A stretch of DNA of 64,000 nucleotides from a bacterium (GCA_037138355.1 JBAXIL010000001.1:23758-87757); one strand, 5' to 3'; numbered from the stretch's first letter, positions 1-64,000 are shown. Numbers and translations: made by a program. Notes: generated by a model from the letters alone, not told the origin.

Positions 1-2079
1 ACAAGGTATAATTATCAGGTAAGAACAACTGATGTTAATTTTAATGTTTCGGCTCCTGTTGAATTCTCGGTTTTAATTCCTGGGCCGCCTGCCGCTCCAG
101 TGAATATTCAGGCAAGTACGAATGCCTTAGCTGCAACAATTACTTGGAATTATAATAGCTCGGATGAAAGTGTCACTTCTTACTCTGTTTATGAAAGTGG
201 AAGTTTTAAGGGGACTACAGGAAATAACCATTATGCAGATAGTTCTGTAACCTTAGGAGGGGCATATTTATACACGGTTAAGGCAAATAATTCATATGGT
301 TTAAGTGTTATGTCGCAAGCTGTGGCGGTAACGATTACTCCTTCTGCACCACAGAACTTAATTGTTGAAAATGCAACGCTACCTGGAACTCTATATATAA
401 ATTGGACCCCAATAAATATTTCTGAAAATATTACAGGTTATAATATATATAGGGCCACAAGTCCAGAAACATTTGATTATTCAATACCAATTCTTGTTAC
501 TGCTACTACATATGATGATTCTGATGTTGGAGTAGGATTAAGATATTATTATTGCGTAGCTGGATTTTCATCTATGGAAGGAGCAAGGTCTTTAACTGCA
601 AGTGCTGTCCCTGAGTTAACTGCAATAAATGTTAATGGCTTGACAGCTACAGCCTTTACTAATTATGCTTTTCTTAATTGGGATAATGCGGATATTGAAT
701 ATGGTGTGACTGGGTATAAAATATATAAAAGTACTTCTCCATACTCTGAGTTATTTTCTTATGAAAAGTATGTGACTGCTTCTGCTGGAGTTTCAAGTAG
801 CGCGTATGTTACAGGATTAAGTTCACTTAATATCCCTTACTATCTTAAGGTAACTGCATTAAATTTTTATGGAGAGGGAGATACTATAAATGCTTCATAT
901 ATAGATATTACAATGACAGCAGCTACAACTCCTGAAAGACCTATAAGTGTTACTGCAACAAGTCAGGGAGATGCGACTATATATCTTTCGTGGAGTACTG
1001 CACTATCGCCGGCAAGTGTGACTTCCTATAATGTTTATAGAAGCATTTCGGCAGGCATATATAACTTTACTACTCCAATTGCGAGAGTGACAGGAACAAA
1101 TTATACGGACCATGTTACTTCTACAGCTGGTACTGTGTATTATTATGAGATTAAGTCCCAAGGTTCTGGATTGGAAAGCTTGTCTTCTGCAGAAATCAGT
1201 GGAAGATCTTATTATAGACCTTATCCTGTAAATAATCTTACAGGTTCTTATGTAAATGGAAATAATTGGATTTTATGGAGCAAACCAGATAGTGATGGCA
1301 CAGATGATTATGCAGTAAAACATTATAGAATATATAGAAGTACTGTATCTTCTTTTTCGGAAACTCTTTTGGCGGGGGCGGAAGCAATAACGGAGGAAAA
1401 GTATATTGATTCGGATATAAACACATCAGTATCAATATATTATTATAAAGTAAAAACCTATGATACAAATGGTATTGAAGATGATGATACTTCGACATTG
1501 CAAGTAAATATGTCAGCCATACAGCAACCGCCTGCGACTTTAGTGGCATTGGCTGGTGACAGTAAAGTTTCTTTGATATGGCGAATGGTAACGCCACTAT
1601 ATTATAATATTTACAGAAGAGAAGATTCGAATCCATCATATGGACCACCAGTAGCTTACAATGTTTCTTTTTCGCTTAAGGATTATACTGATACGAATTT
1701 AATAAATGGTATTTTATATCATTATATTATCAAAGCAGTGAATTCGTCTGGGGAAGGTCCGGCCTCCGTGGAAGTGAGTGCTGAACGATACTTGGCAATA
1801 ACGCTTCCGTTAGATCCGACAGTTACAGCTCAGATAGTCAATAAAAAGGATATACTACTTAACTGGAATGCGGCAATAGGTGCTTCTCTTGCTGGATACT
1901 ATGTCATGAGAAGTAATGATGGTGGTGGAACCTACGCGCAGCTAACTATAACAACGCAGACCAATTATACTGATGCGAGCACACAATGGAATCAAGTATA
2001 TTACTATCTTATTAAAACAGTAGATGTAGATGGACATATAGATGCTATTTACACGCCTGTGAAGATAGTTCTACCACAG
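1..2079 (+). repeat. Tandem array of FN3-like coding modules, ~90-100 aa each, about 7.5 copies, divergent at the DNA level
   Basis: Periodic recurrence of the W...GY.(I/V)YRS...Y(T/I)D...YYY motifs in the translation. Module boundaries are marked by P-rich linkers (PSAP, PELTA, TPERP, YRPYP, QQPP, LPLDP). Confidence 0.6.
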
Positions 2080-2391
2080 CCAAAGAATAAAATCAGAGTT
2101 TACAGAAATCTCTTGGATCTATCAAAAGGAGAAACTTTAAAACTCCGGTATGTTTTAATTCAAGGTGGAAAAATTAAGCTTAGTGTTTATACACTGACAG
2201 GGGCATTTGTGATTGAACTTGTGAATGCAATTGTTGCTGGTAATATTGATGAAATCAATCCTTATGAAAGTGCGGATATAATCTGGGACGGAAAGAATCA
2301 AGCCGGAGAAAAAGTGGCTTCGGGCGTTTACCTACTATCACTTGAAGCACCTAATTTAAGGGTGGTTGAAAAAGTGGCTGTAGTTAAGTAG
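1..2391 (+). CDS. Large FN3-repeat cell-surface protein, 5'-truncated by the window edge, with a C-terminal FlgD-Ig / T9SS-CTD-like sorting domain
   Basis: Frame 1 is open from nt 1 (TRYNYQVRTTDVNFNVSAPVEFSVLIPGPPAAP precedes the listed GTG at 100), so the ORF continues upstream. About 7 recurring modules fit the pattern P.NL...L.W....(T/S)GY.IYRS.S......Y.D....YYY.V.A...GES. The last ~100 aa (VYRNLLDLSKGETLKLRYVL..KIKLSVYTLTGAFVIELVN..IIWDGKNQAGEKVASGVYLLSLEA....EKVAVVK) fit the FlgD-Ig / Por secretion tail pattern. Confidence 0.75.
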   Translation, partial: TRYNYQVRTTDVNFNVSAPVEFSVLIPGPPAAPVNIQASTNALAATITWNYNSSDESVTSYSVYESGSFKGTTGNNHYADSSVTLGGAYLYTVKANNSYGLSVMSQAVAVTITPSAPQNLIVENATLPGTLYINWTPINISENITGYNIYRATSPETFDYSIPILVTATTYDDSDVGVGLRYYYCVAGFSSMEGARSLTASAVPELTAINVNGLTATAFTNYAFLNWDNADIEYGVTGYKIYKSTSPYSELFSYEKYVTASAGVSSSAYVTGLSSLNIPYYLKVTALNFYGEGDTINASYIDITMTAATTPERPISVTATSQGDATIYLSWSTALSPASVTSYNVYRSISAGIYNFTTPIARVTGTNYTDHVTSTAGTVYYYEIKSQGSGLESLSSAEISGRSYYRPYPVNNLTGSYVNGNNWILWSKPDSDGTDDYAVKHYRIYRSTVSSFSETLLAGAEAITEEKYIDSDINTSVSIYYYKVKTYDTNGIEDDDTSTLQVNMSAIQQPPATLVALAGDSKVSLIWRMVTPLYYNIYRREDSNPSYGPPVAYNVSFSLKDYTDTNLINGILYHYIIKAVNSSGEGPASVEVSAERYLAITLPLDPTVTAQIVNKKDILLNWNAAIGASLAGYYVMRSNDGGGTYAQLTITTQTNYTDASTQWNQVYYYLIKTVDVDGHIDAIYTPVKIVLPQPKNKIRVYRNLLDLSKGETLKLRYVLIQGGKIKLSVYTLTGAFVIELVNAIVAGNIDEINPYESADIIWDGKNQAGEKVASGVYLLSLEAPNLRVVEKVAVVK

Positions 2392-2446
2392 TAATGATAG
2401 ATGATGAGGTGTTAAGAGTTTTACAAATAAAAATTCACGAGGTTAT

Positions 2447-4198
2447 ATGTTAAAAATAAATATCTTACCAGATAATGTGGCAAATCAGATTGCTGCTGGT
2501 GAAGTGATAGCAAGGCCAGCTTCTTGTGTTAAAGAGTTGTTAGAAAATTCTATTGATGCTGGGGCAACAAATATAACTGTTTCTATAGAAAATGCAGGTA
2601 AAAATAAAATAGAGATAAAAGATGATGGTCTGGGAATGGAAGAAATTGATTTAAAAAATGCTTTTTTACGACATGCCACAAGCAAAATAAAAACAATTGA
2701 AGATTTAAACTTTATTGAGACATTGGGTTTTAGAGGTGAAGCACTTGCCTCTATTGCATCTGTGGCAAGAGTGGAAGCTATGACAAGAACAGAAGGCGAA
2801 GATGTTGGAAACTTTATAAACATAGAAGGCGGTAAGATAGTAAAACAAGGAAAAAAAGCATCAAATAAAGGTACTATTATTTCTGTGAAAGATATTTTCT
2901 ACAATACTCCTGCAAGGTTAAAATTTTTAAAATCGGACTATACGGAAGAAGCCAATATTATAGAAGTTGTATTAAATGAAGCTCTTGCCAGAATGAATGT
3001 CTCTTTTAAATTAGAACTTGATGGTAAGGAAAATATGTTTTTTTCGAAATCGTCCGTGCTGAAAGATAGAATCCGTATAGCTGCTGGCAGGGAAGTAGCG
3101 GAGGCTCTTATAGAAATATCATATTTTACAGATAATGTGAAAGTAACTGGATATATTGCAAAACCTTCTGTAACAAGAAAATCAAGAGGTCCTCAATTTC
3201 TTTATGTAAATAGTAGGTGTATACAAAATAGAAGTATATCGTATGCAGTGTTTGAAGGTTTTGGAACACTATTAATGAAAGGCGCATATCCTTACGCATA
3301 TATATTCATAGATATCAATCCTGCTTTAGTAGATGTTAATGTACACCCGACTAAAGCTGAAGTAAAGTTTAAGGATGAAAGATTTGTTTATAATTGTGTG
3401 CGTTTAGCAATTGATGCAGCTTTGAAAAAAAACGAATTGACTCCAGCGGCATATTTTGGAACAGGCATAGATGGTCCTACTGCTACAGACATAAAAGATG
3501 GAGCACAGCAAGCCATCAATGGATTCTTTGCAAATGAATCATCAAGATTATTTAATAATACGCAAGTTGAATACACAAAAAGCGGTATTGAGGCTCACAC
3601 AAAATCTCAAACAAGAGCTTATTTGTGGTTAAGAGCTTTAGGACAAGTACATAAAACATATATTGTTGGTGAAGATGATAATAATCTTGTTGTGATTGAT
3701 CAACATGCGGCTCATGAAAAAGTACTTTATGAAAAGATAATGGATGATATCGAAAAAAACAGCTTAAAAGTTCAAGAACTGCTTATTCCTGAAATTATTG
3801 AAGTCGCACCTCCTGAAAAAAGAGTAATTATGTCAAACATAGGAGTTTTTTCAAGACTTGGATTTTTTCTGGAAGAGTTTGGAGAAAGAGATTACAAAAT
3901 TTCAGCACATCCAGTCATAATAAGAAATAAGGCCGCAGCGCCATTTGTAAAAGAAATAATAGGAACATTAATGGATAAAGATAAAGCCAACGAACATGAT
4001 ATATTAAAACATCTCTGTGCCACTATGGCATGTAGGGCTGCTGTAAAAGCAGGCGATATACTAAATGATGCAGAAATAACGGAGCTGCTTAATAATTATG
4101 TAGAGTTAAAAGATCCACATTCCTGCCCACATGGTCGACCGCCAATAATAAAAATACCATTTGATGAAATTGAAAAAATGTTTAAGAGAAAATTATAA
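2447..4198 (+). CDS. mutL: DNA mismatch repair protein MutL
   Basis: N-terminal GHKL ATPase signature: LPDNVANQIAAGEVIARPASCVKELLENSIDAGAT and GFRGEALASIASV. C-terminal dimerisation region has the ACRAAVKAGD and HGRP motifs. Confidence 0.95.
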   Translation: MLKINILPDNVANQIAAGEVIARPASCVKELLENSIDAGATNITVSIENAGKNKIEIKDDGLGMEEIDLKNAFLRHATSKIKTIEDLNFIETLGFRGEALASIASVARVEAMTRTEGEDVGNFINIEGGKIVKQGKKASNKGTIISVKDIFYNTPARLKFLKSDYTEEANIIEVVLNEALARMNVSFKLELDGKENMFFSKSSVLKDRIRIAAGREVAEALIEISYFTDNVKVTGYIAKPSVTRKSRGPQFLYVNSRCIQNRSISYAVFEGFGTLLMKGAYPYAYIFIDINPALVDVNVHPTKAEVKFKDERFVYNCVRLAIDAALKKNELTPAAYFGTGIDGPTATDIKDGAQQAINGFFANESSRLFNNTQVEYTKSGIEAHTKSQTRAYLWLRALGQVHKTYIVGEDDNNLVVIDQHAAHEKVLYEKIMDDIEKNSLKVQELLIPEIIEVAPPEKRVIMSNIGVFSRLGFFLEEFGERDYKISAHPVIIRNKAAAPFVKEIIGTLMDKDKANEHDILKHLCATMACRAAVKAGDILNDAEITELLNNYVELKDPHSCPHGRPPIIKIPFDEIEKMFKRKL

Positions 4199-4255
4199 AT
4201 TAGAATTAAATTATTATTAATTTTTGTTCTTGGGAAAAAACATTAGGAGCGTAGA

Positions 4256-5164
4256 ATGTATATTATTGTAACTGGAGCCACTGGTACTGGCAAGTCTGCT
4301 GTGGCTGTTGAACTGGCAAAGAAAATTAATGGTGAAATAATATCTGCTGATTCCATGCAGGTGTATGTGGGTATGGATATAGGCACATATAAGATATCCA
4401 AGGAAGACACGCAAGGGATAAGCCATCATTTATTAGATGTGGTAAATCCTTGGGAAAAGTTCTCAGTAGCACAGTTTAAAATTTTGGCGGAAAAGGCATT
4501 AAATCACATAAAAGGAAAAGGCAAAATACCTATAGTTGTTGGTGGTACGGGCTTGTTTATAAACTCGCTTACGCGTGGGATATTGACTTCTAAAGAGCCT
4601 TCTAATGAACTAAAAAGTCTTTTGAGAGTTGAACTTGAGGAAAATGGTCTTGAGGCACTTGTCAATTTATTGAATAAAAAAGACCCCGAGGCAGCATCGT
4701 TAATTGATATTAATAATAGTCGGAGAGTACTTAGGGCACTTGAACTTATAGAAACTAATAAAATGAGTTTAAGCGAATTAAGAAAAACAACAGAGAAAAA
4801 CCGGTATAAAGATGATTATAAATTATTTGTTTTGGAAACTGGCAGGGAATATATGTATTCAAGACTTGATAAAAGAGTTGATGAAATGATAAAAAGCGGA
4901 TTGTTAAATGAAGTAAAAGTCCTTATGAGTAAAATCAATGCATTAAGCATGACAAGTATGCAAGCCATAGGATATAAGGAAACCACGGAGTTTTTAAATG
5001 GAAATATAAATATGAATCAAATGATAATAAATATAAAACAGGCCACTCGAAATTATGCAAAAAGACAGCTTACTTGGTTCAAAAAATATGAGGAAGCAAT
5101 AAGAATTAATATGGAACGCATAACCCCTGTAGAAGCAGCAAAGGAAATTCAGGATAAGTTGTAG
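4256..5164 (+). CDS. miaA: tRNA dimethylallyltransferase MiaA
   Basis: P-loop GATGTGKSAVAVELA, then EIISADSMQVYVGMDIGTYK and ..VGGTGLFINSL. Canonical position after mutL. Confidence 0.95.
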   Translation: MYIIVTGATGTGKSAVAVELAKKINGEIISADSMQVYVGMDIGTYKISKEDTQGISHHLLDVVNPWEKFSVAQFKILAEKALNHIKGKGKIPIVVGGTGLFINSLTRGILTSKEPSNELKSLLRVELEENGLEALVNLLNKKDPEAASLIDINNSRRVLRALELIETNKMSLSELRKTTEKNRYKDDYKLFVLETGREYMYSRLDKRVDEMIKSGLLNEVKVLMSKINALSMTSMQAIGYKETTEFLNGNINMNQMIINIKQATRNYAKRQLTWFKKYEEAIRINMERITPVEAAKEIQDKL

Positions 5165-5297
5165 TACTATATGAGTATGGAATAATCCAATAAAGGCAGT
5201 ACTGAGTGCAATATTTAGCATTATTCAGTTAATTAATTAGCATAGTTCGATTCATTAATAGAGTCAATCACAGAACAAAACAGTGAAATCGGGTTGC

Positions 5298-5340
5298 AGA
5301 TAAGACATATTGAACTTATCTTATTTGATTGTTTTTTATT
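5298..5340 (+). terminator. Possible weak intrinsic terminator after miaA
   Basis: AGATAAG (5298-5304) pairs with CTTATCT (5315-5321), followed by an interrupted T-rich tract (tatttgattgttttttatt). The stem is AT-rich, so support is weak. Confidence 0.3.
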
Positions 5341-5375
5341 GGTTTTATCCATATTTAAAAGCTATTAAAATGTAA

Positions 5376-5404
5376 TTGACATAAAGAATTTATTATGTTA
5401 AATT
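5376..5404 (+). promoter_or_regulatory. Candidate sigma-70 promoter with extended -10
   Basis: TTGACA (5376-5381), 17-nt spacer, TGT-TAAATT (5396-5404). Lies in the 250-nt gap upstream of the first barrel gene. AT-rich background means chance matches are common. Confidence 0.45.
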
Positions 5405-5477
5405 TACTCACTTGCAAAGAATCTATTGTTGCAACAGGTTTTTATATATTGGAACATTATATGCATCGGAGGATACT

Positions 5478-7589
5478 GTGCGTAAGAGCATATTTCTGTT
5501 TTTGTCTTTATTTATTTTGGTTTTAGGTGCTAATTCTTTAATTTTTTCTGACGATTATTCTGATACTCGTCTTATTACTTGGGAAAAAGTTAATGAGCCT
5601 TTCTTTAATAAATGGAATCCTTATGGAGTAGGCGCGAGAGCAATGGGAATGGGCGAAGCTTTTTCTGCAATTGCGGACGATGCTTCAGCCGTATATTACA
5701 ATCCTGCTGGATTGGCACAAATGGATCACAATGAATTATCATGGACGGGTGGAAGTGATTATAGCTCTGCTCCATACACAAATTTCGCAACATTTGATAT
5801 GGCTTTAGGTGGACAATATTTTGCTTTGTCTTATTTAAAACTTTATCATCCTATTGGAAGATATCCAGACAAAATAGTAATTCCAGCACCAGGTGTTGGA
5901 CCTGTTCCAGGTAATTTATATTCGACACAACCTTTATTTATTCCAAGTGGACTATACGAAAATTGGTTTGGTTCTTTACAAGCATCACAACAAGATTTAC
6001 TTGCTAAGATGTACAGAGCATATATCAATCTTCCTTTTCAAGAAAATCAGGTAGCTTTAACTTATGCCACATCTCTTACAAGTGACAAAAGTTTTGATTT
6101 TGGAATAAATGTAAAATATCAATATACTGATGCAGCGGCAGCAAAGGTTCTTGGTTCAGCATATGATGCTTGGGCTTGGTCAATTGATTTAGGTTTTCTT
6201 TATAAAATCCGTTTGATTGAATTCCTTAAAGATTTTAACATAGGTATCATGCTTCGCGATATTTCTGGTAGGGCAAAATATTTTAATACAGGTGTAGAAA
6301 AACCTTTGTATTTCACATCCACAGTGGCTCTTTCTATGAGAACAACAGAATTAATAGAGAATGAAATAACAAGTTTGTCTGTTGACTGGGACGCTGTTAA
6401 TGATGCTGGCGTTTTTGTTAATGAAGCAAACAGATTGAAATTTGGTTTTGAACAGTGGTTTATTGATGGTCATTTTGCTGTACGCAGCGGACTTGTGTTT
6501 CCTATGAACCAGCAGCCATGGAGAATGTCTTTTGGAGTTTCCGCAAGATATTTGCTTGGCATAGATTACGCTTATGTACGGGGAATACCTTTTGATGCTA
6601 AAGCAGAAAATGAAGGTGATAGTCACTGGTTGACTCTATACTGGATGTGGGGAAAAGTTGCAAGAAAAATGCCTATGCCAGATGTTTTTGCAGCAGTAGA
6701 GCCAATATCATTCTCCCCAAGAAATGGCGAAACCGCAATTTTTAAAGTTAATGCGACATCAAAGGCAGGTATAGATAGATGGGCTTTGAGTATTCTTGAT
6801 AAAAATAATAATTTAGTAAAAACTTATGTTGATATAGGAAATCCACCATCACAGATAGTGTGGAATGGTTCAGATAATAAATATCTACTTTTACCAGATG
6901 GTGAATATACTTTTATATTTGAAGCTACTGATAAGCTTGGCAGTACTTCATCAACACCTGTGCAGACAGTTAAAATTTACACTCCTGTTATAGAAGGAGT
7001 AAGTCCTGAAGCGTTAAATAAATTAAGACAATTATTAAATCAATCAAAAGACAGAGATGTTGCAGAAGATATTGGAGAATTGAATTCAGCGAAAAAAGGA
7101 GTAGATGATCTTAAAAAAGCAAAGGCAAAACCTACTCCTCAAGAACCCCCATTACCAGCAGCGGGTTATAATACGCTTCCGGTAATTGCGGGAACACCAG
7201 GAGTATTAGGAAATGGATTAACTGGAACGGCATCCCCAATAGATATTGTAGGATTTCCAAATATAGATTCTGGCGCGATTAGGTCGGCATATATATCCAC
7301 AGGCGCAGATGGCGATAGACAATTTAATATGGATTATGTAACTACTAATACTTTACCTAAGTATGTAATTAAAGAAATGAGTCTTATGGTAAAATCAATT
7401 GCAGAAAGTTTAGGATATTCCGTAGATAGGATAGGAATCAACGCCATTTATGGCGGTAATAATAATATGAACTTATCAGTTCCGATTGCGCAGGCGGAAA
7501 ACTACCAGAGAGGTACAATCTCAGTAGACCAAATGTTAAGGGGCGCAAGTATTAATCTGAACGGTGAGATCATATATCCCAATTTTTAG
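5478..7589 (+). CDS. PorV/PorQ-like (FadL-type) outer-membrane beta-barrel protein with an internal FlgD-Ig-like domain and a C-terminal region of unknown function
   Basis: Start moved to in-frame GTG 5478, preceded by GGAGGA (5468-5473); this gives the signal peptide VRKSIFLFLSLFILVLGANSLIFS. N-terminal motif GVGARAMGMGEAFSAIADDASAVYYNPAGLAQ. Barrel-end motif IDYAYV...GDSHWLTLYW. FlgD-Ig-like segment at ~6681-6990 (ISFSPRNGETAIF...IVWNGSDNKYLLLPDGEYTFIFEATDKLG). Confidence 0.6.
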   Translation: MRKSIFLFLSLFILVLGANSLIFSDDYSDTRLITWEKVNEPFFNKWNPYGVGARAMGMGEAFSAIADDASAVYYNPAGLAQMDHNELSWTGGSDYSSAPYTNFATFDMALGGQYFALSYLKLYHPIGRYPDKIVIPAPGVGPVPGNLYSTQPLFIPSGLYENWFGSLQASQQDLLAKMYRAYINLPFQENQVALTYATSLTSDKSFDFGINVKYQYTDAAAAKVLGSAYDAWAWSIDLGFLYKIRLIEFLKDFNIGIMLRDISGRAKYFNTGVEKPLYFTSTVALSMRTTELIENEITSLSVDWDAVNDAGVFVNEANRLKFGFEQWFIDGHFAVRSGLVFPMNQQPWRMSFGVSARYLLGIDYAYVRGIPFDAKAENEGDSHWLTLYWMWGKVARKMPMPDVFAAVEPISFSPRNGETAIFKVNATSKAGIDRWALSILDKNNNLVKTYVDIGNPPSQIVWNGSDNKYLLLPDGEYTFIFEATDKLGSTSSTPVQTVKIYTPVIEGVSPEALNKLRQLLNQSKDRDVAEDIGELNSAKKGVDDLKKAKAKPTPQEPPLPAAGYNTLPVIAGTPGVLGNGLTGTASPIDIVGFPNIDSGAIRSAYISTGADGDRQFNMDYVTTNTLPKYVIKEMSLMVKSIAESLGYSVDRIGINAIYGGNNNMNLSVPIAQAENYQRGTISVDQMLRGASINLNGEIIYPNF

Positions 7590-7598
7590 GAGCGAGCC

Positions 7599-9218
7599 AT
7601 GAAGAAAAAGTCATTTGTATTGTCTTTGCTTTTTGTGTTAATTGCAACATTTGCTTTTGGTGGAGCTTTTGATAAGGGTGGAGTTTTAGGTATAGGTGGT
7701 AGAGCTACTGGCATGGGAAATGCCTTTGGTGCTGTCGCTGATGACGGAAGTGCTGTATACTGGAATGCGGCGGGATTGACACAAATGAACAGGCCCGAAT
7801 TATATATATTTTTAGGACCTTTATTAAACGGAAAAGAGTGGTATTCTTTCTTATCATTTGGTTCGCCTTTCTTTGAGGATACAGCTTGGCAGTTATCTGT
7901 AATGTCTCTTATTCATAGTGATACGAGTAATACAAAAGAGTTCACTGTAGTTGGGAGCTTTGCTTCAAACCTCAATCTTGAAAGAACTTTTTCTGTGGGT
8001 ATTAATATAAAATATCTTAATTATATTTCCACAGCTCAATTCACGACAACTGATGGCGTTAATCTTCAGGGAATTGCACATGGTTTAGGACTTGACCTTG
8101 GAGTTCTATATCAAATACCACTTCCACAATTGGGTAAGAAACTTAACTTTGGATTATTCATACAGGATATAGATACTAATATTGATTGGTCAAATGGAAC
8201 AAGCCAAGAACAAATTCCTACAGTGTTTAAAATTGCATCGGCATATTATCTTGATGACAATCTTGTTATTACAGCTGATTATGACTTTTTTAAGGATTTA
8301 AATATAAGTGGTATTCCACTCTCAACTCCAATATATGATTCTGCTTCTGGTGTCACAATCACAGCTTTAGTGCCACAGGAAGATAGACTTCATGTTGGTT
8401 TGGAAAGTTGGTTTTTTAAAAGACATTTAGGACTTCGTGGTGGTTATACAACTTTTGCAACAATGCCAGGAAGGTTTACAGGCGGCGTATCTTACCGTGA
8501 AGATGCATGGCAAGTTGATTATGCCTATATAGGTCACGCTGAGCATCTTGGAGATTCACACAGATTGTCTGTTGCTTTAAGATTTGGCCAGCCAAAAGAA
8601 CAGATAAGAGCGATTACTGTAGTAGCTCCTCCAAAAACATTGGAAGCATATGCAGCAAATGCTTCAGCAAACTTGACATGGGAAATAAATACAGATCCAA
8701 ATATAACTGGTTATGCAGTATACATGAGCAAATCACCAGGAGCAAGATACATACCAATAGCTAAAAGAATAAAAGAAAATTATGTAACCATAGATGGACT
8801 TCAGAACGGTACCAGATATTATTTTGTAGTTGCTTCTATTAACAATACTTATCCTTCGGTTGAGAGTGCTTATTCAAACGAAACTTCAGCTGTCCCAGCA
8901 CCTGTTGTTCCTGGGGTTCCTGAAATATTCCCAATTTCTAAAGTCGCTAAAGTACAAAATAATGGAGTTGTAGATATTGCTTGGGGTAATATGCCAAATG
9001 ATAGAATGGCTGGATACAATATCTATATAACAGAAACACCGGGAACTGGTTATAATAAATTAAATGCAGTTCCAGTAAAAGATGTTCATTATTTAGTGAG
9101 TGGCCTGGAAGTTGGAAAGAAGTATTATTTTGTAATGACATCTGTTACAAATGATACACCTCCAGTAGAATCGAAATTTACTAAAGAGTTTAGCTATATA
9201 GCAAAACCTGGAAAATAG
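7599..9218 (+). CDS. PorV/PorQ-like outer-membrane beta-barrel protein (paralog of the previous gene) with two C-terminal FN3 modules
   Basis: Signal peptide MKKKSFVLSLLFVLIATFAFG. Motif GIGGRATGMGNAFGAVADDGSAVYWNAAGLTQ. Barrel end VDYAYIGHAEHLGDSHRLSVALRF. Two FN3 modules follow (ITGYAVYMSKSPGARY...YYFVVASIN and MAGYNIYITETPGTGY...YYFVMTSV), of the same type as in the 1..2391 protein. Confidence 0.6.
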   Translation: MKKKSFVLSLLFVLIATFAFGGAFDKGGVLGIGGRATGMGNAFGAVADDGSAVYWNAAGLTQMNRPELYIFLGPLLNGKEWYSFLSFGSPFFEDTAWQLSVMSLIHSDTSNTKEFTVVGSFASNLNLERTFSVGINIKYLNYISTAQFTTTDGVNLQGIAHGLGLDLGVLYQIPLPQLGKKLNFGLFIQDIDTNIDWSNGTSQEQIPTVFKIASAYYLDDNLVITADYDFFKDLNISGIPLSTPIYDSASGVTITALVPQEDRLHVGLESWFFKRHLGLRGGYTTFATMPGRFTGGVSYREDAWQVDYAYIGHAEHLGDSHRLSVALRFGQPKEQIRAITVVAPPKTLEAYAANASANLTWEINTDPNITGYAVYMSKSPGARYIPIAKRIKENYVTIDGLQNGTRYYFVVASINNTYPSVESAYSNETSAVPAPVVPGVPEIFPISKVAKVQNNGVVDIAWGNMPNDRMAGYNIYITETPGTGYNKLNAVPVKDVHYLVSGLEVGKKYYFVMTSVTNDTPPVESKFTKEFSYIAKPGK

Positions 9219-9265
9219 TTTTTGGAGAAATGAGAAATATTCATAAGAACAAAAGGAGCAAATAA

Positions 9266-10063
9266 ATGATAAGCGGTTTATACACAGCAGCATCGGGCTT
9301 GATCGCCCAGACACAGCAACAGGATGTTATAGCAAACAACCTGGCCAATGTGAATACCACAGGTTACAAAAAAGATACCGCTTTATATGTTCCGTTTCCA
9401 ACTGTTTTTCTGAATAGAATTAATGATGATAAAACTCCAGTTCCAGGAGGTATGGCAGATGCTATGCCGCCTATAGGTTATATGGGTAGAGGAGTGGAAT
9501 TGCGTGTGGATGGAGTAAGACCGCAAACAACAGAAGAAGGTTCTTATGTTGAGACCACCAATAATCTTGATTTGTCTATTAAAGGAAATGGTATGTTTGT
9601 TGTCATGACACCTAATGGAGAGCGTTACACAAGAAATGGTAATTTCACGCTCGATTCAAATGGCGTATTAGTAACACAACAAGGGAATCCAGTTATGGGG
9701 CAAGCAGGAAAAATTTCATTAAATAATAACAATATACATATTGATGAGGGTGGCAGGGTATTTGAAGATAAATCAGAGATTGATACTTTGCGTATTGCCA
9801 TGTTTTCGAAAGATGATAATTTGAGGAAGGAAGGCGATAGCCTTTTTTATAAACTTGATGGGGTACCTTTAACTGAAGATCATTATGTGGACCAAGTTCA
9901 AGTTAAGCAGGGTTATTTAGAAACTTCCAATGTAAATGTAGTAAAGGAAATGGTAGAAATGATTACTGCATACAGAGCATACGAGGCTTCTGCAAAAGCA
10001 ATTCAGTCACAAGATCAGACACTCGGTAAAGCAGTAAATGATTTAGGAACTATTTCAATATAA
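9266..10063 (+). CDS. flgF: Flagellar basal-body rod protein FlgF
   Basis: Rod-family N-terminus MISGLYTAASGLIAQTQQQDVIANNLANVNTTGYKKD. C-terminal GYLETSNVNVVKEMVEMITAYRAYEA. Positioned just before flgG. Confidence 0.85.
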   Translation: MISGLYTAASGLIAQTQQQDVIANNLANVNTTGYKKDTALYVPFPTVFLNRINDDKTPVPGGMADAMPPIGYMGRGVELRVDGVRPQTTEEGSYVETTNNLDLSIKGNGMFVVMTPNGERYTRNGNFTLDSNGVLVTQQGNPVMGQAGKISLNNNNIHIDEGGRVFEDKSEIDTLRIAMFSKDDNLRKEGDSLFYKLDGVPLTEDHYVDQVQVKQGYLETSNVNVVKEMVEMITAYRAYEASAKAIQSQDQTLGKAVNDLGTISI

Positions 10064-10084
10064 AATTTTTTAGGAGGCAATAAA

Positions 10085-10876
10085 ATGTTAAGATCACTCT
10101 GGACGGCAGCAACAGGTATGGCGGCACAGCAGTATAATATAGATACTATTTCAAATAACCTTGCAAACGTGAATACTACTGCTTTTAAAAAGAGTCGTGC
10201 AGAGTTTCAGGATCTTCTTTATCAGACTATTAGACCTGCAGGTATGACTAATAATATGGGTACGCAGTATCCTACGCCAATTGAAATAGGACATGGTACA
10301 AAGATATCATCTACACAGAAATCATTTATACAAGGTAATCTTGTGCAGACGGATAATCCGCTTGACCTTTCTATTCAAGGTGCTGGATTTTTTATGATTC
10401 AGAATCCAAATGGAGAAGTGGCTTATACCAGAGATGGTTCTTTTAAAGTTGATGGCTCTGGAAATTTAGTTACTTCAAATGGATATTCAATGATGCCGGA
10501 AGTTGCATTGCCTACTGATACAAGTGCTGTTGTAATTAGAGAAAATGGCGATATAGTAGTAACAGTTTCTGGACAGACAGAGGGACAGACAATTGGACAA
10601 ATAAAACTTGCAAACTTTATTAATCCTGCTGGATTGGAAAGTCTTGGAGGAAATCTTTATAAAGAAACAGAAGCATCAGGTGGACCTGTTGAAGGAGTTC
10701 CAGGAATTAGTGGTTTTGGTGCACTTACACAGGGTCAGCTTGAGGCTTCAAATGTAAAAGTTGTTGAAGAAATGGTAAACTTGATTACTTCACAGCGTGC
10801 TTATGAGATAAATGCAAAAGCAATTACTACTTCAGATCAGATGTTAAGCACCGCTAATAACTTAAAGAGCAGTTAA
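10085..10876 (+). CDS. flgG: Flagellar distal rod protein FlgG
   Basis: MLRSLWTAATGMAAQQYNIDTISNNLANVNTTAFKKSRAEFQDLLYQ near the N-terminus and LEASNVKVVEEMVNLITSQRAYEINAK near the C-terminus. Confidence 0.9.
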   Translation: MLRSLWTAATGMAAQQYNIDTISNNLANVNTTAFKKSRAEFQDLLYQTIRPAGMTNNMGTQYPTPIEIGHGTKISSTQKSFIQGNLVQTDNPLDLSIQGAGFFMIQNPNGEVAYTRDGSFKVDGSGNLVTSNGYSMMPEVALPTDTSAVVIRENGDIVVTVSGQTEGQTIGQIKLANFINPAGLESLGGNLYKETEASGGPVEGVPGISGFGALTQGQLEASNVKVVEEMVNLITSQRAYEINAKAITTSDQMLSTANNLKSS

Positions 10877-10889
10877 TAGATAATCATAA

Positions 10890-11840
10890 ATGAAATTTAA
10901 AATATTTGCTGTTTTGTTTTTTGTCTTTCTGGCAGTTGGACTTGTTGCGGAAGGACCAGAAGTTGTTCTTAAAAGCAACGACATATATATTGCAAGTGAT
11001 AAAATATATCTTGGAGATATAGTTGACTTTTCAAGCATAGCACCTAAAGATTTGGAAAAGTTGCAGACTCTTTATGTTAAAAGAGCAGCAGTTCCAGGTT
11101 TTAAAGTGGTCGTTGAAAAGGAAACAGTGCAAAATATAGTTGCAAAGGCATTTCCTTATATAGCGGTATCAGGTTTGAATTATGTAAATGTTTACACATC
11201 TAAGGGATCGGTAAGCAGAGATGAAGTTGAAAATAAAGCAAAAGAATATGTATTAAAAAATATGCCTTGGCAGTTTGAGGCGGCTGAAGTTGCAGTTAAG
11301 CATGTTAAAGGTTCTGTAGCAGTAATAGATGGAATTGTTCTTTTAAAAGTTAAAGAAGATGGAAAGTTTAATTACAAGGGTAATCTTATAGTACCTGTAG
11401 AAATAGATGTGGATGGAAAGTTCTATAAGATAGAACCAGTAGCCATGCTTATTAAAGTTAATGCTCCTTGTGCTGTGGCCCAAAATAATATTAGCAGACA
11501 CTCTGGTTTGTTGATGGACAATATAATTATGGAAACGAAAGATATAACTTTTCTACCTGAAGCTATCATAACGGACATAGCATTTTTTAATAATAAGGTA
11601 CCACTTAGAAACATAATGAAAGGTACCATAGTTACTTCTGATATGTTTGAGAGTTTACCTTTGTTTAGAAGAGGTTCATTGGTTGATGTGGTTGTAAAGA
11701 TTGGTACAATACAAGTGAAGTCTGAAGGTTCGGCACTTTCTGATGGAAGAGAAGGTGATTTAGTGAAGGTGAAGTTAGTTACTGGTAAAACAGTAGAGGG
11801 TAAAGCGGACGCAACTGGTCGAGTAATAATAGTAAAATAA
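10890..11840 (+). CDS. flgA: Flagellar P-ring assembly chaperone FlgA (long form)
   Basis: Signal peptide. SAF-like C-terminal part (RRGSLVDVVVKIGTIQVKSEGSALSDGREGDLVKVKLVTGKTVEGKADATGRVII). Located between flgG and flgH. Confidence 0.8.
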   Translation: MKFKIFAVLFFVFLAVGLVAEGPEVVLKSNDIYIASDKIYLGDIVDFSSIAPKDLEKLQTLYVKRAAVPGFKVVVEKETVQNIVAKAFPYIAVSGLNYVNVYTSKGSVSRDEVENKAKEYVLKNMPWQFEAAEVAVKHVKGSVAVIDGIVLLKVKEDGKFNYKGNLIVPVEIDVDGKFYKIEPVAMLIKVNAPCAVAQNNISRHSGLLMDNIIMETKDITFLPEAIITDIAFFNNKVPLRNIMKGTIVTSDMFESLPLFRRGSLVDVVVKIGTIQVKSEGSALSDGREGDLVKVKLVTGKTVEGKADATGRVIIVK

Positions 11841-11865
11841 AAATATATATTAAGGAGATAATCTG

Positions 11866-12486
11866 ATGAATAAGAAAGGATTTCTGACGGCTTTTGCCGC
11901 GATTTTCCTTATTGCTTTTTATTCGGGAGTTCTTTTTGCGGATGAAATAATGAAAAATGAGGCTGATATTGAGTCTGTTTATACCGATCACAAAGCATAT
12001 AAAGTTGGAGATATAGTAACTATAATAATTGTTGAATCTACTCAAGGTTCTCAAAGTGCTTCACTTTCTACTTCTAAACAGCAGAAGCTTCAGGCTGGAA
12101 TGGGAACTGCCACATCGTGGGGCGGAGGCTTAAGCACCAGTCTACCTGTTTCTTCATGGGGAGCAGGCGGCGCGGAATATCAAGATGGTGGTGGAAAGTC
12201 AATAAGATCAGGCTCTTTGCTGGCAAAACTTTCTGCAAGAGTTGAGAAGGTACTCACAAATGGAAATCTTGTTATTAAAGGTACTAAAATAATACTTGTA
12301 AATGATGATAAACAGAATCTTATGATTAAGGGTGTAATAAGAGCAGAAGATATAAGTTCTGATAATACTATAATGTCTACTAATGTTGCTGATGCTACAA
12401 TTGAATACGAAGGAAATGGTCCAATTGGTGAGAAAACTTCACCGGGAATTTTAACCAGGATACTTGATTGGCTCGGCATATTCTAA
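11866..12486 (+). CDS. flgH: Flagellar L-ring protein FlgH
   Basis: YTDHKAYKVGDIVTIIIVESTQGSQSA..., LVIKGTKIILVNDDKQNLMIKGVIRAEDISSDNTIMSTNVADATIEYEG. Signal peptide present, but no Cys anywhere in the protein. Confidence 0.85.
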   Translation: MNKKGFLTAFAAIFLIAFYSGVLFADEIMKNEADIESVYTDHKAYKVGDIVTIIIVESTQGSQSASLSTSKQQKLQAGMGTATSWGGGLSTSLPVSSWGAGGAEYQDGGGKSIRSGSLLAKLSARVEKVLTNGNLVIKGTKIILVNDDKQNLMIKGVIRAEDISSDNTIMSTNVADATIEYEGNGPIGEKTSPGILTRILDWLGIF

Positions 12487-12499
12487 AGAGGTGAAATTA

Positions 12500-13618
12500 A
12501 TGAGAAAATATTTTAGAATTTTAATTACTGTCTTAATAATTATGGCAATTGCTGCTACAACATTGCTTGCCGTGGAATTAAGAGTTAGAAATGTTGCCAG
12601 ATTTAAAGGCGTTCGCGATAATCAATTGACAGGTTTTGGACTTGTTGTAGGTTTAAAAGGAACTGGCGATAGAAATACTACTGTTTTTACAACTCAGGCA
12701 ATCGTTAATATGTTAAAGAGATTTGGAATAGCCGATGCTGCAACACAAATCAAAGTAAGAAATGTAGCAGCGGTCATGGTCACAGCAAACTTGCCAGCAT
12801 TCGCAAAAAAAGGAGACAAGATAGATGTAGTAGTTTCCTCAATGGGTGATGCCAAAAGTTTGGATGGTGGAGTATTGCTTGTAGCCACTATGAAGGGTCT
12901 TGATGATAATATATATGTGGCTGCACAAGGACCTATCTCTACGGGAGAAGGCGGAGCAACTATGGGTTCTATTGCTGCAATGTCAAATAAAATGACAACA
13001 GGTCGTGTCCCAAATGGTGGCTTGGTAGAAAAAGAAGTACCAGTTACTTTTGTCGATGATAAAAATAATATGTTCCTAATTTTAAATATTCCTGATTTTA
13101 CTTCTTCAGATAGAATAACTTATGCAATTAATTCTCAGTTTTGGGGAAGTATTGCAAGTGCGGTTGATGCGAGTACGGTTAAAATTAGTGTTCCATATGA
13201 TTTTCAAAATAATTTTGTTGAATTTGCAGCTGCAGTCGAAGGGCTTTATGTGGAAACAGAAGAAGTAGCAAATAAAGTTGTAATTAATGAGAGAACTGGA
13301 ACTGTAGTTATGGGTGCGGATGTTACCATAGACACTTGTGCAGTATCTCATGGAAATTATAATGTGAATATTGCTGTAACAAAACAGATTTCCCAACCAA
13401 ATCCTTTCGTACCAGGTGCTTCTGCTATGGTGTATGAAGATTCAAATATTAAAATGGAAGGTGCAGGAAATCAGTTAGTGACACTGCCGCAGGGAGCTAA
13501 TGTACAGGACTTAGTAAATGCTTTAAATGTTCTCGGAGCCACACCACAGGATATTATTAATATAATTCAGGCGATAAAAGCGGCGAATGCACTACACGCT
13601 GAAATTTCTATAATGTAA
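12500..13618 (+). CDS. flgI: Flagellar P-ring protein FlgI
   Basis: Start moved to ATG 12500 (RBS aaagaggtg), giving the signal peptide MRKYFRILITVLIIMAIAATTLLA. Motifs VRNVARFKGVRDNQLTGFGLVVGLKGTGD and C-terminal LVNALNVLGATPQDIINIIQAIKAANALHAEI. Confidence 0.9.
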   Translation: MRKYFRILITVLIIMAIAATTLLAVELRVRNVARFKGVRDNQLTGFGLVVGLKGTGDRNTTVFTTQAIVNMLKRFGIADAATQIKVRNVAAVMVTANLPAFAKKGDKIDVVVSSMGDAKSLDGGVLLVATMKGLDDNIYVAAQGPISTGEGGATMGSIAAMSNKMTTGRVPNGGLVEKEVPVTFVDDKNNMFLILNIPDFTSSDRITYAINSQFWGSIASAVDASTVKISVPYDFQNNFVEFAAAVEGLYVETEEVANKVVINERTGTVVMGADVTIDTCAVSHGNYNVNIAVTKQISQPNPFVPGASAMVYEDSNIKMEGAGNQLVTLPQGANVQDLVNALNVLGATPQDIINIIQAIKAANALHAEISIM

Positions 13619-13688
13619 TAGCTTTAACAGATTCAAGTTAATATTCTAAGAGAAAATATTTCAAAATGATTGAGACCAAGGAGAACAA

Positions 13689-14105
13689 ATGCCAGATTTT
13701 TTAGGAAGCTCAGAGATTATCGCAAGGACGGATATGATGGGCCTTACAAATAGGTTGCAAGAAGCAACTATACAGGCAAATAAAACTGATGGAGTTAAAG
13801 ATGCTAAATATCTCGCTCAAATAAAAAATGTATCTCGCGAGTTTGAATCAATCTTTCTCGGATACATGTTAAAACAAATGCGTAAAACAGTACCTGAAGA
13901 TGCACTTATGGGTAATAGCCCAGCAAAAGATATATTTATTGGTATGCAAGATGATGAACTATCAAAAGAGCTTTCAAAGGCTGGTGGCATAGGTTTGGCG
14001 GCAGTTATTTATTCTCAGCTTGCCAGTCAGGGAGCAGCAGCAAAGCGTCCGCATGTAGCTCCAGTTATGCCAATACCAATTAATAAGACAGACATAACAA
14101 TATAG
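13689..14105 (+). CDS. flgJ: Rod-binding protein (FlgJ N-terminal domain only, no muramidase domain)
   Basis: REFESIFLGYMLKQMRKT rod-binding motif. 138 aa. Positioned after flgI. Confidence 0.75.
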   Translation: MPDFLGSSEIIARTDMMGLTNRLQEATIQANKTDGVKDAKYLAQIKNVSREFESIFLGYMLKQMRKTVPEDALMGNSPAKDIFIGMQDDELSKELSKAGGIGLAAVIYSQLASQGAAAKRPHVAPVMPIPINKTDITI

Positions 14106-14121
14106 CTATATTTATAAGGGC

Positions 14122-14148
14122 AAAAGCCGGCTTTAAGCCGGCTTTTTT
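14122..14148 (+). terminator. Intrinsic terminator after flgJ
   Basis: aaaaGCCGGCt / aGCCGGCtttttt hairpin followed by a T6 run. Confidence 0.8.
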
Positions 14149-14197
14149 AATTAATAGATATATAGTTTGTAGTTACTAAAATAAATTAAAATAAAGC

Positions 14198-14224
14198 TAA
14201 AGTTATTCGTATTATGTCCGATAT
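14198..14224 (+). promoter_or_regulatory. Sigma-28 (FliA/SigD)-type promoter for flgM-flgN-flgK
   Basis: TAAA (14198-14201), exactly 15 nt, then TCCGATAT (14217-14224), against the consensus TAAA-N15-GCCGATAA/T. Located 43 nt upstream of the flgM start. Confidence 0.65.
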
Positions 14225-14266
14225 ATATATAAAGAAGGTAAATAGTTTCAAAAGGAGGCGAAATCA

Positions 14267-14566
14267 ATGATACCAATAAACAATTCAGGAAACATCAATC
14301 CTATCTTGCCACAAAATCTTACAGATTTAGCTACAAGTAAAAGTAAAGAGCAAGCTCCAGTTTTAAACACAGCAAATACTCCAGCAGATAAGGTTGAGAT
14401 TTCAAAGCAGGCAGCAATCATCAGTAAGGCAATTGTTGCTTTAAATGAACTACCAGCAGTGAGAACAAACCTTATTGCAAACGCTACGCAGGAAAGAGTT
14501 GTACAGGACAAACAGATTCCTGCAGGATTGCTTGCTCAAAAAATGCTTTTTGAAGACATAAAGTAA
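14267..14566 (+). CDS. flgM: Anti-sigma-28 factor FlgM (probable)
   Basis: 99 aa, no signal peptide, probably disordered N-terminus. Sits behind the sigma-28 promoter and directly before the flgN-like gene and flgK. Strong RBS aaaggagg. Confidence 0.6.
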   Translation: MIPINNSGNINPILPQNLTDLATSKSKEQAPVLNTANTPADKVEISKQAAIISKAIVALNELPAVRTNLIANATQERVVQDKQIPAGLLAQKMLFEDIK

Positions 14567-14575
14567 AAGGAATAT

Positions 14576-15085
14576 ATGGATAAACAACTTAAAACAAGCT
14601 TCATTGTGATAGTTAAAAATCAGATTGAGCTATATAATAAACTCAAAATACTTTCAATTGCTGAACAGAAAACTTTGACGACGAAAGAAGCTCGTGGACT
14701 TGAGGATATAGTAAAGCAAAAAGAAATACTCATTAATGCAATAAAAAAGCAAGAAGATGAGAAGCTCGTTGTATTTGTTAAAATGGCTGAGAGTTTTGGT
14801 TTGAAATATACTCCAGAATTGAAACTTCAGGATTTGCTTTCTAAGGCAGGAAGTGAAGACTCAGTAGAGATTGATAAGGAAACCACTAAACTAATAATCT
14901 TGATTAAGGATATTATTACTTTAAATGTAAATAACTCCAGATTAATGAAAAATTATCTTGATTTTATGAAGTTCACTGCAGAGCTAAAAGCAAAAATTGA
15001 AAACCCTGTACAACCAATATACAATCAGGATGGGATAGTTAAGAACGCAGCAGATAAAAAAAGTAAAATAGACCAACAGATATAA
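14576..15085 (+). CDS. flgN: FlgN-family flagellar export chaperone (probable)
   Basis: 169 aa helical protein with the N-terminal pattern IELYNKLKILSIAEQKTL....L..IV.QKE.L. Canonical flgM-flgN-flgK position. Confidence 0.55.
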   Translation: MDKQLKTSFIVIVKNQIELYNKLKILSIAEQKTLTTKEARGLEDIVKQKEILINAIKKQEDEKLVVFVKMAESFGLKYTPELKLQDLLSKAGSEDSVEIDKETTKLIILIKDIITLNVNNSRLMKNYLDFMKFTAELKAKIENPVQPIYNQDGIVKNAADKKSKIDQQI

Positions 15086-15104
15086 AAACTGAAGGGAGCA
15101 TACT

Positions 15105-17249
15105 ATGTTAAATATTTCAATGGGTTTAGAAACAGCACTGAGGTCGCTACTTGCAAATACTGCGGCACTAAATACGGCAAATACTAATGTGGCTAATGCA
15201 AACAATGCTGATTATTCGAAACAGGTAGCTAATATGTCAGCCACATCGGCCTTAACGATTGCAGGACAGGCTGGACAGATAGGAACAGGCACGCTTCTGA
15301 GCAGTGTTCAAAGAATAAGAGATATTTATCTTGATAGGCAGATAAGAACTGAGTGGATGAATTATGGAAAAGCTGAAATTACAGATAGAACTTATCAAAA
15401 TATAATGGCTTTTATTCCTGAATTATCTGGAGTTCCTGCAAATGGAATTGGAACAAAAATAGATCAATTTTTTACTGCCTGGACAAATGTTTCAACTCAG
15501 GCAGCGCTTGCAGCCGCAGGTTCAGCTAATACCTTGAGTGATGCTCTTAATACGGTTTATCAGCTTGCTGCAAGTTTAGCAGCTCAGCTTAATACTCAAT
15601 CAAATGATTTAACAAATATACAGCTTGATTTAAATACGGAATTAGAATCAACTGTGCAAAGTGTTAATGCTCAGCTTCAAAATATTTATCAACTAAATAA
15701 ATCTATCGTTTATCTTATGGGACAAGGACAGCAGCCTAATGATTTGCTTGATAAGCGTGATGCTGCTATGGCAAAACTGGCTGAACTAATTAATTTTGAT
15801 ACGGCAAATAAAACGGATGGTTCTGTTACAATAATGTTAGGCGGAAGAACTCTTGTAAGTGGAGCAGATAGCTATAATCTATTAACTACTATGACTTCAG
15901 GAGTTATTACAAAGACTTCGCCTTTGACTTTTGGTGTAAGAGATTCAAGGTTTGAATCTGTCGGTATAACAAACAGTAACGGTTCAAATGCTGTTCAGCT
16001 CGATAATTCTATTTTTACTGGTGGAAAGATTGCGGGTATATTATATTCGCGAGATAATATTGTTCATGATTACAGTTCTCAGCTTGATTCGGTAGCCAAT
16101 ACCCTAATTACTATGGTAAATAACATATACAATGCTACCAAAAAATCTGGCACTACTGACAATGTTGACTTCTTTAGTGGCACTATGGCATCAAATATAG
16201 CTGTAAATCAGACAATTCAAAGTGGAAGTGATATATCTTATACTATGTTTAAAGTGGGTGATATAGCAAAAATACTTGGACAATTAAGTAATAAATTGGT
16301 TTCTACTCGGGTAGTGTCAGAGACACTAAGCTTAACCTCTGCTTCAGCATTATCAGCTTTACCACTTCCAGCAGGAACTTCAGGGGAATTGATTATTAAT
16401 GACACACATATAGCAGTAACTTCAACTATGACTATGGCTGACCTCATAAATGCAATAAACACGCATGCAACCGATTTTTCAGCGGTTTATAATGATGTGA
16501 CTAAAACATTTTTTATGGTTTCTTCTAAACCATTAGTAATACAAGAGGTTGGTTTGGGCGGCAATTTTCTTCGTAACATGAAATTGATTGAGGAACAAAT
16601 TAGTACTGCTTCAATTGTCTATAATGCTGATATGGCAAGTCAAACATTAGACCTAAACGCAAGTTGGATATCCCAAAAATATACTTTTGATATTCCTGCT
16701 ACAACAAGTGGTACAATTAACATAAGTTTGGGAGGTCAGACCTATTCAATTGATTGGCTCAATAAGAATTCAATCTTGTTTACCAATTGGTCAATTTATG
16801 CACTTGATGGAAACTCCTCAGTCCCGCCTGGAATAAGTCAATATAACTATTTTGCTGATGAGAAGTTCCATTTCGGTACAAGGGTTGGCAACGCTGGAGT
16901 CGCAAATGAAATTACCCCTTTTACAATGTATGATAAGTCAGGAAATCTTACACAGACGATGAAAATCATTGGAACTGTTAGCTTTAATCAATATTATAAT
17001 TCCATTTCTAATGCTATATTTAGTGACGCAAGTAGCGCGGCTACTATGGTGGCTTCTGATAAAAGCACTTTGGATCAACTTCAAGCAATGCAGGATACTA
17101 TTACCAAGGTTGATGTAAATGCAGAACTGGCAAAAGCTAAATTATATCAGCGTGCCTATGATGCCTCAGTTAAGTTTATGTCGGTAATTGATGAAATGTT
17201 AAATATGCTAATCAATAAAACTGGAACTTCATCAACATCTATTAGCTAA
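15105..17249 (+). CDS. flgK: Flagellar hook-associated protein 1 FlgK (long, 714 aa)
   Basis: N-terminus GLETALRSLLANTAALNTANTNVANANNADYSKQ. C-terminal LAKAKLYQRAYDASVKFMSVIDEMLNMLINK. Confidence 0.85.
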   Translation: MLNISMGLETALRSLLANTAALNTANTNVANANNADYSKQVANMSATSALTIAGQAGQIGTGTLLSSVQRIRDIYLDRQIRTEWMNYGKAEITDRTYQNIMAFIPELSGVPANGIGTKIDQFFTAWTNVSTQAALAAAGSANTLSDALNTVYQLAASLAAQLNTQSNDLTNIQLDLNTELESTVQSVNAQLQNIYQLNKSIVYLMGQGQQPNDLLDKRDAAMAKLAELINFDTANKTDGSVTIMLGGRTLVSGADSYNLLTTMTSGVITKTSPLTFGVRDSRFESVGITNSNGSNAVQLDNSIFTGGKIAGILYSRDNIVHDYSSQLDSVANTLITMVNNIYNATKKSGTTDNVDFFSGTMASNIAVNQTIQSGSDISYTMFKVGDIAKILGQLSNKLVSTRVVSETLSLTSASALSALPLPAGTSGELIINDTHIAVTSTMTMADLINAINTHATDFSAVYNDVTKTFFMVSSKPLVIQEVGLGGNFLRNMKLIEEQISTASIVYNADMASQTLDLNASWISQKYTFDIPATTSGTINISLGGQTYSIDWLNKNSILFTNWSIYALDGNSSVPPGISQYNYFADEKFHFGTRVGNAGVANEITPFTMYDKSGNLTQTMKIIGTVSFNQYYNSISNAIFSDASSAATMVASDKSTLDQLQAMQDTITKVDVNAELAKAKLYQRAYDASVKFMSVIDEMLNMLINKTGTSSTSIS

Positions 17250-17262
17250 TTTAATAATTTTC

Positions 17263-17295
17263 AAAAAGGTCGGGTTAATAGCCCGACCTTTTTTT
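17263..17295 (+). terminator. Intrinsic terminator after flgK
   Basis: GGTCGGG (17268-17274) pairs with CCCGACC (17282-17288), followed by a T7 run. Confidence 0.85.
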
Positions 17296-17350
17296 ATATA
17301 TATTATATGCTTTATTGACAAAAGGTTTATGCTGTATTATCATTAAAAAT

Positions 17351-18874
17351 ATGAAAAAACATTCTCTATATATTTTTTTATCAGTTTTAACAGGCATATT
17401 GTTGGCTTTCAGTTTTCCTAACATTATTGAGAAAACTCTAAATGTTCATACTTCTTTTTTTATGTGGTTTGCATTTGTCCCACTTTTGTACATTGTAATT
17501 AGTTCAGATAAAATTTCAAGCGTATTTATTTATAGTCTTTTGTCTACGAGTATATTTTATCTTAGTGCATTATATTGGATATGCTTCGTAGGTCCCATGG
17601 GGTATGGAGCATATTTAGCTTGGTTTTTGTTTTGTGTTTATCTTGCAATGATATATGCACTTTCTTTTGTTGTTATAAAATATTTAAATAATAAACTAAA
17701 TATTGATTATATATTTTCTGTACCTGTTATATTGACTATTGCTGAGTATATAAGAGGATGGTTATTTACTGGTTGGCCTGGACTAACTCCAGCACAAAGT
17801 CAGCATCAGCTTATACCAGTTCTACAAATTTTGAGTATAACCGGTGTTTCTGGTCTGAACTTTATTGTCTTTTCAATAAATTGTATAATTGTTTCTATTA
17901 TAGCTGGCTCTATCTATAGGTATAATAAATTAGAGAATATTGTTTGGATAATGATTTTTATTATGTTGTCTGGTTTCGCTGTGATATCTAACTATTATCA
18001 AAATACCGGAACTATAACAGTTAAAACGGCCATTATACAACCAAATATAGACCAAAATGTTAGGTGGACGACTAAATATCAAAAATATACTATGAATACA
18101 ATGAAGGTCTTATACAAGAGTATTTCAATACTTAAGCCTAATATTGTTGTTTGGCCGGAAACAGGTTATCCTGGCGTTCTCAATATGGAAGGTAATAAAA
18201 ATCCTGAAATAGCATCATGGGTTAAGGGAGCTTTTTCGATAGTGGGTTCAGATAAAATATTGATTAAAAATAATATAACGGAATATTACAATGCGGCTTA
18301 TATGTTAAATTCTAATGGTAAAATCATTGGAGATTATTCTAAACATCACTTGGTACCTTTCGGGGAGTATATTCCTTTACAGGAAGTTATACCATTTGTC
18401 AAAAAGGTAGTACAGCGTTATGGTTATGTCGGTTTTTCAAGTGGGTCAACAATTGTTCCTTTAGATTATAAAGGAATAAAGATAGGTCCAATAATATGTT
18501 TTGATAGCTTTTTTCCAGAAATAAGTAGAGAGCATGCAAACAAAGGGGCAAAAATATTAGCTCATTTGTCCTATGAAACTTGGTATGGTGTTTCTCCAGC
18601 TTCCGCACAGGTTTTCACAAATGTTATTTTAAGAGCTGTTGAAAATAGAGTTTATGTAGTTAGATCTGTGGCCTCTGGAATATCAGGTATAGTTAATGAT
18701 AAGGGAGAGGTTCTTGCAAGTACAAAGTTATTTGAAAAAAAAGCATTAGTTTGTGAATTGAAATTGAGCGATAATCAGTATAGAAGTTTCTATACGAAGC
18801 ACGGCGATTGGCTGCCTTTATTTTTGATGATTATATTTTTGTTTATTATGGCTGCACGATTTATTAAAATATGA
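17351..18874 (+). CDS. lnt: Apolipoprotein N-acyltransferase Lnt
   Basis: Multi-TM N-terminal half plus CN-hydrolase half (IVVWPETGYPG, KHHLVPFGEYIP, GPIICFDSFFPE). Start placed at ATG 17351 (MKKHSLYIF...); no clear RBS at either candidate start. Confidence 0.85.
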   Translation: MKKHSLYIFLSVLTGILLAFSFPNIIEKTLNVHTSFFMWFAFVPLLYIVISSDKISSVFIYSLLSTSIFYLSALYWICFVGPMGYGAYLAWFLFCVYLAMIYALSFVVIKYLNNKLNIDYIFSVPVILTIAEYIRGWLFTGWPGLTPAQSQHQLIPVLQILSITGVSGLNFIVFSINCIIVSIIAGSIYRYNKLENIVWIMIFIMLSGFAVISNYYQNTGTITVKTAIIQPNIDQNVRWTTKYQKYTMNTMKVLYKSISILKPNIVVWPETGYPGVLNMEGNKNPEIASWVKGAFSIVGSDKILIKNNITEYYNAAYMLNSNGKIIGDYSKHHLVPFGEYIPLQEVIPFVKKVVQRYGYVGFSSGSTIVPLDYKGIKIGPIICFDSFFPEISREHANKGAKILAHLSYETWYGVSPASAQVFTNVILRAVENRVYVVRSVASGISGIVNDKGEVLASTKLFEKKALVCELKLSDNQYRSFYTKHGDWLPLFLMIIFLFIMAARFIKI

Positions 18875-19611
18875 ATATTATTATAAGTGACATAGATGGG
18901 ACACTGCTTGGGGATAGGGTTGGTTTGGCTGACTTCAATCAATACATTGAAGGTATTAGAGATAAGGTATTTCTTGTTTATGCTACGGGTCGTAGTTACG
19001 GTGAATATCTAAATGCTTTGAAGGAAGAAGGACTTATTCTCCCAAATGCAGTTATAACTTCTACGGGAGCTGATATATACTTAAAAAATAAAGATACATA
19101 TGAAATGGATAAAAAGTGGCATGAAATAATAGGATCTAATGCATGGAATGTTGATTTAGTAAGGAATTTGTTAGATAAGCTACCAGAGCTGATAAGCCAG
19201 ACTGCCAAAAATGATTATAAAGCGTCATATTATTTGAATAATAAACATTTAAAAACGCTTGAAATTAAAGTGATAGAGTTAATTAAAAGTATAGGCATTA
19301 AAGCCAAAGTGATATCAAGTCATGGAATTTATCTTGATATACTTCCTGAGAACTGTGATAAAGGGGAAGCAGCAGTGTATTTAGTTAAGAAGCTTAAGAT
19401 GTCTCATAGTGATGTTATTGTGGCTGGTGATTCAGAAAATGATGTGGACCTTTTTAGAAAATTCAAGCATGGAATCATAGTGGGGAATGCCCACCTTGCT
19501 ATGAAAGAACTATTGAAAGGAAATGATTATTATGAGGCAACTGCTCACGCAGCTGCAGGATTATTGGAAGGCCTCAGATATTATGCAGGTAAAAACATAT
19601 TTAAAATATAG
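18871..19611 (+). CDS. HAD-IIB family phosphatase (sucrose-phosphate-phosphatase-like)
   Basis: IISDIDGTLLGD (motif I), YATGRS (motif II), GDSENDVDLF (motif IV). ATGA overlap with the lnt stop. Confidence 0.7.
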   Translation: MNIIISDIDGTLLGDRVGLADFNQYIEGIRDKVFLVYATGRSYGEYLNALKEEGLILPNAVITSTGADIYLKNKDTYEMDKKWHEIIGSNAWNVDLVRNLLDKLPELISQTAKNDYKASYYLNNKHLKTLEIKVIELIKSIGIKAKVISSHGIYLDILPENCDKGEAAVYLVKKLKMSHSDVIVAGDSENDVDLFRKFKHGIIVGNAHLAMKELLKGNDYYEATAHAAAGLLEGLRYYAGKNIFKI

Positions 19612-19641
19612 ACTGTTTGTTAACGATCGGAGAGCTTTACC

Positions 19642-20418
19642 TTGAAAAAAAAATATTATGTTGTAATTTCTAATGATGATGGGATACAATCAGACGGATT
19701 AAAAGCTGTACATGAAGCATTGAAACCTATTGCAGATGTGATAATCTCGGCACCAGATATACAAAGAAGTGGAGCCTCTCATTCTATCTCTTGCATTAAT
19801 CCAATAAAAGTAAGAAATATTCATTATAATGGATCTCGAGCTCATGCGGTCTCGGGAACGCCAGCAGATTGTGCTAAACTTGCATTGTTAAGCTTAGCAA
19901 GAAGAAAACCAGATTTGCTAATTTCTGGCATCAATCATGGACCAAATATAGCACAGTTTATACTCTATTCAGGGACTGTTGGAGCAGCAGCTGAAGCGGC
20001 TATATTAGGAATTCCTGCAATTGCTTTTTCTATAGATTCTTATGAGCCAAAGGATTTCGTTTTTGCTGTTAAATATATCAGGCAAATAGCTTTAAAAGTA
20101 TTAAAAGGCAAAATTAAAATAAAAAAACACACTATGCTTAACATAAACTTTCCAGACAGAAAAGAAGGAGATATCAAAGGAGTTAAGATCCTACCAAAAG
20201 GTTTAAATGAATATGCAGAGAAATATGTGAAAAAAATAGGAAAAAAAGGTCAAGATTCATATTATTGGCATATTTTAGGTAAAAAAATCAAAAGAAAAAA
20301 ACAATTAACTGATGCAGATGGGGTAGAAGCAGGATATATCACTATTACACCGTTATATTTTGATTTAAATGATGCAGATGCCATAATTAAGCTAAAACAA
20401 AAGGACTTTATAATATAA
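19642..20418 (+). CDS. surE: 5'/3'-nucleotidase SurE
   Basis: VVISNDDGIQSDGLKAV, SGINHGPNI, YSGTVGAAAEAAILGIPAIAFS. Confidence 0.9.
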   Translation: MKKKYYVVISNDDGIQSDGLKAVHEALKPIADVIISAPDIQRSGASHSISCINPIKVRNIHYNGSRAHAVSGTPADCAKLALLSLARRKPDLLISGINHGPNIAQFILYSGTVGAAAEAAILGIPAIAFSIDSYEPKDFVFAVKYIRQIALKVLKGKIKIKKHTMLNINFPDRKEGDIKGVKILPKGLNEYAEKYVKKIGKKGQDSYYWHILGKKIKRKKQLTDADGVEAGYITITPLYFDLNDADAIIKLKQKDFII

Positions 20419-20445
20419 AAAAAGCGCGAATAAATCGCGCTTTTT
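20417..20445. terminator. Bidirectional intrinsic terminator between the convergent surE and Spy-like genes
   Basis: An A7 run, then GCGCGA (20424-20429) pairing with TCGCGC (20435-20440), then a T5 run. Functional in either orientation. Confidence 0.8.
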
Positions 20446-20465
20446 AAATTTATAAATTGATTTGT

Positions 20466-20942
20466 TTATTTTTTGTTTTTGTCTAATATCTTTCTTTGTA
20501 TTTTATCTTTGTGCTTTTCCAATAATGAAACCATTTTATTGAATTGTTCGTCGGTCAGAATCTCTTTAACCTTGAACATGTGTTCAGTTCTTGTCTTAAT
20601 TAATTTTCTTTCTATATTTGCCATTTTGTCAGTGAGAGCATTTATTTTGTCTCTGTTCGTGGGATTATTTTTAAACTCATCTTGAATGTCCCAAACTGTT
20701 GTTTTTAGTTCGTTTCTCATGGAAAATATTTCGCGCTTTGAAGAGTCTTTCAAGGATTGAAGCTGTTCTTCTTGAGCAGGAGAGAGCTTAAGCTCGTCTA
20801 CTATCTTCAGAACCCCTCCAATAATCATTCCTGGACCTATTCCATCATCCCCATCTGGGCCTGGTCCTTCTGCTGCGAAAATGAAAGGTATTGCAGTAAA
20901 TATTAAGGCAAGTACAAAAATTATGCTTTTTCTCATTACCAT
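20466..20942 (-). CDS. Spy/CpxP-like periplasmic protein (LTxxQ-type repeats)
   Basis: Signal peptide, a Gly/Pro/Asp-rich stretch (AEGPGPDGDDGIGPG), then helical repeats LSPAQEEQLQSL and LTDEQFNKM typical of the Spy/CpxP/heavy-metal-sensor family. Last gene of the ECF operon. Confidence 0.55.
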   Translation of the reverse strand: MVMRKSIIFVLALIFTAIPFIFAAEGPGPDGDDGIGPGMIIGGVLKIVDELKLSPAQEEQLQSLKDSSKREIFSMRNELKTTVWDIQDEFKNNPTNRDKINALTDKMANIERKLIKTRTEHMFKVKEILTDEQFNKMVSLLEKHKDKIQRKILDKNKK

Positions 20943-21004
20943 ACCTCCTTAAGTTATTTTGTTTGCTTTATTAAATAATAAAAGACTAAAGTCACAAAAA
21001 TTAT

Positions 21005-21445
21005 TTAAAATACTTCTGTGTTATATTCGTTGTCATATATGTATGAAACCTCTTCTATGTCTGAAGTCTCATACAGTGCAGTTTCTGCAATATTATAGTC
21101 ATCAATAAGAATATTAGATAATTTTGTTTTCTTTTCCAAATTAGGATAAAGGAAAACTCCAACAAGCAGTAGCACTGCTGTAGCCATGGCAAATGCTGGT
21201 TTAAATATCAAGGTAAACAAAGTTTGTCTTTTTTGATTCACAATTCTTTTAATGTTGGTTAAAACAGAAAGAGAAGGCTCTCTCAATGTGACTTTAAATA
21301 AAGTACTCAATTTGACAAGTTTTTTTAGTTCTGATTCACAAGCTTTACAAGTTTTTAAGTGATTTTCTATTGTCTTAGTGGTAACAGCGTCTAATTCGGT
21401 TCTTTTAAAGTCGTACAATAGGGAACTTACTTTAGCACATTTCAT
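21005..21445 (-). CDS. Anti-sigma factor with zf-HC2 motif and a single TM segment
   Basis: H-x3-C-x2-C motif (HLKTCKACESE), central TM segment (FAMATAVLLLVGVFLY). ATGA overlap with the upstream ECF sigma gene. Confidence 0.6.
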   Translation of the reverse strand: MKCAKVSSLLYDFKRTELDAVTTKTIENHLKTCKACESELKKLVKLSTLFKVTLREPSLSVLTNIKRIVNQKRQTLFTLIFKPAFAMATAVLLLVGVFLYPNLEKKTKLSNILIDDYNIAETALYETSDIEEVSYIYDNEYNTEVF

Positions 21446-21918
21446 AATAAAGCCTCCTTCGCGGCATACTCTTTAAGTTTGGCTATGCCACGGTTTATAC
21501 GGGATTTAACTGTCCCTAAGTTTATATTCATTATCTTTGATATTTCTTTATATGAAAACCCGCCTATTTCTGCAAGAAGAATCGGGGCTTTAAGCTCTGG
21601 ACTCAATTTTTCAAGTAGGCTATCAAGCAGGGAAATGCTTGAATCGGTCTTTTTTTGTTCGGGTTGTTCTATCAGCTCTAATTTGTTGCTATGTAGGTTC
21701 TGTGATCTTATATAGTCAATGGTTTTATTGACTGTCATTCTGTAAAGATAAGTCTTTATATCAGCATCTCCTCTAAAATAATTGTAACCCTCAAATAATT
21801 TTATGAACACATTTTGCATAATATCCTCTGCTTCGTCACGACTCCTAAGCATTCCGAGCGCCACATTATATACATATTTGGAGTTTTCCTTGTATACTTT
21901 CTCAAACCTGTGGTCCAT
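21442..21918 (-). CDS. ECF-type RNA polymerase sigma-70 family factor
   Basis: Region 2 (AEDIMQNVFIKLFEGYNYFRGDADIKTYLYRMTVNKTIDYIR) and region 4 HTH (GGFSYKEISKIMNINLGTVKSRINRGIAKL). Confidence 0.85.
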   Translation of the reverse strand: MDHRFEKVYKENSKYVYNVALGMLRSRDEAEDIMQNVFIKLFEGYNYFRGDADIKTYLYRMTVNKTIDYIRSQNLHSNKLELIEQPEQKKTDSSISLLDSLLEKLSPELKAPILLAEIGGFSYKEISKIMNINLGTVKSRINRGIAKLKEYAAKEALL

Positions 21919-21945
21919 AGCGCTCCTTTTTCTAATTACAACAAT

Positions 21946-21973
21946 TAGACGATTTGAAATGCTTATTTGTTCA
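21946..21973 (-). promoter_or_regulatory. ECF-type promoter candidate upstream of the sigma gene (autoregulation)
   Basis: Minus strand reads TGAAC-aaataagcatttcaaat-CGTCTAA (GAAC -35, 17-nt spacer, CGTC -10). The -10 element ends 28 nt upstream of the start codon, and the RBS aaaaggagcg lies in between. Confidence 0.5.
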
Positions 21974-22083
21974 ATTAATTATATCACATAAGACTTGAGT
22001 TTAATTACAGTTAAAGGTAAAATCATGTAAACGAAGATAATTTGGTTGTAAAGTTTGATAATTGAACAAAATGGAGAATTATA

Positions 22084-22818
22084 TTGTCTCAAAATTACTC
22101 AATATATTGGCCTTTTGGAGCAAAAGCTGCTGTTTCATTGACATACGATGATGGTCTTGAGTCGCAGTTAAGTCAGGCTGTACCTCAACTTGCTAAGTAT
22201 GGGATAAAAGGAACTTTTTTCCCTTCAACTTGGGGACTGGCAAATCCCCAAAATACTAAGTTCTGGACCGACTTGGTAAAGGCAGGCCATGAAATAGGTT
22301 GTCATACACTTAATCATCCTTGTAGTAATTCTTTTGAATTTACAAAACGGGGTTATACTCTCCAAGAATATACATTGGATAGAATTAATGAAGAGATAGA
22401 TGCAAATATACAGCTAATAAAAAGTTTCGGTTACAACAATAAGGAACTTGTTTTTGCTTATCCATGCGGTCAGACGGCGGTTGGGGCAAATCTTGATATA
22501 AGTTATAAGCCGATTATTGCGAATAAGTTTACTGCGGCAAGAGGCACAAAAAGAGGTTATGCTTTTCCTGATAAGCTACAGCTTAATGAAATTCCATGTT
22601 TTGGTGTTGAAGAGGACGGGGAGGGTCTTATAAATATTGCAAAAGAGGCAATTAGAACTAATACATGGGCTGTGATTTTGTTTCATGGTGTAGGTGGAGA
22701 TTATATATCGGTAACAGCTCAGGCACATAAAGAATTACTTGAGTATTTAAAAGATAATAATGATATTTGGACAGCAAGGTTTGGAGATATAGCAAAATAT
22801 ATTATAAAACAACTATAG
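22084..22818 (+). CDS. Polysaccharide deacetylase (NodB-like) family protein
   Basis: SLTYDDGLESQ, HTLNHP and FHGVGGDY motifs. TTG start with RBS ggagaa. Confidence 0.75.
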   Translation: MSQNYSIYWPFGAKAAVSLTYDDGLESQLSQAVPQLAKYGIKGTFFPSTWGLANPQNTKFWTDLVKAGHEIGCHTLNHPCSNSFEFTKRGYTLQEYTLDRINEEIDANIQLIKSFGYNNKELVFAYPCGQTAVGANLDISYKPIIANKFTAARGTKRGYAFPDKLQLNEIPCFGVEEDGEGLINIAKEAIRTNTWAVILFHGVGGDYISVTAQAHKELLEYLKDNNDIWTARFGDIAKYIIKQL

Positions 22819-22879
22819 CTGTGTTTAGTTTAAATCTCTTTTCTTGCGAAACCTCACATACTATGATATTATTACAATT

Positions 22880-23245
22880 ATGATAAAAGGAATAGGCGTA
22901 GATATTTGCGATATAAAAAGGCTAAAGACCGCGATTAAAAAAAATAAAAGGTTTTTAAAGCGCGTTTATAGCGATAGGGAAATACAGTATTGCTCAGGTA
23001 AGAAAAATTCTATACTTAATTTTGCTGGCAGGTTTGCTGTTAAAGAGGCATTCATAAAAGCTGTCTCTACAGACAAGTCAATTAGCCTAAATGAAATTGA
23101 GGTTGTGAATAATAATCATGGAAAACCTGAAATCGTTTTAAACCTTGCTATTAAAACGATATTAAAAAAGAAGAAAGCTAAAAACTTAAGCATCAGTATT
23201 TCTCATACACATAATGCCGCAGTTGCGGTATGTATATTAACTTAA
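22880..23245 (+). CDS. acpS: Holo-[acyl-carrier-protein] synthase AcpS
   Basis: MIKGIGVDICDIKR..., FAVKEAFIKA, ISISHTHNAAVAV. Start moved to ATG 22880 to match the usual AcpS N-terminus. Confidence 0.85.
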   Translation: MIKGIGVDICDIKRLKTAIKKNKRFLKRVYSDREIQYCSGKKNSILNFAGRFAVKEAFIKAVSTDKSISLNEIEVVNNNHGKPEIVLNLAIKTILKKKKAKNLSISISHTHNAAVAVCILT

Positions 23246-23264
23246 TTCAATTTGGAGGGTATAT

Positions 23265-24821
23265 ATGTATTTAGTAAACTCATCTGAAATGAAAGAAATA
23301 GATAGACTTACTGTAGAGAAGTATTCTCTTCCTGCCATAATACTCATGGAGAATGCTGGGATTAATGTTGTTGACGCATTAAGTAATGAACTTGGCAGAC
23401 TTCTTTTTCGTCGTGTAAATGTATTTTGTGGAGGAGGAAATAATGGTGGTGATGGTTTCGTAGTTGCCAGACATTTGAAAACAGAAGGTGCTTATGTAAA
23501 GGTTTTTTTTACTGGGGATTTGGCTTCATTAAAAGATGAATCAAAAATTAATTATAATGCTGCTTTGAAATATGGCGTTGAGATAATACATTTGAAATCT
23601 GCTGAGGACATAAGAAAACATGAAAGTAGTATTTTAGGTTGTGAGATCGTTATTGATGCACTTATCGGTACAGGATTAAAGCAAGATATAGCCGGCTTTA
23701 TGGCTCAGTTAGTTGTTTATATAAATATGATGGGAAAATACACAGTCTCAGTTGATATTCCTTCAGGTGTTGATGCTGATACTGGTGACATAAAGGGCAT
23801 AGGCGTTTACGCCAACTTAACAATAACTTTTGGTCTCCCAAAGATAGGAATTGCTATATATCCAGGTCTTGAGTATGTAGGAAAACTTGTGGTCGCTGAT
23901 ATTAATATACCTTCGCAATTATTAGCTATCCCACGACAGAATGTTTTAATGACAAAAGAATTAGTTGTTCCTATGATGCCTTATAGACAGCCAAATGCTA
24001 ATAAAGGAAACTTCGGCCCTTTACTAATTATTGGAGGGTCTCCTGGCATGACAGGCGCCGTAGTCCTTGCTGCCAAGGCTGCATTGAAGTCAGGTGCTGG
24101 TATAGTAACAGTGGCAGTGTCGCAGTCGCTTACTGCAAGTATTAAATCAAGAACTGACGAAGTTATTGTAGCAGCTGTGAAAGAAACTAAAGATGGTTTT
24201 ATAAGCGAGGATGCATACGCTCATATAATGGAACTTGTAGGGCAGTCAAAAGTTGTTGTAATAGGTCCTGGAATGGGCAGGGATAAGGGAACGCAAGCAC
24301 TTATTAGAAAATTAATAAATGATATAAAAAAACCATTAGTCATTGATGCGGATGCTTTGAATGCCATGGAAAATGATAAAACATGCTTGAAAAACATTGA
24401 CAAAGATGTTATATTAACTCCACATATAGGAGAAATGTCAAGACTGACAGGACTTAAGATTGAAGATATAATTAAGGATAAAATAGGAGTTTTGAGATCT
24501 TTTATAAGCACCTATAAGGTCAATGTTTTACTAAAAGATGGCAGATCTATGCTGGCGGATTCGGAAAAAAATATTTATATAAATACCACAGGCAACTCTG
24601 GTATGGCAACACCTGGAAGTGGAGATGTGTTATCAGGAATTATAGCAGCTTTTATGGCGCATAGTATGCTCTCTGCGCAGGCTGGAATTGTGGCTAATTA
24701 TACACATGGTTTGGCAGGAGATATGCTTTTATCAGAAATTAGTGGTGAAGGAATTACAGCAGAAGATATAATTAATAATGTGCCAAAAGCAATTAAGGCA
24801 CTTAAAAAACAGGAGGCTTAA
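23265..24821 (+). CDS. nnr: Bifunctional NAD(P)H-hydrate repair enzyme Nnr (epimerase / ADP-dependent dehydratase)
   Basis: N-terminal YjeF_N (CGGGNNGGDGFVVARHL) and C-terminal carbohydrate-kinase part (GNSGMATPGSGDVLSG). Confidence 0.9.
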   Translation: MYLVNSSEMKEIDRLTVEKYSLPAIILMENAGINVVDALSNELGRLLFRRVNVFCGGGNNGGDGFVVARHLKTEGAYVKVFFTGDLASLKDESKINYNAALKYGVEIIHLKSAEDIRKHESSILGCEIVIDALIGTGLKQDIAGFMAQLVVYINMMGKYTVSVDIPSGVDADTGDIKGIGVYANLTITFGLPKIGIAIYPGLEYVGKLVVADINIPSQLLAIPRQNVLMTKELVVPMMPYRQPNANKGNFGPLLIIGGSPGMTGAVVLAAKAALKSGAGIVTVAVSQSLTASIKSRTDEVIVAAVKETKDGFISEDAYAHIMELVGQSKVVVIGPGMGRDKGTQALIRKLINDIKKPLVIDADALNAMENDKTCLKNIDKDVILTPHIGEMSRLTGLKIEDIIKDKIGVLRSFISTYKVNVLLKDGRSMLADSEKNIYINTTGNSGMATPGSGDVLSGIIAAFMAHSMLSAQAGIVANYTHGLAGDMLLSEISGEGITAEDIINNVPKAIKALKKQEA

Positions 24822-25286
24822 ATGATAACACCTATTTTTCTAATTCTGATTACACTTCTTTTCTTAATAATGTGGGGATGGATTATTATGATATTTATAG
24901 ATAATTATAAAATAAAAATGCAAATTGAGGCACTCGTCGAACATCCTTTGACCCTGGAACAGAAGGAAACCGTTGATAATCTTCAATTAGATCTTGATAC
25001 AAATGCGTATAGAGCAAAAAATGTGAAAATCGTAGTTTTAGTTTTTGGATTCCTTTATTCGGTAGCAGCGGTAGCAATTGTTTGGCTAAATGCAAAGTAT
25101 TCGTTTTTTACTTATGATGGGCTTGTAACAAATCTTAAACTTACTATGCTTATCATTGTATTATTTTTTACCCCTGGTTACATAGGGCTTGAAGTGATTA
25201 GTAATACTGAAGGAGCATCAGGGAACATATCATCAAGACTTAAATTCAGCGAGGAATTAAAAGCTGGAGAAGAAGTTGAAATCTAA
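24822..25286 (+). CDS. Hypothetical membrane protein (about 3 TM segments)
   Basis: Hydrophobic segments ITPIFLILITLLFLIMWGWIIMIFI, IVVLVFGFLYSVAAVAIVWL and LTMLIIVLFFTPGYIGL. The ATG follows the nnr stop directly. I do not recognise a family. Confidence 0.5.
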   Translation: MITPIFLILITLLFLIMWGWIIMIFIDNYKIKMQIEALVEHPLTLEQKETVDNLQLDLDTNAYRAKNVKIVVLVFGFLYSVAAVAIVWLNAKYSFFTYDGLVTNLKLTMLIIVLFFTPGYIGLEVISNTEGASGNISSRLKFSEELKAGEEVEI

Positions 25287-25644
25287 AACCAAGTTTGTAA
25301 AATATTTAATTATTGTTTTTTTGTTGTCGAGTTGTGCTTCAATGCAGTTACCAAAAAATATTTTAGAATTTCAAATAACTCCTGAAACAGGCATAAAAGC
25401 AGGTACTATAGTAACAGTTAATATAAAAACCTCCGAAGATGTGACTCGCGTTTTGGGTTCATTGGATATGATGGGCTCTCCTCAAATACCCCTAAAATAT
25501 GACGAGTCAAAAAAAGTTTGGTACTTAAGACGCATGATACCGATTGGCGTAATGATCCCATCAGGTGAGTATATTACAAAAGTCGAAGTTATCACTAAAT
25601 CGGGCGAACATTATTACGCTGAAAAGAAAATAAAAATACAGTAA
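25276..25644 (+). CDS. Hypothetical small lipoprotein (beta-sandwich-like)
   Basis: TTG start with RBS ggagaagaag. Lipobox LLSSC. 122 aa. Confidence 0.5.
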   Translation: MKSKTKFVKYLIIVFLLSSCASMQLPKNILEFQITPETGIKAGTIVTVNIKTSEDVTRVLGSLDMMGSPQIPLKYDESKKVWYLRRMIPIGVMIPSGEYITKVEVITKSGEHYYAEKKIKIQ

Positions 25645-25675
25645 AGCGCATACTTAACACAAAAGGAGATTTATA

Positions 25676-26509
25676 GTGGCAATAAAGAATAAAAAGAAAA
25701 AAGTTGAAAAATTAGCTACGACTGATCAAACTGATGAAAGATCAATGTTATTGCCACCAAAGCATAAATCACGCAGAGTGGGTTTGATATATTCAATAAT
25801 ACTGGCTGTATTGGTTATTGTAGCGGCTTGTGTAATGATAGATTATTATACTGCTTGGGGTAATACTCCGAAGCTGATAAAGCGTATGCTCGTAGAGGCA
25901 GAAAAGAAAGCCATTTATAAACATTATGATGAAGCAGAAACAAAATATGAAATCATTATGGAAAGATTCAAAAACAATGTGAAATATATTGAAGAGTTAA
26001 AGCAGGCAAAATTATCATTGGCAAAAACATTAAAAGACGCTGAACAATATATAAAAGCTATTGTCTTGTATAAGGAACTTTCAATAGAATATAAAAAGTC
26101 TAATCCCGATATGTATGCTTGGCTACAGCTTGAACTTGCTGATTCCTATAATAGTATATTAAATACTGAAGAGGCGATAAGAGTTTATAAGCAAGTCGCA
26201 ATAGATTATAAAGCTTCAGATTGGTCTGCTGAGGCACTTTTCGGCATTGCTGATGCTTATAAGTCTAAAAAAGATTATACAAGTGCACTTGAATATTATG
26301 ATCTAATAATTAATAAATATGAAAAAGGTTTTTTAAGTGCTGAGGCCTTGACTAATAAAGGTCGTATATATGAAATACTTGGAAAAATTGATCTTGCGTA
26401 TAAAGTTTATGAGAAGGTTGTGAGGGAATTCCCAGAAATTGTTACGGAATATGCAAGGGGTAGATACGACGCTCTCACAATAAAAACAAAATCAAATGCG
26501 CGAATTTGA
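25676..26509 (+). CDS. Membrane-anchored TPR-repeat protein
   Basis: GTG start with RBS aaaggag. N-terminal TM segment (VGLIYSIILAVLVIVAACVMI), then repeated A..Y....Y..A...Y TPR-like helices. Confidence 0.6.
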   Translation: MAIKNKKKKVEKLATTDQTDERSMLLPPKHKSRRVGLIYSIILAVLVIVAACVMIDYYTAWGNTPKLIKRMLVEAEKKAIYKHYDEAETKYEIIMERFKNNVKYIEELKQAKLSLAKTLKDAEQYIKAIVLYKELSIEYKKSNPDMYAWLQLELADSYNSILNTEEAIRVYKQVAIDYKASDWSAEALFGIADAYKSKKDYTSALEYYDLIINKYEKGFLSAEALTNKGRIYEILGKIDLAYKVYEKVVREFPEIVTEYARGRYDALTIKTKSNARI

Positions 26510-27479
26510 ATTCATAAACAGAATCAAAACAGCGACTAACAATTCGTATAATTCTATTATAAAGTCGATAGGCGACGATTGCGCGATACTTCATTATTCG
26601 AAATCCATGGATATGCTAATAACTACTGATACTATTTGTGAAGGGGTGCATTTTTCGAGTAAGTATTTTAAGGCAAATGAAATCGGAGCACGCGCCTTTG
26701 CTGTAAGTGTTTCTGATATATGCGCTATGGGGGGCAACCCTTTATATGCACTTGTAAATATTGCTTTTCCAAAAAAAACACCACAAAAGTATATTGATAC
26801 AATATTTAAAGGATTGCTTGCTGAAGCAGCTAAGTATAAAACAGATATTATTGGTGGTGATACAATTTCTTCAGCCCAAATAGTCATCACTGTTACTGTA
26901 ATAGGAAAAGTTGAAAAAGGAAAAGCTTTATTGAGAAAGCATGCAAAACCTGGCGACACGCTATATGTCACAGGTACGCTGGGAGATTCTTTTGCTGGAT
27001 TGCAAATATTATCTAAGAAAAAACGCTCTAAATTACTTCCCAACGAATTAATTCCCGTGAATAAACATATAGCGCCTCGACCAAATTATTTAGAGGGGCG
27101 TTTATTACTTAAAAGTAACATGGTTAATGCCTGTATGGATGTTTCTGATGGGATAGCAAGTGATATAGCAAGAATATGCGAAGAAAGCAAAACTGGGGCA
27201 GAAATCAGGGTAGATAATTTACCCGTTTCATTATCTACACTTAAAACTGCCGAGCAATATCATGATAAAATAGTTGATTATGCTCTTTATGGTGGTGAAG
27301 ATTTTGTTTTAATGTTTACGGTAGCAGATAAGAATAAGAATAGAATCAAACAATATATGAATACCAATGGAAAAGCAATTTATGAAATAGGCACAATTAC
27401 TAAAAAAAAGGGTATAATACTAGTAAAAGCTGGGAATAAAATAAAGGAAACAGGGAAAAAAGTATGGAAGCATTTTTAA
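26496..27479 (+). CDS. thiL: Thiamine-monophosphate kinase ThiL
   Basis: EFEFINRIK, IGDDCAIL, TTDTICEGVHF, AFAVSVSDICAMGG, GGDT. Confidence 0.85.
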   Translation: MREFEFINRIKTATNNSYNSIIKSIGDDCAILHYSKSMDMLITTDTICEGVHFSSKYFKANEIGARAFAVSVSDICAMGGNPLYALVNIAFPKKTPQKYIDTIFKGLLAEAAKYKTDIIGGDTISSAQIVITVTVIGKVEKGKALLRKHAKPGDTLYVTGTLGDSFAGLQILSKKKRSKLLPNELIPVNKHIAPRPNYLEGRLLLKSNMVNACMDVSDGIASDIARICEESKTGAEIRVDNLPVSLSTLKTAEQYHDKIVDYALYGGEDFVLMFTVADKNKNRIKQYMNTNGKAIYEIGTITKKKGIILVKAGNKIKETGKKVWKHF

Positions 27480-27943
27480 AAAAATATTTCAAAAAGGTTG
27501 AGAAAGTAGAATCTTTATCTGTTAAACAAACACAAGCGTGTGCTTTGCATTTTGCAAGTGGGATAAGTGCTGGTGATATAGTAGCACTTTCAGGCGATTT
27601 AGGTGCTGGCAAGACACATTTTGTTAAGGGAATAGGCAAGTTCTTTAAAATTAATGGTAAAATGATAGTTAGCCCAACATTTTCGCTCATTAAAACATAT
27701 AAGAGTAAGGGAATGGTTATTAACCATTTTGATTTTTATCGACTTAAAGGCATAGATGAACTTGAGAAAATTGGATACAGAGATTCTATAGCAGAACTAA
27801 ATACAATATCTTTAATAGAGTGGCCTGAAAAAGTTAAGGAAACTTGGAGAAATTTTACTTATGTAATTAATATTTTGCATAAGGGTTCTAATCGCAGAAG
27901 TATAACTATTTATAAAAAGAAGATTTTGAAAAAGTGTCAGTAA
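27464..27943 (+). CDS. tsaE: tRNA t6A biosynthesis ATPase TsaE
   Basis: LSGDLGAGKTHFVKGI, SPTFSLIKTY, HFDFYRL, IEWPE. Confidence 0.85.
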   Translation: MEAFLKKYFKKVEKVESLSVKQTQACALHFASGISAGDIVALSGDLGAGKTHFVKGIGKFFKINGKMIVSPTFSLIKTYKSKGMVINHFDFYRLKGIDELEKIGYRDSIAELNTISLIEWPEKVKETWRNFTYVINILHKGSNRRSITIYKKKILKKCQ

Positions 27944-28008
27944 AGAGTTATGAAAAAAAATATTGTTGACGGTAATTAAATCTATAAATATGTTGAAATT
28001 CTAAAAGG

Positions 28009-28710
28009 ATGTTCATGAATTTACTTGTGGTTGACACCAGTTCGAAAGAGATAGCAGTTGCTGTATTTAATGGCTCTAAATGCCTTTATGAAAATTATAT
28101 AACTGTTGATAAAAATTATAATAAAGTATTGATGCCTATATTGCAGAATGCAATAGATAAATCTGGTCTTATGCTAAATGAAATAGATTTATTTGCTTCA
28201 ACTTTAGGTCCAGGTTCTTTTACTGGGATCAGAGTGGGGATGGCTGCCTTAAAAGGTCTGGCGCAGCCAGTTAGTAAAAATTACTCAGGTGTAGTCGTTC
28301 TTGATATTTTAGCAAATTCAGCTGAAAGTCATGGCAGAGTTTGGGCTATACTCGATGCTGGCAGAGGAGAATTGTACGCTGCTGCTTATATATATAAAGA
28401 TAAGATGCAAATGTTAAGTGGAAAGTATTTGTTGATTTCAAAAGAAAATTTTCAAAAGAAAATAAAAAAAGGTGATACAATAGTTTCTCTAAAACGAGAG
28501 GCATTTATAGTAGAAATGGAAAGACCAATACTTAAAGTACAATTTGTACGACTTGAGCATATAGATATGAAGGTTTTTGCAAAGATGATGCTTCGTAAAG
28601 CAAAAACAATTAAAGCTTCAGATTTGTTTAATTCAGCGCCAGTATATATAAGACCATCAGAAGCAGAAGTAACTCTAAAAAGAAATAAGAAACAAAAACA
28701 CACGAGGTGA
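28009..28710 (+). CDS. tsaB: tRNA t6A biosynthesis protein TsaB
   Basis: LLVVDTSSKEIAVAV and GPGSFTGIRVGMAALKGLA. The start could instead be ATG 28015. Confidence 0.8.
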   Translation: MFMNLLVVDTSSKEIAVAVFNGSKCLYENYITVDKNYNKVLMPILQNAIDKSGLMLNEIDLFASTLGPGSFTGIRVGMAALKGLAQPVSKNYSGVVVLDILANSAESHGRVWAILDAGRGELYAAAYIYKDKMQMLSGKYLLISKENFQKKIKKGDTIVSLKREAFIVEMERPILKVQFVRLEHIDMKVFAKMMLRKAKTIKASDLFNSAPVYIRPSEAEVTLKRNKKQKHTR

Positions 28711-28715
28711 GTACA

Positions 28716-29456
28716 ATGAAGAAAGTATTTGTGTTATTCGTTTTTATCTGTCTTTTGACATGTGGAAATATATTTGCAGCTAATGCACAAGACGATGATG
28801 AAACCCCACGGGAGTTTGTAGTTAAAGGTATTGCTGGTGGTGTGAGTGGGGCTGTAGAAACGAAAGATAATATCATTGGTGAATCAGTAAAACAAAAAAT
28901 AATTCAAACTGGCTTTTTGGAAAAAGTCAGTGGTGATAAATGCCTACTTCGCAAGGCGCAGTCAAAAGTGGAGTTTTATCTATCAGATAAAATAAACATA
29001 TTTAATAAAAATGATGGAAGCTTGAGTGATCTAACCGACAGATCATATATTGACATCCGTGGTCCTAAAAATAAAAAGGCGGCTTTGGCCAATACTATAT
29101 ATATATATCAAAATAAAAAAATGTTTGATGAAATGACAGATAGTGAAACATCTATATCAAAGAACTCATTTCAGTCACCTTTGGCAGGCACAATAATCAG
29201 AAATAATGTAATGGTTTCAAATAGTGATAATGTTAGTGGTACAGCTCAGATAGCTTTCACTGTCAGAACGGATGATGGACTTGATTATCAGATATTATTT
29301 GATGAAGATACTATATGGGTTAATAATACTGTGGTAACAAGAAGAGATTTAACCGTAGGAGATCGTTTAAAATTATTTTTTGATAAACGATTAAGCATAA
29401 GATACAATAATTATCCAATAAAAATAATTATAGACAAAACAAAAAAGAATATTTGA
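28716..29456 (+). CDS. Hypothetical secreted protein
   Basis: Start at ATG 28716 (RBS gaggtgag) gives the signal peptide MKKVFVLFVFICLLTCGNIFA. I do not recognise a family. Confidence 0.5.
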   Translation: MKKVFVLFVFICLLTCGNIFAANAQDDDETPREFVVKGIAGGVSGAVETKDNIIGESVKQKIIQTGFLEKVSGDKCLLRKAQSKVEFYLSDKINIFNKNDGSLSDLTDRSYIDIRGPKNKKAALANTIYIYQNKKMFDEMTDSETSISKNSFQSPLAGTIIRNNVMVSNSDNVSGTAQIAFTVRTDDGLDYQILFDEDTIWVNNTVVTRRDLTVGDRLKLFFDKRLSIRYNNYPIKIIIDKTKKNI

Positions 29457-30910
29457 AATATATCTTGAAAAAAAAATTCATTCTTGCTGTATTTCTGGTG
29501 CTATTTATTATGGCTACTGTTTCTTCTTGTTCCAGAAGAAGGGTCATTCCTACGGAAGTAATTTGGAACACGACAATTACACAGACAAGTACCCATGTGA
29601 GCACATCAGTATTGACATACACAGCGACCCCGACTATAAGTGCGACACCTTTAGTTATATCTACGGTCACATTGTCCTCGACCAGTACCAGAGTGATTAC
29701 ATTCACATCGACAAGCACAGCAACCCAAACAAGTAGCGCTACCCCTGTATTCATACACCCAGGTGCGTGGTCCTCTGTTTCGGAGTTGAGCTTCGTTAAA
29801 ACGCAAATTTCGGCAAATGCTCAGCCATGGAAGCAGCAGTTGAATAATCTTTTGTGGCAGACAGGTGGTGCTACTTCTGGAATAAATTTTAATGGCATAA
29901 CTCAGGATTCGTGCACGCAGGAAACCGCTGTCAAAACCGATTCTACGCTATGTTACGCCAACGCCCTTTCCTGGTATCTTACAGGTACCATGTCTTATTA
30001 CACGACGGCAATGGCCATACTCTCTAATTATGCAAACATACAAGGCTTCCAGTCTTCGGCTTGTTATTATGGACAGCAAAATCTGAATGCTGGGTGGTTT
30101 GGAGTACTTTTTGCTAACGCTTGCGAGCTATTGAGGACGAGTCCGAACTGGACTGCAGCGAATACGCAAACATATGTGAATATGTTCAAAACAGCATTTT
30201 ATCCATCGTTAAACACTATGAACATAGATAATGGAAATATAGATTTAACACAGATTGATGCCATGATGTCAATGGCAGTATTTTGTGATGATAAAGAGGA
30301 GTGGAACTTAGCTGTTTCCAGATACCAGGCAAGAATCCCTGCATATATTTATGATTCCACTTGGCCTACGGTTAATAACTCCACCAATCCTGATACTGGG
30401 GCTAATCAGCCGCCGAAACTTGGTAAATGGGATACAAATAATGCTGGATGTGTTACAGGTTTTCCTATGAATTTTTGGTACTGTCCGCTCAAATGGATTG
30501 CGGGATTGTGTCAGGAAACCTGTCGTGACAATGGACACCATATACAGTTTGCATTGGACGCGGCAGTGGAATGTGCCGAGATAGATTATCATCAGGGAAG
30601 TTTGAATAATTTTTATGCGACCTATCAGACATCGCTTGTGCCAGCTCTGGAACTGCTCGCGCAACAGTTTTATACAAACAGTTCGTGTGGTGTTTGCAGC
30701 GGCGCATGGGATCCGCAGAATCAAGTTCTTGACACTTTTGAAATAGGTTTTAACCATTACGCCAATCGTCGAGGAATGGCGTCAACGGCTCCTGGGGACC
30801 CTTTGTATTACACAAAACAGTGGATAACTTCGCTCAGAGCCAACAATAACACTACCTGGCTCCAGTTCAACATAGCCTGTGAAACACTGACACACGCTGG
30901 AGTGAACTGA
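29453..30910 (+). CDS. Lipoprotein with a Thr/Ser-rich linker and a Cys/Trp-rich alpha-helical domain resembling alginate-lyase-type polysaccharide lyases
   Basis: Lipobox VSSC. ~65-aa T/S-rich linker (TTITQTSTHVSTSVLTYTATPTISATP...). Domain begins HPGAWSS..EL.FVK..I....QPW and contains DNGHHIQF. The family call is tentative. Composition is clearly GC-richer than its neighbours. Confidence 0.5.
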   Translation: MKYILKKKFILAVFLVLFIMATVSSCSRRRVIPTEVIWNTTITQTSTHVSTSVLTYTATPTISATPLVISTVTLSSTSTRVITFTSTSTATQTSSATPVFIHPGAWSSVSELSFVKTQISANAQPWKQQLNNLLWQTGGATSGINFNGITQDSCTQETAVKTDSTLCYANALSWYLTGTMSYYTTAMAILSNYANIQGFQSSACYYGQQNLNAGWFGVLFANACELLRTSPNWTAANTQTYVNMFKTAFYPSLNTMNIDNGNIDLTQIDAMMSMAVFCDDKEEWNLAVSRYQARIPAYIYDSTWPTVNNSTNPDTGANQPPKLGKWDTNNAGCVTGFPMNFWYCPLKWIAGLCQETCRDNGHHIQFALDAAVECAEIDYHQGSLNNFYATYQTSLVPALELLAQQFYTNSSCGVCSGAWDPQNQVLDTFEIGFNHYANRRGMASTAPGDPLYYTKQWITSLRANNNTTWLQFNIACETLTHAGVN

Positions 30911-31091
30911 CAGTAAATTAGATATGAAAAGTTTCAGATTAGTCATCTCACATAAATACAAATGTTGTTTTACAACGAGAAAACTTGATTTTGCTTTATG
31001 AAACGCTAACTGCTATATCTTAATTTATCTCTCTTGAAAACACGATTCTTTCACTATATGGAATCAAAATCACAAACCCCATAAAATACTA

Positions 31092-31119
31092 TTGATTTAT
31101 AATATATATCATTTATAAT
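31092..31119 (+). promoter_or_regulatory. Candidate sigma-70 promoter for the yggS-proC-yggT unit
   Basis: TTGATT (31092-31097), 16-nt spacer, TATAAT (31114-31119). The context is very AT-rich, so specificity is low. Confidence 0.35.
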
Positions 31120-31155
31120 GATAAAAATGGTAAAAAATAAAAGGCAAGGTAAAAA

Positions 31156-31854
31156 ATGAGCGATTTTGATTATATAAAAAATAATATTGATAAATTAAGA
31201 ACTGAGATTGACTTAATTAATAAGAATGTAAAAATTTTAGCAGTTACTAAAACTCACAGTAAGCAGGCAGTTGAAGCAGCTATTAATTTTGGATTAAATG
31301 AGTTTGGAGAGAGCAAGTTACAGGAAGCACAAGCGAAAATAATAGATATTAGTTCTTCGCATAGTAATATACTTTGGCACTTCATTGGACATTTGCAAAG
31401 TAATAAAACAAATAAAGTGATTGAAAATTTTGAAGTTATAGAGTCATGCGATAGAATTGAGTTGATTGAACAAATTTCTTTACAATCTTTGAGTATGGGG
31501 AAAGTTACTACTTGTCTTCTTGAAATTAAAGTTTCTGAAGAAGACACAAAATTTGGAATACAACCTGATAATACATTTGCTATAATAGAAAAAGTAAAGC
31601 ATTTGGGTGGTATAAAAATTAATGGACTTATGACTATGGCACCATATTTTGATGAGTCTGAAAAGGCACGACCGTATTTTAAGAAAGTAAGAAAACTTTT
31701 TGATACTATAAAAGGTCAAAATCCAGGTGGTAATGTTACGATGGAAATATTATCAATGGGAATGAGTGATGATTATAAAATAGCAATAGCAGAAGGCAGC
31801 ACTCAGGTAAGAATTGGAACAGCAATTTTTGGCAAGCGCGACAATTATAAATAA
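31156..31854 (+). CDS. yggS: PLP-binding homeostasis protein YggS family
   Basis: ILAVTKTHS, FGESKLQEA, WHFIGHLQSNK, LSMGMSDDY, VRIGTAIFG. Confidence 0.85.
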   Translation: MSDFDYIKNNIDKLRTEIDLINKNVKILAVTKTHSKQAVEAAINFGLNEFGESKLQEAQAKIIDISSSHSNILWHFIGHLQSNKTNKVIENFEVIESCDRIELIEQISLQSLSMGKVTTCLLEIKVSEEDTKFGIQPDNTFAIIEKVKHLGGIKINGLMTMAPYFDESEKARPYFKKVRKLFDTIKGQNPGGNVTMEILSMGMSDDYKIAIAEGSTQVRIGTAIFGKRDNYK

Positions 31855-31875
31855 TATAAGGGAGACGAGAATATT

Positions 31876-32694
31876 GTGGCTATAGATATGACTGGTATAG
31901 GTTTCATAGGCTTCGGCAAAATGGCACAGGCAATTGTTAAAGGTATGTTGTTTTCTAAAAAATATAGTTCCAAAAAAATATCAGCTTATGATGTTGATGT
32001 TAAGACACTTGTTTTAGGTTGTAAGAAGTATAAGATTGGCAAAGAAAATTCAAATCAAAATATTCTTAATAAAAAACGAATAATAATATTGGCAGTCAAA
32101 CCACAAAATCTTTCCGAAGTTTTGGAATCGCTTAAAACTAACATAACTTCAAATCATTTGATAATCACTATAGTTGCAGGAGTTTCAATAAATAAAATAC
32201 AGCAACTTTTAGGAATTAAATGTTCTGTCGTCAGAGTCATGCCAAATACACCAGCATTAATTGGTGAAGGGGCTGCTGGTTATGCTTTTAGCAGAGAAGT
32301 AAAAGCCAAGGATAAAATATTAACACAGAATATATTAGCTACAATCTGTAAAATCATGATTAATGTTCCTGAAAGTGAAATAAATAAAGTTACAGCTTTG
32401 AGTGGAAGCGGACCAGCATATGTGTTTTATTTTGCAGAAGCAATGCTTGAGGCGGCAAGACAAATGAAGTTTGACTTAAAAGAAGCAAAAAAACTTATAG
32501 CACAGACATTTATTGGTTCTGCTATGTTGTTAATAAAAAGTGAAGAAGGACCTGAGGTTTTAAGACGAAATGTAACATCAAAAGGTGGCACTACTGAAAG
32601 CGCTATAACGACAATGGAAGCTAAGGCTGTTAAAGATAGCTTTATCAAAGCAATAATTTTAGCAAAAGAGAGGGCAGACGAACTTGGCAAGTAA
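31876..32694 (+). CDS. proC: Pyrroline-5-carboxylate reductase ProC
   Basis: IGFIGFGKMAQAI, VRVMPNTPALIGEGA, LSGSGPAYVFYF, VTSKGGTTESA. Confidence 0.9.
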   Translation: MAIDMTGIGFIGFGKMAQAIVKGMLFSKKYSSKKISAYDVDVKTLVLGCKKYKIGKENSNQNILNKKRIIILAVKPQNLSEVLESLKTNITSNHLIITIVAGVSINKIQQLLGIKCSVVRVMPNTPALIGEGAAGYAFSREVKAKDKILTQNILATICKIMINVPESEINKVTALSGSGPAYVFYFAEAMLEAARQMKFDLKEAKKLIAQTFIGSAMLLIKSEEGPEVLRRNVTSKGGTTESAITTMEAKAVKDSFIKAIILAKERADELGK

Positions 32695-32980
32695 TATACA
32701 TATCATCATAGTAGATATCATAAATGGAATGGCTACAGTATATATGTTTCTTATACTAATTAGATCACTTATGACTTGGCTAAGGCAAGAAGTCATTGCT
32801 AAATTTTTTGGTTTTTTTGATGCCGTGGCGAAAGTCACGGATCCTGTTTTGAATTTAATAAGAAAATTTTTTCCTTCCTATATTGGAAGAGTTGACCTTT
32901 CCCCATTCATTGCTTTGTTGTTAGTTGAAATAATAAAATATGTGTTTATATATGGTCTTAACTTAATTTATAAATTATGA
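32684..32980 (+). CDS. yggT: YggT family membrane protein
   Basis: 98 aa with two hydrophobic helices, the D.SPFIALLLV motif, and the canonical position after proC. Confidence 0.7.
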   Translation: MASNIHIIIVDIINGMATVYMFLILIRSLMTWLRQEVIAKFFGFFDAVAKVTDPVLNLIRKFFPSYIGRVDLSPFIALLLVEIIKYVFIYGLNLIYKL

Positions 32981-33273
32981 TTAATTTAATTATAGAACAC
33001 AATGGGGCAATAACTTTCAATGTGAAAGTATTGCCAAACTCATCGAAAACTGAAATTATAGGCACTAATGATGGTATATTAAAGATAAAATTAAATGCTC
33101 CTCCAGATAAAGGGAAGGCGAACAGAGAACTCGTTGAATTATTTAGTGAAACATTTAAAGTCAAAAGAAAAGCTGTAATTATTGTTAAGGGAGATAAGAG
33201 TCGAAATAAAAGTATTATGATAGATGGTATCACAAAAAAGAATTTTATAAATATATTAGGAGGTACAATTTGA
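32977..33273 (+). CDS. DUF167 (YggU-like) protein
   Basis: [12 protein letters not shown]......[23 protein letters not shown], then VKGDKSRNK. Confidence 0.75.
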
Positions 33274-34100
33274 AAGAGCTAAATAAGAAAATCATTTTAT
33301 CGGTAGAAAAGATACAGCAGGAGGTCCCTGGTTTTATGCCAGAGATTGGAATTATTCTCGGAACAGGACTTGGGGCGCTTGCCAAGGAAATCAAAAACAA
33401 AAAATCAATCCCTTATGAAAAAATACCAAATTTTCCACTTTCTACAGTAGAATCTCATCAGGGGCAACTTGTGTGCGGAGAACTGGAAGGAAGGCAAGTG
33501 GTGGCAATGCAGGGGCGTTTTCATCGCTATGAGGGCTATACAATGAAGGAAGTGACATTCCCTGTGCGTGTTATGAAAGAGCTTGGGGTTAAATACCTTC
33601 TTATATCAAATGCTGCAGGTGGTATGAATCCAAAATTTAAAGCTCCTTGTCTTGTCTTGATTGAGGATCATATTAGCTTATTTATGGGAGATAATCCTTT
33701 ACTTGGTCCAAATGACAATGAGTTAGGACCGCGCTGGCCTGATATGATAGAGCCATATTCCAAAGAACTTATGAGTATTGCTAAAATTGCCGCTAAAGAT
33801 TTGGGAATTGAATTACAGTCTGGTGTTTATGTTGGTGTGACTGGACCAAGCCTTGAAACGCGTGCTGAATACAAGTTATTAAATAAATTTGCAGATATGG
33901 TAGGCATGTCCACTGTCCCTGAAGTTATCGTGGCGGTTCATTGTGGTCTTAAAGTTTTGGGTATTTCAGTCATAACAGATTTATGTATACCAGAGACACT
34001 TGAACCAGCTGATATTTCAAAAATCATTAACAATGCTAACATAGCGGAACCAAAACTCACCGCGCTTATGAAAGAAGTAATAAAAAGAATAAAGGAGTAA
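33270..34100 (+). CDS. Purine nucleoside phosphorylase family (PNP/MTAP, PunA-like)
   Basis: TTG start 6 nt after AGGAGG. Motifs [55 protein letters not shown]. Confidence 0.85.
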
Positions 34101-34107
34101 TAACACT

Positions 34108-35172
34108 ATGAATGATTTTAGCCCGGTTGAATGGAAAAATAATCATTTATTAGTACTTGATCAGTTATTATTACCATTTCAAGAAAAAGTAATAATTTGT
34201 AAAACATGTAAGGAAGTTGCGACTGCTATTAAAGATATGAATTTGCGTGGAGCACCGCTTATAGGTATAGCGGCGGCTTTTGGATTAGCAATGGAAGCGA
34301 AGCAGTCAAAAGCAAATAAATATGATAAGTTCAGTAAGGAAATGATAAAGGCAGGAGCACAACTTGTAGAGACCAGGCCAACAGCTGTTAACCTCAAATG
34401 GGCGGTTGACAGAATGCTTAGAACGATGGAACAAAATAAAGAGAGGAAAATTTCAAGTTTAAAAGATTTAATTATTGCTGAAGCTGTAAAAATATATAAA
34501 GAAGATTTAGATAATAATAAACTGATTGGTAAATATGGTTCAGAACTAATTCGCGAAAAAGATACTGTTCTTACTCATTGTAATGCAGGAGCACTGGCAA
34601 CTGCAGGGTATGGAACCGCATTAGGAGTAATAAGGGCGGCGCATGAAAAAAAGAAAAAAATAACAGTATTTGTAGATGAGACAAGACCTTACTTACAAGG
34701 GGCAAGACTTACTGCTTGGGAAATGGAAAAGGAAAAAATTCCACACTTTCTTATTACCGATAATATGGCTGGATATTTTATGTCAATTGGAAAAATTAAT
34801 GTTGTGGTAGTGGGAGCGGACAGAATCACTGCAAATGGTGATGTGGCAAATAAAATAGGGACATACTCTGCTGCAGTTCTTGCCCATGCTAACAATATTC
34901 CTTTTTATGTTGCGGCACCTTCTTCAACTATTGATTTTAGTATGAAAAAGGGAAGCTTAATACCTATAGAAATGAGAAGTGAAGATGAAGTTAAAAAGAT
35001 TTTTGGTAAGGATATTTCATGCAAGAAAACAAGAGCACTTCATCCGGCTTTTGATGTAACTCCTGCAAAATATATAACAGCAATAATAACCGAGAAAGGC
35101 GTCATAAGAGCGCCATATGACATAAATCTTGAAAAAGTGCTATTAAATAAAGAGGTTGTGGCTGATTTATGA
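34108..35172 (+). CDS. mtnA: S-methyl-5-thioribose-1-phosphate isomerase MtnA (eIF-2B alpha/beta/delta-like family)
   Basis: LLVLDQLLLP, MNLRGAPLIGIAAAFG, RPTAVNL, THCNAGALAT, VDETRPYLQGARLTAWE, VVVGADRITANGDVANKIGTY. Confidence 0.85.
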   Translation: MNDFSPVEWKNNHLLVLDQLLLPFQEKVIICKTCKEVATAIKDMNLRGAPLIGIAAAFGLAMEAKQSKANKYDKFSKEMIKAGAQLVETRPTAVNLKWAVDRMLRTMEQNKERKISSLKDLIIAEAVKIYKEDLDNNKLIGKYGSELIREKDTVLTHCNAGALATAGYGTALGVIRAAHEKKKKITVFVDETRPYLQGARLTAWEMEKEKIPHFLITDNMAGYFMSIGKINVVVVGADRITANGDVANKIGTYSAAVLAHANNIPFYVAAPSSTIDFSMKKGSLIPIEMRSEDEVKKIFGKDISCKKTRALHPAFDVTPAKYITAIITEKGVIRAPYDINLEKVLLNKEVVADL

Positions 35173-35591
35173 CAGATGGCTGGATAGATGACCGGTATTG
35201 TTTCGCCTGTGGAGAAAAGAATCCTATAGGTATGCATCTTCATTTTGTTTTGACTGATGAAGGTATAGAAGCAAAATATGCATTCCCAAAGGAACTGCAG
35301 GGATATTCTGGTATAGTCCATGGAGGAATGATATCTTTACTTTTAGACGAAGTTATGGTAAATTTACCGTGGCTTAAATTGAAACAACCAGTAGTTTCTG
35401 CGGATATTCGAATTAAGTTTATAAAACCTTTAAAAATAGGCGAAATTGTTGTTGCCAAAGCTTTTATAGAAAAGCAGAAGAAAAATATTTTTTGGGTTAA
35501 AAGTGTGCTTATTAGAGAACGAGATGGTGTAAAAGTGGCAGAAGCGGAAGCTGTCTGCGTGCAGGTGAGTCTTGAACAGATGAATGCCTGA
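35169..35591 (+). CDS. PaaI/hotdog-fold thioesterase
   Basis: CFACGEKNPIGMHL N-terminus, then VHGGMISLLLDEVM. Confidence 0.7.
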   Translation: MTDGWIDDRYCFACGEKNPIGMHLHFVLTDEGIEAKYAFPKELQGYSGIVHGGMISLLLDEVMVNLPWLKLKQPVVSADIRIKFIKPLKIGEIVVAKAFIEKQKKNIFWVKSVLIRERDGVKVAEAEAVCVQVSLEQMNA

Positions 35592-35637
35592 AGCAATATA
35601 AAAAAAATTAACATAAAAAAATTCGGAGGTTTTACTG

Positions 35638-35730
35638 ATGGGAAGCGGAAAGAAAAGACATAAATGGAAAATTAAGACGCATAAGAGAAAAAAACACAGA
35701 AGAGTAAATAGATTTAAAGCTGGTAAATAG
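35638..35730 (+). CDS. Unlisted 30-codon highly basic ORF (MGSGKKRHKWKIKTHKRKKHRRVNRFKAGK), possibly a small ribosome-associated protein
   Basis: ATG 35638 lies 8 nt after GGAGG (35625-35629). 17 of 30 residues are K/R/H. Sits in an otherwise empty 170-nt gap just upstream of yebC. Too short for the ORF track. Confidence 0.5.
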   Translation: MGSGKKRHKWKIKTHKRKKHRRVNRFKAGK

Positions 35731-35762
35731 AACTTAATAGATAAAGAATAACGGAGGATTTT

Positions 35763-36515
35763 ATGTCAGGACATTCAAAATGGGCGACCATTAAACGCAA
35801 GAAAGCCCTTACTGATTCAAAGAGGGGCGCTTCGTTTACTAAAATAATCAGAGAAATAATCGTTGCGGCAAAATCTGGCGGTGATCCAAATGCTAATGCC
35901 AGATTAAGAACGGTTATTGAAAAGGCAAAAGCGGTTAATATGCCTTCTGATAACATTAAAAAGGCAATACAAAAAGGAACTGGCGAACTTCCAGGCGTAA
36001 ATTATGAAGAAATAATGTATGAAGGCTATGGTCCAGGCGGAGTCGCTTTAATAATTAATATTACAACTGATAATAGAAATAGATCTGCTGCTGATTTAAG
36101 GGCTATACTTGCCAAATGCATGGGTTCTATGGCTGCTCCAGGCGCGACAGCGTGGCAGTTTGACCAGAAAGGTTTTATTTCAGTACCAAAAGAAGCTATT
36201 GATGAAGACAGCTTAATGGAAGTAGCACTTGAAGCTGGTGCTTCTGATATTAAAAACGAAGAAGAATCTTATGACATAGTAACTGAAGTTTCTGATTTTG
36301 AAAAAGTTAAAAAAGCACTTGAAGCAAAAAGCGTAAAGTTTACTGTGGCAGAAATTACTATGGTGCCTAAGAATTATGTAAAGCTTAATGGCAAGGATGC
36401 TGAGCGTATGCTCAAGCTTATGGAAGCACTTGAGGAACATGAAGATACTTCAAATGTGTATGCGAATTTTGATATACCAAAAGAAGTAATGGATAAAATT
36501 AGTTCTGAAGAATAA
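35763..36515 (+). CDS. yebC: YebC/PmpR family DNA-binding transcriptional regulator
   Basis: MSGHSKWATIKRKKALTDSKRGASFTKIIREI. Confidence 0.9.
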   Translation: MSGHSKWATIKRKKALTDSKRGASFTKIIREIIVAAKSGGDPNANARLRTVIEKAKAVNMPSDNIKKAIQKGTGELPGVNYEEIMYEGYGPGGVALIINITTDNRNRSAADLRAILAKCMGSMAAPGATAWQFDQKGFISVPKEAIDEDSLMEVALEAGASDIKNEEESYDIVTEVSDFEKVKKALEAKSVKFTVAEITMVPKNYVKLNGKDAERMLKLMEALEEHEDTSNVYANFDIPKEVMDKISSEE

Positions 36516-36535
36516 ATGGAAAACAATATATGATT

Positions 36536-36561
36536 AAAAGGGCGGAGCAATCCGCCCTTTG
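36536..36561 (+). terminator. Intrinsic terminator after yebC (short T-tract)
   Basis: GGGCGGA (36540-36546) pairs with TCCGCCC (36551-36557) around the loop GCAA, followed only by TTTG. Confidence 0.6.
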
Positions 36562-36604
36562 TCACAAATAAAGGATTTTGTTAGTAGAATGAGGCGAATA
36601 TAAC

Positions 36605-37522
36605 ATGGAAAACTTACCTTACAATTCACTGAGAAAATACTATGCTGAAAAATATACACAAAGAGTTCAAAAAATAACTGTATCTCTACCTTTTACATGT
36701 CCACATATGGCACAAGATGGTACAGGTGGATGCACTTATTGTCACCAAGGAAGTATTCCTAACTTAAACGATTCAAAACTTCCTATGCAACAACAGGTAA
36801 TTACAGGAATTACTGCTGCACAAAAGCGCTACGGACTGAATACCAAATATATAATATATTTTCAAACACATACAAATACCAATGCTACAATTGCAACCCT
36901 GAAGAAGATATATGATGAGGCATTAGGTTTTGAAAATGTAATAGGTTTAGGAATTGGTACAAGACCTGATTGCGTTGATAATGATGTACTTAACTTGCTC
37001 AATCAATATTGTGATTCGGGCCATGAAGTTTGGATTGAACTTGGTTTGCAGTCAGCTAATAATGCTACCTTAAAAATAATAAACCGAGGTCATACGGTAG
37101 AAGATTTTATTGATGCTGTTTTACGCGCGAAAAAAACAAAGCTAAAAATAACAGCACATATGATTATAGGCCTGCCTGGAGAAAAAAAAGAGGATTTTAT
37201 GAAAACTGCCAAGCTGATTGCTTCGCTTGGGGTACACGCAATTAAGATTCATCCTTTACATGTTATGGAAGGAACAGTTCTTGGAGATAACTACAAAAAA
37301 CAGCAATTTGAAACACTTCACCTTGATGATTATATAGAAGCACTTGCTGACATTATTGAAATATTGCCGCCTGATATGATAGTAATGCGATATACTGCTG
37401 AGGCCATAGACAGTCATTTGTTGGCTCCAAATTATTGCAGACCTGAGTATAAAATAGTATTAAAACAGATGTTGATTGCAGAACTTCTAAAAAGAGAGTC
37501 AAAACAGGGCTCAAAGTTATGA
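36605..37522 (+). CDS. Radical SAM protein, TIGR01212-like family
   Basis: KITVSLPFTCPH......GGCTYC cluster region, then IYFQTHTNT and ELGLQS. Confidence 0.8.
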   Translation: MENLPYNSLRKYYAEKYTQRVQKITVSLPFTCPHMAQDGTGGCTYCHQGSIPNLNDSKLPMQQQVITGITAAQKRYGLNTKYIIYFQTHTNTNATIATLKKIYDEALGFENVIGLGIGTRPDCVDNDVLNLLNQYCDSGHEVWIELGLQSANNATLKIINRGHTVEDFIDAVLRAKKTKLKITAHMIIGLPGEKKEDFMKTAKLIASLGVHAIKIHPLHVMEGTVLGDNYKKQQFETLHLDDYIEALADIIEILPPDMIVMRYTAEAIDSHLLAPNYCRPEYKIVLKQMLIAELLKRESKQGSKL

Positions 37523-37535
37523 TACAATAATATAT

Positions 37536-37563
37536 GGAACATGTTGTAGTTGACATGCGTCTA
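37536..37563 (+). promoter_or_regulatory. ECF-type promoter candidate upstream of tolC-macA-macB
   Basis: GGAAC (37536-37540), 17-nt spacer, CGTCTAA (37558-37564), 34 nt upstream of the tolC start. Same GAAC-N17-CGTCTAA architecture as upstream of the ECF sigma gene. Confidence 0.45.
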
Positions 37564-37596
37564 AATATAGACATCGATTAATCAAAAGGGGGTTTT

Positions 37597-38886
37597 ATGA
37601 AAAAAATCATTGTTATGTTCATCTGGGTGGTACTTGTGGTCAGTTCTTTGCAGGCAAATGCACAACAATTATCGTGGAAGTTCTGTGTTAGCGAGGCTTT
37701 AGTAAGTAATTATTTATTAATATCTGCTCAAGAAAAATTGAATCAGGCAAAAGCGCAGAGCTGGTCAGCAGCAGCGGCTGCACTTCCACAAATATCAATT
37801 TCTGCTTCTGCTTCAGATAGCGGAAGTGAACCAAGCTTGGATTCTCTTCCTTATACAGGAAATACAAAATCGCAGAATTATGCATATGGTTTGAATGTCA
37901 GACAGCTTGTCTTTGATGGATTTAAGAATACCCACGACATAATGAAATCCTCAGAAGATGTAAAATCTGCAGAATTAAATTACAAAATTACTTCAGCTCA
38001 AGTCAGATATAATTTAAAGCTTGCTTATGTAGGTTTAATGAAAGCGCAGGAAATGGTCACAATCACAGGTCAAATATTAAATTTGAGAAAAAAACAATAC
38101 GAAGATGTGAAACTAAGATATACCGCTGGTAGGGAAAATAAGGGAGCTGTATTAAGTTCAGAAGCAGATTTTAAGGAGTCTGAATTTGAAGTAGCTCAAG
38201 CAGCTCGTTCGCTTGAACTCGCAAAACAAATTCTGTCAACAGCACTTGGAAGGGATATAAACTCAGATATTTCTGTAACTCTGGATTATACACTTAAGGA
38301 AACTCTGTCTGTAGATCCGGATTTTGAAGCATTGCTTAATAATAATATGAATTATTTACTACTTATGTCACAACGCAAGGCAGCAGAATTTTCTTTGAAT
38401 TCATCTTTGGGAGCATGTTTTCCTCAAGTCACATTTAGCGGAAGCCTTGGCAGGAGTGCTAAAACGCTTGAAATTAATAATACCAGTTGGTCTTTGGGTT
38501 TAAATGTTTCATATTCATTATTTGATGGAGGAAAGCTTGCCGCTCAGTCAGCAGCTTCACTTGCAGCATTAAGACAGGCAAAGGCAGACGAGAAGTCTGG
38601 CATGTATTCTGGTTTAAATACGATTAAAACAATTTGGTATGATTTTAAAGATGCCTATCTAAATCTTAATGTACAACAGAAGTATTTTGAAGCCAGTCAA
38701 GAAAGAGCAACAATAGCAGATGCCCAGTACTCAACAGGATTAATTGATTTTAATAATTGGACAATAATTCAAAACAGTCTTGTGAGTTCTCAGAAGTCTA
38801 TAATTTCATCACAAACAGACTTATTAAATGCAGAAGCTGCCTGGGTACAGGTTAAGGGAGGAACATTAGAAAATGAAACTAAATAA
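37597..38886 (+). CDS. tolC: TolC-family outer-membrane efflux protein
   Basis: Signal peptide and two-repeat coiled/barrel architecture. Typical N-terminus LSWKFCVSEAL..N..L..A....NQAKA. Heads the macAB operon. Confidence 0.75.
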   Translation: MKKIIVMFIWVVLVVSSLQANAQQLSWKFCVSEALVSNYLLISAQEKLNQAKAQSWSAAAAALPQISISASASDSGSEPSLDSLPYTGNTKSQNYAYGLNVRQLVFDGFKNTHDIMKSSEDVKSAELNYKITSAQVRYNLKLAYVGLMKAQEMVTITGQILNLRKKQYEDVKLRYTAGRENKGAVLSSEADFKESEFEVAQAARSLELAKQILSTALGRDINSDISVTLDYTLKETLSVDPDFEALLNNNMNYLLLMSQRKAAEFSLNSSLGACFPQVTFSGSLGRSAKTLEINNTSWSLGLNVSYSLFDGGKLAAQSAASLAALRQAKADEKSGMYSGLNTIKTIWYDFKDAYLNLNVQQKYFEASQERATIADAQYSTGLIDFNNWTIIQNSLVSSQKSIISSQTDLLNAEAAWVQVKGGTLENETK

Positions 38887-39850
38887 ACTTTTATGGGTAG
38901 TAGTTCTTTTACTGGCTGTGGTAATTGTATTAATGTTTGTAATTCCTAAAAAAACAACAGCAGTTGATCAGAAATATACTGTAACAAAGGGTTCAATAAA
39001 AATATTTGTTAGTACCACGGGGACAGTATTGCCGCAGAACCGACTTGAAATAAAACCGCCATTGGCAGGAAGAATAGAGAGTATTTTGGTCGTGGAAGGA
39101 CAGCATGTAAAGAAAGGGCAGACTCTTGCTTACATGAGTTCTTCAGATAGAGCAGCCTTGTTAGATGCAGCACGCGGGCAGGGCATACAAAAATTGAAAC
39201 AATGGGAAGATACATATAAACCAATACCATTAATTGCACCTATTGATGGCGAGGTAATTGTGAGGGCTGTAGAACCAGGACAGAGTGTGACAGCTTCTGA
39301 TCCAGTTTTGGTTTTGTCAGATAGACTTATTATACAAGCGCAGGTAGATGAAACAGATATTGGAAAAATACAGCTTGGTCAAAAAGCAATGATTGTTTTG
39401 GATGCATATTCTGACCAGACCATAGAAGGTTTAGTTGACCATGTATATTACGAGTCAAAAACAGTTAACAATGTAACTATGTATAATGTCGATATACTCC
39501 CTAATAAAGTGCCAGATTTTTTCCGTTCAGGTATGAGTGCAAATATAGATGTAATAAGACAATTTAAAGATAATATATTGATATTGCCTGTTGTTGCCAT
39601 AAAGAAGTTTAATGATAAAAGTTTTGTTTTTGTTAATGTTGCAGGACAAGAAAAAGCAGAAAAAAGAGAAGTAATTACTGGCATTAGCGACGATGATAAT
39701 ATGGAAATAACTGCTGGGCTAAATGAATCAGATATAGTTGTAGTATCAAAACAAAATTATTTTATTGAAAAAGCATCAACTAAGCAAGTAAATCCATTCA
39801 TGCCACAAAGACCACAGAGAACCAGTGTTGGTGGCGGACGCGCACATTAA
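38873..39850 (+). CDS. macA: Efflux periplasmic adaptor (MacA/HlyD family)
   Basis: N-terminal TM segment, barrel-sandwich and lipoyl motifs (GRIESILVVEGQHVKKGQTLAYM, APIDGEVIVRAVEPGQSV). 14-nt overlap with tolC. Confidence 0.8.
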   Translation: MKLNKLLWVVVLLLAVVIVLMFVIPKKTTAVDQKYTVTKGSIKIFVSTTGTVLPQNRLEIKPPLAGRIESILVVEGQHVKKGQTLAYMSSSDRAALLDAARGQGIQKLKQWEDTYKPIPLIAPIDGEVIVRAVEPGQSVTASDPVLVLSDRLIIQAQVDETDIGKIQLGQKAMIVLDAYSDQTIEGLVDHVYYESKTVNNVTMYNVDILPNKVPDFFRSGMSANIDVIRQFKDNILILPVVAIKKFNDKSFVFVNVAGQEKAEKREVITGISDDDNMEITAGLNESDIVVVSKQNYFIEKASTKQVNPFMPQRPQRTSVGGGRAH

Positions 39851-39911
39851 GTAACTTATTTAATTTTAATTTATATATATTATAATATTATGAAAAAAAG
39901 AAAGGCAAAAA

Positions 39912-41879
39912 ATGAAAATAATTAGTATAAGAAATCTCAGTAAAACATATAATACAGGTAAGGTGAGTTTTAAAGCATTAGATAATGTGTCTTTAGATGT
40001 AGAGGCAGGTGAGTTTTTGGCGATTATGGGACCCTCAGGTTCTGGAAAATCAACACTCATGCATCTTATGGGCTTTTTGGATTCTCCCGATTCTGGTTCG
40101 TATTCATTAAATGGTATCGAAACAGCTAAATTGCCAGATGATGAATATGCTCAGCTACGATCAGGGTTTATTGGTTTTGTTTTCCAACAGTTTCATTTAT
40201 TACCAAGAGAAACAACAGTAGAAAATGTAGAACTTCCTTTGATATATGCGGGTAAACCCGAGTCTCATGGAGAGGGAGTAAAGTTATTGGCTGAAGTTGG
40301 TTTAATAGCCAAAGAGCAAAATATGCCTAACGAATTGTCGGGTGGAGAAAGGCAGCGCGTAGCAATAGCGAGGTCATTGGTAAATAATCCGGAAATAATA
40401 TTAGCGGATGAACCAACTGGAAACTTAGATTCAAAAAGTCAGACAGAAATAATGCAACTTTTGGCTGGACTTAATAAAAAAGGGAAGACCATAATTATGG
40501 TTACGCATGATGAGGAAGTTTCTGAGTATGCTGGTAGAATAATAAGAATAAGAGATGGAAAAATAATATCTGATGTAGTGAACAAAGGAAAGAATTATAC
40601 AAGCCCAGATTCTTCTGTAAATAACAGGCACGCTGATAAAACCCCTGTAAAACCTCCTATTTCAAGAATAGAATTCGTTGATTATATAAGACAAGCATTT
40701 AATTCTATAATGGGCAATAAATTGCGTTCGGCACTTTCAATGTTGGGCATATTAATAGGTGTGGCTGCGGTTATTGCTATGCTTGCACTTGGACAAGGGG
40801 CTAAAGATTCTATTCAAAAAAGTCTTTCTTCGCTTGGCTCTAATCTTCTGACTATAATTCCTGGTAATGTTAGAAGTGGCGGAGTATCTTTGGGGACAGG
40901 TGCAGCTACTCGTTTTACGATTCAAGATGTAGAATCTCTTGCGAAAATAAATGAAGTTAAATATACTTCTGGAACGGTGAGTGGCAGAGGACAGATAGTG
41001 TATCAGGATAAAAATTGGAGTACTCGCGTTCAGGGTGTTGGTGAAAACTATCCATTAATGAGAAACTCCATACCTTCTTATGGAAGCTTTTTTACTGATA
41101 ATGATATTCGCACAAGGAACAGGGTATGTATAATCGGACAGACTGTAGCTTTGAATATATTTGGTCAAGCCGATCCAGTCGGACAACAGATAAAAATAAA
41201 CAAAATTATGTTTAAAGTCATTGGTGTTTTCCCTGCTAAGGGTTCAAGTGGTTGGCAGGATCAGGATGATGTTTTAGTAATGCCTTTAACCACTGCTATG
41301 TTTAGATTACTTGGCAAGGAATATGTGGATTCAATCGATGTGCAGGTTAAGGATTTTTCGTTAATGCAGGCGGCTCAAAATAATATTACAACAATTATAA
41401 GAAAAAAACATAAAATAACCAATCCTGATGATACAAGTTTTCAAATAATGAATATGGCGGATATACAAAAGACAATGACTGATACAGCAAATTCAATGTC
41501 TTTATTACTTGGATTTATAGCTGCTATATCATTGATTGTCGGCGGTGTAGGAATTATGAATATAATGCTTGTCTCGGTTACCGAGAGAACAAGAGAAATA
41601 GGTTTGAGGAAAGCTATAGGAGCAAAGAAAAAGGATATTATGACGCAGTTTATTATAGAGTCGGTACTCATGACATTTATTGGTGGAGTAGCTGGAATAA
41701 TACTTGGTTCCACAATATCAATTCTTTTATCTTCTTTGGCAAAGTGGACTACCAGCATATCTTTGGCCTCAGTTTTGGGAGTTACTTTTTTCTCAATAGG
41801 CGTTGGCATTATATTTGGTATATTGCCTGCAAAAAAAGCTGCCGAATTAAATCCAATAGACGCTTTGAGATACGAATAA
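39912..41879 (+). CDS. macB: MacB-type ABC transporter (fused ATPase and FtsX-like permease)
   Basis: Walker A GPSGSGKST, signature LSGGERQRVAIARSL, Walker B ILADEPTGNLD. Followed by a 4-TM permease with a large periplasmic loop. Confidence 0.9.
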   Translation: MKIISIRNLSKTYNTGKVSFKALDNVSLDVEAGEFLAIMGPSGSGKSTLMHLMGFLDSPDSGSYSLNGIETAKLPDDEYAQLRSGFIGFVFQQFHLLPRETTVENVELPLIYAGKPESHGEGVKLLAEVGLIAKEQNMPNELSGGERQRVAIARSLVNNPEIILADEPTGNLDSKSQTEIMQLLAGLNKKGKTIIMVTHDEEVSEYAGRIIRIRDGKIISDVVNKGKNYTSPDSSVNNRHADKTPVKPPISRIEFVDYIRQAFNSIMGNKLRSALSMLGILIGVAAVIAMLALGQGAKDSIQKSLSSLGSNLLTIIPGNVRSGGVSLGTGAATRFTIQDVESLAKINEVKYTSGTVSGRGQIVYQDKNWSTRVQGVGENYPLMRNSIPSYGSFFTDNDIRTRNRVCIIGQTVALNIFGQADPVGQQIKINKIMFKVIGVFPAKGSSGWQDQDDVLVMPLTTAMFRLLGKEYVDSIDVQVKDFSLMQAAQNNITTIIRKKHKITNPDDTSFQIMNMADIQKTMTDTANSMSLLLGFIAAISLIVGGVGIMNIMLVSVTERTREIGLRKAIGAKKKDIMTQFIIESVLMTFIGGVAGIILGSTISILLSSLAKWTTSISLASVLGVTFFSIGVGIIFGILPAKKAAELNPIDALRYE

Positions 41880-41990
41880 AGCAAACTAATAATCTTGCTG
41901 GTTAATATCCATTTTTTAGTTTAATTCCTTGTATAAAAATCGTATAATTATTAATGTTTCATATACTTATAACTTTAATAAAGGAAAACA

Positions 41991-43376
41991 ATGATACAAA
42001 TTTATGATAAACGAACACAGAATGCAGCATTGGCAGTCTCAATGCTTAGCGCCATATTTAATTCTATGGGAAGTTCTTCGGTTAATGTAGCACTTCCTGC
42101 CATAGGTCAAGAATTTTCCATGAATGCTGCTATGCTTGGCTGGGTAGCAACTACAATGATTTTAGCTGCTTCTATATTTGTTGTACCTTTTGGAAAAATT
42201 GCAGATATATTTGGAAGAAAAAAACTTATGATTATTGGTACTTCTGTATATACTATTGGTTCTATATTGGCCGCTCTTAGTGTTAGCACCTTCTTTCTTT
42301 TAACTTCAAGAGTAATTCAAGGAATAGGGGCTTCTATGATTTTTGGAACGAGTGTTGCAATACTTACTTCAGTTTTTCCTGCTGAAAAAAGAGGTTGGGC
42401 TTTAGGTTGGAATGTATCTGCGGTATATATGGGGCTAACAGCTGGACCTTTTATAGGTGGTTTACTTACTTCATATTTGGGATGGCGTTATATTTTTTGG
42501 CTCAATGTCCCACTTGGAATCCTATCGTTGTTTTTTCTTGTTTTTATGCTAAAGGGAGAGTGGGCAGAAGCTAAAGATGAGAAGTTTGATTATCTTGGTT
42601 CGTTGATTCTTGCGCTATTAATAACATGCCTTATTTATGGTCTTTCTAAAATGCCTTCATATCTTGGTGGCATTTTGTTAATGTTTGGTATAGTCCTATT
42701 ATTTATATTCGTGAAATTTGAAGAGAAGCATGTAAATCCTGTTGTTAATATGAAATTATTTGAGAATAATATAGTTTTTACATATTCTAATTTGGCAACT
42801 CTTATTCATTATTCATCTGCTTTTGCTGTTTCCATAATGTTGAGTCTTTATCTTCAATATGTCAAAGGTTTTGATCCGCGTCACGCAGGAGTGATACTTA
42901 TGGCGCAACCAGCGGTTATGATGTTTATAGCACCTTGGGCAGGGAAAATATCAGATAAATATTTACCTGGGACAATTGCAGCTATCGGTATGAGCATGAC
43001 CATGATTGGATTAGTTCTGTTTTCGTTTTTGCAAATTGATACACCGTTATTATATATAATAGTTTGTTTAATGTTTATAGGAGCAGGTTTTGGATTTTTT
43101 TCATCGCCAAATACAAATGCAATTATGTCATCAGTAGAGCGAAGATACTATGGAGTTGCTTCTGGAATTATTAGTACCATGAGGCAATCAGGTCAAATGG
43201 TTGGTTTAGCGATTGCAACTATGTTTCTATCATTTTTTATTGGTAATTTCCAAATAACACCTGATAAACACGAGGCATTTTTGTTGGCAGTTAAGTCAGC
43301 TTTTATTGTTTTTTCAGTCTTTTGTTTCTTTGGTATATTTGCTTCATTGGCAAAAGGAAAACAAAAGGGAATATAA
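41991..43376 (+). CDS. MFS transporter, 14-TM DHA2/EmrB-like
   Basis: GKIADIFGRKKLMIIG motif and about 14 hydrophobic segments. Confidence 0.8.
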   Translation: MIQIYDKRTQNAALAVSMLSAIFNSMGSSSVNVALPAIGQEFSMNAAMLGWVATTMILAASIFVVPFGKIADIFGRKKLMIIGTSVYTIGSILAALSVSTFFLLTSRVIQGIGASMIFGTSVAILTSVFPAEKRGWALGWNVSAVYMGLTAGPFIGGLLTSYLGWRYIFWLNVPLGILSLFFLVFMLKGEWAEAKDEKFDYLGSLILALLITCLIYGLSKMPSYLGGILLMFGIVLLFIFVKFEEKHVNPVVNMKLFENNIVFTYSNLATLIHYSSAFAVSIMLSLYLQYVKGFDPRHAGVILMAQPAVMMFIAPWAGKISDKYLPGTIAAIGMSMTMIGLVLFSFLQIDTPLLYIIVCLMFIGAGFGFFSSPNTNAIMSSVERRYYGVASGIISTMRQSGQMVGLAIATMFLSFFIGNFQITPDKHEAFLLAVKSAFIVFSVFCFFGIFASLAKGKQKGI

Positions 43377-43405
43377 TGTTTGTTGTAGTGTTTCACAAAA
43401 ACATC

Positions 43406-43433
43406 TTGACACTTACTCAAAATGTAATAAAAT
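43406..43433 (+). promoter_or_regulatory. Candidate sigma-70 promoter for the tRNA locus
   Basis: TTGACA (43406-43411), 16-nt spacer, TAAAAT (43428-43433). Confidence 0.4.
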
Positions 43434-43461
43434 CAATGAGTTATTTGATTAAATATTAATA

Positions 43462-43597
43462 TTGGAAAGAATGCATCATGCTGGGCGCGTGCCGGCAAAG
43501 AACGCCGGCGAGATGAGAGGAACGAATTAATTGAGGAGTGTTCCTGCGGAACACGGGTATCTTAGCTCAGTTGGTAAACAACCCTTTTGGGTTTTTG
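43462..43597 (+). other. Duplicated tRNA leader, 5' tRNA fragment and GC-rich structured insert (tRNA-derived remnant or small RNA)
   Basis: TTGGAAAGAATGCATCATG + GGGCGCGT (43462-43490) repeats 43609-43638. The insert has the hairpin GCCGGC/GCCGGC (43491-43509). Two competing hairpins are AGGAAC/GTTCCT (43518-43545) and GTGTTCC/GGAACAC (43538-43554). A 13-nt D-arm copy TAGCTCAGTTGGT sits at 43563-43575. The element ends with AACCC-TTTT-GGGTT-TTT. No T-arm or 3' acceptor is present. Confidence 0.4.
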
Positions 43598-43612
43598 ATA
43601 TAGTTTGATTGG

Positions 43613-43720
43613 AAAGAATGCATCATGTATGGGCGCGTAGCTCAGTTGGTTAGAGTATTAGCTCGACAAGCTAAGGGTCACTGGTTCGATCCCAGTCGCG
43701 CCCACCATGATGCATTCTTT
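43613..43720. repeat. Perfect 15-bp inverted repeat bracketing the tRNA
   Basis: AAAGAATGCATCATG (43613-43627) and CATGATGCATTCTTT (43706-43720). Extends to 17 bp with two G-U pairs. The 3' arm overlaps the CA of the encoded CCA. Confidence 0.85.
43631..43707 (+). tRNA. tRNA-Val (anticodon GAC), CCA encoded, C at position 33
   Basis: Hand-folded cloverleaf: acceptor GGGCGCG/CGCGCCC, D arm GCTC-AGTTGGTTA-GAGT, anticodon arm TTAGC-TCGACAA-GCTAA, variable loop GGGTC, T arm ACTGG-TTCGATC-CCAGT, discriminator A, CCA. 77 nt. Confidence 0.85.
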
Positions 43721-43815
43721 TATTTTGTAAGATTGAATATTTTTGAGCTGTAGACATAGCGTAATATAAAATCGATATATATAATCAAACATAACAAATA
43801 ACATAGGGGTGAGTT

Positions 43816-46365
43816 ATGGATATTAATGTAAAAGATATAATGGGAATTTCCGAAGTACAGGCAGCAGAGCGACTTAAAACTGATGGTTATAATGAACTAC
43901 CTTCTGCTAAAAGAAAAAGTATTTTTAACATAGCCTTTGAGGTAGTAAAAGAGCCTATGTTTATTCTTCTTGTATCATGTGGAGTTATTTATTTATTTTT
44001 GGGAGATAAAGAAGAAGCTTTGATGCTTTTAGGATTTGTCTTTATTGTCATGGGTATTACATTTTACCAAGAAAGAAAAACAGAACGAGCACTTGAAGCT
44101 CTAAAAGATTTATCAAGTCCAAGAGCGCTTGTTATTAGGGATGGAGTACAGCATCGTATTGCTGGTAGAGAAGTTGTGGTTGGCGATATGGTAGTGCTTT
44201 CGGAGGGCGATAGAATACCAGCAGACGGAGTTGTAATATGGAATAATAATTTATCATGTGATGAGTCTTTGTTAACTGGAGAATCTGTACCAGTAAATAA
44301 ATCAACAGGAAAAAGTAATTTGACTATGGATAGACCTGGTGGTGACGATTTACCTTTTATTTTTTCTGGTTCTATGTCTGTTCATGGACAAGCTGTAGTT
44401 GAAATAAAATCAACAGGTTTGAAAACAGAGATTGGAAAAATAGGAGCAGCTCTACATTCTTTAGAACAAGACAGTACCAGATTACAAAAGGAAATAAATA
44501 GTCTTGTTAAAAAAGTGGCTGTGGTAGGCGTGTTTTTATGTGTCTTGGTTTTTGTTGTTTATGGATTGTCAAGAGCAGATTGGCTTAAAGGATTTTTGGC
44601 TGGATTGAGTCTTGCTATGGCTATTTTACCTGAAGAATTTCCAGTTGTCTTAACGATTTTTTTCGCTCTTGGAGCATGGCGTATATCTAAAAAACGAGTG
44701 TTAACAAGGCGCGTGCCTGTCATAGAAACGCTTGGTTCGGCTACTGTCTTGTGCGTGGATAAAACTGGAACTTTAACCATGAATAAAATGACAATAGAAA
44801 TGATTTATACTAATAAAAAACTTTATGATATATCTGGAGGTTTAGATTTTAAAAAATCTCCAGAAGTAAAAGATATTGTTGAAACTGGGATAATGGCATG
44901 TCAAAAAGATCCATTTGATCCTATGGAAAAAGCTTTTAAGGAACTTGGAAAATCTGCTGGCCTTGATTGCGAGAAGTTATTTGAGAGTATGGAATTTGTA
45001 CGCGAATATCCATTATCAAAAAAAATGTTGGCTTTGTCTCACGCATTTAAAAGACCTTCTACGGGTTCGTATTTTGTGGCTTCTAAAGGCGCACCTGAAG
45101 CTATAATGGATATGTGTCATATGGAGCCAAATGATGTTGAATTCACAATGTCAAAAGTCAATGAAATGGCATCTAAGGGGTACCGCGTGCTTGGCGTAGC
45201 AATAGCGGACTATGCAGTTGAAAAATTACCTGATGATCAACATGATTTTATTTTCAGATTTGCTGGTTTGGTTGGGCTTGCTGATCCAGTTAGGCCACAG
45301 GTTAAAACAGCGGTTGCCGAATGTTATTCCGCTGGTATTAGGGTAGTTATGATTACTGGTGATTATCCTGCTACGGCCGCTAATATAGCGCAGCAGATTG
45401 GTTTAAGGAATAAAGATAATGTCATAACTGGTAAAGATTTAGATACTATGCCTGAGGCTCAAATAATAGAACGCATGAAAGAAACTAATATTTTTGCAAG
45501 AGTAGTGCCTGAACAAAAATTAAAAATAGTTAATATGCTAAAAATGTCAGGAGAGGTTGTTGCTATGACTGGTGATGGTGTGAATGATGCTCCGGCTTTA
45601 AAAGCTGCGGACATAGGTATAGCAATGGGTGCCAGGGGAACTGATGTTGCAAGAGAATCAGCATCTTTAGTACTTCTCGATGATGATTTTGAATCAATTG
45701 CAGCAGCTGTTAAAATGGGTAGGCGTATTTTTGATAATCTAAAAAAAGCTCTGTCTTATATAGTTTCGGTTCATGTGCCTATTGCGGGACTTTCGCTTTT
45801 GCCAGTTTTGTTTAAGTGGCCGCTGATTATGATGCCTGTGCATATAGTATTTTTGGAGTTGATAATTGACCCTGCATGTTCTACGGTTTTTGAAGCCGAA
45901 CCTGAGGAAAAAGATGTTATGAAAAGAAAACCGCGAAATAAAAATGATTCAGTTTTTGGTGTCAAGCCACTTGTTATAAGTTTGTTACAAGGTTTTGTGG
46001 TTCTTGGTGTAGTTCTTACTGTCTTTATTATGTCAGGTAAATTGCACGCAAGTGAGAACGAAGCGAGAACAATGGCGTTTGCAACAGTTGTCTTTTCAAA
46101 TATATGTATGATACTGACAAATCTTTCTTGGACGAGAAATGTATTTGAGATAATACGAGATCCAAATCCAGCTATGTGGTGGGTCATCAGTGGTGCTTTA
46201 GCTTTGATAACATCCGTTTTATACATTCCTGGTCTCAGAACACTTTTTGGATTTGGCATTTTGCATTTAAATGATCTGTTAATTTGTATAGCTGCTGGAT
46301 TTTTTAGTATTGCATGGTTCGAAATAGCAAAAGTGATGATGAAAAAGAAAACAATAATGGCTTAA
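43816..46365 (+). CDS. Cation-transporting P-type ATPase (type II, Ca2+/Mg2+-like)
   Basis: TGES, phosphorylation site CVDKTGTLT, MITGD, TGDGVNDAPALKAADIGIAMG, and 10-TM topology. Confidence 0.9.
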   Translation: MDINVKDIMGISEVQAAERLKTDGYNELPSAKRKSIFNIAFEVVKEPMFILLVSCGVIYLFLGDKEEALMLLGFVFIVMGITFYQERKTERALEALKDLSSPRALVIRDGVQHRIAGREVVVGDMVVLSEGDRIPADGVVIWNNNLSCDESLLTGESVPVNKSTGKSNLTMDRPGGDDLPFIFSGSMSVHGQAVVEIKSTGLKTEIGKIGAALHSLEQDSTRLQKEINSLVKKVAVVGVFLCVLVFVVYGLSRADWLKGFLAGLSLAMAILPEEFPVVLTIFFALGAWRISKKRVLTRRVPVIETLGSATVLCVDKTGTLTMNKMTIEMIYTNKKLYDISGGLDFKKSPEVKDIVETGIMACQKDPFDPMEKAFKELGKSAGLDCEKLFESMEFVREYPLSKKMLALSHAFKRPSTGSYFVASKGAPEAIMDMCHMEPNDVEFTMSKVNEMASKGYRVLGVAIADYAVEKLPDDQHDFIFRFAGLVGLADPVRPQVKTAVAECYSAGIRVVMITGDYPATAANIAQQIGLRNKDNVITGKDLDTMPEAQIIERMKETNIFARVVPEQKLKIVNMLKMSGEVVAMTGDGVNDAPALKAADIGIAMGARGTDVARESASLVLLDDDFESIAAAVKMGRRIFDNLKKALSYIVSVHVPIAGLSLLPVLFKWPLIMMPVHIVFLELIIDPACSTVFEAEPEEKDVMKRKPRNKNDSVFGVKPLVISLLQGFVVLGVVLTVFIMSGKLHASENEARTMAFATVVFSNICMILTNLSWTRNVFEIIRDPNPAMWWVISGALALITSVLYIPGLRTLFGFGILHLNDLLICIAAGFFSIAWFEIAKVMMKKKTIMA

Positions 46366-46457
46366 TTTTCAAAGCGATAGGAAAGTCTTTTTGCTGTTAT
46401 AGACCATACCAAATGAACCACTCCTTATATAATTCATTAATTGTATCAAATAATTGC

Positions 46458-46486
46458 TTGACATTATTATATACAAAGTGTATACT
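46458..46486 (+). promoter_or_regulatory. Sigma-70 promoter for the PUR-like gene
   Basis: TTGACA (46458-46463), 17-nt spacer, TATACT (46481-46486). Confidence 0.55.
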
Positions 46487-46576
46487 ATTTATAAGATCAA
46501 ACATACACCTTCTGCAGGGGCTGAAAGTGTGTGACTAAAACGAATATTCCCGGAACTAAAATATGGAGGGGTTTTT

Positions 46577-46837
46577 ATGAGCGAACAGGAAACAGTTTTT
46601 TCGAAAGTAGTAAGTTCAGGTAAGAAAAAGTACTACATGGATGTGAGAAAGGCAAAGACAGGAAGTTTGTACCTCACAATCAAAGAGGTCACTGTTGGCG
46701 ATACGCAAGATAAAGCCGAATCTCGCAGAATCCTTGTATTTGACAATGCAATAAAGGATTTTACAGAGGCAATGGATGAGATTAAGAAACATATACCAGC
46801 AAGAGAATCAGGCAAATCGGTTTCAGTCGCAATTTAG
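46577..46837 (+). CDS. PUR-alpha-like (DUF3276-type) nucleic-acid-binding protein
   Basis: FSKVVSSGKKKYYMDVRKAKTGSLYLTIKE......ESRRILVFDNAIKDFTEAMDEI matches the PUR repeat pattern seen in Bacteroidetes and spirochaete DUF3276/Bpur proteins. Confidence 0.7.
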   Translation: MSEQETVFSKVVSSGKKKYYMDVRKAKTGSLYLTIKEVTVGDTQDKAESRRILVFDNAIKDFTEAMDEIKKHIPARESGKSVSVAI

Positions 46838-46867
46838 TCCTCAATTAATATCAGAGTTGCTATATAA

Positions 46868-46900
46868 CAAAACGGCAGTCCGGGAACTGCCGTTTTTTTA
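46868..46900 (+). terminator. Intrinsic terminator after the PUR-like gene
   Basis: ACGGCAGT (46872-46879) pairs with ACTGCCGT (46886-46893), followed by a T7 run. Confidence 0.85.
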
Positions 46901-47031
46901 TTATATATGTGATTTTGATTAATTGCTTGTAAAACAAGAGTATTTATAGTATAAATTAACTATTGTTGTTATGTGGTTTATGTTGTTAACACATTATGAC
47001 CACTATTTTTTTGTTAAATTATGGAGAAGAT

Positions 47032-47625
47032 ATGATGACTGATACTCAAAAAAAGCTTGATGCGGTTGCTCAAAACCTTATAAATAAGCACTATAAGGTT
47101 CACAAAGCTGAGTCCGTCGATGAAGCAAGAATTCAAATATTAAATATTATTGGTAAGGATGATATTGTAGGAGTGGGTGGTTCGCTAACAATTAGAGCAG
47201 TAAATATCATAGAAGCCTTAATAAGTCGTGGTAATAAGGTGATACAACATTGGTTGCCTGAGGCAACTGTAGAAGAAGTGAAGGAGGCAAGGCGTCAAGC
47301 AGTAAGGCTTTCTGATGTGTATCTGACAAGTACAAACGCAATAACATTAGCTGGGGACCTAATCAATATAGACACTTATGGCAATAGAGTGGCTGCCATG
47401 ATATATGGACCGAAGAAAGTTATTATTGTAGCAGGATATAATAAAATAATGGAAAATACTGAAACTGCTTTTGCTCATATTCGAGACAAAACGGCAGTGA
47501 GAAATGCAATGCGTTTAAAAATAGACAATCCAAAGGGGTTTTGTAAGGTCGCGACTATTATTTATGATAAGCCAACTGATACGGATATTACCATAATACT
47601 AATAAATAACGAACTCGGTTTTTGA
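47032..47625 (+). CDS. LUD-domain (LutC/YkgG-like, DUF162) protein
   Basis: Start at ATG 47032 (RBS ggagaag). Motifs IVGVGGSLT, VYLTSTNAITLAGDLIN.D..GNR, KVIIVAGYNKI. Confidence 0.7.
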   Translation: MMTDTQKKLDAVAQNLINKHYKVHKAESVDEARIQILNIIGKDDIVGVGGSLTIRAVNIIEALISRGNKVIQHWLPEATVEEVKEARRQAVRLSDVYLTSTNAITLAGDLINIDTYGNRVAAMIYGPKKVIIVAGYNKIMENTETAFAHIRDKTAVRNAMRLKIDNPKGFCKVATIIYDKPTDTDITIILINNELGF

Positions 47626-47648
47626 TTTTAAAAAAATAAGGAGCTAAT

Positions 47649-49763
47649 GTGAAAAAACAAATCAGCTTAGACGGAAACTGGCAATTCACTCACAATGGAA
47701 AACAATCGGAAATAAAAGTACCTTCAAATTGGTATTTGCAGGGACAAGATATATCAGGAGTTGCAGATTACAGTAGAACTTTTACTTTCAAAAAACAAGC
47801 TAATAAGAAGTATTTTGTCGTTTTTAAAGGAGTTGATTATTTTTGCGAAGTAAAGCTAAATGGAAAATTAGTAGGAAAACATGAAGGCTATTTTCAAAAG
47901 TTCAGGTTTGAGATTACTGGAGTTTTAAAAAATGGAAATAATAGTATAGAAGTGTTGGTTAATTCTCCGTTAGAAAGTAAAGCGATATGGCCAAATGCAA
48001 AGTATTTAATTAAAGGAATTTTTAACCATCATGATGCACGACCTGGTTCGTGGAGTAAAAGTCGCGGACAAGAAATGAACACTGGTGGTATATGGAATGA
48101 TGTCTTTGTGGAAGTCGTTGACGCGGTGGAAATTGAAAGAGTGAAGATAACACCTTTGCTTAAAGATGATGGCGTGTGGAATGTGGGAGCAGAGCTTATT
48201 ATAAATAATTATACAGAAAAAATAATAGCTTCAGAATTAAGCGGAGTGATTGAGCCTTATAATTTTAAAGGTAAGTCCAAAAATCTTAAAAGAAATATTA
48301 CGCTATATCCAGGTAAAAATATAGTTATGTTACATACAGATGTAAAGAATCCAGCATTGTGGTGGACATGGGATTTTGGAAAACCTAATCTCTATAAATT
48401 TATTTATGTGATTAAAGCTGGTACAGCGATAGATAAGTATTCTGATATAAGTGGTATCAGGGAGTTTAAAAAAGCAGAGGATAGAGCTTGGTATTTAAAT
48501 GGCAAGAAGCTATTTATTAGAGGCACAAACATTATTCCAACTCAAATGCTTTCTGAATATACTCAAGAAAAGGCAAAAAAAGACATAGACATGCTTGTTA
48601 ATGCTAATTTGAATATGGTTAGAATACATGCTCATGTTAATCGTAAGGAGCTATATTATGAAGCAGATAAAGCAGGCATTATGGTATGGCAGGATTTTGC
48701 GCTGCAATGGGGATATGAAACTACTGATACCTTTATGGAAAATGCAGTGTCGCAGATAAAAGATATGATAAATCAGCATTATAATCGTCCTTCAATTACT
48801 TTTTGGTGTTGTCATAACGAGCCTTTTGTAAGTGAAAAGCAACTTGATCCAGTTTTATATATTAAAGCAAGAGAAGAGGATTCAGTGCGTTATATTGAAA
48901 AAGCATCAGATTTCAATCAACATTATTATCCAGGATGGTATTACGATAATACACCAGAGAATTTTTATTTAGATACAGTTAATGCTGAAAAAAGATTTAT
49001 TATTTCTGAATATGGAGCTGAAGCACTACCATGTAATGAAACTATGCAAAAAATGATGAAACCTGCTGATTTATGGCCACCGAACTGGAAAGAGTGGGAG
49101 TATCATGATTTTCAACCAGAGCAAACTTTTAATACTGCAAGAATACAAATGGGAGATTCATTGGAAGAGTTCATTGAAAACTCACAGCAGTATCAGGCAG
49201 ATATTATTAAAACCCATACTGAAACATACAGGCTTGGCAGATACAAATTTTTAAACGGCATATTGCATTTTATGTTCTGCGAATGCTGGCCGTCTATCAC
49301 TTGGGCTGTTGTTGATTATTATAGATTGCCGAAGAAAGGATATTTTGCACTTAAGACAGCTATGCAACCTGTATATCCTGGCTACCGCCTCGTGCGAAAC
49401 ACTAAGTCAAAAGGAGAGCGCTTGAGTTGGGGAGTTCTATGGGATCCATTTTTCATTATTAATGATTTACCAAAGGATTTGCATGATATTAAAGTTGAGA
49501 TAATATTAACAGATGCGGCTGGCACAATGTATAAAAAAGAATCAAGAAAAATAGAGACTATAAAAGCGGATTCAATTACATATCCTTTTTCAGGGCCACA
49601 ACTTGAAGCTTTTGAAAAAGATCCATTTGAAATTCCTAAAAACGCTGCACTTGGTTGGGGTAAGATTTCGCTGAAACTTTATGATGCTAAAGGAAAAGTT
49701 ATGGCAGAAAACGATTATAAGCTTGAACTTACGGATCGCTTAAGTCAGCCGTTTGGAGAGTAA
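47649..49763 (+). CDS. Glycoside hydrolase family 2 (beta-mannosidase / exo-glucosaminidase-like), no signal peptide
   Basis: GTG start after AAGGAG. Motifs LDGNWQF, sugar-binding VVFKGVDYFCEVKLNGKLVGKHEGYF, TIM barrel with MVRIHAH and WCCHNEP (acid/base NE), ISEYGAEA (nucleophile). Confidence 0.8.
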   Translation: MKKQISLDGNWQFTHNGKQSEIKVPSNWYLQGQDISGVADYSRTFTFKKQANKKYFVVFKGVDYFCEVKLNGKLVGKHEGYFQKFRFEITGVLKNGNNSIEVLVNSPLESKAIWPNAKYLIKGIFNHHDARPGSWSKSRGQEMNTGGIWNDVFVEVVDAVEIERVKITPLLKDDGVWNVGAELIINNYTEKIIASELSGVIEPYNFKGKSKNLKRNITLYPGKNIVMLHTDVKNPALWWTWDFGKPNLYKFIYVIKAGTAIDKYSDISGIREFKKAEDRAWYLNGKKLFIRGTNIIPTQMLSEYTQEKAKKDIDMLVNANLNMVRIHAHVNRKELYYEADKAGIMVWQDFALQWGYETTDTFMENAVSQIKDMINQHYNRPSITFWCCHNEPFVSEKQLDPVLYIKAREEDSVRYIEKASDFNQHYYPGWYYDNTPENFYLDTVNAEKRFIISEYGAEALPCNETMQKMMKPADLWPPNWKEWEYHDFQPEQTFNTARIQMGDSLEEFIENSQQYQADIIKTHTETYRLGRYKFLNGILHFMFCECWPSITWAVVDYYRLPKKGYFALKTAMQPVYPGYRLVRNTKSKGERLSWGVLWDPFFIINDLPKDLHDIKVEIILTDAAGTMYKKESRKIETIKADSITYPFSGPQLEAFEKDPFEIPKNAALGWGKISLKLYDAKGKVMAENDYKLELTDRLSQPFGE

Positions 49764-49794
49764 GTAGGTTTTGTTTTAAAAATGGAGGAATAGC

Positions 49795-51027
49795 ATGAAA
49801 CAAAACGCAACACCTTTAACTGACGAAACAAAGCGTGCGTTTCAATTAATAATATTTTTTGGTCTTATCAGTCTTTTTGGCGATATAGTTTATGAAGGGG
49901 CAAGAGCTGTAAACGGACCTTATTTAAAAACGCTTGCTGCAAATGCTGCTATGGTAGGTTTGATTGCTGGGTTTGGTGAGTTTGCAGGTTATGCGTTAAG
50001 ACTTTTATCAGGATATTATGCAGATAAAACAAAAGCATATTGGGCATTTACATTTGTTGGATATGGATTAATTATTGCTATACCATTATTATCATTAACT
50101 GGCATATGGCAAATGGCTGCTGTTTTTATGGTTTTAGAGAGAATAGGCAAAGGCATTAGGGCTCCTGCTAAGGATTCAATAGTTTCAAGTGCAGCTAAAA
50201 GAGTTGGAACTGGAAAGGGTTTTGCAATACAGGAAGTTATGGATCAGTTTGGTGCTTTGCTTGGTCCTTTGATTTTTGCTGGTTACTTTGCTTTGACAGG
50301 TGGCGAAATTAAGGTAGCAAAAGATTATCAGCATGCTTATGGTCTTTTTTGGATTCCGTTTTTGCTCGTTATGATTTTTGCAGTTATTGCTTATATGAAA
50401 GTCCCTGATCCTTCAAAACTTGAACCTCCCAAGAAAATTACAGATCCTGATAAAATTACCAAATTATTTTGGATTTACACTATATTTTCATTTATAACTG
50501 CATTTGGTTTTATGAACTTTGCCATTATAGGTTTTCATTTTAAGTCACAAAATGTTCTAAGTGATGTCTCAATCCCAATATATTATGCAATTGCTATGGC
50601 TGTAGATGGCGTTGCCGCATATATTATGGGGATGTGGTACGATAAACTCAAAGAAAAATTTAATCATCATGGAGGAGGACTTGCGACCTTGATTGTACTT
50701 CCTATATTATCAGCACTTATTCCGTTTTTTGCTTTTACAAAGAGTCCTGTTCTTGCACTTGTATCTGCGATTTTATGGGGTATTGTAATGGGTGGTCATG
50801 AGACTATAATGAAAGCTGCTATTGCGGATATTACACCATTGAAAAAAAGAGGGACTGGATATGGTATATTCAATTTTTCTTATGGTTTAGCCATGCTCGG
50901 AGGTGCATATCTTACGGGCCTTCTGTATGATATATCAATACCAGTTTTATGTTGGTCGGCTGTGTTTGTGCAGATAATTGCTATTGTAGTATTTTTTATA
51001 TTAAAAAAAGAAATAAGGACAACATAA
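49795..51027 (+). CDS. MFS transporter (12 TM)
   Basis: About 12 hydrophobic segments and the loop motif LLSGYYADKT. Confidence 0.75.
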   Translation: MKQNATPLTDETKRAFQLIIFFGLISLFGDIVYEGARAVNGPYLKTLAANAAMVGLIAGFGEFAGYALRLLSGYYADKTKAYWAFTFVGYGLIIAIPLLSLTGIWQMAAVFMVLERIGKGIRAPAKDSIVSSAAKRVGTGKGFAIQEVMDQFGALLGPLIFAGYFALTGGEIKVAKDYQHAYGLFWIPFLLVMIFAVIAYMKVPDPSKLEPPKKITDPDKITKLFWIYTIFSFITAFGFMNFAIIGFHFKSQNVLSDVSIPIYYAIAMAVDGVAAYIMGMWYDKLKEKFNHHGGGLATLIVLPILSALIPFFAFTKSPVLALVSAILWGIVMGGHETIMKAAIADITPLKKRGTGYGIFNFSYGLAMLGGAYLTGLLYDISIPVLCWSAVFVQIIAIVVFFILKKEIRTT

Positions 51028-51030
51028 AAC

Positions 51031-52305
51031 ATGTCAAATATACAAATGCAAAAAAAAATGAAAGATGGTTTTGATGAAAAAACCTTCAAGCTTGTTAAAG
51101 ACATAGGTGCCTTGGCTGATAAATATAGTTTTAGGGCATATATTGTAGGTGGTATGGTTAGGGATATATTTTTAAATAGAAAGACAGTGGATGTAGATGT
51201 GGTGGTTTTAGGTAATGGAATGAAATTTGCAAAAATAATTGCAGATGAATTAAAAGGGGCATACAAAGAGTTTGAAAAGTTTAAAACTGCAAAGATCTTT
51301 TTTAAAAATAATTGGGTAGATATCTCAAGTGCCAGGGCAGAAACTTACGAAAAATCTGGGGCGCTTCCGACGGTTAGTTTAAGTTCATTGAAAGAGGATT
51401 TGTATCGCAGAGATTTTACTATAAACTCTATGGCTATTTCCATAAACAAAGATAATTTCGGAGAACTTTTTGACTATTTTTGTGGAACTTTGGATATGAA
51501 TAATAAGATATTAAGGACTATGCACGACAAAAGTTTCATCGATGATCCTACAAGAATACTTAGAGCTATTCGTTTTGAAACCAGATTTGGTTTTAAAATA
51601 GAAAAACGAACATTGGATTTACTACAAAATAGCCTGAGACATAATATTTTTAACAATTTATCAGGAGAGAGGCTTAGGGAAGAGCTATTTAGAATATTTG
51701 ATGAACCATCTCCGCTTAAAGCTATTAAGCGTTTGAAAATATTAGGAGTGTTAACAAAAATAAATCCTAATATACAAGTTGATTTGCCGTCTTTTAAGCT
51801 GTTTTCGATAATTGCTTCGTCACGCAAATTAATTATAGGTTACAAGGCACAGCTTAGAAATCTATATCTAATGGCATTGTTGGAAAATATGCAAATAAAC
51901 GAAGTCGAAAAAATTACTAAAATGTTAAAACTAAGTAATGAACAGAAAGTTGCAATTACTCATTCGATTGAATTGCAACAATTACCTAAGAGAGGTCTTT
52001 CTGATATTAGTCAAAGTGATAGCGGGCTATATTTTCTGTTGCAAAAATATAATACAGAAGCAATTATATACTTCATGCTTATGCAGAACAACAAGAAACA
52101 AACATTAGGAATTAAACGTTTTATTGATAAATTGCAGTATGTAAAGATTCAAGTTGGCGGTGCGGATTTAAAGGATTTCGGTTTAAAACAAGGTCCTGAA
52201 TATAAACATATATTAGATTTGGTTTTAAAGGCAAAGCTTGATGGGGAAGTTGACAATAGGGAAGAACAATTGCGTTTGATCAAGAGAATATTAAAAGGTC
52301 AATAA
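51031..52305 (+). CDS. tRNA nucleotidyltransferase / poly(A) polymerase family protein (CCA-adding-like)
   Basis: AYIVGGMVRDIFLNRKTVDVDVVV, ARAETY, RRDFTINSMA, DPTRILRAIRF. Confidence 0.8.
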   Translation: MSNIQMQKKMKDGFDEKTFKLVKDIGALADKYSFRAYIVGGMVRDIFLNRKTVDVDVVVLGNGMKFAKIIADELKGAYKEFEKFKTAKIFFKNNWVDISSARAETYEKSGALPTVSLSSLKEDLYRRDFTINSMAISINKDNFGELFDYFCGTLDMNNKILRTMHDKSFIDDPTRILRAIRFETRFGFKIEKRTLDLLQNSLRHNIFNNLSGERLREELFRIFDEPSPLKAIKRLKILGVLTKINPNIQVDLPSFKLFSIIASSRKLIIGYKAQLRNLYLMALLENMQINEVEKITKMLKLSNEQKVAITHSIELQQLPKRGLSDISQSDSGLYFLLQKYNTEAIIYFMLMQNNKKQTLGIKRFIDKLQYVKIQVGGADLKDFGLKQGPEYKHILDLVLKAKLDGEVDNREEQLRLIKRILKGQ

Positions 52306-52464
52306 TGCTTTAGCCTTGGTGTTTTTTGATATGTCTTTTGTTTATTCGCCCATGTTTACCTATGAATAGCTGATTTTATAGAGTTTTAATTATCATTTAT
52401 TATAAAAGTACTGTTTCCCAAGCCGAAACGCAAACTATCAAAAACCCTGACAACATAAAAATGC

Positions 52465-52493
52465 TTGACAAATAACACTAATTATTATATTCT
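52465..52493 (+). promoter_or_regulatory. Candidate sigma-70 promoter for rplM-rpsI
   Basis: TTGACA (52465-52470). The -10 is either TATATT (52486-52491, 15-nt spacer) or TATTCT (52488-52493, 17-nt spacer). Confidence 0.35.
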
Positions 52494-52567
52494 TCTTTAT
52501 CCTATTGTCAGTTAAAGGCATAAGGAATTTTGTTTTTTCAATAGCTTATAGGAGGACTTTAAGAATT

Positions 52568-53014
52568 ATGAAGACATTTATGGCAAGACCGCAGGATGTA
52601 GTAAGAAAATGGTATATTGTTGATGCTGAAAACGAGATACTTGGAAGATTGGCAACAAGAATAGCTGATACATTAAGAGGAAAAAAGAAAGTTACTTTTA
52701 CTCCGCATGTAGACACAGGCGATTTCGTTATCGTTATTAATGCAGAAAAAGTAAGACTTACCGGTAAAAAATCCGATAAAAAAGTATATCAGTCACACAG
52801 TTTATATCCGGGTGGTTTTAAAGAAGAAGAATACAAACATATTTTAGCTACACATCCAGAAAAAATTCTCAAAGCTGCTGTACGCGGTATGCTTCCAAAA
52901 ACAAAGCTTGGCGATCAGGTATTTAAAAAATTCAGAGTATATAAAGGTACAAAGCACCCGCATACTTCTGTGGTTCTTGAACCATTAAAGGCAAATTTCC
53001 AAGGAGGAAAGTAA
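52568..53014 (+). CDS. rplM: 50S ribosomal protein L13
   Basis: Start at ATG 52568 gives MKTFMARPQDVVRKWYIVDAENEILGRLA, the canonical L13 N-terminus. GGAGG lies 12 nt upstream. Confidence 0.95.
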   Translation: MKTFMARPQDVVRKWYIVDAENEILGRLATRIADTLRGKKKVTFTPHVDTGDFVIVINAEKVRLTGKKSDKKVYQSHSLYPGGFKEEEYKHILATHPEKILKAAVRGMLPKTKLGDQVFKKFRVYKGTKHPHTSVVLEPLKANFQGGK

Positions 53015-53015
53015 A

Positions 53016-53402
53016 TTGAGCACAAGTTACGGTACAGGTAGAAGAAAAAACGCCATAGCAAAAGTATGGGTAAAAACAGGAACTGGAAAAATAATTGTAA
53101 ATAATAAAGATGTAAAAGAATATTTCCCAAGAGGTACACATGTGGACCACTTGGTAGCACCGCTTGAAGCAGCAGGAGTTACAGGAAAGTTTGATGTGAA
53201 GGTAACAGCATTAGGTGGCGGTAAGACAGGACAATCAGGTGCTATAAGAATGGGTATTGCAAGGGCTTTGGGTAAACTTGATGAAACAATGAAAGTTACT
53301 TTGGCTAAGGGCGGCTTTATGACGAGAGATGATAGAATGGTAGAAAGAAAAAAATACGGAAGAGCAAAGGCAAGAAGAAGCTATCAGTTCTCGAAAAGAT
53401 AA
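53016..53402 (+). CDS. rpsI: 30S ribosomal protein S9
   Basis: GTGRRKNAIAKVWV and the C-terminal DDRMVERKKYGRAKARRSYQFSKR. Confidence 0.95.
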   Translation: MSTSYGTGRRKNAIAKVWVKTGTGKIIVNNKDVKEYFPRGTHVDHLVAPLEAAGVTGKFDVKVTALGGGKTGQSGAIRMGIARALGKLDETMKVTLAKGGFMTRDDRMVERKKYGRAKARRSYQFSKR

Positions 53403-53423
53403 TTATTTATTTACATATATATA

Positions 53424-53456
53424 CAAAGGCCGGGTTATCCCGGCCTTTGCTATTTA
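53424..53456 (+). terminator. Intrinsic terminator after rpsI
   Basis: CAAAGGCCGGG (53424-53434) pairs with CCCGGCCTTTG (53439-53449), followed by a T-rich but interrupted tail. Confidence 0.65.
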
Positions 53457-53570
53457 TATAGGAAATAATATTGTATGTAGTGTCTTGAATTTTAGTATAT
53501 AATGACAAAATACAAGCAGTTCTATTTTGGTTTAATGAATATGATTATTTAAATATTATAGGAGTTATTT

Positions 53571-56500
53571 ATGGCTAAACAACAAAAACAAAAGTTCCCA
53601 TATCAGGACACAAAGCTTTCTTTTGAAGAACGCGTTAATGACCTTGTGTCCAGAATGACTTCTGAAGAAAAAGTATCTCAAATGCTACATAATTCACCTG
53701 AAATAAAACGACTTGGAATAATGAAGTATGATTGGTGGAACGAATGTCTTCATGGTGTGGCGCGTGCTGGGATTGCTACTGTGTTTCCGCAGGCAATTGG
53801 TTTGGCTGCGACATTTAATGAGGAACTTATAAATAGCGTGGCAAATGCAATTTCTGATGAGGCTCGCGCAAAATATCATAAAGCAATTAATGAAGGGGTT
53901 AGAGAAACATATTATGGTTTGACTTTTTGGTCGCCAAATATAAATATTTTTCGTGACCCTCGTTGGGGCAGAGGGCAAGAAACTTATGGAGAGGATCCAT
54001 ATCTAACTTCCCGTATTGGAGCAGCTTTTGTAAAAGGGCTGCAGGGAAATGATACAAAATATTTGAAAACAGCAGCTTGTGCAAAGCACTTTGCGGTGCA
54101 TAGTGGCCCAGAAGCACTGAGACATACTTTTGATGCAATAGTAACAGAAAAAGATTTGAGGGAAACATATTTGCCTGCTTTTAAAACTCTTGTTAAAGAA
54201 GCTAAAGTGGAAGCTGTTATGGGCGCTTATAATAGAACACTTGGAGAGTCGTGTGTTGCAAGTAAGCGTTTATTGACAGATATACTTCGTAATGAATGGG
54301 GTTTTAATGGCCATGTCGTCTCTGATTGTGGGGCAATACAAGATATATATCAAAGTCATAAATTGACAAAAACTGCAGCCGAAGCTGCAGGATTAGCGAC
54401 GATAAATGGATGTGATTTGAACTGTTGTCTTTCACAATCACAATGTTCAGAAGCGGATAAAGGGCTTAAAAAAGCAATGGAGTATTCAATACTTGATCAA
54501 TCATACATAGACAGAGCTGTTAAGCGTTTGTTAATGACGCGTTTTAAGTTAGGTATGTTTGATTTGGACAAAAATGTAAAATATTCAAAGATTCCGTATA
54601 GTGTTGTGGATTCACCAAAACACAGACAGCTCGCACTTGAAACAGCAAGGCAATCTATAGTGTTGTTGAAAAATGAAGGGGTTCTGCCTCTGAAAAATAT
54701 AAAATCAATAGGTATTGTCGGTCCTAATGCGGATGATGTCGAAGCATTGCTTGGTAATTATTATGGGTCTCCTTCAAAGTGGTTGACACCCCTTGCCGGA
54801 ATTAAAAAAATCGTAGGTAGTAAAGTGAAGGTTACATATATAAAAGGATGTAATATTAAAGATGTGTATTCAGATCACTTGACTGCTTTAAAGGAAACAT
54901 TTAAGAATGTGGATGTTATAACTGCTTTTCTTGGTTTAAATGCAATGGTTGAGGGTGAAGAGGGAGCAGGAGATGGTGACAGGCAAGAAATATCACTTAT
55001 GCCAGCACAGACAAAAATGCTTGAAGTTTTATGTTCGTTAGGAAAACCTGTAATTGTAATTTTATTAAATGGTAGCGCGATAGCTTTTGATATAAATCAG
55101 AATAATATTAAAGCTGTTATAGAAGCATGGTATCCTGGAGAAGAAGGCGGCACCGCAATAGCTGAAGTGCTTTTCGGTAAATATAATCCTGCAGGTAGAC
55201 TTCCTATAACATTTTACAAGTCAGTACAGGATTTACCTGATTTTAGAGATTATAGAATGGACAATAGGACTTACAGATATTACAAAGGCGAGCCACTTTT
55301 TCCTTTTGGCTTTGGATTGTCATATACAAAGTTTGAATATACAAAGTTGAAAGTTCAGAAAAATATATCACCGGATAAGACCTTAAAGGTGTCAGTTGAA
55401 GTCAAGAATGTTGGTACTATGGACGGGGATGAAGTAGTACAAATATATATAAAAACACCATTAAATACGGAGGCCACTCCTTTGCTTTCGCTTTGTGCAA
55501 TGAAACGGTTAAGTTTAAAAAAGAAGACAAAAAAAAATATAGAGTTTATTATAGAGCCTGAACAAATTGGTGTTTATATGAGGGATGGTTCTTTTAACCA
55601 AATATCAGGAACTTATACGCTGTGTGTTGGCGGGGTTCAACCAGGTTATGAGAAAACGGCGTATAGCACAGAAGTATTAAGTAAACGCTTTAATCTAAGT
55701 AATAATAAAAAATTAAAGCAGGCTTCAACAGCAACAAAATATAGCGGATTGCAGGTTAAAGGCAGACATATATATGATTCCAATGAAGAGAAGCTTGTAA
55801 TACGAGGTGTAAACAAAATGGTTGTTTGGTTGGATCCAGACGGCATACCTTCATTTTCTGAAATAGCTAAAACTGGTGCTAATTGTGTAAGAATAGTTTG
55901 GAGTGTTAAAGACGGGACTATGGAAGGATTAGATATTGCAATACAAAATTGTGTAAAATATAAAATGATTCCTGTTATAGAACTTCATGACCACACTGGA
56001 AATTGGGATGATTCAGTTTTTGAATTATTTAATAACTATTGGACAGACCCAAAAATGTTATCAATTATTAAAAAACACGAAAGCTATTTAATTATAAATT
56101 ATGCAAATGAAATTGGAAATAATCTTGTTACTAATTTAGATTACAAGAAACGCTATAACAATGCTGTTAAAACACTAAGAAAAGCTGGAATAAGAGTCCC
56201 CCTAATGATAGATGCAGCCGCTTGGGGTACTGGCATGAATTATATTACTGATAATTGGGAATATCTGCAGAAAAATGACCCACTTCATAATTTGATTTTT
56301 AGCATACATATGTGGTGGAACGATGGAGATTCTAAAAGGATAAAAGATGCTATATGGAACTCCGTAAAAACTGAAATACCTTTAGTGGTTGGTGAGTTTG
56401 CTGTTGCTGGCATTGATAATAAAGGCTTAATTTGTTATCAAACTATAATTGCCGAATGTCAAAAAGCTCAAATCGGATGGTTGGCGTGGGAGTGGGGTCC

Positions 56501-56636
56501 TGGAAACATGCACGGTAATCTTATGGATATGACCAAAAACAATAAATATGAAAGTTTGTGGGGCTGGTCTAAAGAAGTTTGCGTAAGTAGTCCTTATAGC
56601 ATTAAAAACACATCAATAAAACTTGATATATTTTAG
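53571..56636 (+). CDS. Two-catalytic-domain glycosidase: GH3 (beta-glucosidase/xylosidase-like with Fn3-like domain) fused to a C-terminal GH5 (mannanase/cellulase-like) domain, no signal peptide
   Basis: GH3: FRDPRWGRGQETYGEDP, KHFAVHSGPE, VVSDCGAI, GDEVVQIYI. Linker NNKKLKQASTATKY. GH5 from ~55750: LQVKGRHIYDSNEEKLVIRGVN, ELHDHTGNWD, NYANEIGN (acid/base), VVGEFAV (nucleophile). Confidence 0.8.
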   Translation: MAKQQKQKFPYQDTKLSFEERVNDLVSRMTSEEKVSQMLHNSPEIKRLGIMKYDWWNECLHGVARAGIATVFPQAIGLAATFNEELINSVANAISDEARAKYHKAINEGVRETYYGLTFWSPNINIFRDPRWGRGQETYGEDPYLTSRIGAAFVKGLQGNDTKYLKTAACAKHFAVHSGPEALRHTFDAIVTEKDLRETYLPAFKTLVKEAKVEAVMGAYNRTLGESCVASKRLLTDILRNEWGFNGHVVSDCGAIQDIYQSHKLTKTAAEAAGLATINGCDLNCCLSQSQCSEADKGLKKAMEYSILDQSYIDRAVKRLLMTRFKLGMFDLDKNVKYSKIPYSVVDSPKHRQLALETARQSIVLLKNEGVLPLKNIKSIGIVGPNADDVEALLGNYYGSPSKWLTPLAGIKKIVGSKVKVTYIKGCNIKDVYSDHLTALKETFKNVDVITAFLGLNAMVEGEEGAGDGDRQEISLMPAQTKMLEVLCSLGKPVIVILLNGSAIAFDINQNNIKAVIEAWYPGEEGGTAIAEVLFGKYNPAGRLPITFYKSVQDLPDFRDYRMDNRTYRYYKGEPLFPFGFGLSYTKFEYTKLKVQKNISPDKTLKVSVEVKNVGTMDGDEVVQIYIKTPLNTEATPLLSLCAMKRLSLKKKTKKNIEFIIEPEQIGVYMRDGSFNQISGTYTLCVGGVQPGYEKTAYSTEVLSKRFNLSNNKKLKQASTATKYSGLQVKGRHIYDSNEEKLVIRGVNKMVVWLDPDGIPSFSEIAKTGANCVRIVWSVKDGTMEGLDIAIQNCVKYKMIPVIELHDHTGNWDDSVFELFNNYWTDPKMLSIIKKHESYLIINYANEIGNNLVTNLDYKKRYNNAVKTLRKAGIRVPLMIDAAAWGTGMNYITDNWEYLQKNDPLHNLIFSIHMWWNDGDSKRIKDAIWNSVKTEIPLVVGEFAVAGIDNKGLICYQTIIAECQKAQIGWLAWEWGPGNMHGNLMDMTKNNKYESLWGWSKEVCVSSPYSIKNTSIKLDIF

Positions 56637-56644
56637 GAATAATA

Positions 56645-56935
56645 ATGAAAAAAAAGAAGAATTGGTCGGTATATATAGTAAGATGTAAAGACAATACTTT
56701 ATATACTGGTATTTCGAATAATATAAGCCATAGGTTGGAAGCTCATAATAATGGCAAGGGCGCAAAGTATATAAATTCAGCAAGACGACCTGTGAAATTA
56801 ATGTTTGTAGAAGAAGGTTATAATGTTAGTGGTGCTTTGAAAAGAGAATATGAAATAAAGCGTTCAGGAAAAATAGCAAAAGAAAAATTAATAAAGGTAA
56901 AAACTAAAGCTGTTAAAAAAAGGAAAAAAATATGA
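56645..56935 (+). CDS. GIY-YIG nuclease family protein (small, YhbQ/YazA-like)
   Basis: WSVYIVRCKDNTLYTGISNNISHRLEAHNNGKGAKY. Confidence 0.8.
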   Translation: MKKKKNWSVYIVRCKDNTLYTGISNNISHRLEAHNNGKGAKYINSARRPVKLMFVEEGYNVSGALKREYEIKRSGKIAKEKLIKVKTKAVKKRKKI

Positions 56936-57297
56936 ATGATGAACAGATTTTTGAAAGAAAAAAAGAACTGTTTGAATGTGCTAAATGTGGAACATGTTGT
57001 TCTGTTCCGGGTTATGTGTTTTTAAACATTAAAGAAGCACAAATTATTGCCAAGCTATTAAGCATTAGTTATGAGACATTTTCAGAAAAATATATGCGTA
57101 AAGTAGGTCATCAACATGTATTACAGACCCCTTATGCTGGTGGTTGCACATTTTGGAAAGATAAAAAATGCACGATATATGAAGCCAGACCGTCGCAGTG
57201 CAGAACATTTCCTTACTGGAAAGAATTAACTGGAGAACATAAGGAATGGAAAGAAATAGAGAAGTTCTGTCATGGGGCAAAGCGTATTAAGTTCTGA
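56932..57297 (+). CDS. YkgJ-family Cys-cluster (CxxCxxCC) zinc/iron-chelating protein
   Basis: CAKCGTCCSVPGYV, then C..W.....C.IYE.RP.QCR.FP. Confidence 0.75.
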   Translation: MNDEQIFERKKELFECAKCGTCCSVPGYVFLNIKEAQIIAKLLSISYETFSEKYMRKVGHQHVLQTPYAGGCTFWKDKKCTIYEARPSQCRTFPYWKELTGEHKEWKEIEKFCHGAKRIKF

Positions 57298-57456
57298 GTA
57301 ATAAATAATTATTTAACATTAAAATCCCCCAAAACCTAAAATTTTGCAGTGTTTTATGTGCTTTTAAAGGTTAAATTGGTATAAAATCTGTCTATATATT
57401 TACTTCCACTTGTAGTATAATATCATAGGTTTTACTAATTTATTTAGGAGTTTAGT

Positions 57457-58164
57457 GTGAAGAAAATATCATTAAATACAGTCCATATAGTTGAAAAAGG
57501 CACAAGCTCAAAGCTTATGAAAAGCCAAACCAATAAGCATAAGCGTGGTTCTTTAATTGTATTTGAAGGACCTGAAGGTTCAGGTAAGTCAACGCAGCTA
57601 AATAAGCTTGTGACATATTTCAAATCAAATAAAGTTAAAACAATTCTCTTACGCGAACCAGGCGGAACTGAGATATCTGAAAAAATTCGTTCTATAATTC
57701 TTGATCGTGCTCATACAAATATGTCTGAAAAAACGGAATTACTACTTTATATTGCCTGCAGAGCTCAGATAATTGAGGAAAAAATACTAAAATTACTTCA
57801 TGAAGGTTACACGATACTTCAAGACAGATTTTATCTTGCTACAATAGTTTATCAGGGTTATGCCAGAGGAATTGATAGAAAATGGATTGATGAACTTAAT
57901 AAGTTTGCTTTAAATGGGTTAAAGGAAGACTTAACTATAATTTATGATGTGACACTTGCTGAAGCTCAAAAGCGCATGAAAAAACGAGTAAAGAAAGATA
58001 GGCTTGATGAAGAGGCTGCAGAGTTTCATACTAAGGTTCGGAACGGTTATCTAAAAGAAGCAAAAAAAATAGCAAATTGCATTGTAATAACTACAGATAA
58101 TAAAGACGAGAAATCTGTTTTTAAAGAAACTATCAATCATCTCGAGAGAAAAGGTTTTATTTAA
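57457..58164 (+). CDS. tmk: Thymidylate kinase Tmk (with ~20-aa N-terminal extension)
   Basis: IVFEGPEGSGKSTQ, REPGGT, DRFYLATIVYQGY. GTG 57457 lies 6 nt after AGGAG, whereas the internal ATG 57517 has no RBS. Confidence 0.9.
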   Translation: MKKISLNTVHIVEKGTSSKLMKSQTNKHKRGSLIVFEGPEGSGKSTQLNKLVTYFKSNKVKTILLREPGGTEISEKIRSIILDRAHTNMSEKTELLLYIACRAQIIEEKILKLLHEGYTILQDRFYLATIVYQGYARGIDRKWIDELNKFALNGLKEDLTIIYDVTLAEAQKRMKKRVKKDRLDEEAAEFHTKVRNGYLKEAKKIANCIVITTDNKDEKSVFKETINHLERKGFI

Positions 58165-59243
58165 TGTCTGTAAATAATATCATAGGCAATGTTAATACCA
58201 AAAAAATAATGTTGTCCAATGCCAGCGAGCAAAAAAATGGAACTGCTTATATTCTGCTTGGTGAAGAAAATGTAGGAAAGAACTTTGCAGCACGGCAGTT
58301 TGCAAAGGCATTAAATTGTCTTCGGCCTTCTGTTGATATGGATTGTTGTGATATTTGTGTTAATTGCCGTTTGATTGATAAAACATTAGGAGAGCTTGAC
58401 GAACATGACTGTCAGATTAATCCACATCCTGATTTAGTTTACATAAATACTGAGAAAGCACAACTTAGTAAAGAAGTAGTTCAGGTTGCAATCGAAAATT
58501 TAAATATATACAAGGCAATACAACTTAAAAGAAAAGTAGTTATTATACAAGATGCTGACAGAATGAATAAAAGCGCAGCCAATTCTATCTTAAAAGTGCT
58601 TGAGGAACCTCACAAGGATTTAGTCATAATTCTTATAGTTAACAACATTGATTCGCAAATGCCTACAATAGTGTCCCGTTGTCGCAGAATAGAACTGCAA
58701 AGGGCTTCTATTAGCGAGATAGAGAAAGCCACAGGTCGTATTATGATGGCCTGGACAGAAATTGAAGTAAAGGAAGCGGCGTCATTTTCTGATGGGAAAA
58801 TAGGTGATGCTTTGCGTTATATTGAAGTAAAACAGCAGTTTAAGGACGCAGCGGCCATCTTTTCGGCAGTATCAGGCCGTAAGGATGATGTGGAGTCCAT
58901 ATTTGATGCTATTAAAAGGGTAGAAGAGCTACATAGGGAAGAAAAAGAGAAAGAAAAGAAGGCTAAAAAAAAGGGTATTGCACGGTTGTTTTTACTTGAT
59001 ATTATTAAGATATTATCATATATTTATAGGGATTATATGCTGGAGAAACTCGGGATAAAGAGTATTCTCCGAAATAGATATGGCATAAGCACAACTGATA
59101 TCAGGGATTATACCCCTGCAAAAATCAGCGCAATACTAAAAATTATCGAACGGTCATGCAGGGATGTGGAAAGCAATGCGAATGTTAGCGTGCTTTTTAC
59201 GAACCTGCTTTTCCAGATACGAAAGGAAGGTCTAAGCGCATGA
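58164..59243 (+). CDS. holB: DNA polymerase III delta' subunit HolB
   Basis: AYILLGEENVGKNFAARQFAKALNC, C..C..C zinc module, KVVIIQDADRMNKSAANSILKVLEEP, SRCRRIEL. Confidence 0.8.
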   Translation: MSVNNIIGNVNTKKIMLSNASEQKNGTAYILLGEENVGKNFAARQFAKALNCLRPSVDMDCCDICVNCRLIDKTLGELDEHDCQINPHPDLVYINTEKAQLSKEVVQVAIENLNIYKAIQLKRKVVIIQDADRMNKSAANSILKVLEEPHKDLVIILIVNNIDSQMPTIVSRCRRIELQRASISEIEKATGRIMMAWTEIEVKEAASFSDGKIGDALRYIEVKQQFKDAAAIFSAVSGRKDDVESIFDAIKRVEELHREEKEKEKKAKKKGIARLFLLDIIKILSYIYRDYMLEKLGIKSILRNRYGISTTDIRDYTPAKISAILKIIERSCRDVESNANVSVLFTNLLFQIRKEGLSA

Positions 59244-59989
59244 TAGAAGTAATCGGAATTAAGTTTAAGGATGATGAAAAAATACATTATTATAATCCAG
59301 AAAAATTACATCTTGAAAAAGGTGAAAAATGTATTGTGGAGACTATAGAAGGTTCGCGTGAAGGCGAAGTGTCTATGGCTAATTTCTTTTTAGAACCAGA
59401 TAAAATATATGCTCCATTGCGTCGTGTTCTGGAATATTTAACTGATAAACAGGAAGTTTTAGTACAAAAGCAAGACCGCATGGAAGAAAAAGCCAGAGAG
59501 TTTTGTACGAGCAGAATAGAAGCTCGGAATCTTGTTATGAAGTTAGTAGATGTTAAATATTCCGATGATTTAAAGAAAGTTGTTTTCTTCTTTGTGGCTG
59601 AAAAAAGAGTTGATTTTAGGGAATTATTAAAAGACTTGGTAAAAGCTCTTAGAATAAAAATAGAATTAAGACAGATAAGCCGTAGGGAATACGCAAAAAA
59701 AATAGGTGCCGCCGGTATTTGCGGCAGAATAGTGTGCTGTAAAAATCATTTGAAATCATTTGCACCTATTACTATTAAAATGGCCAAAAACCAAGGGCTT
59801 CCATTAAATCCTACCAAAATTTCCGGAGTGTGCGGCAGGCTATTGTGCTGTCTTGCCTATGAAAAATATGAAGCGCCAGTTCATAATTCTATTATTCAAC
59901 GCTTGCAGGTGACAGAAAATGATGGCGGAGAAATAATAATGGATGAACCGACTTCAACAAATACAGAAGCAGATGTAAACTGGGAATAG
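59240..59989 (+). CDS. ricT: PSP1-domain protein (YaaT/RicT-like)
   Basis: PSP1 core (DFRELLKDLVKALRIKIELRQI), then the Cys motifs GICGRIVCC and GVCGRLLCC. Confidence 0.8.
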   Translation: MIEVIGIKFKDDEKIHYYNPEKLHLEKGEKCIVETIEGSREGEVSMANFFLEPDKIYAPLRRVLEYLTDKQEVLVQKQDRMEEKAREFCTSRIEARNLVMKLVDVKYSDDLKKVVFFFVAEKRVDFRELLKDLVKALRIKIELRQISRREYAKKIGAAGICGRIVCCKNHLKSFAPITIKMAKNQGLPLNPTKISGVCGRLLCCLAYEKYEAPVHNSIIQRLQVTENDGGEIIMDEPTSTNTEADVNWE

Positions 59990-60053
59990 TATTTATTTGA
60001 TTCCAATATGTATTTGTTAAAATAATGCGATTTGTATATCTGAAAGGGATCAC

Positions 60054-61646
60054 ATGAGCGAAAGAAAATATTATTTTATTACAACAGCAATTGATTACGC
60101 AAACTCAAAACCTCACATTGGTCATGCCTATGAGAAAGTAACTACTGATATTATGGCCAGATACAAAAGGTTAAAGGGTTATGAGGTATATTTTTCAACT
60201 GGTACAGATGAGCATTCCTTAAATGTAATGGCTAAAGCAAAAGAAACTGGAGTTACTCCAAAACAGTATGTAGATGATATGGCAGTTGCTTTTCGCAATT
60301 TATGTACTCAGTATAAAATAACAATAACAGATTTTGTTCAAACCTCGGAAGAGCGTCATAAAATCTCAGTGTCTGAAGTTTTTCGTAGGTGCTTTGAGTC
60401 GGGAGATATATATAAAGGCACTTATGAAGGTTGGTATTGTAAGTCGTGTGAAGCATTTTACGCACAGGGTGAATTGACAGAAGATAATTGTTGTCCTACG
60501 CATAAGTTCAAGGCAGATCTCATTAAAGAAGATAATTATTTTCTTAAAATAACAAAATATACAGATAAATTACTAAAACATATAGAAGATAATCCTGATT
60601 TTATTCAACCTGAAACTCGTAAAAATGAGATTCTTTCTATGCTCAAAGCTGGGTTTCGGGATGTGAGTGTATCCAGACCAGGTTTAAATTGGGGAATACC
60701 GCTTCCAGTAGATAAGTCGCAGACAGTTTATGTATGGTTTGATGCTTTGATTAATTATATAACAGCTGCAGGTTTTGCTACAGATGAAGAAAAGTTTAAT
60801 AAATTTTGGCCTTGTGACATGCATGTGATAGGTAAAGATATTACAAAGTTTCATTGCATTATCTGGCCTATAATGCTTATGTCTGCTGGATTAGCCCTTC
60901 CTAAAAAAGTATTTGGACATGGTCATTTGCTAAATAAGGGTGAAAAAATGTCTAAGACCAGAGGTAATATAGTTGACCCAGTGAACATTGCAAATGTTTT
61001 TGGCGTGGATGCGATTCGCTATTATTTTGCTGCCAATATAACAAATGGCAGTGATGGAGAGTTTTCAGAAGATTCTATAATTCTTTGTTACAATACTGAT
61101 TTGGCAAATGATCTTGGCAATTTGATAAATAGATCCCTGAACATGGTAGAAAAATACTGCGCTGCTTTAGTCCCAAAATATATTGAAACAGTGCTTGATG
61201 ATAAAATGAAAGCCATAGTTATTCAAGCAAAACAGTTATTGTCGGTTTATACGCAAAGAATGGATGCCTTTAATTTATCTGGTGGTTTAGATGCTGCTTG
61301 GGATTTAATTAGCATGGCAAATAAACTTATTGAAGATGAAGCGCCGTGGAATTTGCAAAAAAATAATAAAATACAAGAACTCGAAACAGTATTATATATT
61401 TTACTCGAAGTTATAAGGCTTGCATCAATAATTGTTTTGCCTGTTATGCCAGACACGGCTAAAAAAATATGGGCAAAGCTTGGCATAGAATATGATGAAA
61501 ACAGTTTGAACATAGATGAGGAACTTCAATTTGGTAGGTTGGCAGTAGGTGGAACCATAGCAAAGGGAGAGCCGTTATTTCCGAGAATATTAGATGAAAA
61601 AGAAACTGCAAAATTGAAAGATTTAAAGGAAAACAAACCAAAATGA
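60054..61646 (+). CDS. metG: Methionine--tRNA ligase
   Basis: HIGH motif (KPHIGHAY), zinc knuckle CKSCEAF...CCPTH, KMSKT motif (EKMSKTRGN). Confidence 0.95.
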   Translation: MSERKYYFITTAIDYANSKPHIGHAYEKVTTDIMARYKRLKGYEVYFSTGTDEHSLNVMAKAKETGVTPKQYVDDMAVAFRNLCTQYKITITDFVQTSEERHKISVSEVFRRCFESGDIYKGTYEGWYCKSCEAFYAQGELTEDNCCPTHKFKADLIKEDNYFLKITKYTDKLLKHIEDNPDFIQPETRKNEILSMLKAGFRDVSVSRPGLNWGIPLPVDKSQTVYVWFDALINYITAAGFATDEEKFNKFWPCDMHVIGKDITKFHCIIWPIMLMSAGLALPKKVFGHGHLLNKGEKMSKTRGNIVDPVNIANVFGVDAIRYYFAANITNGSDGEFSEDSIILCYNTDLANDLGNLINRSLNMVEKYCAALVPKYIETVLDDKMKAIVIQAKQLLSVYTQRMDAFNLSGGLDAAWDLISMANKLIEDEAPWNLQKNNKIQELETVLYILLEVIRLASIIVLPVMPDTAKKIWAKLGIEYDENSLNIDEELQFGRLAVGGTIAKGEPLFPRILDEKETAKLKDLKENKPK

Positions 61647-61673
61647 TTTATTTTGTGTTTTTGGAAATGCTTT

Positions 61674-62432
61674 ATGATTGTTGAAACTCATGTCCATCTT
61701 TGCGATGAAAAGTTTGATGGTGATAGAACAGAGGTATTAAAACGCGCTAATACTGCCGGGGTAATAAAATTCCTTAATATTGGAGCGGAGCTAAAAGAAA
61801 TAAGGGCAATCGCGGCATTAGAAATTGAAAATGTTTACAAAGCGATGGGGCTTCATCCGCACAATGCACACGAATTTACGGAAGAAGTTTATAGTGAAAT
61901 TAAAGAATATTTTAAAACACAAATAAAAGCTGTTGCTGTCGGTGAAATAGGGATGGATTACTATAAAAGTATCACGCCCCGCGGACTGCAGGAAAAAGTA
62001 TTTCGTAGATTTCTTGAATTGGCATGTGAATTGAATTTGCCTATAGCTGTACATAGCAGAGAAGCTCATGAAGATGTTCTAAATATTCTTAAAGAATACG
62101 AATTAAGTAAAAAAGGTGTCATACATTGTTTTACAGGTGATATTTCAACGGCTAATAAATTTACTGATTTAGGTTATATGCTTGGAATTGGTGGAGTAAT
62201 CACTTTCCCAAATGCCCAAAGCTTAAGAGATGCTATAAAGCTAATTCCTCTTGAATTTTTGGTACTTGAAACTGATGCTCCATGGCTTGCTCCACAGCAG
62301 GAACGAGGAAAAAGAAATGAACCGTCATACTTGAAACTTATTGTGAAGGTTATAGCTGATTTAAAAACAATATCAGTTGAACAAGTAGAAAATGTTACTA
62401 CAAAAAATGCTGAGAGATTATTTAATATATAA
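61674..62432 (+). CDS. tatD: TatD-family metal-dependent hydrolase
   Basis: MIVETHVHL, VGEIGMDY, IAVHSREA, GVIHCFTG, LETDAPWL. Start placed at ATG 61674. Confidence 0.85.
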   Translation: MIVETHVHLCDEKFDGDRTEVLKRANTAGVIKFLNIGAELKEIRAIAALEIENVYKAMGLHPHNAHEFTEEVYSEIKEYFKTQIKAVAVGEIGMDYYKSITPRGLQEKVFRRFLELACELNLPIAVHSREAHEDVLNILKEYELSKKGVIHCFTGDISTANKFTDLGYMLGIGGVITFPNAQSLRDAIKLIPLEFLVLETDAPWLAPQQERGKRNEPSYLKLIVKVIADLKTISVEQVENVTTKNAERLFNI

Positions 62433-62447
62433 AAAAGAGGTAAATAA

Positions 62448-63461
62448 ATGCTAAAGAAGTTTATTAAAAAAGTAACAGAAAGACAAAATTTAACATTTGA
62501 TGAAATGCGTGAGGCCATGGATGTTATTATGACAGGTCAGACTACTGATGCACAAATATCTGCATTGCTAATAGGCCTTAAAATGAAAGGTGAAACCATA
62601 GAGGAAATCACAGCAGCTGCAATAGGAATGAGAGAGAAAGCTCATCATGTGCAAATAGATGAAGATATTATTCTTGATACTTGTGGTACTGGTGGAGATG
62701 GCTATGGAACAATCAATATATCTACTGCAGTGTCAATAGTAGCGGCAGCAGCTGGTGTGACTGTAGCAAAACATGGTAATAGGTCGGTCACATCAGAATC
62801 AGGGAGTGCGGACGTCCTAAAGGCGCTTGGAGTTAATACTGATTTAAGTCATGAGAAAATAAAAGAGTGTGTAAAAACAATAAAAATTGGTTTCCTTTTT
62901 GCTCCAGGATGTCATCAGGCGATGAAATACGCCATGGGAGTTAGAAAAGAAGTAGGCGTGAGAACAATATTTAATCTTCTTGGGCCTATAATAAATCCTG
63001 CAAGAAATACACATCATCTTATGGGAGTATTTGCTGAAAATTTAACTGAAAAAATTGCTGGAGTATTAAAAAATATGGGATTGGTTCATTCGGCAGTAGT
63101 GTGTGGACAAGGTGACATGGATGAAATTACAATTGCAGGTCCTACAAAAGTTTCAGAACTGAAAAATGGTGAAATAAAAACATATTATATAAAACCTTCT
63201 GATTTTGGAATAAAAGAAGCGCCTTTAGCAGCAGTTAAAGGCGGAGGTCCTGAAAAAAATGCGGGTATAATTAGAGATATATTTGAAGGTAGAGAAAAAG
63301 GTCCTTATAAAGATGTAATAGTTATCAACAGCGGTTTTGCTTTATACATTGCTGATAAGGTAAGCACTCCACAAGAAGGCGTAGTGCTTGCACAAAAGGT
63401 TATAGAATCTGGTGAAGCGGCAAGGAAGCTTGAAGAGTTTATTAAATGTTCAAACAGTTAA
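62448..63461 (+). CDS. trpD: Anthranilate phosphoribosyltransferase TrpD
   Basis: DTCGTGGDGYGTINISTA, KHGNRSVTSESGSADVLKALG, FLFAP. Confidence 0.95.
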   Translation: MLKKFIKKVTERQNLTFDEMREAMDVIMTGQTTDAQISALLIGLKMKGETIEEITAAAIGMREKAHHVQIDEDIILDTCGTGGDGYGTINISTAVSIVAAAAGVTVAKHGNRSVTSESGSADVLKALGVNTDLSHEKIKECVKTIKIGFLFAPGCHQAMKYAMGVRKEVGVRTIFNLLGPIINPARNTHHLMGVFAENLTEKIAGVLKNMGLVHSAVVCGQGDMDEITIAGPTKVSELKNGEIKTYYIKPSDFGIKEAPLAAVKGGGPEKNAGIIRDIFEGREKGPYKDVIVINSGFALYIADKVSTPQEGVVLAQKVIESGEAARKLEEFIKCSNS

Positions 63462-63546
63462 GGACAATACAAAATATAGTATAATTTCCATAGCTTTAGA
63501 TACATTTTGTAATAGCAAGGGATTAACAAAATAATGGAGGAAAAAA

Positions 63547-64000
63547 ATGAGCATACTGAAAAGAATTATTAAGGCAAAAAAAGCAGAAGTGAAGTTGAAG
63601 AAAGAAAAAATGCCGATTGAAAAATTATTAATTGATATAACTAAGGCTCCAGCAAACAGAAACTTTAGGGATATTTTTGAATATAATGATTTCTCGGTTA
63701 TTGCAGAAATTAAGAAAAAATCACCATCCAAAGGTACAATAAAAGCAAACATAAGTATAAGAAAAATTGCTGAAAATTATGAAGCTGCAGGAGCAAGAGC
63801 GATTTCAGTTGTCACAGATAAAAAATTCTTCGATGGAAAACTCGAGTATATAGAAGAGGTTAAAAAATATTCTTCACTGCCTGTTTTGCGTAAAGATTTT
63901 ATCATAGATGAGTATCAGATATATGAGTCTCGTTGGGCAAGAGCTGACGCTGTGCTGATTATAGCAGCAGCGCTTGAAAAAAAAGTAGTAACGCAATTTG
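63547..64000 (+). CDS. trpC: Indole-3-glycerol-phosphate synthase TrpC, 3'-truncated by the window edge
   Basis: Not in the ORF track because no stop lies within the window. ATG 63547 gives MSILKRIIKAKKAEV...SVIAEIKKKSPSKG...AAGARAISVVTDKKFFDG...LPVLRKDFIIDEYQIYESR..ADAVLII. Confidence 0.9.
   Translation, partial: MSILKRIIKAKKAEVKLKKEKMPIEKLLIDITKAPANRNFRDIFEYNDFSVIAEIKKKSPSKGTIKANISIRKIAENYEAAGARAISVVTDKKFFDGKLEYIEEVKKYSSLPVLRKDFIIDEYQIYESRWARADAVLIIAAALEKKVVTQF

What the first reader, a model, noticed from the sequence alone, without database searches (positions are those of the whole stretch)
5376..14148. Pair of PorV/PorQ-like outer-membrane barrels with FlgD-Ig and FN3 modules appears to be the first two cistrons of the flagellar rod / L-ring / P-ring operon
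Seen in sequence: two adjacent paralogs (5478-7589 and 7599-9218) share two motifs. The N-terminal motif is G.G.RA.GMG.AF.A.ADD.SAVY.N.AGL and the barrel-closing motif is DYAY....GDSH.L. The first carries an internal FlgD-Ig-like domain (IVWNGSDNKYLLLPDGEYTFIFEATDKLG) and a ~200-aa tail I cannot place. The second carries two FN3 modules. They are followed on the same strand by flgF, flgG, flgA, flgH, flgI and flgJ, with gaps of 9, 47, 21, 13, 25, 13 and 70 nt. I see no hairpin plus T-tract between the candidate promoter at 5376 and the terminator at 14122. I also see no promoter-like element in the 47-nt gap before flgF. Established knowledge: PorV-type barrels are FadL-like outer-membrane proteins. 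Several lineages add lineage-specific outer-membrane or periplasmic structures to the flagellar motor (for example FlgO/FlgP/FlgT and PflA/PflB disks and rings). Inference: these barrels may be an undescribed outer-membrane accessory of the flagellar basal body, such as a collar, disk or sheath anchor near the L-ring. Alternatively they may form a surface-display module co-regulated with motility. I know of no described flagellar operon headed by PorV-like barrels, but this needs a search.
Basis: partly seen in the sequence, partly recalled or inferred. Interest (0 to 1): 0.75.

Follow-up and report, generated by a model that had tools for sequence, protein, structure and literature searches.

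The report
PorV-like barrel pair heading flagellar operon
Two outer-membrane barrel proteins with Ig/FN3 tails that probably face the periplasm lie directly before, and are probably co-transcribed with, the flagellar rod and ring genes in about 45 uncultured Goldbacteria/FCPU426 species, so they are probably an undescribed envelope part of the flagellar motor.

Summary
Two paralogous Sec-exported PorV/FadL-like barrels sit at 5478-7589 (barrel, FlgD-Ig, helix, linker, orphan tail domain) and 7599-9218 (barrel, two FN3). They lie directly upstream of flgF-G-A-H-I-J, with the stated gaps, a promoter at 5376 and a terminator at 14122.

New evidence:
- The order B1-B2-flgF-flgG-(flgA)-flgH-flgI-flgJ is kept in about 45 species-level MAGs of four deep clades (B1 falls to 25% identity), while the upstream neighbours change.
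- The B2-flgF gap is usually -4 to 35 nt.
- In the FCPU426 core the pair sits inside a large flagellar cluster (flhA ... fliA ... flhB'-B1-B2-flgF ...).
- The promoter is invariant in 10 Goldbacteria loci, and no conserved promoter precedes flgF.
- dN/dS is 0.01-0.08, the same range as rod and ring genes.
- The Ig/FN3 modules are conserved as well as the barrels.
- FlgH lacks a lipobox throughout the group.

One closed genome (L049) has the pair away from flg genes, and more distant paralogues are non-flagellar.

Best reading (about 0.6): a lineage-specific outer-membrane accessory of the basal body, with periplasmic modules near the L/P rings. I found no published description. No transcript or structural data exist, and no cultivated host is known to me.

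The parts
5376..5404 (+). Sigma-70-type promoter: TTGACA, 17 nt, TG-extended TAAATT, with an A-tract upstream
   Evidence: Consensus scan. TTGACA and TGnTAAAnT are invariant in 10 Goldbacteria-type loci whose upstream sequence is otherwise unalignable.
5405..5477 (+). 5' leader with conserved TTGCAAC...TTTTTAYATATTGnAA motif and GGAGG ribosome-binding site (5468-5472)
   Evidence: Alignment A4. No significant RNA structure and no Rfam match. Function unknown.
5478..7589 (+). B1, 703 aa. Signal peptide, then a PorV/FadL-like barrel of about 14 strands (aa 40-392). Then FlgD-Ig domain (aa 400-503, nt 6675-6986), 40-residue helix (aa 508-549), Pro-rich disordered linker (aa 550-592) and an orphan alpha/beta tail domain (aa 593-703, nt 7254-7586).
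   Evidence: The tail has no Pfam or PDB relative. Among 1.84 billion representatives it occurs only at the C-terminus of B1 orthologues.
7599..9218 (+). B2, 539 aa. Signal peptide, then a PorV-like barrel (aa 22-330, ending in ...LRF). Then FN3-1 (aa 345-432, nt 8631-8894) and FN3-2 (aa 453-537, nt 8955-9209).
9266..10063 (+). flgF (proximal/distal rod protein)
   Evidence: TIGR02490 187.7 bits, above cut-off; Pfam rod domains
10085..10876 (+). flgG (distal rod)
   Evidence: TIGR02488 364 bits, above cut-off
10890..11840 (+). flgA (P-ring assembly chaperone)
   Evidence: PF13144, TIGR03170
11866..12486 (+). flgH (L-ring). Signal-peptidase-I type signal, no lipobox cysteine.
   Evidence: PF02107 E=6e-47. 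N-termini in all related loci lack a lipobox Cys.
12500..13618 (+). flgI (P-ring)
   Evidence: PF02119 E=3e-120
13689..14105 (+). flgJ, rod-binding domain only, no muramidase domain
   Evidence: PF10135; TIGR02541 partial match
14122..14152 (+). Intrinsic terminator that ends the B1-flgJ unit
   Evidence: 11-bp GC-rich stem, -16.9 kcal/mol, z=-3.1, followed by UUUUUU
14198..14223 (+). Sigma-28 (FliA)-type promoter TAAA-N15-tCCGATA. It starts the next unit: flgM-like 14267-14566, flgN 14576-15085, flgK 15105-17249, terminator 17263-17293.
   Evidence: Only match in the 64-kb window; FlgN Pfam hit; terminator; same gene order in relatives

Best explanation
B1 and B2 are lineage-specific envelope components of the flagellar basal body in the Goldbacteria/FCPU426 group. 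Both are exported by Sec and inserted in the outer membrane as FadL/PorV-type barrels of about 14 strands. With an even strand number and a periplasmic N-terminal hatch, their C-terminal modules hang into the periplasm. For B2 these are two FN3 domains. For B1 they are an Ig domain, a helix of about 6 nm, a flexible Pro-rich linker and an orphan alpha/beta domain. The pair is transcribed from the conserved promoter at 5376 as the first two cistrons of the rod/LP-ring operon, so it is made when the distal rod, P-ring and L-ring are built. I infer that the barrels sit around or next to the L-ring, which here is made of a FlgH without a lipid anchor. I infer that they use the conserved Ig/FN3 modules to contact the LP-ring or its surroundings, as an outer-membrane collar or anchor analogous to the Vibrio H-ring or the Campylobacter basal disk. 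Shown: the fold family, the conserved gene linkage, the promoter and terminator layout, and purifying selection. Inferred: co-transcription, periplasmic orientation, physical association with the L/P rings, and the stabilising role.
For: 1. Synteny. B1-B2-flgF-flgG-(flgA)-flgH-flgI-flgJ is collinear in every sufficiently long locus of about 45 species-representative MAGs except one. It persists down to 35% (B2) and 22-29% (B1) identity.
2. The upstream neighbours differ between clades: mutL-miaA; icd-pyk; flhA-flhF-flhG-fliA-FapA-flhB'. The linkage is therefore to the flg genes and not a frozen accident.
3. In about 18 FCPU426 species and in L090/L087, flagellar genes flank the pair on both sides.
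4. The B2-flgF gap is -4 to 35 nt in about 40 of 47 loci. B1-B2 are 9-13 nt apart or overlap by 11 nt.
5. The promoter before B1 is invariant in 10 loci. No conserved promoter lies in the 160 nt before flgF, only a ribosome-binding site. There is no hairpin until 14122. The following flgMNK unit has its own sigma-28 promoter.
6. dN/dS is 0.03-0.08 for B1 and 0.01-0.07 for B2, like FlgG/H/I and tighter than FlgA/J/K.
7. The Ig domain of B1 and FN3-1 of B2 are at least as conserved as the barrels across clades, which fits binding to a conserved partner better than a surface adhesin role.
8. The best structural matches are PorV, then FadL. FadL-type barrels are known structural subunits of outer-membrane machines: PorV/PorQ in T9SS and BamG in Bacteroidota BAM (PMC12578637). 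C-terminal extensions of FadL-like barrels are held to be periplasmic (PMC8407342).
9. FlgH in all these loci lacks the lipobox Cys.
10. Orthologues were found only in this flagellated group. Goldbacteria carry flagellar genes, whereas the sister Firestonebacteria and Elusimicrobia do not (PMC7031533), and neither sister group appeared among the hits.
Against: There is no transcript, localisation or structural data; everything rests on genomic association and models of moderate confidence (pLDDT 71 and 77). In the closed genome behind L049, an intact B1-B2 pair lies between metK/ahcY and the riboflavin operon with no flg gene within 10 kb. I could not show that this genome is flagellated. In clade IV the B2-flgF gap is 134-540 nt, which leaves room for independent promoters. 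The closest non-orthologous relatives are not flagellar. P0154 lies next to a giant Big_1 protein and TPR-ExbBD-TonB, and L004 and L006 lie next to FlgD_ig proteins. The ancestral role of the family is therefore something else. FlgD_ig and FN3 are generic domains. Whether the lack of FlgH lipidation is unusual was not surveyed outside this group.
Confidence: 0.6

Rival explanations
1. Assembly factor rather than stable part. B1/B2 act transiently in the outer membrane to help the non-lipidated FlgH ring insert, or to let the rod penetrate. This would parallel FlgA for the P-ring or BamG within BAM, and the pair would not be part of the finished motor.
For: flgA, a ring-assembly chaperone, is in the same operon. 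FlgH lacks a lipid anchor in the whole group. BamG shows that a FadL-like barrel can serve an outer-membrane insertion machine. The synteny evidence fits this reading equally well.
Against: The large, well-conserved Ig/FN3 modules, the long helix and the tail domain look more like scaffold parts than like a chaperone. B2 is conserved as tightly as the structural ring proteins. Nothing distinguishes this rival from the best explanation computationally.
Confidence: 0.15
2. Non-flagellar outer-membrane module that merely shares the operon. The pair could be a FadL-like uptake channel for hydrophobic compounds. Or it could be a PorV-like anchor or shuttle for surface proteins carrying Ig-like C-terminal domains, co-regulated with motility.
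For: Family relatives work this way or sit in such contexts: T9SS PorV, P0154 beside a 1795-aa Big_1 protein and ExbBD-TonB, and L004/L006 beside FlgD_ig proteins. L049 keeps the pair without adjacent flg genes. An FN3-repeat protein with a FlgD_ig-like C-terminus lies 3 kb upstream in the window and in some relatives.
Against: Adjacency is kept through four deep clades while every other neighbour changes, with overlapping or near-overlapping reading frames. The pair is embedded between flhB' and flgF in a flagellar supercluster. Scores are far below the equivalog cut-offs for PorV, PorQ and PorV2. No T9SS gene is in the window. The upstream FN3 protein is not kept next to the pair in L001, L002 or L003. 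The modules are fused to the periplasmic end of the barrel and evolve slowly.
Confidence: 0.15
3. Anchor for an envelope structure associated with the filament rather than the motor, such as a membranous sheath base, or a bushing for an unusual outer membrane.
For: Outer-membrane location and flagellar linkage. The outer-membrane O-ring known from sheathed Vibrio flagella is stated from my own knowledge and was not checked here.
Against: There is no evidence for sheathed flagella in these uncultured phyla. Nothing in the loci points to sheath biogenesis.
Confidence: 0.05

Closest known systems
T9SS PorV / PorQ (Bacteroidota; PDB 6h3i_F, 8gl6_F)
   Same: Same fold family: a 14-stranded FadL-type barrel with the N-terminal GxGxRxxGMGxA...ADDxSAxxxNPAGL hatch motif. 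PorV is the best Foldseek hit of both models and the only non-FN3 PDB sequence hit of the B2 profile. All orthologues hit NF033709 PorV_fam. PorV and PorQ are also structural partners in a large envelope machine.
   Different: Scores are far below the equivalog cut-offs: PorV 46.6/23.2 against 250, PorQ 28.7 against 220, PorV2 52-57 against 325. B1/B2 carry C-terminal Ig/FN3/tail modules that PorV and PorQ lack. They are linked to flg genes and not to T9SS genes. They occur in phyla for which I know of no T9SS.
Vibrio H-ring (FlgT, FlgP, FlgO), T-ring (MotX, MotY) and Campylobacter basal disk/cage (FlgP, FlgQ, PflA, PflB)
   Same: These are lineage-specific proteins associated with the outer membrane and periplasm. 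They surround the LP-ring and are encoded with or near flagellar genes (10.64898/2025.12.04.692373; the Campylobacter part is from my own knowledge). This is the functional analogy I propose.
   Different: There is no sequence relationship: Pfam and NCBIfam gave no FlgO, FlgP, FlgT, PflA, PflB or MotY hit for B1 or B2. Those systems anchor through lipoproteins and soluble rings, whereas here the anchor would be two integral beta-barrels.
BamG, the FadL-like subunit of the Bacteroidota BAM complex
   Same: A FadL-type 14-stranded barrel recruited as a fixed structural subunit of an outer-membrane machine and not as a transporter (PMC12578637). A BAM complex chain (9n2d_B) is among the Foldseek hits of B1.
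   Different: Different machine. BamG has no Ig/FN3 extension, and there is no specific sequence similarity.
Treponema pallidum FadL-like proteins (UPF0164; TP0548, TP0859, TP0865)
   Same: Weak UPF0164 Pfam hits on the N-terminal motif. Three of the five have a presumptively periplasmic C-terminal extension (PMC8407342), which is the same barrel-plus-periplasmic-module design.
   Different: Their extensions are alpha-helical, not Ig/FN3. They are proposed nutrient importers, and no flagellar linkage is reported.

Membership tests
PorV/PorQ family (NCBIfam NF033709, subfamily model) | Whole-protein score at or above the curated cut-off of 90 bits | tested here: inconclusive
   Window B2 scores 88.9 bits and B1 66.3 bits, both just or clearly below cut-off. 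All 30 B2 and all 25 B1 orthologues match, with best E-values of 5e-31 and 1.7e-30. NCBI itself names several B2 orthologues 'PorV/PorQ family protein'. These are borderline, divergent members.
PorV/PorQ family | FadL-type barrel of about 14 strands with an N-terminal hatch | tested here: met
   In the AlphaFold models, 14 long strands are counted from DSSP for B1, and B2 is consistent with 14. The top Foldseek hits are PorV 6h3i_F (E=8e-12, TM 0.64 on the target) and 8gl6_F, followed by FadL and TodX. Model coordinates were not inspected.
T9SS PorV, PorQ or PorV2 (equivalogs NF033710, NF033711, NF052325) | Score above the equivalog cut-off (250, 220, 325 bits) | tested here: not met
   Best scores are 46.6, 28.7 and 57.2 bits.
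T9SS PorV, PorQ or PorV2 | Genomic or functional association with T9SS core genes and CTD cargo | tested here: not met
   No T9SS gene appears in the window or among the named neighbours in the related loci. The rest of the genomes could not be scanned.
FadL/TodX transporters (Pfam PF03349 Toluene_X) | Pfam gathering score (29.7 bits) | tested here: not met
   B1 scores 19.6 bits on the N-terminal motif only, and B2 has no hit. Structural similarity to FadL is present.
Flagellar basal-body accessory proteins (functional class: H-ring, T-ring, basal disk, collar) | Conserved genomic linkage with basal-body genes across lineages | tested here: met
   About 45 species in four clades keep the order, with one exception, L049.
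Flagellar basal-body accessory proteins | Homology to a known accessory family (FlgO, FlgP, FlgQ, FlgT, MotX, MotY, PflA, PflB, FlbB and others) | tested here: not met
   No such Pfam or NCBIfam hit at E<=0.01. The B1 profile has no PDB sequence hit. The tail domain is an orphan.
Flagellar basal-body accessory proteins | Physical presence in the motor, or a motility phenotype on deletion | not testable with these tools
   This needs cryo-ET, proteomics or genetics. I know of no cultivated member.
Single operon B1-flgJ | One transcript from about 5405 to about 14150 | tested here: inconclusive
   Supported indirectly by the conserved promoter, the lack of a conserved internal promoter, the absence of a hairpin before 14122 and the tight gaps. 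No RNA data are available.

The most novel reading that the evidence does not exclude
B1 and B2 assemble into a ring of integral beta-barrels around an L-ring built from FlgH that has no lipid anchor. Their Ig/FN3 modules, and the tethered tail domain of B1, reach down to the P-ring or peptidoglycan. This would be the first flagellar motor whose outer-membrane bushing is held by dedicated beta-barrel proteins. It would also be a third independent recruitment of the FadL/PorV fold as a structural subunit of an envelope machine, after T9SS and Bacteroidota BAM.
Probability: 0.35. Interest if true: 0.75.

Novelty: new variant of a known kind. Interest (0 to 1): 0.62.

Why it matters
Flagellar motors differ between lineages mainly in the extra rings and disks built around the conserved core. 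Every described outer-membrane accessory is a lipoprotein or a soluble ring protein. A conserved pair of integral PorV-type barrels with periplasmic Ig/FN3 arms, wired into the rod/LP-ring operon of two candidate phyla, would add a new building principle. It would extend the known uses of the FadL/PorV fold beyond transport, T9SS and BAM. It also gives a concrete annotation, 'flagellum-associated PorV-like outer-membrane proteins', to about 100 protein clusters now labelled hypothetical or PorV/PorQ family. It names two targets for cryo-ET of environmental or enriched Goldbacteria. The absence of a FlgH lipid anchor across the whole group suggests a testable reason for the recruitment.

Tried and rejected
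1. TTG 5412 as the B1 start. Rejected: conservation and the GGAGG site point to GTG 5478.

2. Homology for the B1 tail domain. I tried Pfam at E<=10, a PDB profile, and a profile search of 1.84 billion representatives. Only B1 orthologues came back. The two large repeat proteins (P0224, P0226) are CBM_X2 and CARDB noise.

3. Foldseek with whole models cannot place the tail domain, because the top hits are all barrels.

4. Whether the L049 genome is flagellated. A FlgI profile search listed only the best 120 of 7826 hits, and none was on the 2,876,006-bp chromosome. This is inconclusive. The exact-sequence look-up of my L049 ORFs failed because of start-codon choice; P0213 then proved that L049 B1 is in the collection.

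5. A relative of L049 (P0214). Its contigs are too short (1.8 kb) to show what follows B2.

6. Internal promoter before flgF. None is conserved. The consensus scan gives many weak sigma-70-like sites everywhere (72 found against 57 expected), so single-sequence hits were ignored.

7. A sigma-54 promoter motif is absent from the window.

8. An Rfam search of 5000-17500 gave only sub-threshold hits at terminators. The conserved leader has no significant fold.

9. T9SS membership was rejected on equivalog scores and context.

10. Literature searches for PorV, PorV-like or FadL-like together with flagella found nothing relevant.
Full report
**What is in the sequence**

The region holds eight same-strand genes.
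- B1, 5478-7589
- B2, 7599-9218
- flgF, 9266-10063
- flgG, 10085-10876
- flgA, 10890-11840
- flgH, 11866-12486
- flgI, 12500-13618
- a short flgJ with the rod-binding domain only, 13689-14105

Pfam and NCBIfam confirm all six flg assignments.

B1 and B2 are paralogues over their barrels: BLASTP E=1e-21, 25% identity.

The long ORF starting at TTG 5412 is not the gene. Conservation in ten relatives begins at GGAGG-N5-GTG, so the start is GTG 5478.

**What the two proteins are**

*Family scores.* NCBIfam puts both next to the PorV/PorQ subfamily model NF033709: 88.9 and 66.3 bits against a cut-off of 90. Both are far below the equivalog cut-offs for T9SS PorV, PorQ and PorV2. All 30 B2 and all 25 B1 orthologues hit NF033709.

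*Models.* I built AlphaFold models from orthologue alignments, with pLDDT 71 for B1 and 77 for B2.
- B1: a signal peptide, a barrel with 14 long strands, an Ig domain (FlgD_ig, Pfam E=2.5e-7), a 40-residue helix, a disordered Pro-rich linker of about 45 residues, and a compact alpha/beta domain of about 110 residues.
- B2: a signal peptide, a barrel consistent with 14 strands, and two FN3 domains.

*Structural matches.* The best Foldseek match for both models is T9SS PorV (E=1e-8 and 8e-12), followed by FadL and TodX. The B2 profile also finds PorV by sequence in the PDB (E=2.9e-4).

*The B1 tail.* It has no relative in Pfam or the PDB. In a profile search of 1.84 billion representative proteins it occurs only at the C-terminus of B1 orthologues. 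The two large repeat proteins in that list are noise.

*Topology.* Each barrel ends in an aromatic residue (...LRF in B2...WMW in B1) and FadL-type barrels have 14 strands. By standard outer-membrane-protein topology the C-terminal modules should therefore be periplasmic. The same conclusion was drawn for the C-terminal extensions of T. pallidum FadL-like proteins (PMC8407342). This is an inference, because I could not inspect the coordinates.

**Is the link to the flagellar genes real?**

This was the decisive test, and it is positive.
- B2 has about 88 full-length orthologue clusters of the same architecture, at 36-99% identity. B1 has about 50.
- Six look-ups of individual orthologues at 77, 50, 47, 44, 38 and 37% identity all showed a B1 of about 700 aa (split into two ORFs in L007), then B2, then flgF-G-A-H-I-J.
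- A scan of one genome per species returned about 50 loci with full-length B2. A tblastn survey showed the same collinear order in every locus long enough to tell, with one exception.
- The loci fall into five deep clades, and the upstream neighbours differ between them. These are mutL-miaA and others in the Goldbacteria-type clade (which includes the window), icd-pyk in a second clade, and a large flagellar cluster in the FCPU426 core. There the order is flhA-flhF-flhG-(PilZ)-x-fliA-FapA-x-x-x-flhB'-B1-B2-flgF.... Two further divergent lineages show flhB'-B1-B2.
- The linkage therefore survives while everything else around it changes. In one clade the pair has flagellar genes on both sides.
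- The B2-flgF distance is -4 to 35 nt in about 40 of 47 loci. B1-B2 are 9-13 nt apart or overlap by 11 nt.

**Transcription signals**

It is followed by a conserved leader motif and the ribosome-binding site.

The last 160 nt before flgF show only codon-pattern conservation and a ribosome-binding site, with no promoter-like block. There is no stable hairpin in the B1/B2 or B2/flgF gaps. The hairpin at 14122-14146 is a good terminator (-16.9 kcal/mol, z=-3.1, U-tract), although the consensus scan missed it.

The only sigma-28-type motif in the 64-kb window lies at 14198-14223. It sits just before a flgM-like gene, flgN and flgK, which end at a strong terminator at 17263.

The layout therefore supports a B1-to-flgJ unit driven by a housekeeping-type promoter, followed by a late FliA-dependent unit. 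No RNA data were available, so co-transcription remains an inference.

**Selection**

Between close species pairs, dN/dS is 0.03-0.08 for B1 and 0.01-0.07 for B2. That is the range of FlgG, FlgH and FlgI, and it is tighter than FlgA, FlgJ and FlgK.

Across clades, the Ig domain of B1 and FN3-1 of B2 are at least as conserved as the barrels. The helix, the linkers and a barrel insert are free to vary. This pattern suits modules that bind a conserved partner. It does not suit surface adhesins.

**Evidence that cuts the other way**
- One closed 2.88-Mb MAG chromosome (L049, on a deep lone branch) has intact B1-B2 between metK/ahcY and the riboflavin operon, with no flg gene within 10 kb. I could not establish whether that genome is flagellated. 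A FlgI profile search listed only the best 120 of 7826 hits, and none was on that chromosome.
- Clade IV has gaps of 134-540 nt before flgF.
- More distant family members are not flagellar. A Goldbacteria paralogue (barrel plus FlgD_ig) lies between a 1795-aa Big_1 protein and TPR-ExbB-ExbD-TonB. Two others lie after FlgD_ig proteins. Barrel-only homologues in Bacillota MAGs have no flg neighbours.
- The family's older role is therefore something else, and the flagellar pair looks like a recruitment.

**Mechanism**

The best-supported reading is that B1 and B2 are outer-membrane components of the basal body of this group, made together with the distal rod and LP-ring. Their periplasmic Ig/FN3 arms would contact the ring region.

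One observation may explain why. FlgH in every one of these loci has a signal-peptidase-I type signal and no lipobox cysteine. In Salmonella the L-ring protein is lipid-anchored (my own knowledge). Barrel partners could supply the missing membrane anchorage.

There are precedents for FadL-type barrels as fixed subunits of outer-membrane machines: PorV and PorQ in T9SS, and BamG in the Bacteroidota BAM complex (PMC12578637).

The functional analogues are the Vibrio H and T rings and the Campylobacter disk. There is no homology to any of their proteins.

The rivals are a transient L-ring insertion factor, a co-regulated but non-flagellar transport or surface-anchoring module, and a sheath-base anchor. 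None can be excluded computationally.

**Novelty**

Full-text searches for PorV, PorV-like or FadL-like together with flagellar terms, and for Goldbacteria with flagella, found no description of such a link. Public annotations of the orthologues read 'hypothetical protein', 'PorV/PorQ family protein' or 'fibronectin type III domain-containing protein'.

I rate it a new variant of a known kind: a lineage-specific flagellar envelope accessory built from an unexpected protein family. The association is well supported and the mechanism is not yet shown.

Noticed in passing
window 11866-11960, and the flgH N-termini of loci L002-L057: FlgH (L-ring protein) has a signal-peptidase-I type signal (...A|D-D/E/S) and no lipobox cysteine in the window and in essentially all related loci. 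Salmonella FlgH is a lipoprotein (my own knowledge). This may be connected with the barrel pair.
   Followed up: partly
window 5405-5477: A conserved leader motif, TTGCAAC...TTTTTAYATATTGnAA, lies between the -10 element and the ribosome-binding site of B1. It is invariant in 10 Goldbacteria loci. It has no significant RNA fold and no Rfam match. It could be a regulator-binding site or a translational control site.
   Followed up: partly
window 14198-14566: The only sigma-28-type promoter motif in the 64-kb window (TAAA-N15-tCCGATA) lies 44 nt before a 99-aa ORF. That ORF has no Pfam hit, but it aligns with genes flagged as weak FlgM matches in relatives. It is probably the anti-sigma factor FlgM.
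   Followed up: partly
L003 16546-16989, L001 16638-16991 and most related loci; absent from window 14106-14266: A small double CxxC zinc-ribbon protein lies between flgJ and flgM in most relatives. It resembles Bacillus YvyF-type 'flagellar operon protein' (from memory). It is missing in the window and in its closest relative L008.
   Followed up: partly
L049 7865-11503 (OZ218778.1, 2.88-Mb closed MAG chromosome): An intact B1-B2 pair lies on a deep branch, between metK/ahcY and the riboflavin operon, with no flagellar gene within 10 kb. Whether this genome has flagella is unknown.
   Followed up: partly
L086 2501-14919: The closest non-flagellar paralogue (PorV-like barrel plus FlgD_ig, 418 aa) lies between a 1795-aa Big_1 surface protein and a 1024-aa TPR protein followed by ExbB-ExbD-ExbD-TonB. 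This may be an energised outer-membrane system for surface proteins in Goldbacteria.
   Followed up: no
window 100-2391: A protein of at least 763 aa made of FN3-like repeats with a FlgD_ig-like C-terminal domain (weak hit) lies upstream of mutL-miaA. The same arrangement occurs in several Goldbacteria loci (L009, L021, L034). It may run off the window start.
   Followed up: no
window 13689-14105: FlgJ is only 138 aa, with the rod-binding domain and no muramidase domain. The peptidoglycan-lytic partner must be encoded elsewhere.
   Followed up: no
L001/L010 14311-14924: flgH is split into two ORFs (116 and 81 aa) on a 1.7-Mb contig. It is either a frameshift error of the assembly or a pseudogene.
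   Followed up: no
L008 1532-2365: A further PorV-like barrel gene (23% identity to B2) lies about 5.5 kb upstream of B1 in the window's closest relative. It has no counterpart at that position in the window.
   Followed up: no
window 47649-56636: Glycoside hydrolase genes are present: a GH2-like gene and a 1021-aa GH3 plus GH5 cellulase fusion. This fits the cellulolytic lifestyle reported for Goldbacteria (PMC7031533).
   Followed up: no
record titles of loci L009, L011, L014, L029, L036, L051: MAGs that carry this locus are labelled 'Spirochaetia', 'Methylomirabilis' or 'Proteobacteria' in their records. Their B1/B2 and flg genes nest within the Goldbacteria/FCPU426 clades, so these are likely taxonomic mislabels.
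   Followed up: partly
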